This document shows, one piece after another, positions 1 through 64,000 of a stretch of 64,000 nucleotides of DNA. Positions within the stretch are counted from its first letter, which is position 1. Each line of letters opens with the position of its first letter. The notes beneath the pieces are model-generated. The model saw only the letters and a program-made list of their open reading frames with translations. It did no database searches and had not been told where the DNA came from. The position numbers were made by a program, and so were the translations under genes. Where the stretch lies: the NCBI GenBank assembly GCA_040954595.2, contig CM082587.2:11990053-12054052 (forward strand). Reading direction: 5' to 3'. Origin of the DNA: Balanoglossus misakiensis (Eukaryota; Animalia; Hemichordata).

Positions 1-473
1 GCCACCAAGTAAAGTTCCACGCCGCCCACCACAGATGCCAGCATTCATTCATGCGAGTGAGTGTAATTGCAAATTTGCCTATTCTAGATCTGTAATGGAA
101 ATGGAGAAAGTACCTTATATTTTCTGTAAAATAGACATTTAATTGGCAAGCCGTCCTGCATCAATTATGAATTGTGTACATGCACTAAAGCGCCCTCACT
201 GCTGGGTGTGTTGTATGGTCTTTAACCCTGTTTCAAATTAGAGTACTTTCTGCAATTTCAAGACAGATCTTACGTGCCATTGGAGAGCTCCATTGACTGG
301 TCATTCATACTGTTTTCATTCATTCATTGCGGCATCAATATATTTTATCTATTCTAGCCAAAGAGCTTGGCACCTGTTGAAATGAACTCATCTGCTGTGG
401 GCCAGTTTATTGGTGGCAGTTGAGCTGAGGAGAGCACCTTCCTTCCCGGCACGCCACCAAGTAAAGTTCCACG
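1..473. repeat. Tail of 452-bp satellite array preceding cassette 1
   Basis: Same sequence as the monomers at 8620-21109; diverges from the satellite at 474 (ccacg|tgcattcc versus ccacg|ccgccc). Confidence 0.97.
90..266. mobile_element. 177-bp MITE-like module B (representative; 66 more full copies in the arrays)
   Basis: Left end agatCTGTaatggaaatggagaaagtac matches the reverse complement of the right end, agatCTGTcttgaaattgcagaaagtac, at 23/28. Flanked by AT on both sides. Absent from the short monomers. Confidence 0.8.
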
Positions 474-2263
474 TGCATTCCTGGCCCTGGTTTTATTTAT
501 GTTTACAGACAATATTGCATTTTTGTACAAGTATTTTAATCAACTATAAATTTTGAATGTGTCATTTACCTGAACCGGTCATGTTGACCAGAATGATACA
601 TTTCTGCCTTCACTCACCCTATAAATATGTGATTGAGACATAGGTCATTTGCATAAGCTAACATACCAGAAAGTAAGCATATCTGTTGTTTTCCCTGTGT
701 CACTGCCATCAAAGTAAAAATTAGACGTTGTGTAGAGCAAACTCCAATTTTTTGTTCTCAATAAACATGGATGAATTACATAGAATGTGTTTGTTGTTTA
801 CAGTCTTTAAATGACACATTAGATTATGCACTTTACAAAACGTTTCTGAGAAACAAGTGACTAACTAGTTTCTTTCCACTGTGGCCAACGTGGTTCACTG
901 TTTGTGTCAGAATCTCTCTGTTTTGCAAGGATTTTGAAATCATAGTGGTGACATGCATAGTGAAAATCAGCTACTTTCAAATGTCCGTCATGTTCATGCT
1001 GTAATTGAATTTTCAAAGCTGGGCTGGCGTGTTTTTTCTTATTTACATAAGTATCACACTTTATACATGTATCTTCATGGGGTTTTTTGAGTCCCGTATT
1101 TAGGTCCTCTCTCACAATTTTACGAAATATCGTATAACTGACAGTTGTTCTTCCCAGAAGAGATTGGTTGGTTATGAACTCTCGGTGTAACTGCGATATA
1201 CTGTGGTCCGGCGCCAGGTACGGTTTAAATCGAGGATTCCTGCAGTAGTGAGATTCTACAATTCTGTGCCTGCGTACGTGTTCAGTGATATCAGTCAGCA
1301 AATTTGGATTGAGTTTCCGACGATGCCCTTTGTGTCGGCCCCTTGCATCTGGCATCAGACCAGTAAAGTTCCATGTGCATTCCTGGCCCTGGTTTTATTT
1401 ATGTTTACAGACAATATTGCATTTTTGTACAAGTATTTTAATCAACTATAAATTTTGAATGTGTCATTTACCTGAACCGGTCATGTTGACCAGAATGATA
1501 CATTTCTGCCTTCACTCACCCTATAAATATGTGATTGAGACATAGGTCATTTGCATAAGCTAACATACCAGAAAGTAAGCATATCTGTTGTTTTCCCTGT
1601 GTCACTGCCATCAAAGTAAAAATTAGACGTTGTGTAGAGCAAACTCCAATTTTTTGTTCTCAATAAACATGGATGAATTACATAGAATGTGTTTGTTGTT
1701 TACAGTCTTTAAATGACACATTAGATTATGCACTTTACAAAACGTTTCTGAGAAACAAGTGACTAACTAGTTTCTTTCCACTGTGGCCAACGTGGTTCAC
1801 TGTTTGTGTCAGAATCTCTCTGTTTTGCAAGGATTTTGAAATCATAGTGGTGACATGCATAGTGAAAATCAGCTACTTTCAAATGTCCGTCATGTTCATG
1901 CTGTAATTGAATTTTCAAAGCTGGGCTGGCGTGTTTTTTCTTATTTACATAAGTATCACACTTTATACATGTATCTTCATGGGGTTTTCTGAGTCCCGTA
2001 TTTAGGTCCTCTCTCACAATTTTACGAAATATCGTATAACTGACAGTTGTTCTTCCCAGAAGAGATTGGTTGGTTATGAACTCTCGGTGTAACTGCGATA
2101 TACTGTGGTCCGGCGCCAGGTACGGTTTAAATCGAGGATTCCTGCAGTAGTGAGATTCTACAATTCTGTGCCTGCGTACGTGTTCAGTGATATCAGTCAG
2201 CAAATTTGGATTGAGTTTCCGACGATGCCCTTTGTGTCGGCCCCTTGCATCTGGCATCAGACC
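460..2263. repeat. 902-bp tandem duplication (3' half and downstream region of the transposase N-half gene)
   Basis: 460-1361 and 1362-2263 are nearly identical. Both start agtaaagttcca; ORF stops at 861 and 1763 are 902 apart; one K/R difference. Confidence 0.95.
861..1355 (-). pseudogene. 5'-truncated duplicate of the transposase N-half ORF (164 aa, open frame)
   Basis: Identical to the last 164 aa of 1763-2719 except GLKKP versus GLRKP; the breakpoint lies a few bp upstream of an internal ATG. Confidence 0.75.
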
Positions 2264-2719
2264 AGTTGAACAGTGCATCATTTTGCTTAGAACGGTTCTA
2301 GTCCGCCTCTCACTAATGCCAAATAATTTCAGGAATGCATTTTTGCAGACAGTAACCGTTTCACCGCCTTCATTCACCAGGTGATAACGAACCGATTTCT
2401 TGTGTGACTTCATCTGTATATCCATCAGTTTGTAGAGCATCAAGTTCTGTTCATTATACACGCGACCATCAAAATATTTTCTCGTGGTGCCTAAAACATG
2501 CGTACTCCCAAGCTTCCGCAGACAATTCCCTTGAACGCAGGCGCATTCCAAGGAAAGACTGTCAATATCTGGAAAAGGGCGATTTTTCCTTGGTTTTTGT
2601 CTCGGACACGTCTTTTTAGAATTCCTACGTGGCTTGTTGGCTCGAGCTGACAGTTCGGTTCTGCGTTGCTGCCACACAGGAATGGGTTCCCACGCATAAG
2701 CAACTCCCCGGCAGGCCAT
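1763..2719 (-). CDS. Sola-like transposase N-terminal half (CxC, VCK, ESHY, CxxC-H Zn/DNA-binding region), 318 aa
   Basis: Motifs CACVQGNC, VCKNAFLKLFGIS, DARGRH, ESHYCR..YL...SI and KPHEDTCIKC..H occur in the order seen N-terminal to the catalytic core of Sola1-type transposases. Start context accATGg. Confidence 0.8.
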   Translation of the reverse strand: MACRGVAYAWEPIPVWQQRRTELSARANKPRRNSKKTCPRQKPRKNRPFPDIDSLSLECACVQGNCLRKLGSTHVLGTTRKYFDGRVYNEQNLMLYKLMDIQMKSHKKSVRYHLVNEGGETVTVCKNAFLKLFGISERRTRTVLSKMMHCSTGLMPDARGRHKGHRRKLNPNLLTDITEHVRRHRIVESHYCRNPRFKPYLAPDHSISQLHREFITNQSLLGRTTVSYTIFRKIVREDLNTGLRKPHEDTCIKCDTYVNKKKHASPALKIQLQHEHDGHLKVADFHYACHHYDFKILAKQRDSDTNSEPRWPQWKETS

Positions 2720-2890
2720 GGTCACAGCTGAAGTATTTGTTCAAGTACTGACTGACTAAACGCGGCATGGAACAAACGAACGAACGAACGAACGACTTCA
2801 CGTTCGGAAAAAAAATCGTTGCGAGCTGTTGGGTGCCTCTATAGTTGTCGGCAACCGTTCTTTTTTATTGCTAAACAATGCTGTCAGAGC
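2720..2890. promoter_or_regulatory. Putative bidirectional promoter with (GAAC)n microsatellite
   Basis: 171 bp between two divergent Kozak-context ATGs; contains gaacaaacgaacgaacgaacgaacga and TTCGGAA. Confidence 0.55.
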
Positions 2891-3904
2891 ATGGAAGGTG
2901 TGGTGGAAAACGAACAGAGGTTTTGTACGACCAACGATTGGATGGTGCTACATATGGACTTCCACAAGTCATTGCCGGTTCCTAAACTCAGCTCTGAAGA
3001 CTTTTACTTTAAATCGAAATTGCAAATGAAGCTCCTTGGAATTTACAACGGGACAACGGAAAAGATGCATTGTTATGTATGGACAGAGCTCGATAGCAGA
3101 AAGTCTCCCGATGAAGTTATTACCTGTCTAAATCACTTTTTTTATAACTCGGGTGTGACCAGCAGACATGCAGTTATTTACAGCGACAACTGCCGTGCCG
3201 AATTCAAGTGTGGGAAGTTAATGTTTTACTATGACTATCTGTTACGAAAGGGCGTGTTTCGACGAATTGACTATAAAACTCTTGTGGCTGGACACACGTA
3301 CTCCACCTGTGACCGAGTTTTTGCGTCCATTGAAAGGCATGCAAGTCGTTTCCAGAGTATAGAGACACCTCACGATTGGACATCTGTGATTCGAGGATCT
3401 TCTCTGAATGGGAACATTGGAGTTACGGAGATGACTCACAGAGACTTTTTCAATTATTCTGATTTCCTGAAAAATGAGTACGTTGTGCGTTATGCAGATA
3501 CAAACAATGTAACTTTTTACTACCAAGCCATGCACTATTTTAATTTTGGAGAAGGAGAAAGGCTTGATACCGACGGCAACCTCAGAACATTTAGTCATGC
3601 AGATAAAGTTTGGGTGAGAACATCTCTAGATCCAAGCGAGACCCCGATTGTAGTCGACTTTAGAAAGAAGAAGCAGAACCGGCGTTTACAAGATTGTACG
3701 CTGAACAAACTTTATCAGGAACGTCGACCACTGGCGAGCAAAGTTTGGCGGGATCTTCAGAGTTTAGCCAAAAATTACCTGTCTCCGGAGGCAATAGAAT
3801 TTTATAGGAATCTACCGCTTCAGGAGAGTAGTGGCACCTCTGCAGACCCGTACGCCTTTCATGATGATGACGACGACGATGATGATGATATGGGCGGTGG
3901 TTGA
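2891..3904 (+). CDS. Sola-like DDE transposase catalytic half, 337 aa, acidic tail
   Basis: Motifs MDFHKSLPVP..FYFKSKL, CYVWTE..DEVITCL, IYSDNC, GHTYSTCDRVFASIE form an RNase H-like DDE/D pattern. Start agcATGg preferred over TTG at 2819. Ends in D9. Confidence 0.85.
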   Translation: MEGVVENEQRFCTTNDWMVLHMDFHKSLPVPKLSSEDFYFKSKLQMKLLGIYNGTTEKMHCYVWTELDSRKSPDEVITCLNHFFYNSGVTSRHAVIYSDNCRAEFKCGKLMFYYDYLLRKGVFRRIDYKTLVAGHTYSTCDRVFASIERHASRFQSIETPHDWTSVIRGSSLNGNIGVTEMTHRDFFNYSDFLKNEYVVRYADTNNVTFYYQAMHYFNFGEGERLDTDGNLRTFSHADKVWVRTSLDPSETPIVVDFRKKKQNRRLQDCTLNKLYQERRPLASKVWRDLQSLAKNYLSPEAIEFYRNLPLQESSGTSADPYAFHDDDDDDDDDMGGG

Positions 3905-4065
3905 ACAAACTGTCCTTTTCATGACGACAGTGATTTTGGATATTTGATGTGCGTGCACAGTTTATATGTAATATTTTCACACGAACGAGTTTTGACTGAA
4001 TTTGATTAAAGAATGTACTCGATAATTAACAAATGTGCTGAATCGTGGTTATTATGTTGTTAATT

Positions 4066-4090
4066 TTTGTTTGTTTGTTTGTTTGTTTGT
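4066..4090. repeat. (TTTG)n microsatellite
   Basis: tttgtttgtttgtttgtttgtttgt read directly. Confidence 0.9.
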
Positions 4091-4286
4091 AAACAATTTC
4101 CGTTCATTCAACTGGCTACAAAGTTGGATTTTTGTACTGGGAAGCGATAAACTCGCACATCAAAACCGGGGAGACTCGATCATTTTTCCCTGCAGGTAGC
4201 CTGAAAAGCACCCGGGCAGAGATTACGTCATATATGGTCCACTTTAATACGAAATTATGCAAATGTGACATTTCACGGAAACGGCG

Positions 4287-4295
4287 TATATAAAA
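4287..4295 (+). promoter_or_regulatory. TATA box of the SET gene
   Basis: TATATAAAA about 100 bp upstream of ATG 4388; a CRE-like TTACGTCA lies at ~4223. Confidence 0.6.
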
Positions 4296-4387
4296 GCGAC
4301 CCTGGGCTATTGTTCGGAATGCGTCATCGACGAGAGAGTGACTGATAATTCTTCTACCTCGAGTCAACCATTCTGTATATACTGAAC

Positions 4388-5714
4388 ATGGCTAGCTGGC
4401 GCAGGAAGAGACAAGGCAATGTGCGGTCTGTAATCAACGAACGGCACCGCTCAGTTCAGTGTCCCTTTCTTCAAAAGTGGATCGGTGAGCAATTGGTATT
4501 TTCAGGTCGTTCAGAGGATGAAGTCCAGTCCAGTACTGTATTTGAGAGCTACAAATGTTGGGTTGAAAACTATTCGTCGGCGGACAATCAAGTAATGATT
4601 ATGGTTACTAAAGCTCGATTTTTCAAGGTGAGAATGATCGCATTTTTCTTCCCCCCCCCCCTCCCTCCCCCAAGGGACTCGTTTTCTGTCTCTTTTAAAC
4701 CTGTAACTTAACGAAAAGGAAGTTTTTCACATATCTCTTTGTTGACACTATAGCAATTTGGAGCGCGGATGCTTCAAGAGAATAGCGTTACCAAATCAAA
4801 GTCGGCCGGGGTTAATATTTATAGAGGTGTTCGTCTGAAAGCTGGTTCGCGAAGAATCTCAACGGGGAAACCTGAGCACAGTGTACTTCAGACCAGGGCA
4901 AGGGCATTTCTTGATGACGCCAGCGTGACCGTTCCGATCGAGGTAAGAATGGTGTTTTGTTTGGACTAGGACAATAGAACGTTGCAATGAGTGTGTCAAT
5001 GGGTGTCCAAGTGCAAACGTGGTCGGCTTCTGTCCACAAATGCCATTAATTTTAGGCAGGATTTATAAAATTGTCAATGAAGAATACAAAAATGAAAAAC
5101 AATAGTTAATAGCAAACGGGTAGGATTGCAAGGGCTTGTAAAACGGTACACACTGTACCAGGAAGTTTGCAACACTAATGAAGAATGTATATGATATATT
5201 TAGGTGAGAACTGTTCGCGATCGCCGGGACGCAGGACGGTGCGCGTTTTCGACGAGGGATCTTCAAGCCTGGAACGTCGTCTGCGAATACCGGGGCACGG
5301 TTATTAGCGTTGAAGAAGCTAGTCGGCGTGATGAACTTTACAGGGCAGAGGGGAAACGACCACGCATGTTTCATCTCTACATTGGAAAGAGACACGTTGT
5401 GTGAGTGTATCACTTAGTCGAATATATGGTCATATATTGCAAAGCATCTGTCGAAATAGAAAACGTAATATTGTCTATATTTTCCTCATTAACGCAGCAT
5501 TGACGGATACGATGTCCCAGCCGGTGAAGAAAATTTAGCGGGCCTAATAAATCACAGTCAGCAGAACGCCAACTTGGTACCGGTTCGGATCGGAGAGCGC
5601 CTGGTTTTCTTTGCAACCAGGAATCTTTGTCAGGGAGTAGAGCTTTTGTATGATTACGGTGACGGGGGTGAAGAGGATTTCTTCAGTGGTTCTCAAACTT
5701 TTCCTGAAAATTAA
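4388..5714 (+). CDS. Winged-helix + SETD8/PR-Set7-like SET methyltransferase, 280 aa, 4 exons (4388-4627, 4754-4942, 5204-5400, 5498-5714)
   Basis: Three GT-AG introns (phases 0, 0, 2) join one open frame with GRCAF..CEYRG..EA.RR..LY, IDG, GLINHS and ELLYDYGD, and no Cys post-SET. The N-terminus (W..E..V....VFESY..W..F....YRGVRLK) resembles an RFX/D5-C winged helix. Confidence 0.85.
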
Positions 5715-5759
5715 GGCATTAACACATCAACGCTTCGGGATGTCGTAACGGCGGCAAGG

Positions 5760-5779
5760 CGGGGGGGGGGGGGGGGGGG
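5760..5779. repeat. Poly-G tract
   Basis: About 20 G; one base longer in copy 2. Confidence 0.85.
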
Positions 5780-6621
5780 CGTGAAAATGTTTGTATCAGG
5801 AACAAAATTCCCGTGCAAATCACCTTGATCCGGGTGGGTGGACTATTCGCGACAAATGTTGAAATCATACAAAGCATTTTACTTAATTAACCCATTTTTT
5901 TCATTTATTTGTTTACAGTTTACAACGTCATAGAGAAGTTGAACTAGAGACTGGATCAGCGTGGGTGACACCATAGTACACCAATGTTTTCTTCAGTTTG
6001 ATTCAATTGTAATTTAAAACTGAGATTGCCTAACGCTTTCCCAGATTTTTTTAACCACTGAGAAACTGTGGGTTTTTTTCTGGGTTTTGGTGCGAGGTGA
6101 TCTCAGTCAGTGGTGTTAATTTAATTAATCATTTTCTTTTCCTATTTACGTCGACTGAAATGTATTTTGATAGGTGATAGTCATACCATAAAAAAATCTT
6201 ACGGCGCGACTGCCAAAATGTACATTTATTTGTCCGTTCCAAGTTATTTTGTGTATGTGTGATGGGTGCCGGTGACTGTGCAGGGTTGATTTCCCTAGAG
6301 CGACTGTTATATTCGTTTTCCAACGATGATGAATTTACATGTTATTTGCTTGGCATTTTGACGCAGAGACACTTCTGAAAACACAAACCTATTAATTATG
6401 CCACGGGTGTAAATTGATCACATTAAAAGAGGCTTTAGACGTTTGCCGCGAGCTCCTGGTGGGCAGAATCTTGTCAGCCCAAATTTGACTATAAGTACAT
6501 AGCCAATGATGTGACGCTCTCCCACATCCTTCGCCGCGCCTTTTCGCTGATTTACAGCATCTTGCGTAAACACTGTCATTTGATCTTGCTTGGCAGAAGT
6601 CAACTTGCTCTATACTACATT

Positions 6622-6987
6622 ATGGCGGCCAAGCTCAACTGCATATCAGATAATGCCAAGGAGCGTTTGAGAGGCATCCTCGCCAGAAGGAGTCGCGTTT
6701 CCGGTGACTGTGTGCTCTGGACGGGTGCAGCTTGTCGAAACGGCTATGGCTCTATTACGTTCAGAGATGAGAACACTCTAACCGCCTATGTCCATCACAT
6801 TGCACTCCTAATTAACGGAGTGCAATTGGTGGGCAGGCGGTTAGAGTGTTCTCATCTTTGCAACGAAAAGCTATGCATCCGCCCAGAGCACATTGTCCAG
6901 GAAACGCGACTCCTAAACATTTCACGAAAGACGTGCTTTAAATCCCCAAAAGGGGAGTGTCACCACGATCCCAGGTGCCTAAGGTGA
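6622..6987 (+). CDS. His-Cys box / His-Me finger endonuclease (I-PpoI-like), 121 aa
   Basis: Motifs CVLWTG..GYG, HHIA, SHLCNEKLCIRPEH..E....N..RKTC and CHHDPRC. Start attATGg preferred over GTG at 6511. Confidence 0.88.
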   Translation: MAAKLNCISDNAKERLRGILARRSRVSGDCVLWTGAACRNGYGSITFRDENTLTAYVHHIALLINGVQLVGRRLECSHLCNEKLCIRPEHIVQETRLLNISRKTCFKSPKGECHHDPRCLR

Positions 6988-7400
6988 GTAATCCTCTTCT
7001 CATTTGATATGTATTGTGTGACCCTGCAGTTGAAACGCTTTCATCAATAATTTGCGGCGCGTGGGTAATCTCGGTGTTATTGACAATGCAGCCGGCCCAA
7101 ACATTTTTAAATTAACACTGTTTCTGACTGTATTAACGAAATGTCCAATTTGCAAGTAGCCTATAGACAACCCTTTTGAATGAGTTTTGTCTCGTTGAGA
7201 TTTTATACATAAGGAACAATCTAGATTTATTTTAGAAGACACTGTTCTTTTAAAACAGCTAGCATAATACAGCTAAATTTCGGAATTTCCGGACAATTTT
7301 CGGAATTCCTTTTAAATTTGAGAAATTTTTCATCAGATATAAGTGTTACTATTTATTGGACATGTTTTTATCATTGTTTACTTTTTAAGGTCATTCTCAT

Positions 7401-7425
7401 CCCCCCCCCCCCCCCCCAAAAAAAA
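7401..7425. repeat. Poly-C/poly-A tract
   Basis: Abutting C and A runs whose lengths vary among the copies. Confidence 0.85.
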
Positions 7426-7974
7426 GCCGCTTTAGGCTTCATGTTCAGTAAAAAATCTGGAAAGTTCAGCTGAATTTTACACTGATCACACATTTTTGGG
7501 AAGGTCTGGCGCAAAATAAAGGATGACAAATGTAAATCTAATGTCACATTTGTAAACCTCTAAGTATTGTACACTCATTCTATTAAGTATATGCAAATAG
7601 TACGGATAATTTTTTCGGAATGTGGAATTCCGAAATTAGTTCGGAACGTGTTAGCAGTGAAGAGATCACCACTGAGGGTTGGAAGGCCTTGCCAGAAATT
7701 AACGCGTAAAGTACGCCCTCACAGGCCATGTAAACAAGGTCAAATAAGGCCGTCTGGCAAACGAATGATTAATTCAACGCGCCATTTGAGCCGAGCTGAG
7801 TTGGTCTGAGTTGCGTATCACACAGACTTAGGCTGAATGTCAGTGGAGTAACCAGTCCGTTTTAGATTTACCAATGATGTGAATTTAATTTCTTCACCCA
7901 GAAAAACAGAACACAACTTGTCTGCAACATGATGCTGGAGGTGACACATGACAGAGAAGTGGATCCGCGTTGTC

Positions 7975-8302
7975 AACACAGATGCCAGCATTCAAAAGGG
8001 GAGTGCCACCTGCTAAAATCAACTCATCTGCTGTTGGCCCATTTTACCTGTGGCAACTGTTCAGAGGAGACAACGTTTATTCCGTGCAAGCCAACACGCA
8101 ATGTTGGGGTCTACCTGTCAACACAGATGCAAGCATTCATGTGAGTGAGTATCAGGACTGACCTTGTTTTGCTGAATAATTCATAATGCCTATTTTAGAA
8201 TTCTTAGAGGCATTTGGAGTTCATTGCCTGGTCAACCAAACTACACCCCTTAACAGCTGAAACAAAATGCGTATTGTGTTCATTCATTCATTGCTTCAAT
8301 AT
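7975..8302 (+). repeat. Diverged copy of satellite part A inside the cassette
   Basis: Collinear matches to A: cacagatgccagcattca, aactcatctgctgttggcc, gtgagtgagt, gcctattttagaattctta, ttcattcattcattgc. Confidence 0.85.
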
Positions 8303-8619
8303 ATATAGGCAACATGAGTATCAAGTAGCACTATTTGTTTACGATTGTATTCATGAAAACTTCCCACTAACAATTCCACAGTTAATATTGAACACATTTA
8401 TCCAACAAGGTCAAAAGAAAAAGGGAATCTTCTGGTTCCAAAATACGCCACAAATGTGGGTCAACATACAGTGAAATATTATGGTGCTCAAATATGCAAC
8501 ATATCAAATCTGTCTCATCAAAGTCATGCTTTAAAAAAGAATTGAAAAGGTATTATTTATCCATTTGACTGCTGTATTTTCAGAAGGAAAACAAACTGAA
8601 TTTGGTTTTTCATGTACAA

Positions 8620-11600
8620 ATATTTTCTGTAAAATAGACATTTAATTGGCAAGCCGTCCTGCATCAATTATTAATTGTGTACATGCACTAAAGCGCCCTC
8701 ACTGCTGGGTGTGTTGTATGGTCTTTAACCCTGTTTCAAATTAGAGTACTTTCTGCAATTTCAAGACAGATCTTACGTGCCATTGGAGAGCTCCATTGAC
8801 TGGTCATTCATACTGTTTTCATTCATTCATTGCGGCATCAATATATTTTATGTATTCTAGCCAAAGAGCTTGGCACCTGTTGAAATGAACTCATCTGCTG
8901 TGGGCCAGTTTATTGGTGGCAGTTGAGCTGAGGAGAGCACCTTCCTTCCCGGCACGCCACCAAGTAAAGTTCCACGCCGCCCACCACAGATGCCAGCATT
9001 CATTCATGCGAGTGAGTGTAATTGCAAATTTGCCTATTCTAGATCTGTAATGGAAATGGAGAAAGTACCTTATATTTTCTGTAAAATAGACATTTAATTG
9101 GCAAGCCGTCCTGCATCAATTATGAATTGTGTACATGCACTAAAGCGCCCTCACTGCTGGGTGTGTTGTATGGTCTTTAACCCTGTTTCAAATTAGAGTA
9201 CTTTCTGCAATTTCAAGACAGATCTTACGTGCCATTGGAGAGCTCCATTGACTGGTCATTCATACTGTTTTCATTCATTCATTGCGGCATCAATATATTT
9301 TATCTATTCTAGCCAAAGAGCTTGGCACCTGTTGAAATGAACTCATCTGCTGTGGGCCAGTTTATTGGTGGCAGTTGAGCTGAGGAGAGCACCTTCCTTC
9401 CCGGCACGCCACCAAGTAAAGTTCCACGCCGCCCACCACAGATGCCAGCATTCATTCATGCGAGTGAGTGTAATTGCAAATTTGCCTATTCTAGATCTGT
9501 AATGGAAATGGAGAAAGTACCTTATATTTTCTGTAAAATAGACATTTAATTGGCAAGCCGTCCTGCATCAATTATGAATTGTGTACATGCACTAAAGCGC
9601 CCTCACTGCTGGGTGTGTTGTATGGTCTTTAACCCTGTTTCAAATTAGAGTACTTTCTGCAATTTCAAGACAGATCTTACGTGCCATTGGAGAGCTCCAT
9701 TGACTGGTCATTCATACTGTTTTCATTCATTCATTGCGGCATCAATATATTTTATCTATTCTAGCCAAAGAGCTTGGCACCTGTTGAAATGAACTCATCT
9801 GCTGTGGGCCAGTTTATTGGTGGCAGTTGAGCTGAGGAGAGCACCTTCCTTCCCGGCACGCCACCAAGTAAAGTTCCACGCCGCCCACCACAGATGCCAG
9901 CATTCATTCATGCGAGTGAGTGTAATTGCAAATTTGCCTATTCTAGATCTGTAATGGAAATGGAGAAAGTACCTTATATTTTCTGTAAAATAGACATTTA
10001 ATTGGCAAGCCGTCCTGCATCAATTATGAATTGTGTACATGCACTAAAGCGCCCTCACTGCTGGGTGTGTTGTATGGTCTTTAACCCTGTTTCAAATTAG
10101 AGTACTTTCTGCAATTTCAAGACAGATCTTACGTGCCATTGGAGAGCTCCATTGACTGGTCATTCATACTGTTTTCATTCATTCATTGCGGCATCAATAT
10201 ATTTTATCTATTCTAGCCAAAGAGCTTGGCACCTGTTGAAATGAACTCATCTGCTGTGGGCCAGTTTATTGGTGGCAGTTGAGCTGAGAAGAGCACCTTC
10301 CTTCCCGGCACGCCACCAAGTAAAGTTCCACGCCGCCCACCACAGATGCCAGCATTCATTCATGCGAGTGAGTGTAATTGCAAATTTGCCTATTCTAGAA
10401 TCTTACGTGCCATTGGAGAGCTCCATTGACTGGTCATTCATACTGTTTTCATTCATTCATTGCGGCATCAATATATTTTATCTATTCTAGCCAAAGAGCT
10501 TGGCACCTGTTGAAATGAACTCATCTGCTGTGGGCCAGTTTATTGGTGGCAGTTGAGCTGAGGAGAGCACCTTCCTTCCCGGGACGCCACCAAGTAAAGT
10601 TCCACGCCGCCCACCACAGATGCCAGCATTCATTCATGCGAGTGAGTGTAATTGCAAATTTGCCTATTCTAGATTCTTACGTGCCATTGGAGAGCTCCAT
10701 TGACTGGTCATTCATACTGTTTTCATTCATTCATTGCGGCATCAATATATTTTATCTATTCTAGCCAAAGAGCTTGGCACCTGTTGAAATGAACTCATCT
10801 GCTGTGGGCCAGTTTATTGGTGGCAGTTGAGCTGAGGAGAGCACCTTCCTTCCCGGCACGCCACCAAGTAAAGTTCCACGCCGCCCACCACAGATGCCAG
10901 CATTCATTCATGCGAGTGAGTGTAATTGCAAATTTGCCTATTCTAGATCTGTAATGGAAATGGAGAAAGTACCTTATATTTTCTGTAAAATAGACATTTA
11001 ATTGGCAAGCCGTCCTGCATCAATTATGAATTGTGTACATGCACTAAAGCGCCCTCACTGCTGGGTGTGTTGTATGGTCTTTAACCCTGTTTCAAATTAG
11101 AGTACTTTCTGCAATTTCAAGACAGATCTTACGTGCCATTGGAGAGCTCCATTGACTGGTCATTCATACTGTTTTCATTCATTCATTGCGGCATCAATAT
11201 ATTTTATCTATTCTAGCCAAAGAGCTTGGCACCTGTTGAAATGAACTCATCTGCTGTGGGCCAGTTTATTGGTGGCAGTTGAGCTGAGGAGAGCACCTTC
11301 CTTCCCGGCACGCCACCAAGTAAAGTTCCACGCCGCCCACCACAGATGCCAGCATTCATTCATGCGAGTGAGTGTAATTGCAAATTTGCCTATTCTAGAT
11401 CTGTAATGGAAATGGAGAAAGTACCTTATATTTTCTGTAAAATAGACATTTAATTGGCAAGCCGTCCTGCATCAATTATGAATTGTGTACATGCACTAAA
11501 GCGCCCTCACTGCTGGGTGTGTTGTATGGTCTTTAACCCTGTTTCAAATTAGAGTACTTTCTGCAATTTCAAGACAGATCTTACGTGCCATTGGAGAGCT

Positions 11601-14600
11601 CCATTGACTGGTCATTCATACTGTTTTCATTCATTCATTGCGGCATCAATATATTTTATGTATTCTAGCCAAAGAGCTTGGCACCTGTTGAAATGAACTC
11701 ATCTGCTGTGGGCCAGTTTATTGGTGGCAGTTGAGCTGAGGAGAGCACCTTCCTTCCCGGCACGCCACCAAGTAAAGTTCCACGCCGCCCACCACAGATG
11801 CCAGCATTCATTCATGCGAGTGAGTGTAATTGCAAATTTGCCTATTCTAGATCTGTAATGGAAATGGAGAAAGTACCTTATATTTTCTGTAAAATAGACA
11901 TTTAATTGGCAAGCCGTCCTGCATCAATTATTAATTGTGTACATGCACTAAAGCGCCCTCACTGCTGGGTGTGTTGTATGGTCTTTAACCCTGTTTCAAA
12001 TTAGAGTACTTTCTGCAATTTCAAGACAGATCTTACGTGCCATTGGAGAGCTCCATTGACTGGTCATTCATACTGTTTTCATTCATTCATTGCGGCATCA
12101 ATATATTTTATCTATTCTAGCCAAAGAGCTTGGCACCTGTTGAAATGAACTCATCTGCTGTGGGCCAGTTTATTGGTGGCAGTTGAGTTGAGGAGAGCAC
12201 CTTCCTTCCCGGCACGCCACCAAGTAAAGTTCCACGCCGCCCACCACAGATGCCAGCATTCATTCATGCGAGTGAGTGTAATTGCAAATTTGCCTATTCT
12301 AGAATTCTTACGTGCCATTGGAGAGCTCCATTGACTGGTCATTCATACTGTTTTCATTCATTCATTGCGGCATCAATATATTTTATGTATTCTAGCCAAA
12401 GAGCTTGGCACCTGTTGAAATGAACTCATCTGCTGTGGGCCAGTTTATTGGTGGCAGTTGAGCTGAGGAGAGCACCTTCCTTCCCGGCACGCCACCAAGT
12501 AAAGTTCCACGCCGCCCACCACAGATGCCAGCATTCATTCATGCGAGTGAGTGTAATTGCAAATTTGCCTATTCTAGATCTGTAATGGAAATGGAGAAAG
12601 TACCTTATATTTTCTGTAAAATAGACATTTAATTGGCAAGCCGTCCTGCATCAATTATGAATTGTGTACATGCACTAAAGCGCCCTCACTGCTGGGTGTG
12701 TTGTATGGTCTTTAACCCTGTTTCAAATTAGAGTACTTTCTGCAATTTCAAGACAGATCTTACGTGCCATTGGAGAGCTCCATTGACTGGTCATTCATAC
12801 TGTTTTCATTCATTCATTGTGGCATCAATATATTTTATCTATTCTAGCCAAAGAGCTTGGCACCTGTTGAAATGAACTCATCTGCTGTGGGCCAGTTTAT
12901 TGGTGGCAGTTGAGCTGAGGAGAGCACCTTCCTTCCCGGCACGCCACCAAGTAAAGTTCCACGCCGCCCACCACAGATGCCAGCATTCATTCATGCGAGT
13001 GAGTGTAATTGCAAATTTGCCTATTCTAGATCTGTAATGGAAATGGAGAAAGTACCTTATATTTTCTGTAAAATAGACATTTAATTGGCAAGCCGTCCTG
13101 CATCAATTATTAATTGTGTACATGCACTAAAGCGCCCTCACTGCTGGGTGTGTTGTATGGTCTTTAACCCTGTTTCAAATTAGAGTACTTTCTGCAATTT
13201 CAAGACAGATCTTACGTGCCATTGGAGAGCTCCATTGACTGGTCATTCATACTGTTTTCATTCATTCATTGCGGCATCAATATATTTTATCTATTCTAGC
13301 CAAAGAGCTTGGCACCTGTTGAAATGAACTCATCTGCTGTGGGCCAGTTTATTGGTGGCAGTTGAGCTGAGAAGAGCACCTTCCTTCCCGGCACGCCACC
13401 AAGTAAAGTTCCACGCCGCCCACCACAGATGCCAGCATTCATTCATGCGAGTGAGTGTAATTGCAAATTTGCCTATTCTAGATCTGTAATGGAAATGGAG
13501 AAAGTACCTTATATTTTCTGTAAAATAGACATTTAATTGGCAAGCCGTCCTGCATCAATTATGAATTGTGTACATGCACTAAAGCGCCCTCACTGCTGGG
13601 TGTGTTGTATGGTCTTTAACCCTGTTTCAAATTAGAGTACTTTCTGCAATTTCAAGACAGATCTTACGTGCCATTGGAGAGCTCCATTGACTGGTCATTC
13701 ATACTGTTTTCATTCATTCATTGCGGCATCAATATATTTTATCTATTCTAGCCAAAGAGCTTGGCACCTGTTGAAATGAACTCATCTGCTGTGGGCCAGT
13801 TTATTGGTGGCAGTTGAGCTGAGGAGAGCACCTTCCTTCCCGGCACGCCACCAAGTAAAGTTCCACGCCGCCCACCACAGATGCCAGCATTCATTCATGC
13901 GAGTGAGTGTAATTGCAAATTTGCCTATTCTAGATCTGTAATGGAAATGGAGAAAGTACCTTATATTTTCTGTAAAATAGACATTTAATTGGCAAGCCGT
14001 CCTGCATCAATTATGAATTGTGTACATGCACTAAAGCGCCCTCACTGCTGGGTGTGTTGTATGGTCTTTAACCCTGTTTCAAATTAGAGTACTTTCTGCA
14101 ATTTCAAGACAGATCTTACGTGCCATTGGAGAGCTCCATTGACTGGTCATTCATACTGTTTTCATTCATTCATTGCGGCATCAATATATTTTATCTATTC
14201 TAGCCAAAGAGCTTGGCACCTGTTGAAATGAACTCATCTGCTGTGGGCCAGTTTATTGGTGGCAGTTGAGCTGAGGAGAGCACCTTCCTTCCCGGCACGC
14301 CACCAAGTAAAGTTCCACGCCGCCCACCACAGATGCCAGCATTCATTCATGCGAGTGAGTGTAATTGCAAATTTGCCTATTCTAGATCTGTAATGGAAAT
14401 GGAGAAAGTACCTTATATTTTCTGTAAAATAGACATTTAATTGGCAAGCCGTCCTGCATCAATTATGAATTGTGTACATGCACTAAAGCGCCCTCACTGC
14501 TGGGTGTGTTGTATGGTCTTTAACCCTGTTTCAAATTAGAGTACTTTCTGCAATTTCAAGACAGATCTTACGTGCCATTGGAGAGCTCCATTGACTGGTC

Positions 14601-17600
14601 ATTCATACTGTTTTCATTCATTCATTGCGGCATCAATATATTTTATGTATTCTAGCCAAAGAGCTTGGCACCTGTTGAAATGAACTCATCTGCTGTGGGC
14701 CAGTTTATTGGTGGCAGTTGAGCTGAGGAGAGCACCTTCCTTCCCGGCACGCCACCAAGTAAAGTTCCACGCCGCCCACCACAGATGCCAGCATTCATTC
14801 ATGCGAGTGAGTGTAATTGCAAATTTGCCTATTCTAGATCTGTAATGGAAATGGAGAAAGTACCTTATATTTTCTGTAAAATAGACATTTAATTGGCAAG
14901 CCGTCCTGCATCAATTATTAATTGTGTACATGCACTAAAGCGCCCTCACTGCTGGGTGTGTTGTATGGTCTTTAACCCTGTTTCAAATTAGAGTACTTTC
15001 TGCAATTTCAAGACAGATCTTACGTGCCATTGGAGAGCTCCATTGACTGGTCATTCATACTGTTTTCATTCATTCATTGCGGCATCAATATATTTTATCT
15101 ATTCTAGCCAAAGAGCTTGGCACCTGTTGAAATGAACTCATCTGCTGTGGGCCAGTTTATTGGTGGCAGTTGAGCTGAGGAGAGCACCTTCCTTCCCGGC
15201 ACGCCACCAAGTAAAGTTCCACGCCGCCCACCACAGATGCCAGCATTCATTCATGCGAGTGAGTGTAATTGCAAATTTGCCTATTCTAGAATTACGTGCC
15301 ATTGGAGAGCTCCATTGACTGGTCATTCATACTGTTTTCATTCATTCATTGCGGCATCAATATATTTTATCTATTCTAGCCAAAGAGCTTGGCACCTGTT
15401 GAAATGAACTCATCTGCTGTGGGCCAGTTTATTGGTGGCAGTTGAGCTGAGGAGAGCACCTTCCTTCCCGGCACGCCACCAAGTAAAGTTCCACGCCGCC
15501 CACCACAGATGCCAGCATTCATTCATGCGAGTGAGTGTAATTGCAAATTTGCCTATTCTAGATCTGTAATGGAAATGGAGAAAGTACCTTATATTTTCTG
15601 TAAAATAGACATTTAATTGGCAAGCCGTCCTGCATCAATTATGAATTGTGTACATGCACTAAAGCGCCCTCACTGCTGGGTGTGTTGTATGGTCTTTAAC
15701 CCTGTTTCAAATTAGAGTACTTTCTGCAATTTCAAGACAGATCTTACGTGCCATTGGAGAGCTCCATTGACTGGTCATTCATACTGTTTTCATTCATTCA
15801 TTGCGGCATCAATATATTTTATCTATTCTAGCCAAAGAGCTTGGCACCTGTTGAAATGAACTCATCTGCTGTGGGCCAGTTTATTGGTGGCAGTTGAGCT
15901 GAGGAGAGCACCTTCCTTCCCGGCACGCCACCAAGTAAAGTTCCACGCCGCCCACCACAGATGCCAGCATTCATTCATGCGAGTGAGTGTAATTGCAAAT
16001 TTGCCTATTCTAGAATCTTACGTGCCATTGGAGAGCTCCATTGACTGGTCATTCATACTGTTTTCATTCATTCATTGCGGCATCAATATATTTTATCTAT
16101 TCTAGCCAAAGAGCTTGGCACCTGTTGAAATGAACTCATCTGCTGTGGGCCAGTTTATTGGTGGCAGTTGAGCTGAGGAGAGCACCTTCCTTCCCGGCAC
16201 GCCACCAAGTAAAGTTCCACGCCGCCCACCACAGATGCCAGCATTCATTCATGCGAGTGAGTGTAATTGCAAATTTGCCTATTCTAGATCTGTAATGGAA
16301 ATGGAGAAAGTACCTTATATTTTCTGTAAAATAGACATTTAATTGGCAAGCCGTCCTGCATCAATTATTAATTGTGTACATGCACTAAAGCGCCCTCACT
16401 GCTGGGTGTGTTGTATGGTCTTTAACCCTGTTTCAAATTAGAGTACTTTCTGCAATTTCAAGACAGATCTTACGTGCCATTGGAGAGCTCCATTGACTGG
16501 TCATTCATACTGTTTTCATTCATTCATTGCGGCATCAATATATTTTATCTATTCTAGCCAAAGAGCTTGGCACCTGTTGAAATGAACTCATCTGCTGTGG
16601 GCCAGTTTATTGGTGGCAGTTGAGCTGAGAAGAGCACCTTCCTTCCCGGCACGCCACCAAGTAAAGTTCCACGCCGCCCACCACAGATGCCAGCATTCAT
16701 TCATGCGAGTGAGTGTAATTGCAAATTTGCCTATTCTAGATCTGTAATGGAAATGGAGAAAGTACCTTATATTTTCTGTAAAATAGACATTTAATTGGCA
16801 AGCCGTCCTGCATCAATTATGAATTGTGTACATGCACTAAAGCGCCCTCACTGCTGGGTGTGTTGTATGGTCTTTAACCCTGTTTCAAATTAGAGTACTT
16901 TCTGCAATTTCAAGACAGATCTTACGTGCCATTGGAGAGCTCCATTGACTGGTCATTCATACTGTTTTCATTCATTCATTGCGGCATCAATATATTTTAT
17001 CTATTCTAGCCAAAGAGCTTGGCACCTGTTGAAATGAACTCATCTGCTGTGGGCCAGTTTATTGGTGGCAGTTGAGCTGAGGAGAGCACCTTCCTTCCCG
17101 GCACGCCACCAAGTAAAGTTCCACGCCGCCCACCACAGATGCCAGCATTCATTCATGCGAGTGAGTGTAATTGCAAATTTGCCTATTCTAGATCTGTAAT
17201 GGAAATGGAGAAAGTACCTTATATTTTCTGTAAAATAGACATTTAATTGGCAAGCCGTCCTGCATCAATTATGAATTGTGTACATGCACTAAAGCGCCCT
17301 CACTGCTGGGTGTGTTGTATGGTCTTTAACCCTGTTTCAAATTAGAGTACTTTCTGCAATTTCAAGACAGATCTTACGTGCCATTGGAGAGCTCCATTGA
17401 CTGGTCATTCATACTGTTTTCATTCATTCATTGCGGCATCAATATATTTTATCTATTCTAGCCAAAGAGCTTGGCACCTGTTGAAATGAACTCATCTGCT
17501 GTGGGCCAGTTTATTGGTGGCAGTTGAGCTGAGGAGAGCACCTTCCTTCCCGGCACGCCACCAAGTAAAGTTCCACGCCGCCCACCACAGATGCCAGCAT

Positions 17601-20600
17601 TCATTCATGCGAGTGAGTGTAATTGCAAATTTGCCTATTCTAGATCTGTAATGGAAATGGAGAAAGTACCTTATATTTTCTGTAAAATAGACATTTAATT
17701 GGCAAGCCGTCCTGCATCAATTATGAATTGTGTACATGCACTAAAGCGCCCTCACTGCTGGGTGTGTTGTATGGTCTTTAACCCTGTTTCAAATTAGAGT
17801 ACTTTCTGCAATTTCAAGACAGATCTTACGTGCCATTGGAGAGCTCCATTGACTGGTCATTCATACTGTTTTCATTCATTCATTGCGGCATCAATATATT
17901 TTATCTATTCTAGCCAAAGAGCTTGGCACCTGTTGAAATGAACTCATCTGCTGTGGGCCAGTTTATTGGTGGCAGTTGAGCTGAGAAGAGCACCTTCCTT
18001 CCCGGCACGCCACCAAGTAAAGTTCCACGCCGCCCACCACAGATGCCAGCATTCATTCATGCGAGTGAGTGTAATTGCAAATTTGCCTATTCTAGAATCT
18101 TACGTGCCATTGGAGAGCTCCATTGACTGGTCATTCATACTGTTTTCATTCATTCATTGCGGCATCAATATATTTTATCTATTCTAGCCAAAGAGCTTGG
18201 CACCTGTTGAAATGAACTCATCTGCTGTGGGCCAGTTTATTGGTGGCAGTTGAGCTGAGGAGAGCACCTTCCTTCCCGGGACGCCACCAAGTAAAGTTCC
18301 ACGCCGCCCACCACAGATGCCAGCATTCATTCATGCGAGTGAGTGTAATTGCAAATTTGCCTATTCTAGATTCTTACGTGCCATTGGAGAGCTCCATTGA
18401 CTGGTCATTCATACTGTTTTCATTCATTCATTGCGGCATCAATATATTTTATCTATTCTAGCCAAAGAGCTTGGCACCTGTTGAAATGAACTCATCTGCT
18501 GTGGGCCAGTTTATTGGTGGCAGTTGAGCTGAGGAGAGCACCTTCCTTCCCGGCACGCCACCAAGTAAAGTTCCACGCCGCCCACCACAGATGCCAGCAT
18601 TCATTCATGCGAGTGAGTGTAATTGCAAATTTGCCTATTCTAGATCTGTAATGGAAATGGAGAAAGTACCTTATATTTTCTGTAAAATAGACATTTAATT
18701 GGCAAGCCGTCCTGCATCAATTATTAATTGTGTACATGCACTAAAGCGCCCTCACTGCTGGGTGTGTTGTATGGTCTTTAACCCTGTTTCAAATTAGAGT
18801 ACTTTCTGCAATTTCAAGACAGATCTTACGTGCCATTGGAGAGCTCCATTGACTGGTCATTCATACTGTTTTCATTCATTCATTGCGGCATCAATATATT
18901 TTATCTATTCTAGCCAAAGAGCTTGGCACCTGTTGAAATGAACTCATCTGCTGTGGGCCAGTTTATTGGTGGCAGTTGAGCTGAGGAGAGCACCTTCCTT
19001 CCCGGCACGCCACCAAGTAAAGTTCCACGCCGCCCACCACAGATGCCAGCATTCATTCATGCGAGTGAGTGTAATTGCAAATTTGCCTATTCTAGATCTG
19101 TAATGGAAATGGAGAAAGTACCTTATATTTTCTGTAAAATAGACATTTAATTGGCAAGCCGTCCTGCATCAATTATGAATTGTGTACATGCACTAAAGCG
19201 CCCTCACTGCTGGGTGTGTTGTATGGTCTTTAACCCTGTTTCAAATTAGAGTACTTTCTGCAATTTCAAGACAGATCTTACGTGCCATTGGAGAGCTCCA
19301 TTGACTGGTCATTCATACTGTTTTCATTCATTCATTGCGGCATCAATATATTTTATGTATTCTAGCCAAAGAGCTTGGCACCTGTTGAAATGAACTCATC
19401 TGCTGTGGGCCAGTTTATTGGTGGCAGTTGAGCTGAGGAGAGCACCTTCCTTCCCGGCACGCCACCAAGTAAAGTTCCACGCCGCCCACCACAGATGCCA
19501 GCATTCATTCATGCGAGTGAGTGTAATTGCAAATTTGCCTATTCTAGATCTGTAATGGAAATGGAGAAAGTACCTTATATTTTCTGTAAAATAGACATTT
19601 AATTGGCAAGCCGTCCTGCATCAATTATTAATTGTGTACATGCACTAAAGCGCCCTCACTGCTGGGTGTGTTGTATGGTCTTTAACCCTGTTTCAAATTA
19701 GAGTACTTTCTGCAATTTCAAGACAGATCTTACGTGCCATTGGAGAGCTCCATTGACTGGTCATTCATACTGTTTTCATTCATTCATTGCGGCATCAATA
19801 TATTTTATCTATTCTAGCCAAAGAGCTTGGCACCTGTTGAAATGAACTCATCTGCTGTGGGCCAGTTTATTGGTGGCAGTTGAGCTGAGGAGAGCACCTT
19901 CCTTCCCGGCACGCCACCAAGTAAAGTTCCACGCCGCCCACCACAGATGCCAGCATTCATTCATGCGAGTGAGTGTAATTGCAAATTTGCCTATTCTAGA
20001 ATTACGTGCCATTGGAGAGCTCCATTGACTGGTCATTCATACTGTTTTCATTCATTCATTGCGGCATCAATATATTTTATCTATTCTAGCCAAAGAGCTT
20101 GGCACCTGTTGAAATGAACTCATCTGCTGTGGGCCAGTTTATTGGTGGCAGTTGAGCTGAGGAGAGCACCTTCCTTCCCGGCACGCCACCAAGTAAAGTT
20201 CCACGCCGCCCACCACAGATGCCAGCATTCATTCATGCGAGTGAGTGTAATTGCAAATTTGCCTATTCTAGATCTGTAATGGAAATGGAGAAAGTACCTT
20301 ATATTTTCTGTAAAATAGACATTTAATTGGCAAGCCGTCCTGCATCAATTATGAATTGTGTACATGCACTAAAGCGCCCTCACTGCTGGGTGTGTTGTAT
20401 GGTCTTTAACCCTGTTTCAAATTAGAGTACTTTCTGCAATTTCAAGACAGATCTTACGTGCCATTGGAGAGCTCCATTGACTGGTCATTCATACTGTTTT
20501 CATTCATTCATTGCGGCATCAATATATTTTATCTATTCTAGCCAAAGAGCTTGGCACCTGTTGAAATGAACTCATCTGCTGTGGGCCAGTTTATTGGTGG

Positions 20601-21109
20601 CAGTTGAGCTGAGGAGAGCACCTTCCTTCCCGGCACGCCACCAAGTAAAGTTCCACGCCGCCCACCACAGATGCCAGCATTCATTCATGCGAGTGAGTGT
20701 AATTGCAAATTTGCCTATTCTAGATCTGTAATGGAAATGGAGAAAGTACCTTATATTTTCTGTAAAATAGACATTTAATTGGCAAGCCGTCCTGCATCAA
20801 TTATGAATTGTGTACATGCACTAAAGCGCCCTCACTGCTGGGTGTGTTGTATGGTCTTTAACCCTGTTTCAAATTAGAGTACTTTCTGCAATTTCAAGAC
20901 AGATCTTACGTGCCATTGGAGAGCTCCATTGACTGGTCATTCATACTGTTTTCATTCATTCATTGCGGCATCAATATATTTTATCTATTCTAGCCAAAGA
21001 GCTTGGCACCTGTTGAAATGAACTCATCTGCTGTGGGCCAGTTTATTGGTGGCAGTTGAGCTGAGGAGAGCACCTTCCTTCCCGGCACGCCACCAAGTAA
21101 AGTTCCACG
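8620..21109. repeat. Satellite array 1: 22x452 + 5x274 + 1x275 + 2x272 + 357 bp partial
   Basis: Unit lengths sum exactly to 12490 bp. Confidence 0.95.
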
Positions 21110-21496
21110 TGCATTCCTGGCCCTGGTTTTATTTATGTTTACAGACAATATTGCATTTTTGTACAAGTATTTTAATCAACTATAAATTTTGAATGTGTCA
21201 TTTACCTGAACCGGTCATGTTGACCAGAATGATACATTTCTGCCTTCACTCACCCTATAAATATGTGATTGAGACATAGGTCATTTGCATAAGCTAACAT
21301 ACCAGAAAGTAAGCATATCTGTTGTTTTCCCTGTGTCACTGCCATCAAAGTAAAAATTAGACGTTGTGTAGAGCAAACTCCAATTTTTTGTTCTCAATAA
21401 ACATGGATGAATTACATAGAATGTGTTTGTTGTTTACAGTCTTTAAATGACACATTAGATTATGCACTTTACAAAACGTTTCTGAGAAACAAGTGA

Positions 21497-21991
21497 CTAA
21501 CTAGTTTCTTTCCACTGTGGCCAACGTGGTTCACTGTTTGTGTCAGAATCTCTCTGTTTTGCAAGGATTTTGAAATCATAGTGGTGACATGCATAGTGAA
21601 AATCAGCTACTTTCAAATGTCCGTCATGTTCATGCTGTAATTGAATTTTCAAAGCTGGGCTGGCGTGTTTTTTCTTATTTACATAAGTATCACACTTTAT
21701 ACATGTATCTTCATGGGGTTTTTTGAGTCCCGTATTTAGGTCCTCTCTCACAATTTTACGAAATATCGTATAACTGACAGTTGTTCTTCCCAGAAGAGAT
21801 TGGTTGGTTATGAACTCTCGGTGTAACTGCGATATACTGTGGTCCGGCGCCAGGTACGGTTTAAATCGAGGATTCCTGCAGTAGTGAGATTCTACAATTC
21901 TGTGCCTGCGTACGTGTTCAGTGATATCAGTCAGCAAATTTGGATTGAGTTTCCGACGATGCCCTTTGTGTCGGCCCCTTGCATCTGGCAT
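21497..21991 (-). pseudogene. Truncated transposase N-half duplicate, copy 2
   Basis: Translation identical to 861-1355. Confidence 0.75.
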
Positions 21992-22398
21992 CAGACCAGT
22001 AAAGTTCCATGTGCATTCCTGGCCCTGGTTTTATTTATGTTTACAGACAATATTGCATTTTTGTACAAGTATTTTAATCAACTATAAATTTTGAATGTGT
22101 CATTTACCTGAACCGGTCATGTTGACCAGAATGATACATTTCTGCCTTCACTCACCCTATAAATATGTGATTGAGACATAGGTCATTTGCATAAGCTAAC
22201 ATACCAGAAAGTAAGCATATCTGTTGTTTTCCCTGTGTCACTGCCATCAAAGTAAAAATTAGACGTTGTGTAGAGCAAACTCCAATTTTTTGTTCTCAAT
22301 AAACATGGATGAATTACATAGAATGTGTTTGTTGTTTACAGTCTTTAAATGACACATTAGATTATGCACTTTACAAAACGTTTCTGAGAAACAAGTGA

Positions 22399-23355
22399 CT
22401 AACTAGTTTCTTTCCACTGTGGCCAACGTGGTTCACTGTTTGTGTCAGAATCTCTCTGTTTTGCAAGGATTTTGAAATCATAGTGGTGACATGCATAGTG
22501 AAAATCAGCTACTTTCAAATGTCCGTCATGTTCATGCTGTAATTGAATTTTCAAAGCTGGGCTGGCGTGTTTTTTCTTATTTACATAAGTATCACACTTT
22601 ATACATGTATCTTCATGGGGTTTTCTGAGTCCCGTATTTAGGTCCTCTCTCACAATTTTACGAAATATCGTATAACTGACAGTTGTTCTTCCCAGAAGAG
22701 ATTGGTTGGTTATGAACTCTCGGTGTAACTGCGATATACTGTGGTCCGGCGCCAGGTACGGTTTAAATCGAGGATTCCTGCAGTAGTGAGATTCTACAAT
22801 TCTGTGCCTGCGTACGTGTTCAGTGATATCAGTCAGCAAATTTGGATTGAGTTTCCGACGATGCCCTTTGTGTCGGCCCCTTGCATCTGGCATCAGACCA
22901 GTTGAACAGTGCATCATTTTGCTTAGAACGGTTCTAGTCCGCCTCTCACTAATGCCAAATAATTTCAGGAATGCATTTTTGCAGACAGTAACCGTTTCAC
23001 CGCCTTCATTCACCAGGTGATAACGAACCGATTTCTTGTGTGACTTCATCTGTATATCCATCAGTTTGTAGAGCATCAAGTTCTGTTCATTATACACGCG
23101 ACCATCAAAATATTTTCTCGTGGTGCCTAAAACATGCGTACTCCCAAGCTTCCGCAGACAATTCCCTTGAACGCAGGCGCATTCCAAGGAAAGACTGTCA
23201 ATATCTGGAAAAGGGCGATTTTTCCTTGGTTTTTGTCTCGGACACGTCTTTTTAGAATTCCTACGTGGCTTGTTGGCTCGAGCTGACAGTTCGGTTCTGC
23301 GTTGCTGCCACACAGGAATGGGTTCCCACGCATAAGCAACTCCCCGGCAGGCCAT
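22399..23355 (-). CDS. Sola-like transposase N-terminal half, copy 2
   Basis: Translation identical to 1763-2719. Confidence 0.8.
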   Translation of the reverse strand: MACRGVAYAWEPIPVWQQRRTELSARANKPRRNSKKTCPRQKPRKNRPFPDIDSLSLECACVQGNCLRKLGSTHVLGTTRKYFDGRVYNEQNLMLYKLMDIQMKSHKKSVRYHLVNEGGETVTVCKNAFLKLFGISERRTRTVLSKMMHCSTGLMPDARGRHKGHRRKLNPNLLTDITEHVRRHRIVESHYCRNPRFKPYLAPDHSISQLHREFITNQSLLGRTTVSYTIFRKIVREDLNTGLRKPHEDTCIKCDTYVNKKKHASPALKIQLQHEHDGHLKVADFHYACHHYDFKILAKQRDSDTNSEPRWPQWKETS

Positions 23356-23526
23356 GGTCACAGCTGAAGTATTTGTTCAAGTACTGACTGACTAAACGCG
23401 GCATGGAACAAACGAACGAACGAACGAACGACTTCACGTTCGGAAAAAAAATCGTTGCGAGCTGTTGGGTGCCTCTATAGTTGTCGGCAACCGTTCTTTT
23501 TTATTGCTAAACAATGCTGTCAGAGC

Positions 23527-24540
23527 ATGGAAGGTGTGGTGGAAAACGAACAGAGGTTTTGTACGACCAACGATTGGATGGTGCTACATATGGACTTCCA
23601 CAAGTCATTGCCGGTTCCTAAACTCAGCTCTGAAGACTTTTACTTTAAATCGAAATTGCAAATGAAGCTCCTTGGAATTTACAACGGGACAACGGAAAAG
23701 ATGCATTGTTATGTATGGACAGAGCTCGATAGCAGAAAGTCTCCCGATGAAGTTATTACCTGTCTAAATCACTTTTTTTATAACTCGGGTGTGACCAGCA
23801 GACATGCAGTTATTTACAGCGACAACTGCCGTGCCGAATTCAAGTGTGGGAAGTTAATGTTTTACTATGACTATCTGTTACGAAAGGGCGTGTTTCGACG
23901 AATTGACTATAAAACTCTTGTGGCTGGACACACGTACTCCACCTGTGACCGAGTTTTTGCGTCCATTGAAAGGCATGCAAGTCGTTTCCAGAGTATAGAG
24001 ACACCTCACGATTGGACATCTGTGATTCGAGGATCTTCTCTGAATGGGAACATTGGAGTTACGGAGATGACTCACAGAGACTTTTTCAATTATTCTGATT
24101 TCCTGAAAAATGAGTACGTTGTGCGTTATGCAGATACAAACAATGTAACTTTTTACTACCAAGCCATGCACTATTTTAATTTTGGAGAAGGAGAAAGGCT
24201 TGATACCGACGGCAACCTCAGAACATTTAGTCATGCAGATAAAGTTTGGGTGAGAACATCTCTAGATCCAAGCGAGACCCCGATTGTAGTCGACTTTAGA
24301 AAGAAGAAGCAGAACCGGCGTTTACAAGATTGTACGCTGAACAAACTTTATCAGGAACGTCGACCACTGGCGAGCAAAGTTTGGCGGGATCTTCAGAGTT
24401 TAGCCAAAAATTACCTGTCTCCGGAGGCAATAGAATTTTATAGGAATCTACCGCTTCAGGAGAGTAGTGGCACCTCTGCAGACCCGTACGCCTTTCATGA
24501 TGATGACGACGACGATGATGATGATATGGGCGGTGGTTGA
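23527..24540 (+). CDS. Sola-like DDE transposase catalytic half, copy 2
   Basis: Translation identical to 2891-3904. Confidence 0.85.
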   Translation: MEGVVENEQRFCTTNDWMVLHMDFHKSLPVPKLSSEDFYFKSKLQMKLLGIYNGTTEKMHCYVWTELDSRKSPDEVITCLNHFFYNSGVTSRHAVIYSDNCRAEFKCGKLMFYYDYLLRKGVFRRIDYKTLVAGHTYSTCDRVFASIERHASRFQSIETPHDWTSVIRGSSLNGNIGVTEMTHRDFFNYSDFLKNEYVVRYADTNNVTFYYQAMHYFNFGEGERLDTDGNLRTFSHADKVWVRTSLDPSETPIVVDFRKKKQNRRLQDCTLNKLYQERRPLASKVWRDLQSLAKNYLSPEAIEFYRNLPLQESSGTSADPYAFHDDDDDDDDDMGGG

Positions 24541-25023
24541 ACAAACTGTCCTTTTCATGACGACAGTGATTTTGGATATTTGATGTGCGTGCACAGTTTA
24601 TATGTAATATTTTCACACGAACGAGTTTTGACTGAATTTGATTAAAGAATGTACTCGATAATTAACAAATGTGCTGAATCGTGGTTATTATGTTGTTAAT
24701 TTTTGTTTGTTTGTTTGTTTGTTTGTAAACAATTTCCGTTCATTCAACTGGCTACAAAGTTGGATTTTTGTACTGGGAAGCGATAAACTCGCACATCAAA
24801 ACCGGGGAGACTCGATCATTTTTCCCTGCAGGTAGCCTGAAAAGCACCCGGGCAGAGATTACGTCATATATGGTCCACTTTAATACGAAATTATGCAAAT
24901 GTGACATTTCACGGAAACGGCGTATATAAAAGCGACCCTGGGCTATTGTTCGGAATGCGTCATCGACGAGAGAGTGACTGATAATTCTTCTACCTCGAGT
25001 CAACCATTCTGTATATACTGAAC

Positions 25024-26350
25024 ATGGCTAGCTGGCGCAGGAAGAGACAAGGCAATGTGCGGTCTGTAATCAACGAACGGCACCGCTCAGTTCAGTGTCC
25101 CTTTCTTCAAAAGTGGATCGGTGAGCAATTGGTATTTTCAGGTCGTTCAGAGGATGAAGTCCAGTCCAGTACTGTATTTGAGAGCTACAAATGTTGGGTT
25201 GAAAACTATTCGTCGGCGGACAATCAAGTAATGATTATGGTTACTAAAGCTCGATTTTTCAAGGTGAGAATGATCGCATTTTTCTTCCCCCCCCCCCTCC
25301 CTCCCCCAAGGGACTCGTTTTCTGTCTCTTTTAAACCTGTAACTTAACGAAAAGGAAGTTTTTCACATATCTCTTTGTTGACACTATAGCAATTTGGAGC
25401 GCGGATGCTTCAAGAGAATAGCGTTACCAAATCAAAGTCGGCCGGGGTTAATATTTATAGAGGTGTTCGTCTGAAAGCTGGTTCGCGAAGAATCTCAACG
25501 GGGAAACCTGAGCACAGTGTACTTCAGACCAGGGCAAGGGCATTTCTTGATGACGCCAGCGTGACCGTTCCGATCGAGGTAAGAATGGTGTTTTGTTTGG
25601 ACTAGGACAATAGAACGTTGCAATGAGTGTGTCAATGGGTGTCCAAGTGCAAACGTGGTCGGCTTCTGTCCACAAATGCCATTAATTTTAGGCAGGATTT
25701 ATAAAATTGTCAATGAAGAATACAAAAATGAAAAACAATAGTTAATAGCAAACGGGTAGGATTGCAAGGGCTTGTAAAACGGTACACACTGTACCAGGAA
25801 GTTTGCAACACTAATGAAGAATGTATATGATATATTTAGGTGAGAACTGTTCGCGATCGCCGGGACGCAGGACGGTGCGCGTTTTCGACGAGGGATCTTC
25901 AAGCCTGGAACGTCGTCTGCGAATACCGGGGCACGGTTATTAGCGTTGAAGAAGCTAGTCGGCGTGATGAACTTTACAGGGCAGAGGGGAAACGACCACG
26001 CATGTTTCATCTCTACATTGGAAAGAGACACGTTGTGTGAGTGTATCACTTAGTCGAATATATGGTCATATATTGCAAAGCATCTGTCGAAATAGAAAAC
26101 GTAATATTGTCTATATTTTCCTCATTAACGCAGCATTGACGGATACGATGTCCCAGCCGGTGAAGAAAATTTAGCGGGCCTAATAAATCACAGTCAGCAG
26201 AACGCCAACTTGGTACCGGTTCGGATCGGAGAGCGCCTGGTTTTCTTTGCAACCAGGAATCTTTGTCAGGGAGTAGAGCTTTTGTATGATTACGGTGACG
26301 GGGGTGAAGAGGATTTCTTCAGTGGTTCTCAAACTTTTCCTGAAAATTAA
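25024..26350 (+). CDS. Winged-helix + SETD8-like SET gene (4 exons), copy 2
   Basis: Same exons and splice sites at +20636. Confidence 0.85.
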
Positions 26351-27258
26351 GGCATTAACACATCAACGCTTCGGGATGTCGTAACGGCGGCAAGGCGGGG
26401 GGGGGGGGGGGGGGGGCGTGAAAATGTTTGTATCAGGAACAAAATTCCCGTGCAAATCACCTTGATCCGGGTGGGTGGACTATTCGCGACAAATGTTGAA
26501 ATCATACAAAGCATTTTACTTAATTAACCCATTTTTTTCATTTATTTGTTTACAGTTTACAACGTCATAGAGAAGTTGAACTAGAGACTGGATCAGCGTG
26601 GGTGACACCATAGTACACCAATGTTTTCTTCAGTTTGATTCAATTGTAATTTAAAACTGAGATTGCCTAACGCTTTCCCAGATTTTTTTAACCACTGAGA
26701 AACTGTGGGTTTTTTTCTGGGTTTTGGTGCGAGGTGATCTCAGTCAGTGGTGTTAATTTAATTAATCATTTTCTTTTCCTATTTACGTCGACTGAAATGT
26801 ATTTTGATAGGTGATAGTCATACCATAAAAAAATCTTACGGCGCGACTGCCAAAATGTACATTTATTTGTCCGTTCCAAGTTATTTTGTGTATGTGTGAT
26901 GGGTGCCGGTGACTGTGCAGGGTTGATTTCCCTAGAGCGACTGTTATATTCGTTTTCCAACGATGATGAATTTACATGTTATTTGCTTGGCATTTTGACG
27001 CAGAGACACTTCTGAAAACACAAACCTATTAATTATGCCACGGGTGTAAATTGATCACATTAAAAGAGGCTTTAGACGTTTGCCGCGAGCTCCTGGTGGG
27101 CAGAATCTTGTCAGCCCAAATTTGACTATAAGTACATAGCCAATGATGTGACGCTCTCCCACATCCTTCGCCGCGCCTTTTCGCTGATTTACAGCATCTT
27201 GCGTAAACACTGTCATTTGATCTTGCTTGGCAGAAGTCAACTTGCTCTATACTACATT

Positions 27259-27624
27259 ATGGCGGCCAAGCTCAACTGCATATCAGATAATGCCAAGGAG
27301 CGTTTGAGAGGCATCCTCGCCAGAAGGAGTCGCGTTTCCGGTGACTGTGTGCTCTGGACGGGTGCAGCTTGTCGAAACGGCTATGGCTCTATTACGTTCA
27401 GAGATGAGAACACTCTAACCGCCTATGTCCATCACATTGCACTCCTAATTAACGGAGTGCAATTGGTGGGCAGGCGGTTAGAGTGTTCTCATCTTTGCAA
27501 CGAAAAGCTATGCATCCGCCCAGAGCACATTGTCCAGGAAACGCGACTCCTAAACATTTCACGAAAGACGTGCTTTAAATCCCCAAAAGGGGAGTGTCAC
27601 CACGATCCCAGGTGCCTAAGGTGA
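27259..27624 (+). CDS. His-Cys box endonuclease, copy 2
   Basis: Translation identical to 6622-6987. Confidence 0.88.
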   Translation: MAAKLNCISDNAKERLRGILARRSRVSGDCVLWTGAACRNGYGSITFRDENTLTAYVHHIALLINGVQLVGRRLECSHLCNEKLCIRPEHIVQETRLLNISRKTCFKSPKGECHHDPRCLR

Positions 27625-29255
27625 GTAATCCTCTTCTCATTTGATATGTATTGTGTGACCCTGCAGTTGAAACGCTTTCATCAATAATTTGCGGCGCGTG
27701 GGTAATCTCGGTGTTATTGACAATGCAGCCGGCCCAAACATTTTTAAATTAACACTGTTTCTGACTGTATTAACGAAATGTCCAATTTGCAAGTAGCCTA
27801 TAGACAACCCTTTTGAATGAGTTTTGTCTCGTTGAGATTTTATACATAAGGAACAATCTAGATTTATTTTAGAAGACACTGTTCTTTTAAAACAGCTAGC
27901 ATAATACAGCTAAATTTCGGAATTTCCGGACAATTTTCGGAATTCCTTTTAAATTTGAGAAATTTTTCATCAGATATAAGTGTTACTATTTATTGGACAT
28001 GTTTTTATCATTGTTTACTTTTTAAGGTCATTCTCATCCCCCCCCCCCCCCCAAAAAAAAAGCCGCTTTAGGCTTCATGTTCAGTAAAAAATCTGGAAAG
28101 TTCAGCTGAATTTTACACTGATCACACATTTTTGGGAAGGTCTGGCGCAAAATAAAGGATGACAAATGTAAATCTAATGTCACATTTGTAAACCTCTAAG
28201 TATTGTACACTCATTCTATTAAGTATATGCAAATAGTACGGATAATTTTTTCGGAATGTGGAATTCCGAAATTAGTTCGGAACGTGTTAGCAGTGAAGAG
28301 ATCACCACTGAGGGTTGGAAGGCCTTGCCAGAAATTAACGCGTAAAGTACGCCCTCACAGGCCATGTAAACAAGGTCAAATAAGGCCGTCTGGCAAACGA
28401 ATGATTAATTCAACGCGCCATTTGAGCCGAGCTGAGTTGGTCTGAGTTGCGTATCACACAGACTTAGGCTGAATGTCAGTGGAGTAACCAGTCCGTTTTA
28501 GATTTACCAATGATGTGAATTTAATTTCTTCACCCAGAAAAACAGAACACAACTTGTCTGCAACATGATGCTGGAGGTGACACATGACAGAGAAGTGGAT
28601 CCGCGTTGTCAACACAGATGCCAGCATTCAAAAGGGGAGTGCCACCTGCTAAAATCAACTCATCTGCTGTTGGCCCATTTTACCTGTGGCAACTGTTCAG
28701 AGGAGACAACGTTTATTCCGTGCAAGCCAACACGCAATGTTGGGGTCTACCTGTCAACACAGATGCAAGCATTCATGTGAGTGAGTATCAGGACTGACCT
28801 TGTTTTGCTGAATAATTCATAATGCCTATTTTAGAATTCTTAGAGGCATTTGGAGTTCATTGCCTGGTCAACCAAACTACACCCCTTAACAGCTGAAACA
28901 AAATGCGTATTGTGTTCATTCATTCATTGCTTCAATATATATAGGCAACATGAGTATCAAGTAGCACTATTTGTTTACGATTGTATTCATGAAAACTTCC
29001 CACTAACAATTCCACAGTTAATATTGAACACATTTATCCAACAAGGTCAAAAGAAAAAGGGAATCTTCTGGTTCCAAAATACGCCACAAATGTGGGTCAA
29101 CATACAGTGAAATATTATGGTGCTCAAATATGCAACATATCAAATCTGTCTCATCAAAGTCATGCTTTAAAAAAGAATTGAAAAGGTATTATTTATCCAT
29201 TTGACTGCTGTATTTTCAGAAGGAAAACAAACTGAATTTGGTTTTTCATGTACAA

Positions 29256-32200
29256 ATATTTTCTGTAAAATAGACATTTAATTGGCAAGCCGTCCTGCAT
29301 CAATTATTAATTGTGTACATGCACTAAAGCGCCCTCACTGCTGGGTGTGTTGTATGGTCTTTAACCCTGTTTCAAATTAGAGTACTTTCTGCAATTTCAA
29401 GACAGATCTTACGTGCCATTGGAGAGCTCCATTGACTGGTCATTCATACTGTTTTCATTCATTCATTGCGGCATCAATATATTTTATGTATTCTAGCCAA
29501 AGAGCTTGGCACCTGTTGAAATGAACTCATCTGCTGTGGGCCAGTTTATTGGTGGCAGTTGAGCTGAGGAGAGCACCTTCCTTCCCGGCACGCCACCAAG
29601 TAAAGTTCCACGCCGCCCACCACAGATGCCAGCATTCATTCATGCGAGTGAGTGTAATTGCAAATTTGCCTATTCTAGATCTGTAATGGAAATGGAGAAA
29701 GTACCTTATATTTTCTGTAAAATAGACATTTAATTGGCAAGCCGTCCTGCATCAATTATTAATTGTGTACATGCACTAAAGCGCCCTCACTGCTGGGTGT
29801 GTTGTATGGTCTTTAACCCTGTTTCAAATTAGAGTACTTTCTGCAATTTCAAGACAGATCTTACGTGCCATTGGAGAGCTCCATTGACTGGTCATTCATA
29901 CTGTTTTCATTCATTCATTGCGGCATCAATATATTTTATCTATTCTAGCCAAAGAGCTTGGCACCTGTTGAAATGAACTCATCTGCTGTGGGCCAGTTTA
30001 TTGGTGGCAGTTGAGCTGAGGAGAGCACCTTCCTTCCCGGCACGCCACCAAGTAAAGTTCCACGCCGCCCACCACAGATGCCAGCATTCATTCATGCGAG
30101 TGAGTGTAATTGCAAATTTGCCTATTCTAGAATTACGTGCCATTGGAGAGCTCCATTGACTGGTCATTCATACTGTTTTCATTCATTCATTGCGGCATCA
30201 ATATATTTTATCTATTCTAGCCAAAGAGCTTGGCACCTGTTGAAATGAACTCATCTGCTGTGGGCCAGTTTATTGGTGGCAGTTGAGCTGAGGAGAGCAC
30301 CTTCCTTCCCGGCACGCCACCAAGTAAAGTTCCACGCCGCCCACCACAGATGCCAGCATTCATTCATGCGAGTGAGTGTAATTGCAAATTTGCCTATTCT
30401 AGATCTGTAATGGAAATGGAGAAAGTACCTTATATTTTCTGTAAAATAGACATTTAATTGGCAAGCCGTCCTGCATCAATTATGAATTGTGTACATGCAC
30501 TAAAGCGCCCTCACTGCTGGGTGTGTTGTATGGTCTTTAACCCTGTTTCAAATTAGAGTACTTTCTGCAATTTCAAGACAGATCTTACGTGCCATTGGAG
30601 AGCTCCATTGACTGGTCATTCATACTGTTTTCATTCATTCATTGCGGCATCAATATATTTTATCTATTCTAGCCAAAGAGCTTGGCACCTGTTGAAATGA
30701 ACTCATCTGCTGTGGGCCAGTTTATTGGTGGCAGTTGAGCTGAGGAGAGCACCTTCCTTCCCGGCACGCCACCAAGTAAAGTTCCACGCCGCCCACCACA
30801 GATGCCAGCATTCATTCATGCGAGTGAGTGTAATTGCAAATTTGCCTATTCTAGAATCTTACGTGCCATTGGAGAGCTCCATTGACTGGTCATTCATACT
30901 GTTTTCATTCATTCATTGCGGCATCAATATATTTTATCTATTCTAGCCAAAGAGCTTGGCACCTGTTGAAATGAACTCATCTGCTGTGGGCCAGTTTATT
31001 GGTGGCAGTTGAGCTGAGGAGAGCACCTTCCTTCCCGGCACGCCACCAAGTAAAGTTCCACGCCGCCCACCACAGATGCCAGCATTCATTCATGCGAGTG
31101 AGTGTAATTGCAAATTTGCCTATTCTAGATCTGTAATGGAAATGGAGAAAGTACCTTATATTTTCTGTAAAATAGACATTTAATTGGCAAGCCGTCCTGC
31201 ATCAATTATTAATTGTGTACATGCACTAAAGCGCCCTCACTGCTGGGTGTGTTGTATGGTCTTTAACCCTGTTTCAAATTAGAGTACTTTCTGCAATTTC
31301 AAGACAGATCTTACGTGCCATTGGAGAGCTCCATTGACTGGTCATTCATACTGTTTTCATTCATTCATTGCGGCATCAATATATTTTATCTATTCTAGCC
31401 AAAGAGCTTGGCACCTGTTGAAATGAACTCATCTGCTGTGGGCCAGTTTATTGGTGGCAGTTGAGCTGAGAAGAGCACCTTCCTTCCCGGCACGCCACCA
31501 AGTAAAGTTCCACGCCGCCCACCACAGATGCCAGCATTCATTCATGCGAGTGAGTGTAATTGCAAATTTGCCTATTCTAGATCTGTAATGGAAATGGAGA
31601 AAGTACCTTATATTTTCTGTAAAATAGACATTTAATTGGCAAGCCGTCCTGCATCAATTATGAATTGTGTACATGCACTAAAGCGCCCTCACTGCTGGGT
31701 GTGTTGTATGGTCTTTAACCCTGTTTCAAATTAGAGTACTTTCTGCAATTTCAAGACAGATCTTACGTGCCATTGGAGAGCTCCATTGACTGGTCATTCA
31801 TACTGTTTTCATTCATTCATTGCGGCATCAATATATTTTATCTATTCTAGCCAAAGAGCTTGGCACCTGTTGAAATGAACTCATCTGCTGTGGGCCAGTT
31901 TATTGGTGGCAGTTGAGCTGAGGAGAGCACCTTCCTTCCCGGCACGCCACCAAGTAAAGTTCCACGCCGCCCACCACAGATGCCAGCATTCATTCATGCG
32001 AGTGAGTGTAATTGCAAATTTGCCTATTCTAGATCTGTAATGGAAATGGAGAAAGTACCTTATATTTTCTGTAAAATAGACATTTAATTGGCAAGCCGTC
32101 CTGCATCAATTATGAATTGTGTACATGCACTAAAGCGCCCTCACTGCTGGGTGTGTTGTATGGTCTTTAACCCTGTTTCAAATTAGAGTACTTTCTGCAA

Positions 32201-35200
32201 TTTCAAGACAGATCTTACGTGCCATTGGAGAGCTCCATTGACTGGTCATTCATACTGTTTTCATTCATTCATTGCGGCATCAATATATTTTATCTATTCT
32301 AGCCAAAGAGCTTGGCACCTGTTGAAATGAACTCATCTGCTGTGGGCCAGTTTATTGGTGGCAGTTGAGCTGAGGAGAGCACCTTCCTTCCCGGCACGCC
32401 ACCAAGTAAAGTTCCACGCCGCCCACCACAGATGCCAGCATTCATTCATGCGAGTGAGTGTAATTGCAAATTTGCCTATTCTAGATCTGTAATGGAAATG
32501 GAGAAAGTACCTTATATTTTCTGTAAAATAGACATTTAATTGGCAAGCCGTCCTGCATCAATTATGAATTGTGTACATGCACTAAAGCGCCCTCACTGCT
32601 GGGTGTGTTGTATGGTCTTTAACCCTGTTTCAAATTAGAGTACTTTCTGCAATTTCAAGACAGATCTTACGTGCCATTGGAGAGCTCCATTGACTGGTCA
32701 TTCATACTGTTTTCATTCATTCATTGCGGCATCAATATATTTTATCTATTCTAGCCAAAGAGCTTGGCACCTGTTGAAATGAACTCATCTGCTGTGGGCC
32801 AGTTTATTGGTGGCAGTTGAGCTGAGGAGAGCACCTTCCTTCCCGGCACGCCACCAAGTAAAGTTCCACGCCGCCCACCACAGATGCCAGCATTCATTCA
32901 TGCGAGTGAGTGTAATTGCAAATTTGCCTATTCTAGATCTGTAATGGAAATGGAGAAAGTACCTTATATTTTCTGTAAAATAGACATTTAATTGGCAAGC
33001 CGTCCTGCATCAATTATGAATTGTGTACATGCACTAAAGCGCCCTCACTGCTGGGTGTGTTGTATGGTCTTTAACCCTGTTTCAAATTAGAGTACTTTCT
33101 GCAATTTCAAGACAGATCTTACGTGCCATTGGAGAGCTCCATTGACTGGTCATTCATACTGTTTTCATTCATTCATTGCGGCATCAATATATTTTATCTA
33201 TTCTAGCCAAAGAGCTTGGCACCTGTTGAAATGAACTCATCTGCTGTGGGCCAGTTTATTGGTGGCAGTTGAGCTGAGAAGAGCACCTTCCTTCCCGGCA
33301 CGCCACCAAGTAAAGTTCCACGCCGCCCACCACAGATGCCAGCATTCATTCATGCGAGTGAGTGTAATTGCAAATTTGCCTATTCTAGAATCTTACGTGC
33401 CATTGGAGAGCTCCATTGACTGGTCATTCATACTGTTTTCATTCATTCATTGCGGCATCAATATATTTTATCTATTCTAGCCAAAGAGCTTGGCACCTGT
33501 TGAAATGAACTCATCTGCTGTGGGCCAGTTTATTGGTGGCAGTTGAGCTGAGGAGAGCACCTTCCTTCCCGGGACGCCACCAAGTAAAGTTCCACGCCGC
33601 CCACCACAGATGCCAGCATTCATTCATGCGAGTGAGTGTAATTGCAAATTTGCCTATTCTAGATTCTTACGTGCCATTGGAGAGCTCCATTGACTGGTCA
33701 TTCATACTGTTTTCATTCATTCATTGCGGCATCAATATATTTTATCTATTCTAGCCAAAGAGCTTGGCACCTGTTGAAATGAACTCATCTGCTGTGGGCC
33801 AGTTTATTGGTGGCAGTTGAGCTGAGGAGAGCACCTTCCTTCCCGGCACGCCACCAAGTAAAGTTCCACGCCGCCCACCACAGATGCCAGCATTCATTCA
33901 TGCGAGTGAGTGTAATTGCAAATTTGCCTATTCTAGATCTGTAATGGAAATGGAGAAAGTACCTTATATTTTCTGTAAAATAGACATTTAATTGGCAAGC
34001 CGTCCTGCATCAATTATTAATTGTGTACATGCACTAAAGCGCCCTCACTGCTGGGTGTGTTGTATGGTCTTTAACCCTGTTTCAAATTAGAGTACTTTCT
34101 GCAATTTCAAGACAGATCTTACGTGCCATTGGAGAGCTCCATTGACTGGTCATTCATACTGTTTTCATTCATTCATTGCGGCATCAATATATTTTATCTA
34201 TTCTAGCCAAAGAGCTTGGCACCTGTTGAAATGAACTCATCTGCTGTGGGCCAGTTTATTGGTGGCAGTTGAGCTGAGGAGAGCACCTTCCTTCCCGGCA
34301 CGCCACCAAGTAAAGTTCCACGCCGCCCACCACAGATGCCAGCATTCATTCATGCGAGTGAGTGTAATTGCAAATTTGCCTATTCTAGAATTACGTGCCA
34401 TTGGAGAGCTCCATTGACTGGTCATTCATACTGTTTTCATTCATTCATTGCGGCATCAATATATTTTATCTATTCTAGCCAAAGAGCTTGGCACCTGTTG
34501 AAATGAACTCATCTGCTGTGGGCCAGTTTATTGGTGGCAGTTGAGCTGAGGAGAGCACCTTCCTTCCCGGCACGCCACCAAGTAAAGTTCCACGCCGCCC
34601 ACCACAGATGCCAGCATTCATTCATGCGAGTGAGTGTAATTGCAAATTTGCCTATTCTAGATCTGTAATGGAAATGGAGAAAGTACCTTATATTTTCTGT
34701 AAAATAGACATTTAATTGGCAAGCCGTCCTGCATCAATTATGAATTGTGTACATGCACTAAAGCGCCCTCACTGCTGGGTGTGTTGTATGGTCTTTAACC
34801 CTGTTTCAAATTAGAGTACTTTCTGCAATTTCAAGACAGATCTTACGTGCCATTGGAGAGCTCCATTGACTGGTCATTCATACTGTTTTCATTCATTCAT
34901 TGCGGCATCAATATATTTTATCTATTCTAGCCAAAGAGCTTGGCACCTGTTGAAATGAACTCATCTGCTGTGGGCCAGTTTATTGGTGGCAGTTGAGCTG
35001 AGGAGAGCACCTTCCTTCCCGGCACGCCACCAAGTAAAGTTCCACGCCGCCCACCACAGATGCCAGCATTCATTCATGCGAGTGAGTGTAATTGCAAATT
35101 TGCCTATTCTAGATCTGTAATGGAAATGGAGAAAGTACCTTATATTTTCTGTAAAATAGACATTTAATTGGCAAGCCGTCCTGCATCAATTATGAATTGT

Positions 35201-38200
35201 GTACATGCACTAAAGCGCCCTCACTGCTGGGTGTGTTGTATGGTCTTTAACCCTGTTTCAAATTAGAGTACTTTCTGCAATTTCAAGACAGATCTTACGT
35301 GCCATTGGAGAGCTCCATTGACTGGTCATTCATACTGTTTTCATTCATTCATTTCGGCATCAATATATTTTATCTATTCTAGCCAAAGAGCTTGGCACCT
35401 GTTGAAATGAACTCATCTGCTGTGGGCCAGTTTATTGGTGGCAGTTGAGCTGAGAAGAGCACCTTCCTTCCCGGCACGCCACCAAGTAAAGTTCCACGCC
35501 GCCCACCACAGATGCCAGCATTCATTCATGCGAGTGAGTGTAATTGCAAATTTGCCTATTCTAGAATCTTACGTGCCATTGGAGAGCTCCATTGACTGGT
35601 CATTCATACTGTTTTCATTCATTCATTGCGGCATCAATATATTTTATCTATTCTAGCCAAAGAGCTTGGCACCTGTTGAAATGAACTCATCTGCTGTGGG
35701 CCAGTTTATTGGTGGCAGTTGAGCTGAGGAGAGCACCTTCCTTCCCGGGACGCCACCAAGTAAAGTTCCACGCCGCCCACCACAGATGCCAGCATTCATT
35801 CATGCGAGTGAGTGTAATTGCAAATTTGCCTATTCTAGATTCTTACGTGCCATTGGAGAGCTCCATTGACTGGTCATTCATACTGTTTTCATTCATTCAT
35901 TGCGGCATCAATATATTTTATCTATTCTAGCCAAAGAGCTTGGCACCTGTTGAAATGAACTCATCTGCTGTGGGCCAGTTTATTGGTGGCAGTTGAGCTG
36001 AGGAGAGCACCTTCCTTCCCGGCACGCCACCAAGTAAAGTTCCACGCCGCCCACCACAGATGCCAGCATTCATTCATGCGAGTGAGTGTAATTGCAAATT
36101 TGCCTATTCTAGATCTGTAATGGAAATGGAGAAAGTACCTTATATTTTCTGTAAAATAGACATTTAATTGGCAAGCCGTCCTGCATCAATTATTAATTGT
36201 GTACATGCACTAAAGCGCCCTCACTGCTGGGTGTGTTGTATGGTCTTTAACCCTGTTTCAAATTAGAGTACTTTCTGCAATTTCAAGACAGATCTTACGT
36301 GCCATTGGAGAGCTCCATTGACTGGTCATTCATACTGTTTTCATTCATTCATTGCGGCATCAATATATTTTATCTATTCTAGCCAAAGAGCTTGGCACCT
36401 GTTGAAATGAACTCATCTGCTGTGGGCCAGTTTATTGGTGGCAGTTGAGCTGAGGAGAGCACCTTCCTTCCCGGCACGCCACCAAGTAAAGTTCCACGCC
36501 GCCCACCACAGATGCCAGCATTCATTCATGCGAGTGAGTGTAATTGCAAATTTGCCTATTCTAGAATTACGTGCCATTGGAGAGCTCCATTGACTGGTCA
36601 TTCATACTGTTTTCATTCATTCATTGCGGCATCAATATATTTTATCTATTCTAGCCAAAGAGCTTGGCACCTGTTGAAATGAACTCATCTGCTGTGGGCC
36701 AGTTTATTGGTGGCAGTTGAGCTGAGGAGAGCACCTTCCTTCCCGGCACGCCACCAAGTAAAGTTCCACGCCGCCCACCACAGATGCCAGCATTCATTCA
36801 TGCGAGTGAGTGTAATTGCAAATTTGCCTATTCTAGATCTGTAATGGAAATGGAGAAAGTACCTTATATTTTCTGTAAAATAGACATTTAATTGGCAAGC
36901 CGTCCTGCATCAATTATGAATTGTGTACATGCACTAAAGCGCCCTCACTGCTGGGTGTGTTGTATGGTCTTTAACCCTGTTTCAAATTAGAGTACTTTCT
37001 GCAATTTCAAGACAGATCTTACGTGCCATTGGAGAGCTCCATTGACTGGTCATTCATACTGTTTTCATTCATTCATTGCGGCATCAATATATTTTATCTA
37101 TTCTAGCCAAAGAGCTTGGCACCTGTTGAAATGAACTCATCTGCTGTGGGCCAGTTTATTGGTGGCAGTTGAGCTGAGGAGAGCACCTTCCTTCCCGGCA
37201 CGCCACCAAGTAAAGTTCCACGCCGCCCACCACAGATGCCAGCATTCATTCATGCGAGTGAGTGTAATTGCAAATTTGCCTATTCTAGATCTGTAATGGA
37301 AATGGAGAAAGTACCTTATATTTTCTGTAAAATAGACATTTAATTGGCAAGCCGTCCTGCATCAATTATTAATTGTGTACATGCACTAAAGCGCCCTCAC
37401 TGCTGGGTGTGTTGTATGGTCTTTAACCCTGTTTCAAATTAGAGTACTTTCTGCAATTTCAAGACAGATCTTACGTGCCATTGGAGAGCTCCATTGACTG
37501 GTCATTCATACTGTTTTCATTCATTCATTGCGGCATCAATATATTTTATCTATTCTAGCCAAAGAGCTTGGCACCTGTTGAAATGAACTCATCTGCTGTG
37601 GGCCAGTTTATTGGTGGCAGTTGAGCTGAGAAGAGCACCTTCCTTCCCGGCACGCCACCAAGTAAAGTTCCACGCCGCCCACCACAGATGCCAGCATTCA
37701 TTCATGCGAGTGAGTGTAATTGCAAATTTGCCTATTCTAGATCTGTAATGGAAATGGAGAAAGTACCTTATATTTTCTGTAAAATAGACATTTAATTGGC
37801 AAGCCGTCCTGCATCAATTATGAATTGTGTACATGCACTAAAGCGCCCTCACTGCTGGGTGTGTTGTATGGTCTTTAACCCTGTTTCAAATTAGAGTACT
37901 TTCTGCAATTTCAAGACAGATCTTACGTGCCATTGGAGAGCTCCATTGACTGGTCATTCATACTGTTTTCATTCATTCATTGCGGCATCAATATATTTTA
38001 TCTATTCTAGCCAAAGAGCTTGGCACCTGTTGAAATGAACTCATCTGCTGTGGGCCAGTTTATTGGTGGCAGTTGAGCTGAGGAGAGCACCTTCCTTCCC
38101 AGCACGCCACCAAGTAAAGTTCCACGCCGCCCACCACAGATGCCAGCATTCATTCATGCGAGTGAGTGTAATTGCAAATTTGCCTATTCTAGATCTGTAA

Positions 38201-39030
38201 TGGAAATGGAGAAAGTACCTTATATTTTCTGTAAAATAGACATTTAATTGGCAAGCCGTCCTGCATCAATTATGAATTGTGTACATGCACTAAAGCGCCC
38301 TCACTGCTGGGTGTGTTGTATGGTCTTTAACCCTGTTTCAAATTAGAGTACTTTCTGCAATTTCAAGACAGATCTTACGTGCCATTGGAGAGCTCCATTG
38401 ACTGGTCATTCATACTGTTTTCATTCATTCATTGCGGCATCAATATATTTTATCTATTCTAGCCAAAGAGCTTGGCACCTGTTGAAATGAACTCATCTGC
38501 TGTGGGCCAGTTTATTGGTGGCAGTTGAGCTGAGGAGAGCACCTTCCTTCCCGGCACGCCACCAAGTAAAGTTCCACGCCGCCCACCACAGATGCCAGCA
38601 TTCATTCATGCGAGTGAGTGTAATTGCAAATTTGCCTATTCTAGATCTGTAATGGAAATGGAGAAAGTACCTTATATTTTCTGTAAAATAGACATTTAAT
38701 TGGCAAGCCGTCCTGCATCAATTATGAATTGTGTACATGCACTAAAGCGCCCTCACTGCTGGGTGTGTTGTATGGTCTTTAACCCTGTTTCAAATTAGAG
38801 TACTTTCTGCAATTTCAAGACAGATCTTACGTGCCATTGGAGAGCTCCATTGACTGGTCATTCATACTGTTTTCATTCATTCATTGCGGCATCAATATAT
38901 TTTATCTATTCTAGCCAAAGAGCTTGGCACCTGTTGAAATGAACTCATCTGCTGTGGGCCAGTTTATTGGTGGCAGTTGAGCTGAGGAGAGCACCTTCCT
39001 TCCCGGCACGCCACCAAGTAAAGTTCCACG
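29256..39030. repeat. Satellite array 2: 16x452 + 5x274 + 3x272 + 357 bp partial
   Basis: Unit lengths sum exactly to 9775 bp. Confidence 0.95.
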
Positions 39031-39417
39031 TGCATTCCTGGCCCTGGTTTTATTTATGTTTACAGACAATATTGCATTTTTGTACAAGTATTTTAATCAA
39101 CTATAAATTTTGAATGTGTCATTTACCTGAACCGGTCATGTTGACCAGAATGATACATTTCTGCCTTCACTCACCCTATAAATATGTGATTGAGACATAG
39201 GTCATTTGCATAAGCTAACATACCAGAAAGTAAGCATATCTGTTGTTTTCCCTGTGTCACTGCCATCAAAGTAAAAATTAGACGTTGTGTAGAGCAAACT
39301 CCAATTTTTTGTTCTCAATAAACATGGATGAATTACATAGAATGTGTTTGTTGTTTACAGTCTTTAAATGACACATTAGATTATGCACTTTACAAAACGT
39401 TTCTGAGAAACAAGTGA

Positions 39418-39912
39418 CTAACTAGTTTCTTTCCACTGTGGCCAACGTGGTTCACTGTTTGTGTCAGAATCTCTCTGTTTTGCAAGGATTTTGAAATCAT
39501 AGTGGTGACATGCATAGTGAAAATCAGCTACTTTCAAATGTCCGTCATGTTCATGCTGTAATTGAATTTTCAAAGCTGGGCTGGCGTGTTTTTTCTTATT
39601 TACATAAGTATCACACTTTATACATGTATCTTCATGGGGTTTTTTGAGTCCCGTATTTAGGTCCTCTCTCACAATTTTACGAAATATCGTATAACTGACA
39701 GTTGTTCTTCCCAGAAGAGATTGGTTGGTTATGAACTCTCGGTGTAACTGCGATATACTGTGGTCCGGCGCCAGGTACGGTTTAAATCGAGGATTCCTGC
39801 AGTAGTGAGATTCTACAATTCTGTGCCTGCGTACGTGTTCAGTGATATCAGTCAGCAAATTTGGATTGAGTTTCCGACGATGCCCTTTGTGTCGGCCCCT
39901 TGCATCTGGCAT
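39418..39912 (-). pseudogene. Truncated transposase N-half duplicate, copy 3
   Basis: Translation identical to 861-1355. Confidence 0.75.
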
Positions 39913-40319
39913 CAGACCAGTAAAGTTCCATGTGCATTCCTGGCCCTGGTTTTATTTATGTTTACAGACAATATTGCATTTTTGTACAAGTATTTTAATC
40001 AACTATAAATTTTGAATGTGTCATTTACCTGAACCGGTCATGTTGACCAGAATGATACATTTCTGCCTTCACTCACCCTATAAATATGTGATTGAGACAT
40101 AGGTCATTTGCATAAGCTAACATACCAGAAAGTAAGCATATCTGTTGTTTTCCCTGTGTCACTGCCATCAAAGTAAAAATTAGACGTTGTGTAGAGCAAA
40201 CTCCAATTTTTTGTTCTCAATAAACATGGATGAATTACATAGAATGTGTTTGTTGTTTACAGTCTTTAAATGACACATTAGATTATGCACTTTACAAAAC
40301 GTTTCTGAGAAACAAGTGA

Positions 40320-41276
40320 CTAACTAGTTTCTTTCCACTGTGGCCAACGTGGTTCACTGTTTGTGTCAGAATCTCTCTGTTTTGCAAGGATTTTGAAATC
40401 ATAGTGGTGACATGCATAGTGAAAATCAGCTACTTTCAAATGTCCGTCATGTTCATGCTGTAATTGAATTTTCAAAGCTGGGCTGGCGTGTTTTTTCTTA
40501 TTTACATAAGTATCACACTTTATACATGTATCTTCATGGGGTTTTCTGAGTCCCGTATTTAGGTCCTCTCTCACAATTTTACGAAATATCGTATAACTGA
40601 CAGTTGTTCTTCCCAGAAGAGATTGGTTGGTTATGAACTCTCGGTGTAACTGCGATATACTGTGGTCCGGCGCCAGGTACGGTTTAAATCGAGGATTCCT
40701 GCAGTAGTGAGATTCTACAATTCTGTGCCTGCGTACGTGTTCAGTGATATCAGTCAGCAAATTTGGATTGAGTTTCCGACGATGCCCTTTGTGTCGGCCC
40801 CTTGCATCTGGCATCAGACCAGTTGAACAGTGCATCATTTTGCTTAGAACGGTTCTAGTCCGCCTCTCACTAATGCCAAATAATTTCAGGAATGCATTTT
40901 TGCAGACAGTAACCGTTTCACCGCCTTCATTCACCAGGTGATAACGAACCGATTTCTTGTGTGACTTCATCTGTATATCCATCAGTTTGTAGAGCATCAA
41001 GTTCTGTTCATTATACACGCGACCATCAAAATATTTTCTCGTGGTGCCTAAAACATGCGTACTCCCAAGCTTCCGCAGACAATTCCCTTGAACGCAGGCG
41101 CATTCCAAGGAAAGACTGTCAATATCTGGAAAAGGGCGATTTTTCCTTGGTTTTTGTCTCGGACACGTCTTTTTAGAATTCCTACGTGGCTTGTTGGCTC
41201 GAGCTGACAGTTCGGTTCTGCGTTGCTGCCACACAGGAATGGGTTCCCACGCATAAGCAACTCCCCGGCAGGCCAT
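40320..41276 (-). CDS. Sola-like transposase N-terminal half, copy 3
   Basis: Translation identical to 1763-2719. Confidence 0.8.
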   Translation of the reverse strand: MACRGVAYAWEPIPVWQQRRTELSARANKPRRNSKKTCPRQKPRKNRPFPDIDSLSLECACVQGNCLRKLGSTHVLGTTRKYFDGRVYNEQNLMLYKLMDIQMKSHKKSVRYHLVNEGGETVTVCKNAFLKLFGISERRTRTVLSKMMHCSTGLMPDARGRHKGHRRKLNPNLLTDITEHVRRHRIVESHYCRNPRFKPYLAPDHSISQLHREFITNQSLLGRTTVSYTIFRKIVREDLNTGLRKPHEDTCIKCDTYVNKKKHASPALKIQLQHEHDGHLKVADFHYACHHYDFKILAKQRDSDTNSEPRWPQWKETS

Positions 41277-41447
41277 GGTCACAGCTGAAGTATTTGTTCA
41301 AGTACTGACTGACTAAACGCGGCATGGAACAAACGAACGAACGAACGAACGACTTCACGTTCGGAAAAAAAATCGTTGCGAGCTGTTGGGTGCCTCTATA
41401 GTTGTCGGCAACCGTTCTTTTTTATTGCTAAACAATGCTGTCAGAGC

Positions 41448-42461
41448 ATGGAAGGTGTGGTGGAAAACGAACAGAGGTTTTGTACGACCAACGATTGGAT
41501 GGTGCTACATATGGACTTCCACAAGTCATTGCCGGTTCCTAAACTCAGCTCTGAAGACTTTTACTTTAAATCGAAATTGCAAATGAAGCTCCTTGGAATT
41601 TACAACGGGACAACGGAAAAGATGCATTGTTATGTATGGACAGAGCTCGATAGCAGAAAGTCTCCCGATGAAGTTATTACCTGTCTAAATCACTTTTTTT
41701 ATAACTCGGGTGTGACCAGCAGACATGCAGTTATTTACAGCGACAACTGCCGTGCCGAATTCAAGTGTGGGAAGTTAATGTTTTACTATGACTATCTGTT
41801 ACGAAAGGGCGTGTTTCGACGAATTGACTATAAAACTCTTGTGGCTGGACACACGTACTCCACCTGTGACCGAGTTTTTGCGTCCATTGAAAGGCATGCA
41901 AGTCGTTTCCAGAGTATAGAGACACCTCACGATTGGACATCTGTGATTCGAGGATCTTCTCTGAATGGGAACATTGGAGTTACGGAGATGACTCACAGAG
42001 ACTTTTTCAATTATTCTGATTTCCTGAAAAATGAGTACGTTGTGCGTTATGCAGATACAAACAATGTAACTTTTTACTACCAAGCCATGCACTATTTTAA
42101 TTTTGGAGAAGGAGAAAGGCTTGATACCGACGGCAACCTCAGAACATTTAGTCATGCAGATAAAGTTTGGGTGAGAACATCTCTAGATCCAAGCGAGACC
42201 CCGATTGTAGTCGACTTTAGAAAGAAGAAGCAGAACCGGCGTTTACAAGATTGTACGCTGAACAAACTTTATCAGGAACGTCGACCACTGGCGAGCAAAG
42301 TTTGGCGGGATCTTCAGAGTTTAGCCAAAAATTACCTGTCTCCGGAGGCAATAGAATTTTATAGGAATCTACCGCTTCAGGAGAGTAGTGGCACCTCTGC
42401 AGACCCGTACGCCTTTCATGATGATGACGACGACGATGATGATGATATGGGCGGTGGTTGA
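41448..42461 (+). CDS. Sola-like DDE transposase catalytic half, copy 3
   Basis: Translation identical to 2891-3904. Confidence 0.85.
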   Translation: MEGVVENEQRFCTTNDWMVLHMDFHKSLPVPKLSSEDFYFKSKLQMKLLGIYNGTTEKMHCYVWTELDSRKSPDEVITCLNHFFYNSGVTSRHAVIYSDNCRAEFKCGKLMFYYDYLLRKGVFRRIDYKTLVAGHTYSTCDRVFASIERHASRFQSIETPHDWTSVIRGSSLNGNIGVTEMTHRDFFNYSDFLKNEYVVRYADTNNVTFYYQAMHYFNFGEGERLDTDGNLRTFSHADKVWVRTSLDPSETPIVVDFRKKKQNRRLQDCTLNKLYQERRPLASKVWRDLQSLAKNYLSPEAIEFYRNLPLQESSGTSADPYAFHDDDDDDDDDMGGG

Positions 42462-42944
42462 ACAAACTGTCCTTTTCATGACGACAGTGATTTTGGATAT
42501 TTGATGTGCGTGCACAGTTTATATGTAATATTTTCACACGAACGAGTTTTGACTGAATTTGATTAAAGAATGTACTCGATAATTAACAAATGTGCTGAAT
42601 CGTGGTTATTATGTTGTTAATTTTTGTTTGTTTGTTTGTTTGTTTGTAAACAATTTCCGTTCATTCAACTGGCTACAAAGTTGGATTTTTGTACTGGGAA
42701 GCGATAAACTCGCACATCAAAACCGGGGAGACTCGATCATTTTTCCCTGCAGGTAGCCTGAAAAGCACCCGGGCAGAGATTACGTCATATATGGTCCACT
42801 TTAATACGAAATTATGCAAATGTGACATTTCACGGAAACGGCGTATATAAAAGCGACCCTGGGCTATTGTTCGGAATGCGTCATCGACGAGAGAGTGACT
42901 GATAATTCTTCTACCTCGAGTCAACCATTCTGTATATACTGAAC

Positions 42945-44271
42945 ATGGCTAGCTGGCGCAGGAAGAGACAAGGCAATGTGCGGTCTGTAATCAACGAACG
43001 GCACCGCTCAGTTCAGTGTCCCTTTCTTCAAAAGTGGATCGGTGAGCAATTGGTATTTTCAGGTCGTTCAGAGGATGAAGTCCAGTCCAGTACTGTATTT
43101 GAGAGCTACAAATGTTGGGTTGAAAACTATTCGTCGGCGGACAATCAAGTAATGATTATGGTTACTAAAGCTCGATTTTTCAAGGTGAGAATGATCGCAT
43201 TTTTCTTCCCCCCCCCCCTCCCTCCCCCAAGGGACTCGTTTTCTGTCTCTTTTAAACCTGTAACTTAACGAAAAGGAAGTTTTTCACATATCTCTTTGTT
43301 GACACTATAGCAATTTGGAGCGCGGATGCTTCAAGAGAATAGCGTTACCAAATCAAAGTCGGCCGGGGTTAATATTTATAGAGGTGTTCGTCTGAAAGCT
43401 GGTTCGCGAAGAATCTCAACGGGGAAACCTGAGCACAGTGTACTTCAGACCAGGGCAAGGGCATTTCTTGATGACGCCAGCGTGACCGTTCCGATCGAGG
43501 TAAGAATGGTGTTTTGTTTGGACTAGGACAATAGAACGTTGCAATGAGTGTGTCAATGGGTGTCCAAGTGCAAACGTGGTCGGCTTCTGTCCACAAATGC
43601 CATTAATTTTAGGCAGGATTTATAAAATTGTCAATGAAGAATACAAAAATGAAAAACAATAGTTAATAGCAAACGGGTAGGATTGCAAGGGCTTGTAAAA
43701 CGGTACACACTGTACCAGGAAGTTTGCAACACTAATGAAGAATGTATATGATATATTTAGGTGAGAACTGTTCGCGATCGCCGGGACGCAGGACGGTGCG
43801 CGTTTTCGACGAGGGATCTTCAAGCCTGGAACGTCGTCTGCGAATACCGGGGCACGGTTATTAGCGTTGAAGAAGCTAGTCGGCGTGATGAACTTTACAG
43901 GGCAGAGGGGAAACGACCACGCATGTTTCATCTCTACATTGGAAAGAGACACGTTGTGTGAGTGTATCACTTAGTCGAATATATGGTCATATATTGCAAA
44001 GCATCTGTCGAAATAGAAAACGTAATATTGTCTATATTTTCCTCATTAACGCAGCATTGACGGATACGATGTCCCAGCCGGTGAAGAAAATTTAGCGGGC
44101 CTAATAAATCACAGTCAGCAGAACGCCAACTTGGTACCGGTTCGGATCGGAGAGCGCCTGGTTTTCTTTGCAACCAGGAATCTTTGTCAGGGAGTAGAGC
44201 TTTTGTATGATTACGGTGACGGGGGTGAAGAGGATTTCTTCAGTGGTTCTCAAACTTTTCCTGAAAATTAA
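42945..44271 (+). CDS. Winged-helix + SETD8-like SET gene (4 exons), copy 3
   Basis: Same exons and splice sites at +38557. Confidence 0.85.
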
Positions 44272-45178
44272 GGCATTAACACATCAACGCTTCGGGATGT
44301 CGTAACGGCGGCAAGGCGGGGGGGGGGGGGGGGGGGCGTGAAAATGTTTGTATCAGGAACAAAATTCCCGTGCAAATCACCTTGATCCGGGTGGGTGGAC
44401 TATTCGCGACAAATGTTGAAATCATACAAAGCATTTTACTTAATTAACCCATTTTTTTCATTTATTTGTTTACAGTTTACAACGTCATAGAGAAGTTGAA
44501 CTAGAGACTGGATCAGCGTGGGTGACACCATAGTACACCAATGTTTTCTTCAGTTTGATTCAATTGTAATTTAAAACTGAGATTGCCTAACGCTTTCCCA
44601 GATTTTTTTAACCACTGAGAAACTGTGGGTTTTTTTCTGGGTTTTGGTGCGAGGTGATCTCAGTCAGTGGTGTTAATTTAATTAATCATTTTCTTTTCCT
44701 ATTTACGTCGACTGAAATGTATTTTGATAGGTGATAGTCATACCATAAAAAAATCTTACGGCGCGACTGCCAAAATGTACATTTATTTGTCCGTTCCAAG
44801 TTATTTTGTGTATGTGTGATGGGTGCCGGTGACTGTGCAGGGTTGATTTCCCTAGAGCGACTGTTATATTCGTTTTCCAACGATGATGAATTTACATGTT
44901 ATTTGCTTGGCATTTTGACGCAGAGACACTTCTGAAAACACAAACCTATTAATTATGCCACGGGTGTAAATTGATCACATTAAAAGAGGCTTTAGACGTT
45001 TGCCGCGAGCTCCTGGTGGGCAGAATCTTGTCAGCCCAAATTTGACTATAAGTACATAGCCAATGATGTGACGCTCTCCCACATCCTTCGCCGCGCCTTT
45101 TCGCTGATTTACAGCATCTTGCGTAAACACTGTCATTTGATCTTGCTTGGCAGAAGTCAACTTGCTCTATACTACATT

Positions 45179-45544
45179 ATGGCGGCCAAGCTCAACTGCA
45201 TATCAGATAATGCCAAGGAGCGTTTGAGAGGCATCCTCGCCAGAAGGAGTCGCGTTTCCGGTGACTGTGTGCTCTGGACGGGTGCAGCTTGTCGAAACGG
45301 CTATGGCTCTATTACGTTCAGAGATGAGAACACTCTAACCGCCTATGTCCATCACATTGCACTCCTAATTAACGGAGTGCAATTGGTGGGCAGGCGGTTA
45401 GAGTGTTCTCATCTTTGCAACGAAAAGCTATGCATCCGCCCAGAGCACATTGTCCAGGAAACGCGACTCCTAAACATTTCACGAAAGACGTGCTTTAAAT
45501 CCCCAAAAGGGGAGTGTCACCACGATCCCAGGTGCCTAAGGTGA
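45179..45544 (+). CDS. His-Cys box endonuclease, copy 3
   Basis: Translation identical to 6622-6987. Confidence 0.88.
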   Translation: MAAKLNCISDNAKERLRGILARRSRVSGDCVLWTGAACRNGYGSITFRDENTLTAYVHHIALLINGVQLVGRRLECSHLCNEKLCIRPEHIVQETRLLNISRKTCFKSPKGECHHDPRCLR

Positions 45545-47178
45545 GTAATCCTCTTCTCATTTGATATGTATTGTGTGACCCTGCAGTTGAAACGCTTTCA
45601 TCAATAATTTGCGGCGCGTGGGTAATCTCGGTGTTATTGACAATGCAGCCGGCCCAAACATTTTTAAATTAACACTGTTTCTGACTGTATTAACGAAATG
45701 TCCAATTTGCAAGTAGCCTATAGACAACCCTTTTGAATGAGTTTTGTCTCGTTGAGATTTTATACATAAGGAACAATCTAGATTTATTTTAGAAGACACT
45801 GTTCTTTTAAAACAGCTAGCATAATACAGCTAAATTTCGGAATTTCCGGACAATTTTCGGAATTCCTTTTAAATTTGAGAAATTTTTCATCAGATATAAG
45901 TGTTACTATTTATTGGACATGTTTTTATCATTGTTTACTTTTTAAGGTCATTCTCATCCCCCCCCCCCCCCCCCCCAAAAAAAAGCCGCTTTAGGCTTCA
46001 TGTTCAGTAAAAAATCTGGAAAGTTCAGCTGAATTTTACACTGATCACACATTTTTGGGAAGGTCTGGCGCAAAATAAAGGATGACAAATGTAAATCTAA
46101 TGTCACATTTGTAAACCTCTAAGTATTGTACACTCATTCTATTAAGTATATGCAAATAGTACGGATAATTTTTTCGGAATGTGGAATTCCGAAATTAGTT
46201 CGGAACGTGTTAGCAGTGAAGAGATCACCACTGAGGGTTGGAAGGCCTTGCCAGAAATTAACGCGTAAAGTACGCCCTCACAGGCCATGTAAACAAGGTC
46301 AAATAAGGCCGTCTGGCAAACGAATGATTAATTCAACGCGCCATTTGAGCCGAGCTGAGTTGGTCTGAGTTGCGTATCACACAGACTTAGGCTGAATGTC
46401 AGTGGAGTAACCAGTCCGTTTTAGATTTACCAATGATGTGAATTTAATTTCTTCACCCAGAAAAACAGAACACAACTTGTCTGCAACATGATGCTGGAGG
46501 TGACACATGACAGAGAAGTGGATCCGCGTTGTCAACACAGATGCCAGCATTCAAAAGGGGAGTGCCACCTGCTAAAATCAACTCATCTGCTGTTGGCCCA
46601 TTTTACCTGTGGCAACTGTTCAGAGGAGACAACGTTTATTCCGTGCAAGCCAACACGCAATGTTGGGGTCTACCTGTCAACACAGATGCAAGCATTCATG
46701 TGAGTGAGTATCAGGACTGACCTTGTTTTGCTGAATAATTCATAATGCCTATTTTAGAATTCTTAGAGGCATTTGGAGTTCATTGCCTGGTCAACCAAAC
46801 TACACCCCTTAACAGCTGAAACAAAATGCGTATTGTGTTCATTCATTCATTGCTTCAATATATATAGGCAACATGAGTATCAAGTAGCACTATTTGTTTA
46901 CGATTGTATTCATGAAAACTTCCCACTAACAATTCCACAGTTAATATTGAACACATTTATCCAACAAGGTCAAAAGAAAAAGGGAATCTTCTGGTTCCAA
47001 AATACGCCACAAATGTGGGTCAACATACAGTGAAATATTATGGTGCTCAAATATGCAACATATCAAATCTGTCTCATCAAAGTCATGCTTTAAAAAAGAA
47101 TTGAAAAGGTATTATTTATCCATTTGACTGCTGTATTTTCAGAAGGAAAACAAACTGAATTTGGTTTTTCATGTACAA

Positions 47179-50100
47179 ATATTTTCTGTAAAATAGACAT
47201 TTAATTGGCAAGCCGTCCTGCATCAATTATTAATTGTGTACATGCACTAAAGCGCCCTCACTGCTGGGTGTGTTGTATGGTCTTTAACCCTGTTTCAAAT
47301 TAGAGTACTTTCTGCAATTTCAAGACAGATCTTACGTGCCATTGGAGAGCTCCATTGACTGGTCATTCATACTGTTTTCATTCATTCATTGCGGCATCAA
47401 TATATTTTATGTATTCTAGCCAAAGAGCTTGGCACCTGTTGAAATGAACTCATCTGCTGTGGGCCAGTTTATTGGTGGCAGTTGAGCTGAGGAGAGCACC
47501 TTCCTTCCCGGCACGCCACCAAGTAAAGTTCCACGCCGCCCACCACAGATGCCAGCATTCATTCATGCGAGTGAGTGTAATTGCAAATTTGCCTATTCTA
47601 GATCTGTAATGGAAATGGAGAAAGTACCTTATATTTTCTGTAAAATAGACATTTAATTGGCAAGCCGTCCTGCATCAATTATTAATTGTGTACATGCACT
47701 AAAGCGCCCTCACTGCTGGGTGTGTTGTATGGTCTTTAACCCTGTTTCAAATTAGAGTACTTTCTGCAATTTCAAGACAGATCTTACGTGCCATTGGAGA
47801 GCTCCATTGACTGGTCATTCATACTGTTTTCATTCATTCATTGCGGCATCAATATATTTTATCTATTCTAGCCAAAGAGCTTGGCACCTGTTGAAATGAA
47901 CTCATCTGCTGTGGGCCAGTTTATTGGTGGCAGTTGAGCTGAGGAGAGCACCTTCCTTCCCGGCACGCCACCAAGTAAAGTTCCACGCCGCCCACCACAG
48001 ATGCCAGCATTCATTCATGCGAGTGAGTGTAATTGCAAATTTGCCTATTCTAGAATTACGTGCCATTGGAGAGCTCCATTGACTGGTCATTCATACTGTT
48101 TTCATTCATTCATTGCGGCATCAATATATTTTATCTATTCTAGCCAAAGAGCTTGGCACCTGTTGAAATGAACTCATCTGCTGTGGGCCAGTTTATTGGT
48201 GGCAGTTGAGCTGAGGAGAGCACCTTCCTTCCCGGCACGCCACCAAGTAAAGTTCCACGCCGCCCACCACAGATGCCAGCATTCATTCATGCGAGTGAGT
48301 GTAATTGCAAATTTGCCTATTCTAGATCTGTAATGGAAATGGAGAAAGTACCTTATATTTTCTGTAAAATAGACATTTAATTGGCAAGCCGTCCTGCATC
48401 AATTATTAATTGTGTACATGCACTAAAGCGCCCTCACTGCTGGGTGTGTTGTATGGTCTTTAACCCTGTTTCAAATTAGAGTACTTTCTGCAATTTCAAG
48501 ACAGATCTTACGTGCCATTGGAGAGCTCCATTGACTGGTCATTCATACTGTTTTCATTCATTCATTGCGGCATCAATATATTTTATCTATTCTAGCCAAA
48601 GAGCTTGGCACCTGTTGAAATGAACTCATCTGCTGTGGGCCAGTTTATTGGTGGCAGTTGAGCTGAGGAGAGCACCTTCCTTCCCGGGACGCCACCAAGT
48701 AAAGTTCCACGCCGCCCACCACAGATGCCAGCATTCATTCATGCGAGTGAGTGTAATTGCAAATTTGCCTATTCTAGATTCTTACGTGCCATTGGAGAGC
48801 TCCATTGACTGGTCATTCATACTGTTTTCATTCATTCATTGCGGCATCAATATATTTTATCTATTCTAGCCAAAGAGCTTGGCACCTGTTGAAATGAACT
48901 CATCTGCTGTGGGCCAGTTTATTGGTGGCAGTTGAGCTGAGGAGAGCACCTTCCTTCCCGGCACGCCACCAAGTAAAGTTCCACGCCGCCCACCACAGAT
49001 GCCAGCATTCATTCATGCGAGTGAGTGTAATTGCAAATTTGCCTATTCTAGATCTGTAATGGAAATGGAGAAAGTACCTTATATTTTCTGTAAAATAGAC
49101 ATTTAATTGGCAAGCCGTCCTGCATCAATTATTAATTGTGTACATGCACTAAAGCGCCCTCACTGCTGGGTGTGTTGTATGGTCTTTAACCCTGTTTCAA
49201 ATTAGAGTACTTTCTGCAATTTCAAGACAGATCTTACGTGCCATTGGAGAGCTCCATTGACTGGTCATTCATACTGTTTTCATTCATTCATTGCGGCATC
49301 AATATATTTTATCTATTCTAGCCAAAGAGCTTGGCACCTGTTGAAATGAACTCATCTGCTGTGGGCCAGTTTATTGGTGGCAGTTGAGCTGAGGAGAGCA
49401 CCTTCCTTCCCGGCACGCCACCAAGTAAAGTTCCACGCCGCCCACCACAGATGCCAGCATTCATTCATGCGAGTGAGTGTAATTGCAAATTTGCCTATTC
49501 TAGAATTACGTGCCATTGGAGAGCTCCATTGACTGGTCATTCATACTGTTTTCATTCATTCATTGCGGCATCAATATATTTTATCTATTCTAGCCAAAGA
49601 GCTTGGCACCTGTTGAAATGAACTCATCTGCTGTGGGCCAGTTTATTGGTGGCAGTTGAGCTGAGGAGAGCACCTTCCTTCCCGGCACGCCACCAAGTAA
49701 AGTTCCACGCCGCCCACCACAGATGCCAGCATTCATTCATGCGAGTGAGTGTAATTGCAAATTTGCCTATTCTAGATCTGTAATGGAAATGGAGAAAGTA
49801 CCTTATATTTTCTGTAAAATAGACATTTAATTGGCAAGCCGTCCTGCATCAATTATGAATTGTGTACATGCACTAAAGCGCCCTCACTGCTGGGTGTGTT
49901 GTATGGTCTTTAACCCTGTTTCAAATTAGAGTACTTTCTGCAATTTCAAGACAGATCTTACGTGCCATTGGAGAGCTCCATTGACTGGTCATTCATACTG
50001 TTTTCATTCATTCATTGCGGCATCAATATATTTTATCTATTCTAGCCAAAGAGCTTGGCACCTGTTGAAATGAACTCATCTGCTGTGGGCCAGTTTATTG

Positions 50101-53100
50101 GTGGCAGTTGAGCTGAGGAGAGCACCTTCCTTCCCGGCACGCCACCAAGTAAAGTTCCACGCCGCCCACCACAGATGCCAGCATTCATTCATGCGAGTGA
50201 GTGTAATTGCAAATTTGCCTATTCTAGATCTGTAATGGAAATGGAGAAAGTACCTTATATTTTCTGTAAAATAGACATTTAATTGGCAAGCCGTCCTGCA
50301 TCAATTATTAATTGTGTACATGCACTAAAGCGCCCTCACTGCTGGGTGTGTTGTATGGTCTTTAACCCTGTTTCAAATTAGAGTACTTTCTGCAATTTCA
50401 AGACAGATCTTACGTGCCATTGGAGAGCTCCATTGACTGGTCATTCATACTGTTTTCATTCATTCATTGCGGCATCAATATATTTTATCTATTCTAGCCA
50501 AAGAGCTTGGCACCTGTTGAAATGAACTCATCTGCTGTGGGCCAGTTTATTGGTGGCAGTTGAGCTGAGAAGAGCACCTTCCTTCCCGGCACGCCACCAA
50601 GTAAAGTTCCACGCCGCCCACCACAGATGCCAGCATTCATTCATGCGAGTGAGTGTAATTGCAAATTTGCCTATTCTAGATCTGTAATGGAAATGGAGAA
50701 AGTACCTTATATTTTCTGTAAAATAGACATTTAATTGGCAAGCCGTCCTGCATCAATTATGAATTGTGTACATGCACTAAAGCGCCCTCACTGCTGGGTG
50801 TGTTGTATGGTCTTTAACCCTGTTTCAAATTAGAGTACTTTCTGCAATTTCAAGACAGATCTTACGTGCCATTGGAGAGCTCCATTGACTGGTCATTCAT
50901 ACTGTTTTCATTCATTCATTGCGGCATCAATATATTTTATCTATTCTAGCCAAAGAGCTTGGCACCTGTTGAAATGAACTCATCTGCTGTGGGCCAGTTT
51001 ATTGGTGGCAGTTGAGCTGAGGAGAGCACCTTCCTTCCCGGCACGCCACCAAGTAAAGTTCCACGCCGCCCACCACAGATGCCAGCATTCATTCATGCGA
51101 GTGAGTGTAATTGCAAATTTGCCTATTCTAGATCTGTAATGGAAATGGAGAAAGTACCTTATATTTTCTGTAAAATAGACATTTAATTGGCAAGCCGTCC
51201 TGCATCAATTATGAATTGTGTACATGCACTAAAGCGCCCTCACTGCTGGGTGTGTTGTATGGTCTTTAACCCTGTTTCAAATTAGAGTACTTTCTGCAAT
51301 TTCAAGACAGATCTTACGTGCCATTGGAGAGCTCCATTGACTGGTCATTCATACTGTTTTCATTCATTCATTGCGGCATCAATATATTTTATCTATTCTA
51401 GCCAAAGAGCTTGGCACCTGTTGAAATGAACTCATCTGCTGTGGGCCAGTTTATTGGTGGCAGTTGAGCTGAGGAGAGCACCTTCCTTCCCGGCACGCCA
51501 CCAAGTAAAGTTCCACGCCGCCCACCACAGATGCCAGCATTCATTCATGCGAGTGAGTGTAATTGCAAATTTGCCTATTCTAGATCTGTAATGGAAATGG
51601 AGAAAGTACCTTATATTTTCTGTAAAATAGACATTTAATTGGCAAGCCGTCCTGCATCAATTATGAATTGTGTACATGCACTAAAGCGCCCTCACTGCTG
51701 GGTGTGTTGTATGGTCTTTAACCCTGTTTCAAATTAGAGTACTTTCTGCAATTTCAAGACAGATCTTACGTGCCATTGGAGAGCTCCATTGACTGGTCAT
51801 TCATACTGTTTTCATTCATTCATTGCGGCATCAATATATTTTATCTATTCTAGCCAAAGAGCTTGGCACCTGTTGAAATGAACTCATCTGCTGTGGGCCA
51901 GTTTATTGGTGGCAGTTGAGCTGAGGAGAGCACCTTCCTTCCCGGCACGCCACCAAGTAAAGTTCCACGCCGCCCACCACAGATGCCAGCATTCATTCAT
52001 GCGAGTGAGTGTAATTGCAAATTTGCCTATTCTAGATCTGTAATGGAAATGGAGAAAGTACCTTATATTTTCTGTAAAATAGACATTTAATTGGCAAGCC
52101 GTCCTGCATCAATTATGAATTGTGTACATGCACTAAAGCGCCCTCACTGCTGGGTGTGTTGTATGGTCTTTAACCCTGTTTCAAATTAGAGTACTTTCTG
52201 CAATTTCAAGACAGATCTTACGTGCCATTGGAGAGCTCCATTGACTGGTCATTCATACTGTTTTCATTCATTCATTGCGGCATCAATATATTTTATCTAT
52301 TCTAGCCAAAGAGCTTGGCACCTGTTGAAATGAACTCATCTGCTGTGGGCCAGTTTATTGGTGGCAGTTGAGCTGAGAAGAGCACCTTCCTTCCCGGCAC
52401 GCCACCAAGTAAAGTTCCACGCCGCCCACCACAGATGCCAGCATTCATTCATGCGAGTGAGTGTAATTGCAAATTTGCCTATTCTAGAATCTTACGTGCC
52501 ATTGGAGAGCTCCATTGACTGGTCATTCATACTGTTTTCATTCATTCATTGCGGCATCAATATATTTTATCTATTCTAGCCAAAGAGCTTGGCACCTGTT
52601 GAAATGAACTCATCTGCTGTGGGCCAGTTTATTGGTGGCAGTTGAGCTGAGGAGAGCACCTTCCTTCCCGGGACGCCACCAAGTAAAGTTCCACGCCGCC
52701 CACCACAGATGCCAGCATTCATTCATGCGAGTGAGTGTAATTGCAAATTTGCCTATTCTAGATTCTTACGTGCCATTGGAGAGCTCCATTGACTGGTCAT
52801 TCATACTGTTTTCATTCATTCATTGCGGCATCAATATATTTTATCTATTCTAGCCAAAGAGCTTGGCACCTGTTGAAATGAACTCATCTGCTGTGGGCCA
52901 GTTTATTGGTGGCAGTTGAGCTGAGGAGAGCACCTTCCTTCCCGGCACGCCACCAAGTAAAGTTCCACGCCGCCCACCACAGATGCCAGCATTCATTCAT
53001 GCGAGTGAGTGTAATTGCAAATTTGCCTATTCTAGATCTGTAATGGAAATGGAGAAAGTACCTTATATTTTCTGTAAAATAGACATTTAATTGGCAAGCC

Positions 53101-56100
53101 GTCCTGCATCAATTATGAATTGTGTACATGCACTAAAGCGCCCTCACTGCTGGGTGTGTTGTATGGTCTTTAACCCTGTTTCAAATTAGAGTACTTTCTG
53201 CAATTTCAAGACAGATCTTACGTGCCATTGGAGAGCTCCATTGACTGGTCATTCATACTGTTTTCATTCATTCATTGCGGCATCAATATATTTTATCTAT
53301 TCTAGCCAAAGAGCTTGGCACCTGTTGAAATGAACTCATCTGCTGTGGGCCAGTTTATTGGTGGCAGTTGAGCTGAGGAGAGCACCTTCCTTCCCGGCAC
53401 GCCACCAAGTAAAGTTCCACGCCGCCCACCACAGATGCCAGCATTCATTCATGCGAGTGAGTGTAATTGCAAATTTGCCTATTCTAGATCTGTAATGGAA
53501 ATGGAGAAAGTACCTTATATTTTCTGTAAAATAGACATTTAATTGGCAAGCCGTCCTGCATCAATTATGAATTGTGTACATGCACTAAAGCGCCCTCACT
53601 GCTGGGTGTGTTGTATGGTCTTTAACCCTGTTTCAAATTAGAGTACTTTCTGCAATTTCAAGACAGATCTTACGTGCCATTGGAGAGCTCCATTGACTGG
53701 TCATTCATACTGTTTTCATTCATTCATTGCGGCATCAATATATTTTATGTATTCTAGCCAAAGAGCTTGGCACCTGTTGAAATGAACTCATCTGCTGTGG
53801 GCCAGTTTATTGGTGGCAGTTGAGCTGAGGAGAGCACCTTCCTTCCCGGCACGCCACCAAGTAAAGTTCCACGCCGCCCACCACAGATGCCAGCATTCAT
53901 TCATGCGAGTGAGTGTAATTGCAAATTTGCCTATTCTAGATCTGTAATGGAAATGGAGAAAGTACCTTATATTTTCTGTAAAATAGACATTTAATTGGCA
54001 AGCCGTCCTGCATCAATTATTAATTGTGTACATGCACTAAAGCGCCCTCACTGCTGGGTGTGTTGTATGGTCTTTAACCCTGTTTCAAATTAGAGTACTT
54101 TCTGCAATTTCAAGACAGATCTTACGTGCCATTGGAGAGCTCCATTGACTGGTCATTCATACTGTTTTCATTCATTCATTGCGGCATCAATATATTTTAT
54201 CTATTCTAGCCAAAGAGCTTGGCACCTGTTGAAATGAACTCATCTGCTGTGGGCCAGTTTATTGGTGGCAGTTGAGTTGAGGAGAGCACCTTCCTTCCCG
54301 GCACGCCACCAAGTAAAGTTCCACGCCGCCCACCACAGATGCCAGCATTCATTCATGCGAGTGAGTGTAATTGCAAATTTGCCTATTCTAGAATTCTTAC
54401 GTGCCATTGGAGAGCTCCATTGACTGGTCATTCATACTGTTTTCATTCATTCATTGCGGCATCAATATATTTTATGTATTCTAGCCAAAGAGCTTGGCAC
54501 CTGTTGAAATGAACTCATCTGCTGTGGGCCAGTTTATTGGTGGCAGTTGAGCTGAGGAGAGCACCTTCCTTCCCGGCACGCCACCAAGTAAAGTTCCACG
54601 CCGCCCACCACAGATGCCAGCATTCATTCATGCGAGTGAGTGTAATTGCAAATTTGCCTATTCTAGATCTGTAATGGAAATGGAGAAAGTACCTTATATT
54701 TTCTGTAAAATAGACATTTAATTGGCAAGCCGTCCTGCATCAATTATGAATTGTGTACATGCACTAAAGCGCCCTCACTGCTGGGTGTGTTGTATGGTCT
54801 TTAACCCTGTTTCAAATTAGAGTACTTTCTGCAATTTCAAGACAGATCTTACGTGCCATTGGAGAGCTCCATTGACTGGTCATTCATACTGTTTTCATTC
54901 ATTCATTGTGGCATCAATATATTTTATCTATTCTAGCCAAAGAGCTTGGCACCTGTTGAAATGAACTCATCTGCTGTGGGCCAGTTTATTGGTGGCAGTT
55001 GAGCTGAGGAGAGCACCTTCCTTCCCGGCACGCCACCAAGTAAAGTTCCACGCCGCCCACCACAGATGCCAGCATTCATTCATGCGAGTGAGTGTAATTG
55101 CAAATTTGCCTATTCTAGAATTACGTGCCATTGGAGAGCTCCATTGACTGGTCATTCATACTGTTTTCATTCATTCATTGCGGCATCAATATATTTTATC
55201 TATTCTAGCCAAAGAGCTTGGCACCTGTTGAAATGAACTCATCTGCTGTGGGCCAGTTTATTGGTGGCAGTTGAGCTGAGGAGAGCACCTTCCTTCCCGG
55301 CACGCCACCAAGTAAAGTTCCACGCCGCCCACCACAGATGCCAGCATTCATTCATGCGAGTGAGTGTAATTGCAAATTTGCCTATTCTAGATCTGTAATG
55401 GAAATGGAGAAAGTACCTTATATTTTCTGTAAAATAGACATTTAATTGGCAAGCCGTCCTGCATCAATTATTAATTGTGTACATGCACTAAAGCGCCCTC
55501 ACTGCTGGGTGTGTTGTATGGTCTTTAACCCTGTTTCAAATTAGAGTACTTTCTGCAATTTCAAGACAGATCTTACGTGCCATTGGAGAGCTCCATTGAC
55601 TGGTCATTCATACTGTTTTCATTCATTCATTGCGGCATCAATATATTTTATCTATTCTAGCCAAAGAGCTTGGCACCTGTTGAAATGAACTCATCTGCTG
55701 TGGGCCAGTTTATTGGTGGCAGTTGAGCTGAGAAGAGCACCTTCCTTCCCGGCACGCCACCAAGTAAAGTTCCACGCCGCCCACCACAGATGCCAGCATT
55801 CATTCATGCGAGTGAGTGTAATTGCAAATTTGCCTATTCTAGATCTGTAATGGAAATGGAGAAAGTACCTTATATTTTCTGTAAAATAGACATTTAATTG
55901 GCAAGCCGTCCTGCATCAATTATGAATTGTGTACATGCACTAAAGCGCCCTCACTGCTGGGTGTGTTGTATGGTCTTTAACCCTGTTTCAAATTAGAGTA
56001 CTTTCTGCAATTTCAAGACAGATCTTACGTGCCATTGGAGAGCTCCATTGACTGGTCATTCATACTGTTTTCATTCATTCATTGCGGCATCAATATATTT

Positions 56101-59100
56101 TATCTATTCTAGCCAAAGAGCTTGGCACCTGTTGAAATGAACTCATCTGCTGTGGGCCAGTTTATTGGTGGCAGTTGAGCTGAGGAGAGCACCTTCCTTC
56201 CCGGCACGCCACCAAGTAAAGTTCCACGCCGCCCACCACAGATGCCAGCATTCATTCATGCGAGTGAGTGTAATTGCAAATTTGCCTATTCTAGATCTGT
56301 AATGGAAATGGAGAAAGTACCTTATATTTTCTGTAAAATAGACATTTAATTGGCAAGCCGTCCTGCATCAATTATGAATTGTGTACATGCACTAAAGCGC
56401 CCTCACTGCTGGGTGTGTTGTATGGTCTTTAACCCTGTTTCAAATTAGAGTACTTTCTGCAATTTCAAGACAGATCTTACGTGCCATTGGAGAGCTCCAT
56501 TGACTGGTCATTCATACTGTTTTCATTCATTCATTGCGGCATCAATATATTTTATCTATTCTAGCCAAAGAGCTTGGCACCTGTTGAAATGAACTCATCT
56601 GCTGTGGGCCAGTTTATTGGTGGCAGTTGAGCTGAGGAGAGCACCTTCCTTCCCGGCACGCCACCAAGTAAAGTTCCACGCCGCCCACCACAGATGCCAG
56701 CATTCATTCATGCGAGTGAGTGTAATTGCAAATTTGCCTATTCTAGATCTGTAATGGAAATGGAGAAAGTACCTTATATTTTCTGTAAAATAGACATTTA
56801 ATTGGCAAGCCGTCCTGCATCAATTATGAATTGTGTACATGCACTAAAGCGCCCTCACTGCTGGGTGTGTTGTATGGTCTTTAACCCTGTTTCAAATTAG
56901 AGTACTTTCTGCAATTTCAAGACAGATCTTACGTGCCATTGGAGAGCTCCATTGACTGGTCATTCATACTGTTTTCATTCATTCATTGCGGCATCAATAT
57001 ATTTTATGTATTCTAGCCAAAGAGCTTGGCACCTGTTGAAATGAACTCATCTGCTGTGGGCCAGTTTATTGGTGGCAGTTGAGCTGAGGAGAGCACCTTC
57101 CTTCCCGGCACGCCACCAAGTAAAGTTCCACGCCGCCCACCACAGATGCCAGCATTCATTCATGCGAGTGAGTGTAATTGCAAATTTGCCTATTCTAGAT
57201 CTGTAATGGAAATGGAGAAAGTACCTTATATTTTCTGTAAAATAGACATTTAATTGGCAAGCCGTCCTGCATCAATTATTAATTGTGTACATGCACTAAA
57301 GCGCCCTCACTGCTGGGTGTGTTGTATGGTCTTTAACCCTGTTTCAAATTAGAGTACTTTCTGCAATTTCAAGACAGATCTTACGTGCCATTGGAGAGCT
57401 CCATTGACTGGTCATTCATACTGTTTTCATTCATTCATTGCGGCATCAATATATTTTATCTATTCTAGCCAAAGAGCTTGGCACCTGTTGAAATGAACTC
57501 ATCTGCTGTGGGCCAGTTTATTGGTGGCAGTTGAGCTGAGGAGAGCACCTTCCTTCCCGGCACGCCACCAAGTAAAGTTCCACGCCGCCCACCACAGATG
57601 CCAGCATTCATTCATGCGAGTGAGTGTAATTGCAAATTTGCCTATTCTAGAATTACGTGCCATTGGAGAGCTCCATTGACTGGTCATTCATACTGTTTTC
57701 ATTCATTCATTGCGGCATCAATATATTTTATCTATTCTAGCCAAAGAGCTTGGCACCTGTTGAAATGAACTCATCTGCTGTGGGCCAGTTTATTGGTGGC
57801 AGTTGAGCTGAGGAGAGCACCTTCCTTCCCGGCACGCCACCAAGTAAAGTTCCACGCCGCCCACCACAGATGCCAGCATTCATTCATGCGAGTGAGTGTA
57901 ATTGCAAATTTGCCTATTCTAGATCTGTAATGGAAATGGAGAAAGTACCTTATATTTTCTGTAAAATAGACATTTAATTGGCAAGCCGTCCTGCATCAAT
58001 TATGAATTGTGTACATGCACTAAAGCGCCCTCACTGCTGGGTGTGTTGTATGGTCTTTAACCCTGTTTCAAATTAGAGTACTTTCTGCAATTTCAAGACA
58101 GATCTTACGTGCCATTGGAGAGCTCCATTGACTGGTCATTCATACTGTTTTCATTCATTCATTGCGGCATCAATATATTTTATCTATTCTAGCCAAAGAG
58201 CTTGGCACCTGTTGAAATGAACTCATCTGCTGTGGGCCAGTTTATTGGTGGCAGTTGAGCTGAGGAGAGCACCTTCCTTCCCGGCACGCCACCAAGTAAA
58301 GTTCCACGCCGCCCACCACAGATGCCAGCATTCATTCATGCGAGTGAGTGTAATTGCAAATTTGCCTATTCTAGAATCTTACGTGCCATTGGAGAGCTCC
58401 ATTGACTGGTCATTCATACTGTTTTCATTCATTCATTGCGGCATCAATATATTTTATCTATTCTAGCCAAAGAGCTTGGCACCTGTTGAAATGAACTCAT
58501 CTGCTGTGGGCCAGTTTATTGGTGGCAGTTGAGCTGAGGAGAGCACCTTCCTTCCCGGCACGCCACCAAGTAAAGTTCCACGCCGCCCACCACAGATGCC
58601 AGCATTCATTCATGCGAGTGAGTGTAATTGCAAATTTGCCTATTCTAGATCTGTAATGGAAATGGAGAAAGTACCTTATATTTTCTGTAAAATAGACATT
58701 TAATTGGCAAGCCGTCCTGCATCAATTATTAATTGTGTACATGCACTAAAGCGCCCTCACTGCTGGGTGTGTTGTATGGTCTTTAACCCTGTTTCAAATT
58801 AGAGTACTTTCTGCAATTTCAAGACAGATCTTACGTGCCATTGGAGAGCTCCATTGACTGGTCATTCATACTGTTTTCATTCATTCATTGCGGCATCAAT
58901 ATATTTTATCTATTCTAGCCAAAGAGCTTGGCACCTGTTGAAATGAACTCATCTGCTGTGGGCCAGTTTATTGGTGGCAGTTGAGCTGAGAAGAGCACCT
59001 TCCTTCCCGGCACGCCACCAAGTAAAGTTCCACGCCGCCCACCACAGATGCCAGCATTCATTCATGCGAGTGAGTGTAATTGCAAATTTGCCTATTCTAG

Positions 59101-62100
59101 ATCTGTAATGGAAATGGAGAAAGTACCTTATATTTTCTGTAAAATAGACATTTAATTGGCAAGCCGTCCTGCATCAATTATGAATTGTGTACATGCACTA
59201 AAGCGCCCTCACTGCTGGGTGTGTTGTATGGTCTTTAACCCTGTTTCAAATTAGAGTACTTTCTGCAATTTCAAGACAGATCTTACGTGCCATTGGAGAG
59301 CTCCATTGACTGGTCATTCATACTGTTTTCATTCATTCATTGCGGCATCAATATATTTTATCTATTCTAGCCAAAGAGCTTGGCACCTGTTGAAATGAAC
59401 TCATCTGCTGTGGGCCAGTTTATTGGTGGCAGTTGAGCTGAGGAGAGCACCTTCCTTCCCGGCACGCCACCAAGTAAAGTTCCACGCCGCCCACCACAGA
59501 TGCCAGCATTCATTCATGCGAGTGAGTGTAATTGCAAATTTGCCTATTCTAGATCTGTAATGGAAATGGAGAAAGTACCTTATATTTTCTGTAAAATAGA
59601 CATTTAATTGGCAAGCCGTCCTGCATCAATTATGAATTGTGTACATGCACTAAAGCGCCCTCACTGCTGGGTGTGTTGTATGGTCTTTAACCCTGTTTCA
59701 AATTAGAGTACTTTCTGCAATTTCAAGACAGATCTTACGTGCCATTGGAGAGCTCCATTGACTGGTCATTCATACTGTTTTCATTCATTCATTGCGGCAT
59801 CAATATATTTTATCTATTCTAGCCAAAGAGCTTGGCACCTGTTGAAATGAACTCATCTGCTGTGGGCCAGTTTATTGGTGGCAGTTGAGCTGAGGAGAGC
59901 ACCTTCCTTCCCGGCACGCCACCAAGTAAAGTTCCACGCCGCCCACCACAGATGCCAGCATTCATTCATGCGAGTGAGTGTAATTGCAAATTTGCCTATT
60001 CTAGATCTGTAATGGAAATGGAGAAAGTACCTTATATTTTCTGTAAAATAGACATTTAATTGGCAAGCCGTCCTGCATCAATTATGAATTGTGTACATGC
60101 ACTAAAGCGCCCTCACTGCTGGGTGTGTTGTATGGTCTTTAACCCTGTTTCAAATTAGAGTACTTTCTGCAATTTCAAGACAGATCTTACGTGCCATTGG
60201 AGAGCTCCATTGACTGGTCATTCATACTGTTTTCATTCATTCATTGCGGCATCAATATATTTTATCTATTCTAGCCAAAGAGCTTGGCACCTGTTGAAAT
60301 GAACTCATCTGCTGTGGGCCAGTTTATTGGTGGCAGTTGAGCTGAGAAGAGCACCTTCCTTCCCGGCACGCCACCAAGTAAAGTTCCACGCCGCCCACCA
60401 CAGATGCCAGCATTCATTCATGCGAGTGAGTGTAATTGCAAATTTGCCTATTCTAGAATCTTACGTGCCATTGGAGAGCTCCATTGACTGGTCATTCATA
60501 CTGTTTTCATTCATTCATTGCGGCATCAATATATTTTATCTATTCTAGCCAAAGAGCTTGGCACCTGTTGAAATGAACTCATCTGCTGTGGGCCAGTTTA
60601 TTGGTGGCAGTTGAGCTGAGGAGAGCACCTTCCTTCCCGGGACGCCACCAAGTAAAGTTCCACGCCGCCCACCACAGATGCCAGCATTCATTCATGCGAG
60701 TGAGTGTAATTGCAAATTTGCCTATTCTAGATTCTTACGTGCCATTGGAGAGCTCCATTGACTGGTCATTCATACTGTTTTCATTCATTCATTGCGGCAT
60801 CAATATATTTTATCTATTCTAGCCAAAGAGCTTGGCACCTGTTGAAATGAACTCATCTGCTGTGGGCCAGTTTATTGGTGGCAGTTGAGCTGAGGAGAGC
60901 ACCTTCCTTCCCGGCACGCCACCAAGTAAAGTTCCACGCCGCCCACCACAGATGCCAGCATTCATTCATGCGAGTGAGTGTAATTGCAAATTTGCCTATT
61001 CTAGATCTGTAATGGAAATGGAGAAAGTACCTTATATTTTCTGTAAAATAGACATTTAATTGGCAAGCCGTCCTGCATCAATTATTAATTGTGTACATGC
61101 ACTAAAGCGCCCTCACTGCTGGGTGTGTTGTATGGTCTTTAACCCTGTTTCAAATTAGAGTACTTTCTGCAATTTCAAGACAGATCTTACGTGCCATTGG
61201 AGAGCTCCATTGACTGGTCATTCATACTGTTTTCATTCATTCATTGCGGCATCAATATATTTTATCTATTCTAGCCAAAGAGCTTGGCACCTGTTGAAAT
61301 GAACTCATCTGCTGTGGGCCAGTTTATTGGTGGCAGTTGAGCTGAGGAGAGCACCTTCCTTCCCGGCACGCCACCAAGTAAAGTTCCACGCCGCCCACCA
61401 CAGATGCCAGCATTCATTCATGCGAGTGAGTGTAATTGCAAATTTGCCTATTCTAGATCTGTAATGGAAATGGAGAAAGTACCTTATATTTTCTGTAAAA
61501 TAGACATTTAATTGGCAAGCCGTCCTGCATCAATTATGAATTGTGTACATGCACTAAAGCGCCCTCACTGCTGGGTGTGTTGTATGGTCTTTAACCCTGT
61601 TTCAAATTAGAGTACTTTCTGCAATTTCAAGACAGATCTTACGTGCCATTGGAGAGCTCCATTGACTGGTCATTCATACTGTTTTCATTCATTCATTGCG
61701 GCATCAATATATTTTATGTATTCTAGCCAAAGAGCTTGGCACCTGTTGAAATGAACTCATCTGCTGTGGGCCAGTTTATTGGTGGCAGTTGAGCTGAGGA
61801 GAGCACCTTCCTTCCCGGCACGCCACCAAGTAAAGTTCCACGCCGCCCACCACAGATGCCAGCATTCATTCATGCGAGTGAGTGTAATTGCAAATTTGCC
61901 TATTCTAGATCTGTAATGGAAATGGAGAAAGTACCTTATATTTTCTGTAAAATAGACATTTAATTGGCAAGCCGTCCTGCATCAATTATTAATTGTGTAC
62001 ATGCACTAAAGCGCCCTCACTGCTGGGTGTGTTGTATGGTCTTTAACCCTGTTTCAAATTAGAGTACTTTCTGCAATTTCAAGACAGATCTTACGTGCCA

Positions 62101-63470
62101 TTGGAGAGCTCCATTGACTGGTCATTCATACTGTTTTCATTCATTCATTGCGGCATCAATATATTTTATCTATTCTAGCCAAAGAGCTTGGCACCTGTTG
62201 AAATGAACTCATCTGCTGTGGGCCAGTTTATTGGTGGCAGTTGAGCTGAGGAGAGCACCTTCCTTCCCGGCACGCCACCAAGTAAAGTTCCACGCCGCCC
62301 ACCACAGATGCCAGCATTCATTCATGCGAGTGAGTGTAATTGCAAATTTGCCTATTCTAGAATTACGTGCCATTGGAGAGCTCCATTGACTGGTCATTCA
62401 TACTGTTTTCATTCATTCATTGCGGCATCAATATATTTTATCTATTCTAGCCAAAGAGCTTGGCACCTGTTGAAATGAACTCATCTGCTGTGGGCCAGTT
62501 TATTGGTGGCAGTTGAGCTGAGGAGAGCACCTTCCTTCCCGGCACGCCACCAAGTAAAGTTCCACGCCGCCCACCACAGATGCCAGCATTCATTCATGCG
62601 AGTGAGTGTAATTGCAAATTTGCCTATTCTAGATCTGTAATGGAAATGGAGAAAGTACCTTATATTTTCTGTAAAATAGACATTTAATTGGCAAGCCGTC
62701 CTGCATCAATTATGAATTGTGTACATGCACTAAAGCGCCCTCACTGCTGGGTGTGTTGTATGGTCTTTAACCCTGTTTCAAATTAGAGTACTTTCTGCAA
62801 TTTCAAGACAGATCTTACGTGCCATTGGAGAGCTCCATTGACTGGTCATTCATACTGTTTTCATTCATTCATTGCGGCATCAATATATTTTATCTATTCT
62901 AGCCAAAGAGCTTGGCACCTGTTGAAATGAACTCATCTGCTGTGGGCCAGTTTATTGGTGGCAGTTGAGCTGAGGAGAGCACCTTCCTTCCCGGCACGCC
63001 ACCAAGTAAAGTTCCACGCCGCCCACCACAGATGCCAGCATTCATTCATGCGAGTGAGTGTAATTGCAAATTTGCCTATTCTAGATCTGTAATGGAAATG
63101 GAGAAAGTACCTTATATTTTCTGTAAAATAGACATTTAATTGGCAAGCCGTCCTGCATCAATTATGAATTGTGTACATGCACTAAAGCGCCCTCACTGCT
63201 GGGTGTGTTGTATGGTCTTTAACCCTGTTTCAAATTAGAGTACTTTCTGCAATTTCAAGACAGATCTTACGTGCCATTGGAGAGCTCCATTGACTGGTCA
63301 TTCATACTGTTTTCATTCATTCATTGCGGCATCAATATATTTTATCTATTCTAGCCAAAGAGCTTGGCACCTGTTGAAATGAACTCATCTGCTGTGGGCC
63401 AGTTTATTGGTGGCAGTTGAGCTGAGGAGAGCACCTTCCTTCCCGGCACGCCACCAAGTAAAGTTCCACG
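47179..63470. repeat. Satellite array 3: 28x452 + 6x274 + 1x275 + 5x272 + 357 bp partial
   Basis: Unit lengths sum exactly to 16292 bp. Confidence 0.95.
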
Positions 63471-64000
63471 TGCATTCCTGGCCCTGGTTTTATTTATGTT
63501 TACAGACAATATTGCATTTTTGTACAAGTATTTTAATCAACTATAAATTTTGAATGTGTCATTTACCTGAACCGGTCATGTTGACCAGAATGATACATTT
63601 CTGCCTTCACTCACCCTATAAATATGTGATTGAGACATAGGTCATTTGCATAAGCTAACATACCAGAAAGTAAGCATATCTGTTGTTTTCCCTGTGTCAC
63701 TGCCATCAAAGTAAAAATTAGACGTTGTGTAGAGCAAACTCCAATTTTTTGTTCTCAATAAACATGGATGAATTACATAGAATGTGTTTGTTGTTTACAG
63801 TCTTTAAATGACACATTAGATTATGCACTTTACAAAACGTTTCTGAGAAACAAGTGACTAACTAGTTTCTTTCCACTGTGGCCAACGTGGTTCACTGTTT
63901 GTGTCAGAATCTCTCTGTTTTGCAAGGATTTTGAAATCATAGTGGTGACATGCATAGTGAAAATCAGCTACTTTCAAATGTCCGTCATGTTCATGCTGTA
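63471..64000. mobile_element. Start of gene cassette copy 4 (cut by the window edge; 3' end of the truncated ORF at 63858-64000, - strand)
   Basis: Matches 474-1003 with the same satellite junction. Confidence 0.85.

Follow-up and report, generated by a model that had tools for sequence, protein, structure and literature searches.

A predicted winged-helix/SET fusion gene from the hemichordate Balanoglossus misakiensis, a candidate chromatin writer of a mobile element

Introduction

SETD8 (KMT5A, PR-Set7) monomethylates lysine 20 of histone H4 (H4K20). Two of its arginines, R188 and R192, anchor the enzyme on the nucleosome's acidic patch (PMC7893823, available text). On the nucleosome it makes no apparent contact with DNA, according to the accessible part of a further report (PMC10098044), and the enzyme alone does not account for the way in which proteins of this type are targeted to individual loci.

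SET genes are also found on mobile genomes. The available texts describe SET accessory genes in adomaviruses (PMC13696692; 10.1101/341131) and SET genes in MELD viruses (PMC8502044). The EO1 helicases of alpha adomaviruses bear an RFX-type winged helix (10.1101/341131, available part), and SET domains and winged helices of this type therefore coexist in the adomavirus gene pool. Among transposons, HarbingerS and MuDR elements of oomycetes carry SET cargo (PMC12730594, in the text accessible), as does the Phytophthora proto-Helentron-Pi, whose SET protein is likened to Clr4, is about 153 aa long, and is intronless (PMC4067079, likewise in part).

The locus considered here lies in a 64,000-nt stretch of the B. 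misakiensis genome (GenBank assembly GCA_040954595.2, contig CM082587.2, positions 11,990,053 to 12,054,052), referred to as the window. A preliminary description of this DNA had reported a spliced gene in which a winged helix is fused to a SETD8-like SET domain, and had placed that gene on a mobile element.

Gene Structure and Splicing

On the plus strand of the window a spliced gene is predicted to run from an ATG at position 4388, through three GT-AG introns, to a stop codon ending at 5714, with a product of 280 amino acids (Table 1). The LINHS and ELLYDYGD motifs are present in the translation, as the preliminary description had read them, together with AGRC, and a Cys post-SET is absent. 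Exon 4 retrieved one close protein, XP_070545977.1 of Ptychodera flava (RefSeq, 278 aa; hereafter P0001). The two proteins align end to end and gap-free at all three junctions, with 176 of 280 residues identical (63%; 46/80, 34/63, 46/66, and 50/71 by exon). Exon 1 alone as a query found no homologs. The junctions first proposed scored highest against P0001 each time among the frame-keeping GT/AG options within 45 nt (six, five, and two, respectively), and three of the five GTRAG words between 4300 and 5800 are the donors used. The four-exon model is thus borne out by the end-to-end match and by junction scoring.

Exon-sized relatives suggest that other members of the family are broken at the same positions, as deduced at the protein level from fragment ends. 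Gln or Lys, whose codons are able to end in AG, stands right before the start of exon 3 in five of six exon-3-like relatives, and the sixth starts there. Four of these six end 67-68 residues on, fitting a phase-2 GTRA donor, and the other two at 91 and 63; for comparison, the window's exon 3 spans 66 residues, and the corresponding stretch of the coral protein P0006 has 67. A further relative, P0110, terminates RFYK/VR, matching the exon-1 donor of the window. Additional spliced exons beyond the SET stop codon are suggested by a strong acceptor-like sequence (5895-5920) and by a donor, GTGAGT, where the downstream HNH ORF ends (6984-6990).

Table 1. Coordinates of the gene, its copies, and neighboring features in the window.
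Feature	Position	Strand	Description
Gene block	473..8619		8.15 kb, within 452/274/272-bp satellite array
Transposase-like protein, N-terminal half	1763..2719	-	No Pfam hit
Transposase-like protein, C-terminal half (DUF7869)	2891..3904	+	Pfam PF25273 E 1.4e-14; Atlas 0.97 to eukaryotic DUF7869 clusters
Compact promoter-like region	4223..4326	+	TTACGTCA 4223, ATGCAAAT 4257, TATATAA 4287, TGCGTCA 4320; motif matches without background test
Exon 1	4388..4627	+	aa 1-80: basic N-terminal tail, winged-helix helices 1-3 (RFX/D5-type); secondary structure from homolog model
Intron 1	4628..4753	+	126 nt, phase 0, GTGAGA...CTATAG
Exon 2	4754..4942	+	aa 81-143: helix 3 end, wing, conserved Arg114, n-SET-like helix
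Intron 2	4943..5203	+	261 nt, phase 0, GTAAGA...ATTTAG
Exon 3	5204..5400	+	aa 144-209: SET motif I (AGRC), Tyr172, remodelled i-SET PRMFHL; Pfam SET E 0.003
Intron 3	5401..5497	+	97 nt, phase 2, GTGAGT...ACGCAG
Exon 4	5498..5714	+	aa 209-280 and stop: NHS, ELLYDYGD, C-flank EEDFF; Pfam SET E 1.7e-7; PDB SETD8 matches
His-Me finger/HNH endonuclease ORF	6622..6987	+	PF05551 E 6.7e-13; PHROG HNH; downstream of the winged-helix/SET gene
Gene copy 2	25024..26350	+	Block 21109-29255; identical over 4200-5760
Gene copy 3	42945..44271	+	Block 39030-47178; identical over 4200-5760

The N-Terminal Winged Helix

Fold models were made for P0001, and the folds proposed for the window protein rest on this homolog. 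The AF2 model of P0001 (22-row alignment) has a pLDDT of 86.6 and a pTM of 0.82, and the N-terminal part folded alone a pLDDT of 78.5. Folded alone, the N-domain of P0001 superposes, with a topology of three helices and a wing hairpin, on the DNA-binding domains (DBDs) of RFX5 (Z 9.2, rmsd 2.7, 77 aligned) and RFX1 (Z 9.2, rmsd 2.2, 72/76 aligned). Behind them come the origin-binding domain of phage P4 (Z 7.7) and the primase-helicase C-terminus of ASFV PrimPol (Z 7.5); generic winged helices score lower (Z 6.2 and below). N-domain matches in BFVD and the Atlas are likewise Pox_D5/primase-helicase C-termini, the Atlas clusters (feature score 0.94) containing 14-18% Pox_D5. Against Pfam the N-terminus matches no family confidently and stays below the cut-offs of RFX_DNA_binding and Pox_D5 (for Pox_D5 a single one of 27 rows scores, at E 0.16 and 12.9 bits), and a two-sequence N-terminal profile found no match among PDB chains. 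On the P0001 models, the winged helix proposed in the preliminary description is confirmed and is of the RFX/P4-origin-binding/D5 type.

The winged helices of RFX DBDs, P4, and Pox_D5 share this subtype at 17-20% identity; they are joined to a helicase or dimerization domain, whereas the partner here is a SET domain. The wing of the N-domain is, as we take it, shorter than that of RFX. No RFX-box-like palindrome was found in window positions 1-9500, scanned with what we take to be the pattern of the RFX X-box.

The SET Domain

In the P0001 model the SET part (residues 118-271, n-SET helix included) lies closest to SET8 (1zkk; Z 17.2, rmsd 2.6, 146 aligned), more than 2 Z units above the best non-SET8 match (Z 14.6), and Foldseek also gives SET8. 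SETD8 is its best sequence match as well (E 9e-10). The earlier view of SETD8 as the closest characterized SET domain thus agrees with both sequence and predicted fold. With a profile of the family, MLL4 (4z4p, E 6.9e-24) is marginally ahead of SETD8 (E 5.7e-23), and the closeness to SETD8 is therefore not exclusive by sequence.

Many residues of SETD8, numbered here after the human sequence (PDB titles give Y245 and Y334 by name), have counterparts in the window protein. Those kept are Y172 (Y245), R185, D186 (E259), Y189, D211, N227-H228-S229 (N227-H228 being the equivalents of N298-H299), Y260 (Y334), Y262 (Y336), and D264, along with the RxxLY helix. In 19 of the 24 family rows with a winged helix (wH rows), Tyr172, Asn227, His228, and Tyr262 are all retained; the Y334 switch position is Trp in 15 of the 24. 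The preliminary description had doubted activity on the grounds that GxG in motif I reads GRC. Cys is found there in 15 of 121 SETD8-like matches lacking the winged helix (non-wH rows), and AGxC is common to 10 of the proteins compared. The corresponding motif of CpSET8, the SET8 of Cryptosporidium, is KGRC, and this enzyme methylates H4K20 in vitro (PMC9487757, available text). As far as these comparisons reach, GRC is therefore no defect and the doubt is removed; GRC as the sign of a dead enzyme is rejected in view of the active CpSET8 together with the non-wH matches.

The substrate side of the domain has been remodelled. The i-SET strand, G-C-Y-M-Y-Y-F in SETD8, reads R-P-R-M-F-H-L in the window, a change that is family-wide, with Pro at the C270 position and an insertion after DG. 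At the position of Y271, which presumably contacts SAM in SETD8, 98 of the 121 non-wH rows have Tyr and 18 Phe, compared with Arg in 11, Thr in 8, and Lys in 4 of the 24 wH rows. His347 and Trp349 of the His-Pro-Trp C-flank of SETD8 have no counterpart in the window protein or P0001; the C-flank Trp is found in 111/121 non-wH rows vs. 16/24 wH rows. His347 is presumed to act in H4/SAM binding, and for E259 and C270 roles are assumed likewise. The C-flank Trp (W349) contacts SAM in SETD8 (PMC9487757, text as available). Within the predicted C-flank helix of the P0001 model lie FF270-271, which could stand in for this missing Trp.

The position of Arg114, which follows the wing, is Arg in 21/24 wH rows and 79/121 non-wH rows. 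It aligns into human RRSSR (188-192), in a register (R188, R189, or R192) that differs between alignments. The preliminary description had linked the SETD8-type signature to H4K20. The part of this that stands is the retention of the catalytic Tyr and Asn-His residues; the i-SET strand, the His-Pro-Trp flank, and the grouping with SETD8 differ. Because the i-SET strand and C-flank are remodelled and MLL4 ranks level in the profile search, the assignment of H4K20 is weakened and is made here tentatively.

A Family of Winged-Helix SET Proteins

An HMMER search over 1.84 billion representatives gave 341 matches. Among the 149 listed besides P0001, 14 span from residue 40 or earlier to at least residue 229. 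A winged-helix profile marks 25 of 152 proteins, 24 of them with a SET segment (the window's included), a count that is partly circular because most of these rows seeded the profile. A word-based search with P0001 finds P0001 alone, the one annotated copy in P. flava. Twenty family records were looked up and are mostly from ENA, JGI, or Logan, on contigs of 1-6 kb (one of 18 kb). Named relatives among them are the partial coral protein KAJ7373262.1 of Desmophyllum and a multi-SET protein of a seadragon, in which the winged-helix profile found no winged helix. P0004 and P0081 are this seadragon protein, of 4152 aa with five SET domains, and a protein of 2865 aa that combines two SET domains with haemagglutinin-repeat and peptidase C80 domains. 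Many family matches are mutually divergent, paralog-like fragments. Scans of viral contigs, metagenomes, and prokaryote genomes, sensitive to close relatives only, confirmed no homolog loci.

In an unrooted quick tree of SET segments alone, 29 of 145 rows stand apart from the other 116 at SH-aLRT 96. This group comprises the 24 wH rows and five others, one of them the long-branch 2865-aa protein. A further unrooted SET tree, from which five long branches were dropped, splits the 24 family rows from 36 hand-picked canonical-like rows at 100/99. The window SET pairs with P0001 (99/99), and the two join P0003, P0006, and P0024, which share AGxC, more weakly (91/91). By these sequence comparisons the winged-helix/SET fusion constitutes a family of 24 divergent proteins, wider than the window locus, and its SET domain is a lineage separate from canonical SETD8, not SETD8 proper.

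Satellite Array and Neighboring Genes

The gene lies in a block that is present in the window in three copies and the start of a fourth, with 99.96-99.98% identity and starts spaced 20,636, 17,921, and 24,440 bp apart. Every copy begins after position 20 of the satellite, which resumes at position 117. All copies have identical junctions at one phase of the satellite and lack a target duplication, and they therefore reflect higher-order amplification of the array; independent insertions are ruled out by the shared junctions. In this amplification the gene itself is a passenger. From 8620 to 64000 the satellite consists of 452-bp units, with deletion variants of 274, 272, and 275 bp, and all 63 full units lie 0-2 nt from the reference. 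The satellite as a coding sequence is ruled out by stops in the three frames read. A 902-bp tandem duplication (456-1364/1359-2266) repeats the minus-strand ORF over its 3' part and is joined via short microhomology to the satellite end. The right end contains a satellite monomer that is about 70% diverged (7980-8290), which shares an 18-nt word (6947-6964, 7993-8010) with the HNH ORF where that frame ends.

Two kinds of neighbors bear on the proposed mobile element. DUF7869 we take to be a transposase, with the ORF at 1763..2719 as its N-terminal half by motif pattern. The two halves are head-to-head with starts about 170 bp apart and a poly(A)-like signal after each; the split gene reflects either an inversion or a natural split under a bidirectional promoter. 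The transposase-like ORF ends 484 bp upstream of the winged-helix/SET gene, in a tightly packed order, and the HNH endonuclease ORF lies downstream. Inside the HNH ORF is a near-perfect hairpin of about 230 nt (6688-6914; -163.7 kcal/mol, z -16, 0/200 shuffles), present in all three copies. Both of its arms code for parts of the domain, with the frame open on the plus strand only, and it could be a source of small RNAs or a DNA cruciform. Inverted repeats of 23 nt, 314 nt apart (7287-7646), are possibly a small non-autonomous insertion.

The placement of the gene on a mobile element is only partly supported: judged from the transposase-like and HNH neighbors, the gene is likely to be mobile-element cargo, and the structural hallmarks are absent. 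Terminal inverted repeats of the 8.15-kb block were not found, and no target-site duplication above 3 nt is present at its ends; entry into the array may have removed the original termini. No capsid, packaging ATPase, polymerase, or helicase was found among the ORFs of at least 120 aa or in the 9 of 22 smaller frames scanned, a survey that heavily spliced genes could escape. Rfam gave no matches over window positions 1-9500.

A Candidate Chromatin Writer and Its Alternatives

The four-exon gene is intact. The reading preferred here, held tentatively as the best single account, is that the fusion protein is the accessory chromatin writer of an element, monomethylating a nucleosomal lysine, most likely H4K20. 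The RFX/P4-origin-binding-type winged helix very probably binds DNA, as judged from the models, and would do so, with less assurance, at sites specific to the element. By analogy with SETD8, the conserved Arg right after the wing would dock on the nucleosome's acidic patch. Tyr172, Tyr260, and Tyr262 with Asn227-His228 would then pass one methyl group from SAM; activity is probable from the residues retained, and H4K20 as its target is possible. Such a mark would maintain a chromatin state on the element that favors expression, replication, or transposition. In the window, a block that once flanked the satellite would have been captured by the array and copied along with it.

The same architecture would fit a DNA-tethered, element-borne enzyme active on another lysine, whether at another histone site or on a non-histone protein, for example a replicase or transposase encoded by the element itself or a factor of host defence. 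This is unlikely, though the most probable of the alternatives. The family-wide replacement of CYMYYF by PRMxxL with residues inserted after DG, the Trp that 15 of 24 wH rows carry at the Y334 switch position, the separate SET lineage, and the tie of MLL4 with SETD8 in the profile search all speak for it; the lead of SET8 as best fold match and the retention of the n-SET helix, the RxxLY helix, and the anchor-position Arg speak against it. The window protein and P0001 both lack equivalents of W349, which contacts SAM in SETD8, and of Y271, which presumably does so as well. This could instead point to a weak or dead SET domain with a role in reading or shielding the H4 tail, or in competing with host SETD8, at DNA sites that the winged helix selects. 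Nineteen of 24 divergent members retain NHS and both active-site tyrosines, FF270-271 could replace the Trp, and GRC is compatible with activity, all of which make this reading improbable.

A different question is whether the gene belongs to an element at all. It could be an old host gene, domesticated or a lineage-specific transcriptional regulator, with the transposase and HNH remnants as chance neighbors in a repeat-rich region. Three intron positions common to other animal relatives and the single annotated P. flava copy fit a host gene as well, and no element termini were found. The record is patchy, with named members in acorn worm and coral only, many of the fragments are mutually divergent and paralog-like, the D5/P4-type winged helix and HNH are mobile-element modules, and the gene is tightly packed with the transposase-like ORF, so that a host gene appears rather unlikely. 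The preliminary description had also raised marking of the array and a link to CENP-A. In that case the protein would bind the satellite and write H4K20me1 over the array, in support of chromatin at centromeres or origins, a purpose for which the higher-order repeat would retain the block. Three intact, identical copies lie in a homogeneous array, and SET8 is efficient on CENP-A nucleosomes (PMC7893823, available text). Against this, the array is young beside a family that is much older and wider, one junction pair in all copies indicates co-amplification, and promoter and satellite have no 9-mer in common (0 observed vs. 1.2 expected); marking of the array is unsupported and very improbable.

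If the preferred reading, an element-borne writer, is true, nature would have hard-wired the targeting by fusing a winged helix of the origin-binding type to the enzyme, and animals would count among the organisms in which mobile elements encode histone writers of their own. With its divergent substrate strand the family is a test case for what sets H4K20 specificity, and the protein is small and suited to direct testing in vitro. A bolder extension, which we regard as doubtful, holds that undescribed, widespread animal elements encode single-chain, sequence-targeted H4K20 writers in which a viral origin-binding winged helix was grafted onto SETD8 at its nucleosome anchor, and that these writers license or compact the element's own DNA. 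On that view, the divergent wings would provide a naturally occurring series of site-specific histone methyltransferases of compact size (about 270 aa).

Comparison with Known Systems

SETD8 shares with the window protein the n-SET helix, Y245/Y334/Y336, NHS, the lack of a Cys post-SET, and, in a register that depends on the alignment, an Arg in the anchor region. It differs in having a long N-terminal region in place of the winged helix and in its CYMYYF i-SET strand and His-Pro-Trp C-flank, and the two fall into separate lineages. The top viral fold match of the P0001 model is A0A6F9EYM8 (E 2.8e-8), which is also the best fold match of the shark adomavirus SET (PMC13696692, accessible text). 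Adomaviruses and MELD viruses resemble the arrangement proposed here in carrying a small SET on a mobile genome; in the available accounts their SET domains and winged helices are on separate proteins, and the capsid, polymerase, and helicase of such viruses were not found among the ORFs of the block. The SET transposons of oomycetes likewise carry histone-methyltransferase cargo; their hosts are oomycetes, and the available texts mention no winged helix. No description of a winged-helix/SET fusion was found in the literature searched, a body to which Repbase Reports, subscription journals, and supplements did not belong. Transposons and fish viruses are already known to carry SET genes as cargo, and what appears new, within those searches, is its fusion to a DNA-binding domain. 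SETMAR, PRDM9, plant SUVH proteins, and VANC of Vandal elements are other cases in which a DNA-recognition module steers a chromatin mark or an element controls its own chromatin; their DNA-binding domains and SET subfamilies are unrelated to those described here, and SETMAR and PRDM9 are host genes.

Follow-up and report, generated by a model that had tools for sequence, protein, structure and literature searches.

Empty junctions in a Balanoglossus misakiensis satellite as probable scars of hairpin-type excision of a 177-bp MITE

Results

The tandem arrays of the window (the whole 64,000-nt stretch analysed) are built of A monomers with or without an inserted element, B, and the four kinds of junction that lack B are probably scars of at least four separate hairpin-type transposase excisions, cut one base outside B, a reading to which we assign a probability of about 0.6. 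Parsed with anchor sequences over the whole window, the arrays contain 95 junctions, of which 67 carry B and repeat with a 452-bp step, while 28 are empty. Each of the 94 complete A segments measures 265 bp and each of the 67 filled junction segments 187 bp; hence, there is no indel in the rest of the monomer. The tandem repeat is young, its monomers have only 8 distinct SNPs, and no ORF of 100 aa was found in the arrays. The features concerned are:

8620..21109, plus strand: satellite array 1, A(+B) monomers, starting inside B and ending inside A
29256..39030, plus strand: satellite array 2
47179..63470, plus strand: satellite array 3
9045..9221, unstranded: B element, representative of 67 full copies, 177 bp, non-coding, with CTGT…ACAG ends and AT on either side
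10398..10402, plus strand: empty junction GAATC (TAGAATCTT), 274-bp monomer, 9 copies in two haplotype contexts
10672..10676, plus strand: empty junction GATTC (TAGATTCTT), 274 bp, 7 copies, each of which follows A179C>G
12302..12307, plus strand: empty junction GAATTC (TAGAATTCTT), 275 bp, 2 copies (12302 and 54391)
15289..15295, plus strand: empty junction GAATTAC (TAGAATT/GAATTAC), 272 bp, 10 copies, 9 of them preceded by a B85T unit

The four junction types, their copy numbers and the absence of a 273-bp form had been described in the earlier note, and anchor parsing reproduces them exactly. The 273-bp form (TAGATCTT) that deletion between direct repeats would leave is found at 0 of 95 junctions, as is the blunt join GATATC, and the absence of both favours the hairpin reading. 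The empty junctions are not assembly artefacts. Joints matching all four occur in contigs of run X2 (for one of them the intervening letters are not known); the GAATC joint is also present in X1 and, from a second study, in X3/X4. No 273-bp joint is among the contig joints listed, a source that can show presence and not absence.

B is a TIR-bounded mobile element, a 177-bp MITE: it is short and non-coding, has imperfect terminal inverted repeats (a 28-nt inverted repeat at 9041-9068 and 9198-9225, 82%, flanks included), and dispersed copies with the same ends lie in other flanks. The dispersed copies come from few contigs, and both termini lie in (AT)n: independent left ends in (AT)n were found in two contigs of X1 and three of X2, and the right end in one contig. 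Among the matches listed (26 of 728 pieces), they show gaps and, over 81-124 nt, 5-11 mismatches. AT flanks B on both sides in every copy seen and no GATC empty site was seen. Searching viral_contigs and genome_contigs for the left end of B gave no exact match. Joints with a duplicated GATC, present in X2 only, are probable restriction-ligation library artefacts and were excluded from the counts. A Ginger-like reading of B (TGT…ACA ends, GATC TSD) was rejected; it gives at most two of the four junctions and is at odds with the copies that lie in (AT)n.

Sixteen models, each combining an element boundary with a mode of cleavage, were compared against the four junctions. The sole model that yields all four is the Ac/Hermes type, in which the flank forms a hairpin with its nick one base beyond the element; the remaining models yield 0-2 each, and the zero-offset hairpin of the RAG/Transib type at most two from any of four boundaries. 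Where the earlier note had invoked hairpins of both types, the Ac/Hermes half is supported and the RAG/Transib half falls short. It had also taken the changes of GAT to GAA and of ATC to TTC as signs of a hairpin, but GAATC and GATTC are equally well explained by 1-nt trimming, so that only GAATTC and GAATTAC are diagnostic. A random junction made by trimming plus insertion is hairpin-reachable 5.1% of the time, and the two diagnostic junctions would arise by chance with a probability of about 0.003, which rises to roughly 0.04 once the comparison of 16 models is taken into account. The chance of at least three indel alleles falling within one 10-bp window of the 275-bp monomer is about 0.004.

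Under the favoured model, B (CTGT…ACAG) would have inserted into an A monomer at an AT dinucleotide, and the filled monomer would have been amplified. The transposase would then nick at TAGA^T on both sides, the hairpin tip supplying the complement of the lost base. Opening and end joining by the host could turn GAA plus TTC into GAATTC, produce GAATC and GATTC as a central-mismatch pair, and join GAA(T) through T microhomology to give GAATTAC, and unequal exchange may have copied each scar 2-10 times.

Loss of B without any transposase, its inverted repeats extruding as a hairpin or cruciform that host structure-specific nucleases or replication slippage delete imprecisely, seems to us very unlikely. 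None of 200 shuffled sequences folds as well as the B strand itself (z -3.0), and no cognate transposase was found for it; however, the stem is imperfect (-24 kcal/mol), the added A is unpredicted, and slippage across the stem would be expected to use mainly the 6-bp direct repeat AGATCT and so produce the 273-bp unit, which none of the 28 empty units represents.

The flanks bear on the direction of change. No difference is fixed between the 28 empty and the 66 filled units in their A flanks (the mean is 0.86 per 265 bp), and because flank SNPs are common to both, the empty units are likely derived from filled ones. Together with the greater divergence of the dispersed B copies, these shared flanks suggest that loss of B after an older insertion fits better than the survival of never-filled units. 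Concerted evolution could, however, have erased flank divergence in never-filled units, which counts against the explanation we prefer. The GAATTC copies have A154C>T upstream and A78C>G downstream, A179C>G and the B85T unit marking the GATTC and GAATTAC copies as listed above, and each of these three types has, by its surroundings, a single origin. In total, the 28 empty copies represent about 4-5 events, multiplied later by array duplication. Since no junction is a singleton and the copies have been multiplied, what they record is past and not ongoing activity; the several independent excisions proposed in the earlier note find support in these events.

Between the arrays lies a gene block whose copies differ only in G/C runs and whose borders fall inside A and inside B:

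460..8619, unstranded: gene block, 8.2 kb, repeated at 21096 and 39017 and restarting at 63457
1763..2719, minus strand: N-terminal half of a DUF7869-type transposase as an ORF of its own, 318 aa, open
2891..3904, plus strand: stand-alone catalytic half, 337 aa, open, DUF7869 E 1e-14, with D23, D99 and D141
4388..5714, plus strand: predicted SET-domain gene, four exons, 280 aa, open, GT-AG introns
6622..6987, plus strand: ORF of a His-Me finger endonuclease, 121 aa, PF05551 E 7e-13
7983..8304, plus strand: diverged A-monomer paralog, 71% identical by BLAST and 79% over 253 aligned columns
8305..8545, plus strand: frameshifted fragment immediately before the truncated B that starts array 1, at 8620, without a Pfam match, which we take to resemble the C-terminal end of an L2/CR1 LINE ORF2

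The paralog, an older relative of the repeat that the earlier note missed, raises a real alternative to the hairpin reading. It carries TAGAATTCTT at 8196-8205, homologous to the B insertion site, scores best against the GAATTC junction (63, versus 50-56 for the others), and deleting 1 or 3 bp of its sequence yields each of the remaining three. That GAATTC is the ancestral, never-filled site, with the remaining junctions derived from it by simple deletion, is unlikely in our judgement, although the paralog does go part of the way towards the never-filled ancestor with point indels that the earlier note had named as fatal to its own reading. AATT and ATAT both match the AWWT preference given for Sola1 in PMC3845634; an open His-Me ORF is present in 3 of 3 blocks, with the S-H, H and N active-site motif when read against the I-PpoI residues named by PMC9587614, and GAATTC is the rarest class, as expected of a cleavable allele if it is the putative nuclease's target. 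Against this, the reading requires an insertion that deletes target bases. We know of no DDE precedent for such an insertion. GAATTC units also lack older flank alleles, their A154T being derived relative to the paralog, and they adjoin A78C>G; in its other occurrences (9 of 11 copies) this allele follows B and is linked to filled units. Duplication of AT, for its part, requires a GATC pre-insertion site, which is seen nowhere, so that under the hairpin reading the paralog would be a coincidence or an older scar.

The two transposase halves stand head to head, 171 bp from ATG to ATG. The N half matches the N-terminal parts of fused relatives of 500-800 aa (best E 6e-24, 151 proteins), and for the catalytic half an RNase H fold without an insertion domain is predicted, with D99 and D141 only 42 residues apart. 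Its motifs suggest a Sola1-like enzyme. Word-index searches with the N half and the His-Me protein gave no match, nor did a PDB sequence search or Rfam over positions 1-11000. A sister-clade alignment search covering 16 of 64 parts returned at least four related loci, a scan with the closest alignment returning nothing, and the FastTree tree was built from 128 of 152 rows, those spanning the catalytic core. Two transposase ORFs on opposite strands recur at the unrelated loci L001 and L002, and homologous pieces of SET lie beside the catalytic half at L002 and L003; the split transposase with its SET gene is a conserved lineage. A search of the main texts of openly accessible papers found no description of such a DUF7869 cassette.

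PMC5499845 and PMC7780238 assign to the known flank-hairpin families an insertion domain and a conserved Trp, and the window contains no enzyme of that kind. The predicted fold of the neighbouring transposase is unlike that of hAT/Transib enzymes; when the catalytic half was searched by fold, Hermes had a low rank (Z 6.8), a result that by itself excludes nothing. A scan of the gene block for B-like TIRs reached at best 17 of 24, equal to unrelated loci. Predicted to lack the insertion domain, and with no B-like end found on its block, the neighbouring two-part transposase should not be taken for the excising enzyme by default. That this two-gene, Sola1-like DUF7869 transposase, travelling with a SET gene, is nevertheless the enzyme of B and hairpins flanks without an insertion domain strikes us as distinctly improbable. 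Were it so, an AWWT site would become AT[B]AT and, on excision, AATT, which would explain the paralog too, and the result would be the first mechanism for its superfamily. Three open and identical cassette copies beside a candidate substrate make the cleavage chemistry of DUF7869/Sola-type enzymes directly testable.

The fold of the adjacent split transposase also bears on a hairpin-free double cut of the mariner/integrase type, in which one-base T overhangs would give GAATC and GATTC, with GAATTC and GAATTAC arising later from GAATC by slippage. Integrases and Mos1 give the best alignments to the catalytic domain (Z 8.2-9.7), and GAATC/GATTC resemble a central-mismatch pair, comparable to the Sleeping Beauty footprints from non-complementary overhangs (PMC7351741). 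We nonetheless hold such a cut to be highly doubtful: it accounts directly for two of the four junctions, two more spontaneous indels at one site are unlikely given that the 94 A and 67 B copies show none at any other site, and the flank haplotype of GAATTC is unlike both GAATC contexts.

Comparison with known systems

Known flank-hairpin families have longer TSDs, 8 bp in hAT, whereas B has a 2-bp AT flank repeat and CTGT ends, and no hAT transposase lies in the window. The longest direct repeat flanking B measures 6 bp, and some of its bases are part of B itself in the dispersed copies. As far as the neighbouring enzyme is concerned, and it alone, the helical insertion domain, C/DxxH and Trp of hAT appear to be missing from the modelled structure. 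RAG/Transib seals its hairpin exactly at the element border, and this zero offset gives only two of the four junctions. The likeness to hAT (Ac/Ds, Hermes) lies in the footprints: a hairpin with its nick one base inside the flanking DNA fits all four junctions, two of them diagnostic, and PMC1978519 describes complementation of a flank base, a net loss of one base as the commonest outcome and microhomology joins, the Arabidopsis Ds footprints of its Table 1 having the same pattern, with one flank base complemented and a net -1 base in 14 of 17. RAG/Transib and MULE form the hairpin on flanking DNA (PMC5499845), as proposed for B.

ISL2EU (PHIS) has an AT dinucleotide TSD (PMC4482050), to which the AT flanks of B may correspond; its ends usually start with GG and its target is A|AT|T, whereas B starts with CT and lies in G|AT|C or (AT)n. 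With Sola1, the neighbouring transposase shares a DDD triad and the homology of both halves to DUF7869 proteins of 500-800 aa, and the AWWT preference fits the (AT)n sites of B. It differs in consisting of two opposite-strand genes plus a SET gene instead of the one 630-aa ORF described in PMC3845634, a single ORF of about 600-750 aa being absent here and at L001 and L002. The 4-bp TSD given there fits the dispersed B copies as ATAT but not the AGAT/ATCT of the arrays. KolobokP (PMC9587614) resembles our locus in its His-Me finger nuclease gene, its tandem multimers and its empty junctions, which are interpreted as places where a repeat bounded by TIRs was excised. It belongs to another transposase family, the gene block here has neither TTAA nor the LTDR-INT-LTDR layout nor complete flanking B copies, and the one-sided 1-5 bp deletions of its footprints are unlike our junctions.

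Hairpin footprints themselves are already known. Here, filled and empty alleles of one site stand side by side, which makes the cleavage offset of an unclassified AT-targeting MITE readable from sequence alone, and a one-base offset combined with a 2-bp AT flank repeat matches none of the families compared.

Results

Across the whole window, arrays of a 452-bp monomer alternate with an 8.2-kb gene block. We parsed 95 junctions, 67 of them filled (the 177-bp element B lying between constant 265-bp satellite segments A) and 28 empty (GAATTAC 10, GAATC 9, GATTC 7, GAATTC 2), and the four B-less types have the coordinates and lengths given in the earlier note. Its report that a 273-bp deletion is never seen also holds, as neither that form nor GATATC occurs among all 95 window junctions. 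The 94 A and 67 B segments contain only eight SNPs and zero indels outside the junction site; the probability of three indel alleles hitting one 10-bp window by chance is ~0.004, so ordinary point indels fail to explain the pattern. Joints identical to the window's recur in contigs of public runs, GAATC in both studies. Run X2 contigs also show one more B-less joint, the fifth type, from which a longer stretch is missing (9037 to 9225, intervening letters not given). Within A, both X1 and X2 have an allele with 3 bp deleted at 9284 that does not occur in the window; GATC-duplicated joints in X2 were read as library artefacts.

Features of the window
460-8619: 8.2-kb gene block, repeated at 21096 and 39017; copies differ only in G/C runs
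1763-2719, minus strand: N-terminal half of DUF7869 transposase; open, identical in 3/3 blocks
2891-3904, plus strand: catalytic half, head to head with the N half; open, identical in 3/3 blocks
4388-5714: SET gene, beside the catalytic half
6622-6987: His-Me finger nuclease ORF, open
7983-8304: diverged A paralog, one per gene block, reading TAGAATTCTT at the site homologous to the B insertion
9045-9221: B, CTGT…ACAG, 177 bp, AT flanks (simplest boundary)

B has a 28-nt inverted repeat (82%) and a fold that beats 200 of 200 shuffles. Among the contigs listed from the same organism, diverged B ends enter (AT)n on the left in at least two contigs of X1 and at least three of X2, and on the right in at least one, which puts the terminal C and G within the element. 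The simplest boundary is CTGT…ACAG with AT flanks, one or two extra bases per side being compatible with (AT)n flanks.

A179G precedes GATTC in 7/7 copies, A154T precedes GAATTC in 2/2, a B85T unit precedes GAATTAC in 9/10, and GAATC occurs six times in one context and three times in another. The window therefore records four to five events, each multiplied later; the several independent excisions proposed earlier would be of this number, the 28 copies being mostly duplicates. No empty type is a singleton, and any transposase activity recorded in the array would be past activity.

No flank difference is fixed between empty and filled units (mean 0.86 per 265 bp), A78G, which elsewhere follows B, adjoins GAATTC, and dispersed B copies are far more diverged than the array flanks among the 26 of 728 pieces listed. 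The near-identical flanks and this divergence favour B loss over survival of never-filled units, with concerted evolution as a caveat.

We generated the joins expected from every combination of four boundaries with four cleavage modes, with trimming of 0-5 bases and 1-4 palindromic bases permitted. A single model, in which B is CTGT…ACAG and the hairpin nick falls one base out in the flank, yields all four junctions. The hairpin reading of the earlier note is partly supported, in this offset form; the zero-offset hairpin, which is RAG-type, gives at most two, as does blunt trimming. GAATC and GATTC are obtainable by plain trimming and not diagnostic, so the case depends on GAATTC and GAATTAC, each of which requires that TAGA be followed directly by an A, complementary to the T that was lost; a flank hairpin nicked one base outside B would make this replacement. 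Random insertions are hairpin-reachable in 5.1% of cases, giving ~0.003 for two and roughly 0.04 allowing for 16 models. Ds excisions in Arabidopsis bear the same signature, which is attributed to cutting at the 5' nucleotide of the flank (PMC1978519). We put hairpin excision of B at a probability of about 0.6; non-hairpin excision is improbable, and B deletion without a transposase equally so.

According to another, unlikely explanation, GAATTC is ancestral and the remaining junctions are break-repair deletions. The diverged A paralog already reads GAATTC, removal of 1 or 3 bp from its TAGAATTCTT gives each of the three other junctions, and the open His-Me finger ORF might encode a site-specific cutter. 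B entry would, however, have to remove two target bases, and we know of no DDE precedent for such an insertion. Under hairpin excision from an ancestral GATC, conversely, the paralog's GAATTC must be coincidence or an older scar. Descent of all short units from one never-filled ancestor, named earlier as part of the refuting outcome, gains from the paralog, but the shared flanks favour B loss. Within the paralog, a 24-nt direct repeat (7971-7994 and 8116-8139, 145-bp spacing) suggests an older, shorter period.

Other inverted repeats lie within the His-Me ORF (26 nt, 96%, 6762-6787 and 6835-6860) and at 7287-7309 and 7624-7646 (23 nt, 87%); the arms of the latter are separated by 314 bp and may mark a further MITE. 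Where the block ends on the right (8305-8620), a frameshifted LINE-like ORF2 tail joins a left-truncated B.

A FastTree phylogeny (128 of 152 rows) places the catalytic half in a 13-row clade (SH-like 96) whose 13 proteins all begin at the catalytic domain, although eukaryotic-contig gene calls may be truncated. Among distant relatives, longer or fused proteins predominate (97/128 rows); the closest relative with a name is a protein of 306 aa from Saccoglossus (47%). In the related loci L001 and L002 the N half is a separate opposite-strand gene, convergent with the catalytic half; the L001 catalytic ORF contains a stop and the L002 N half a frameshift. The SET gene adjoins the catalytic half in L002, L003 and the window, and gene order varies among these loci (window 1763-5714; L001 1726-4523; L002 838-10110; L003). 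The two-gene split is a lineage trait. Our literature search, with Repbase Reports outside it, found no paper on DUF7869 or on Sola with a SET domain, and no description of this lineage. A 902-bp tandem duplication (460-1361 and 1362-2263, two differences) covers the 3' portion of the gene for the N half; a short stretch of microhomology to the A monomer (TAAAGTTCCA) connects it to the array. L001 also holds, at 5667-6179, a 40-nt inverted repeat (85%) that encloses ~510 bp including the remnant of an ORF and is probably a small element of unrelated origin.

In the predicted model of the catalytic half (pLDDT 87.6), the compact RNase H core aligns best with integrases and Mos1 (Z 8.2-9.7, rmsd ~3 Å over 125-146 residues); D99 and D141 are 42 residues apart and the model lacks an insertion domain. 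A scan of the gene block found no B-like end, and the block's borders lie inside A and inside B. The neighbouring transposase is, from its motifs, presumably Sola1. Its link to B would consist of adjacency and of ATAT/AATT matching the AWWT preference given for Sola1 in PMC3845634.

Discussion

The enzymes hAT, Transib and RAG1 possess an insertion domain (PMC7780238), a Trp is common to flank-hairpin families and similar mechanisms are noted for some retroviral integrases (both PMC5499845). The excerpts of bioRxiv 2021.09.26.461848, PMC11071193, PMC10045372, PMC5718144, PMC5751038 and PMC7351741 hold nothing decisive for the comparison. B excision would operate similarly to that of hAT elements, but B differs from them in flank repeat length and no hAT enzyme is seen in the window. 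ISL2EU shares the AT repeat, whereas B's termini and target differ (PMC4482050), and KolobokP likewise has a His-Me gene, multimers and empty junctions, although its transposase and layout differ from the window's (PMC9587614).
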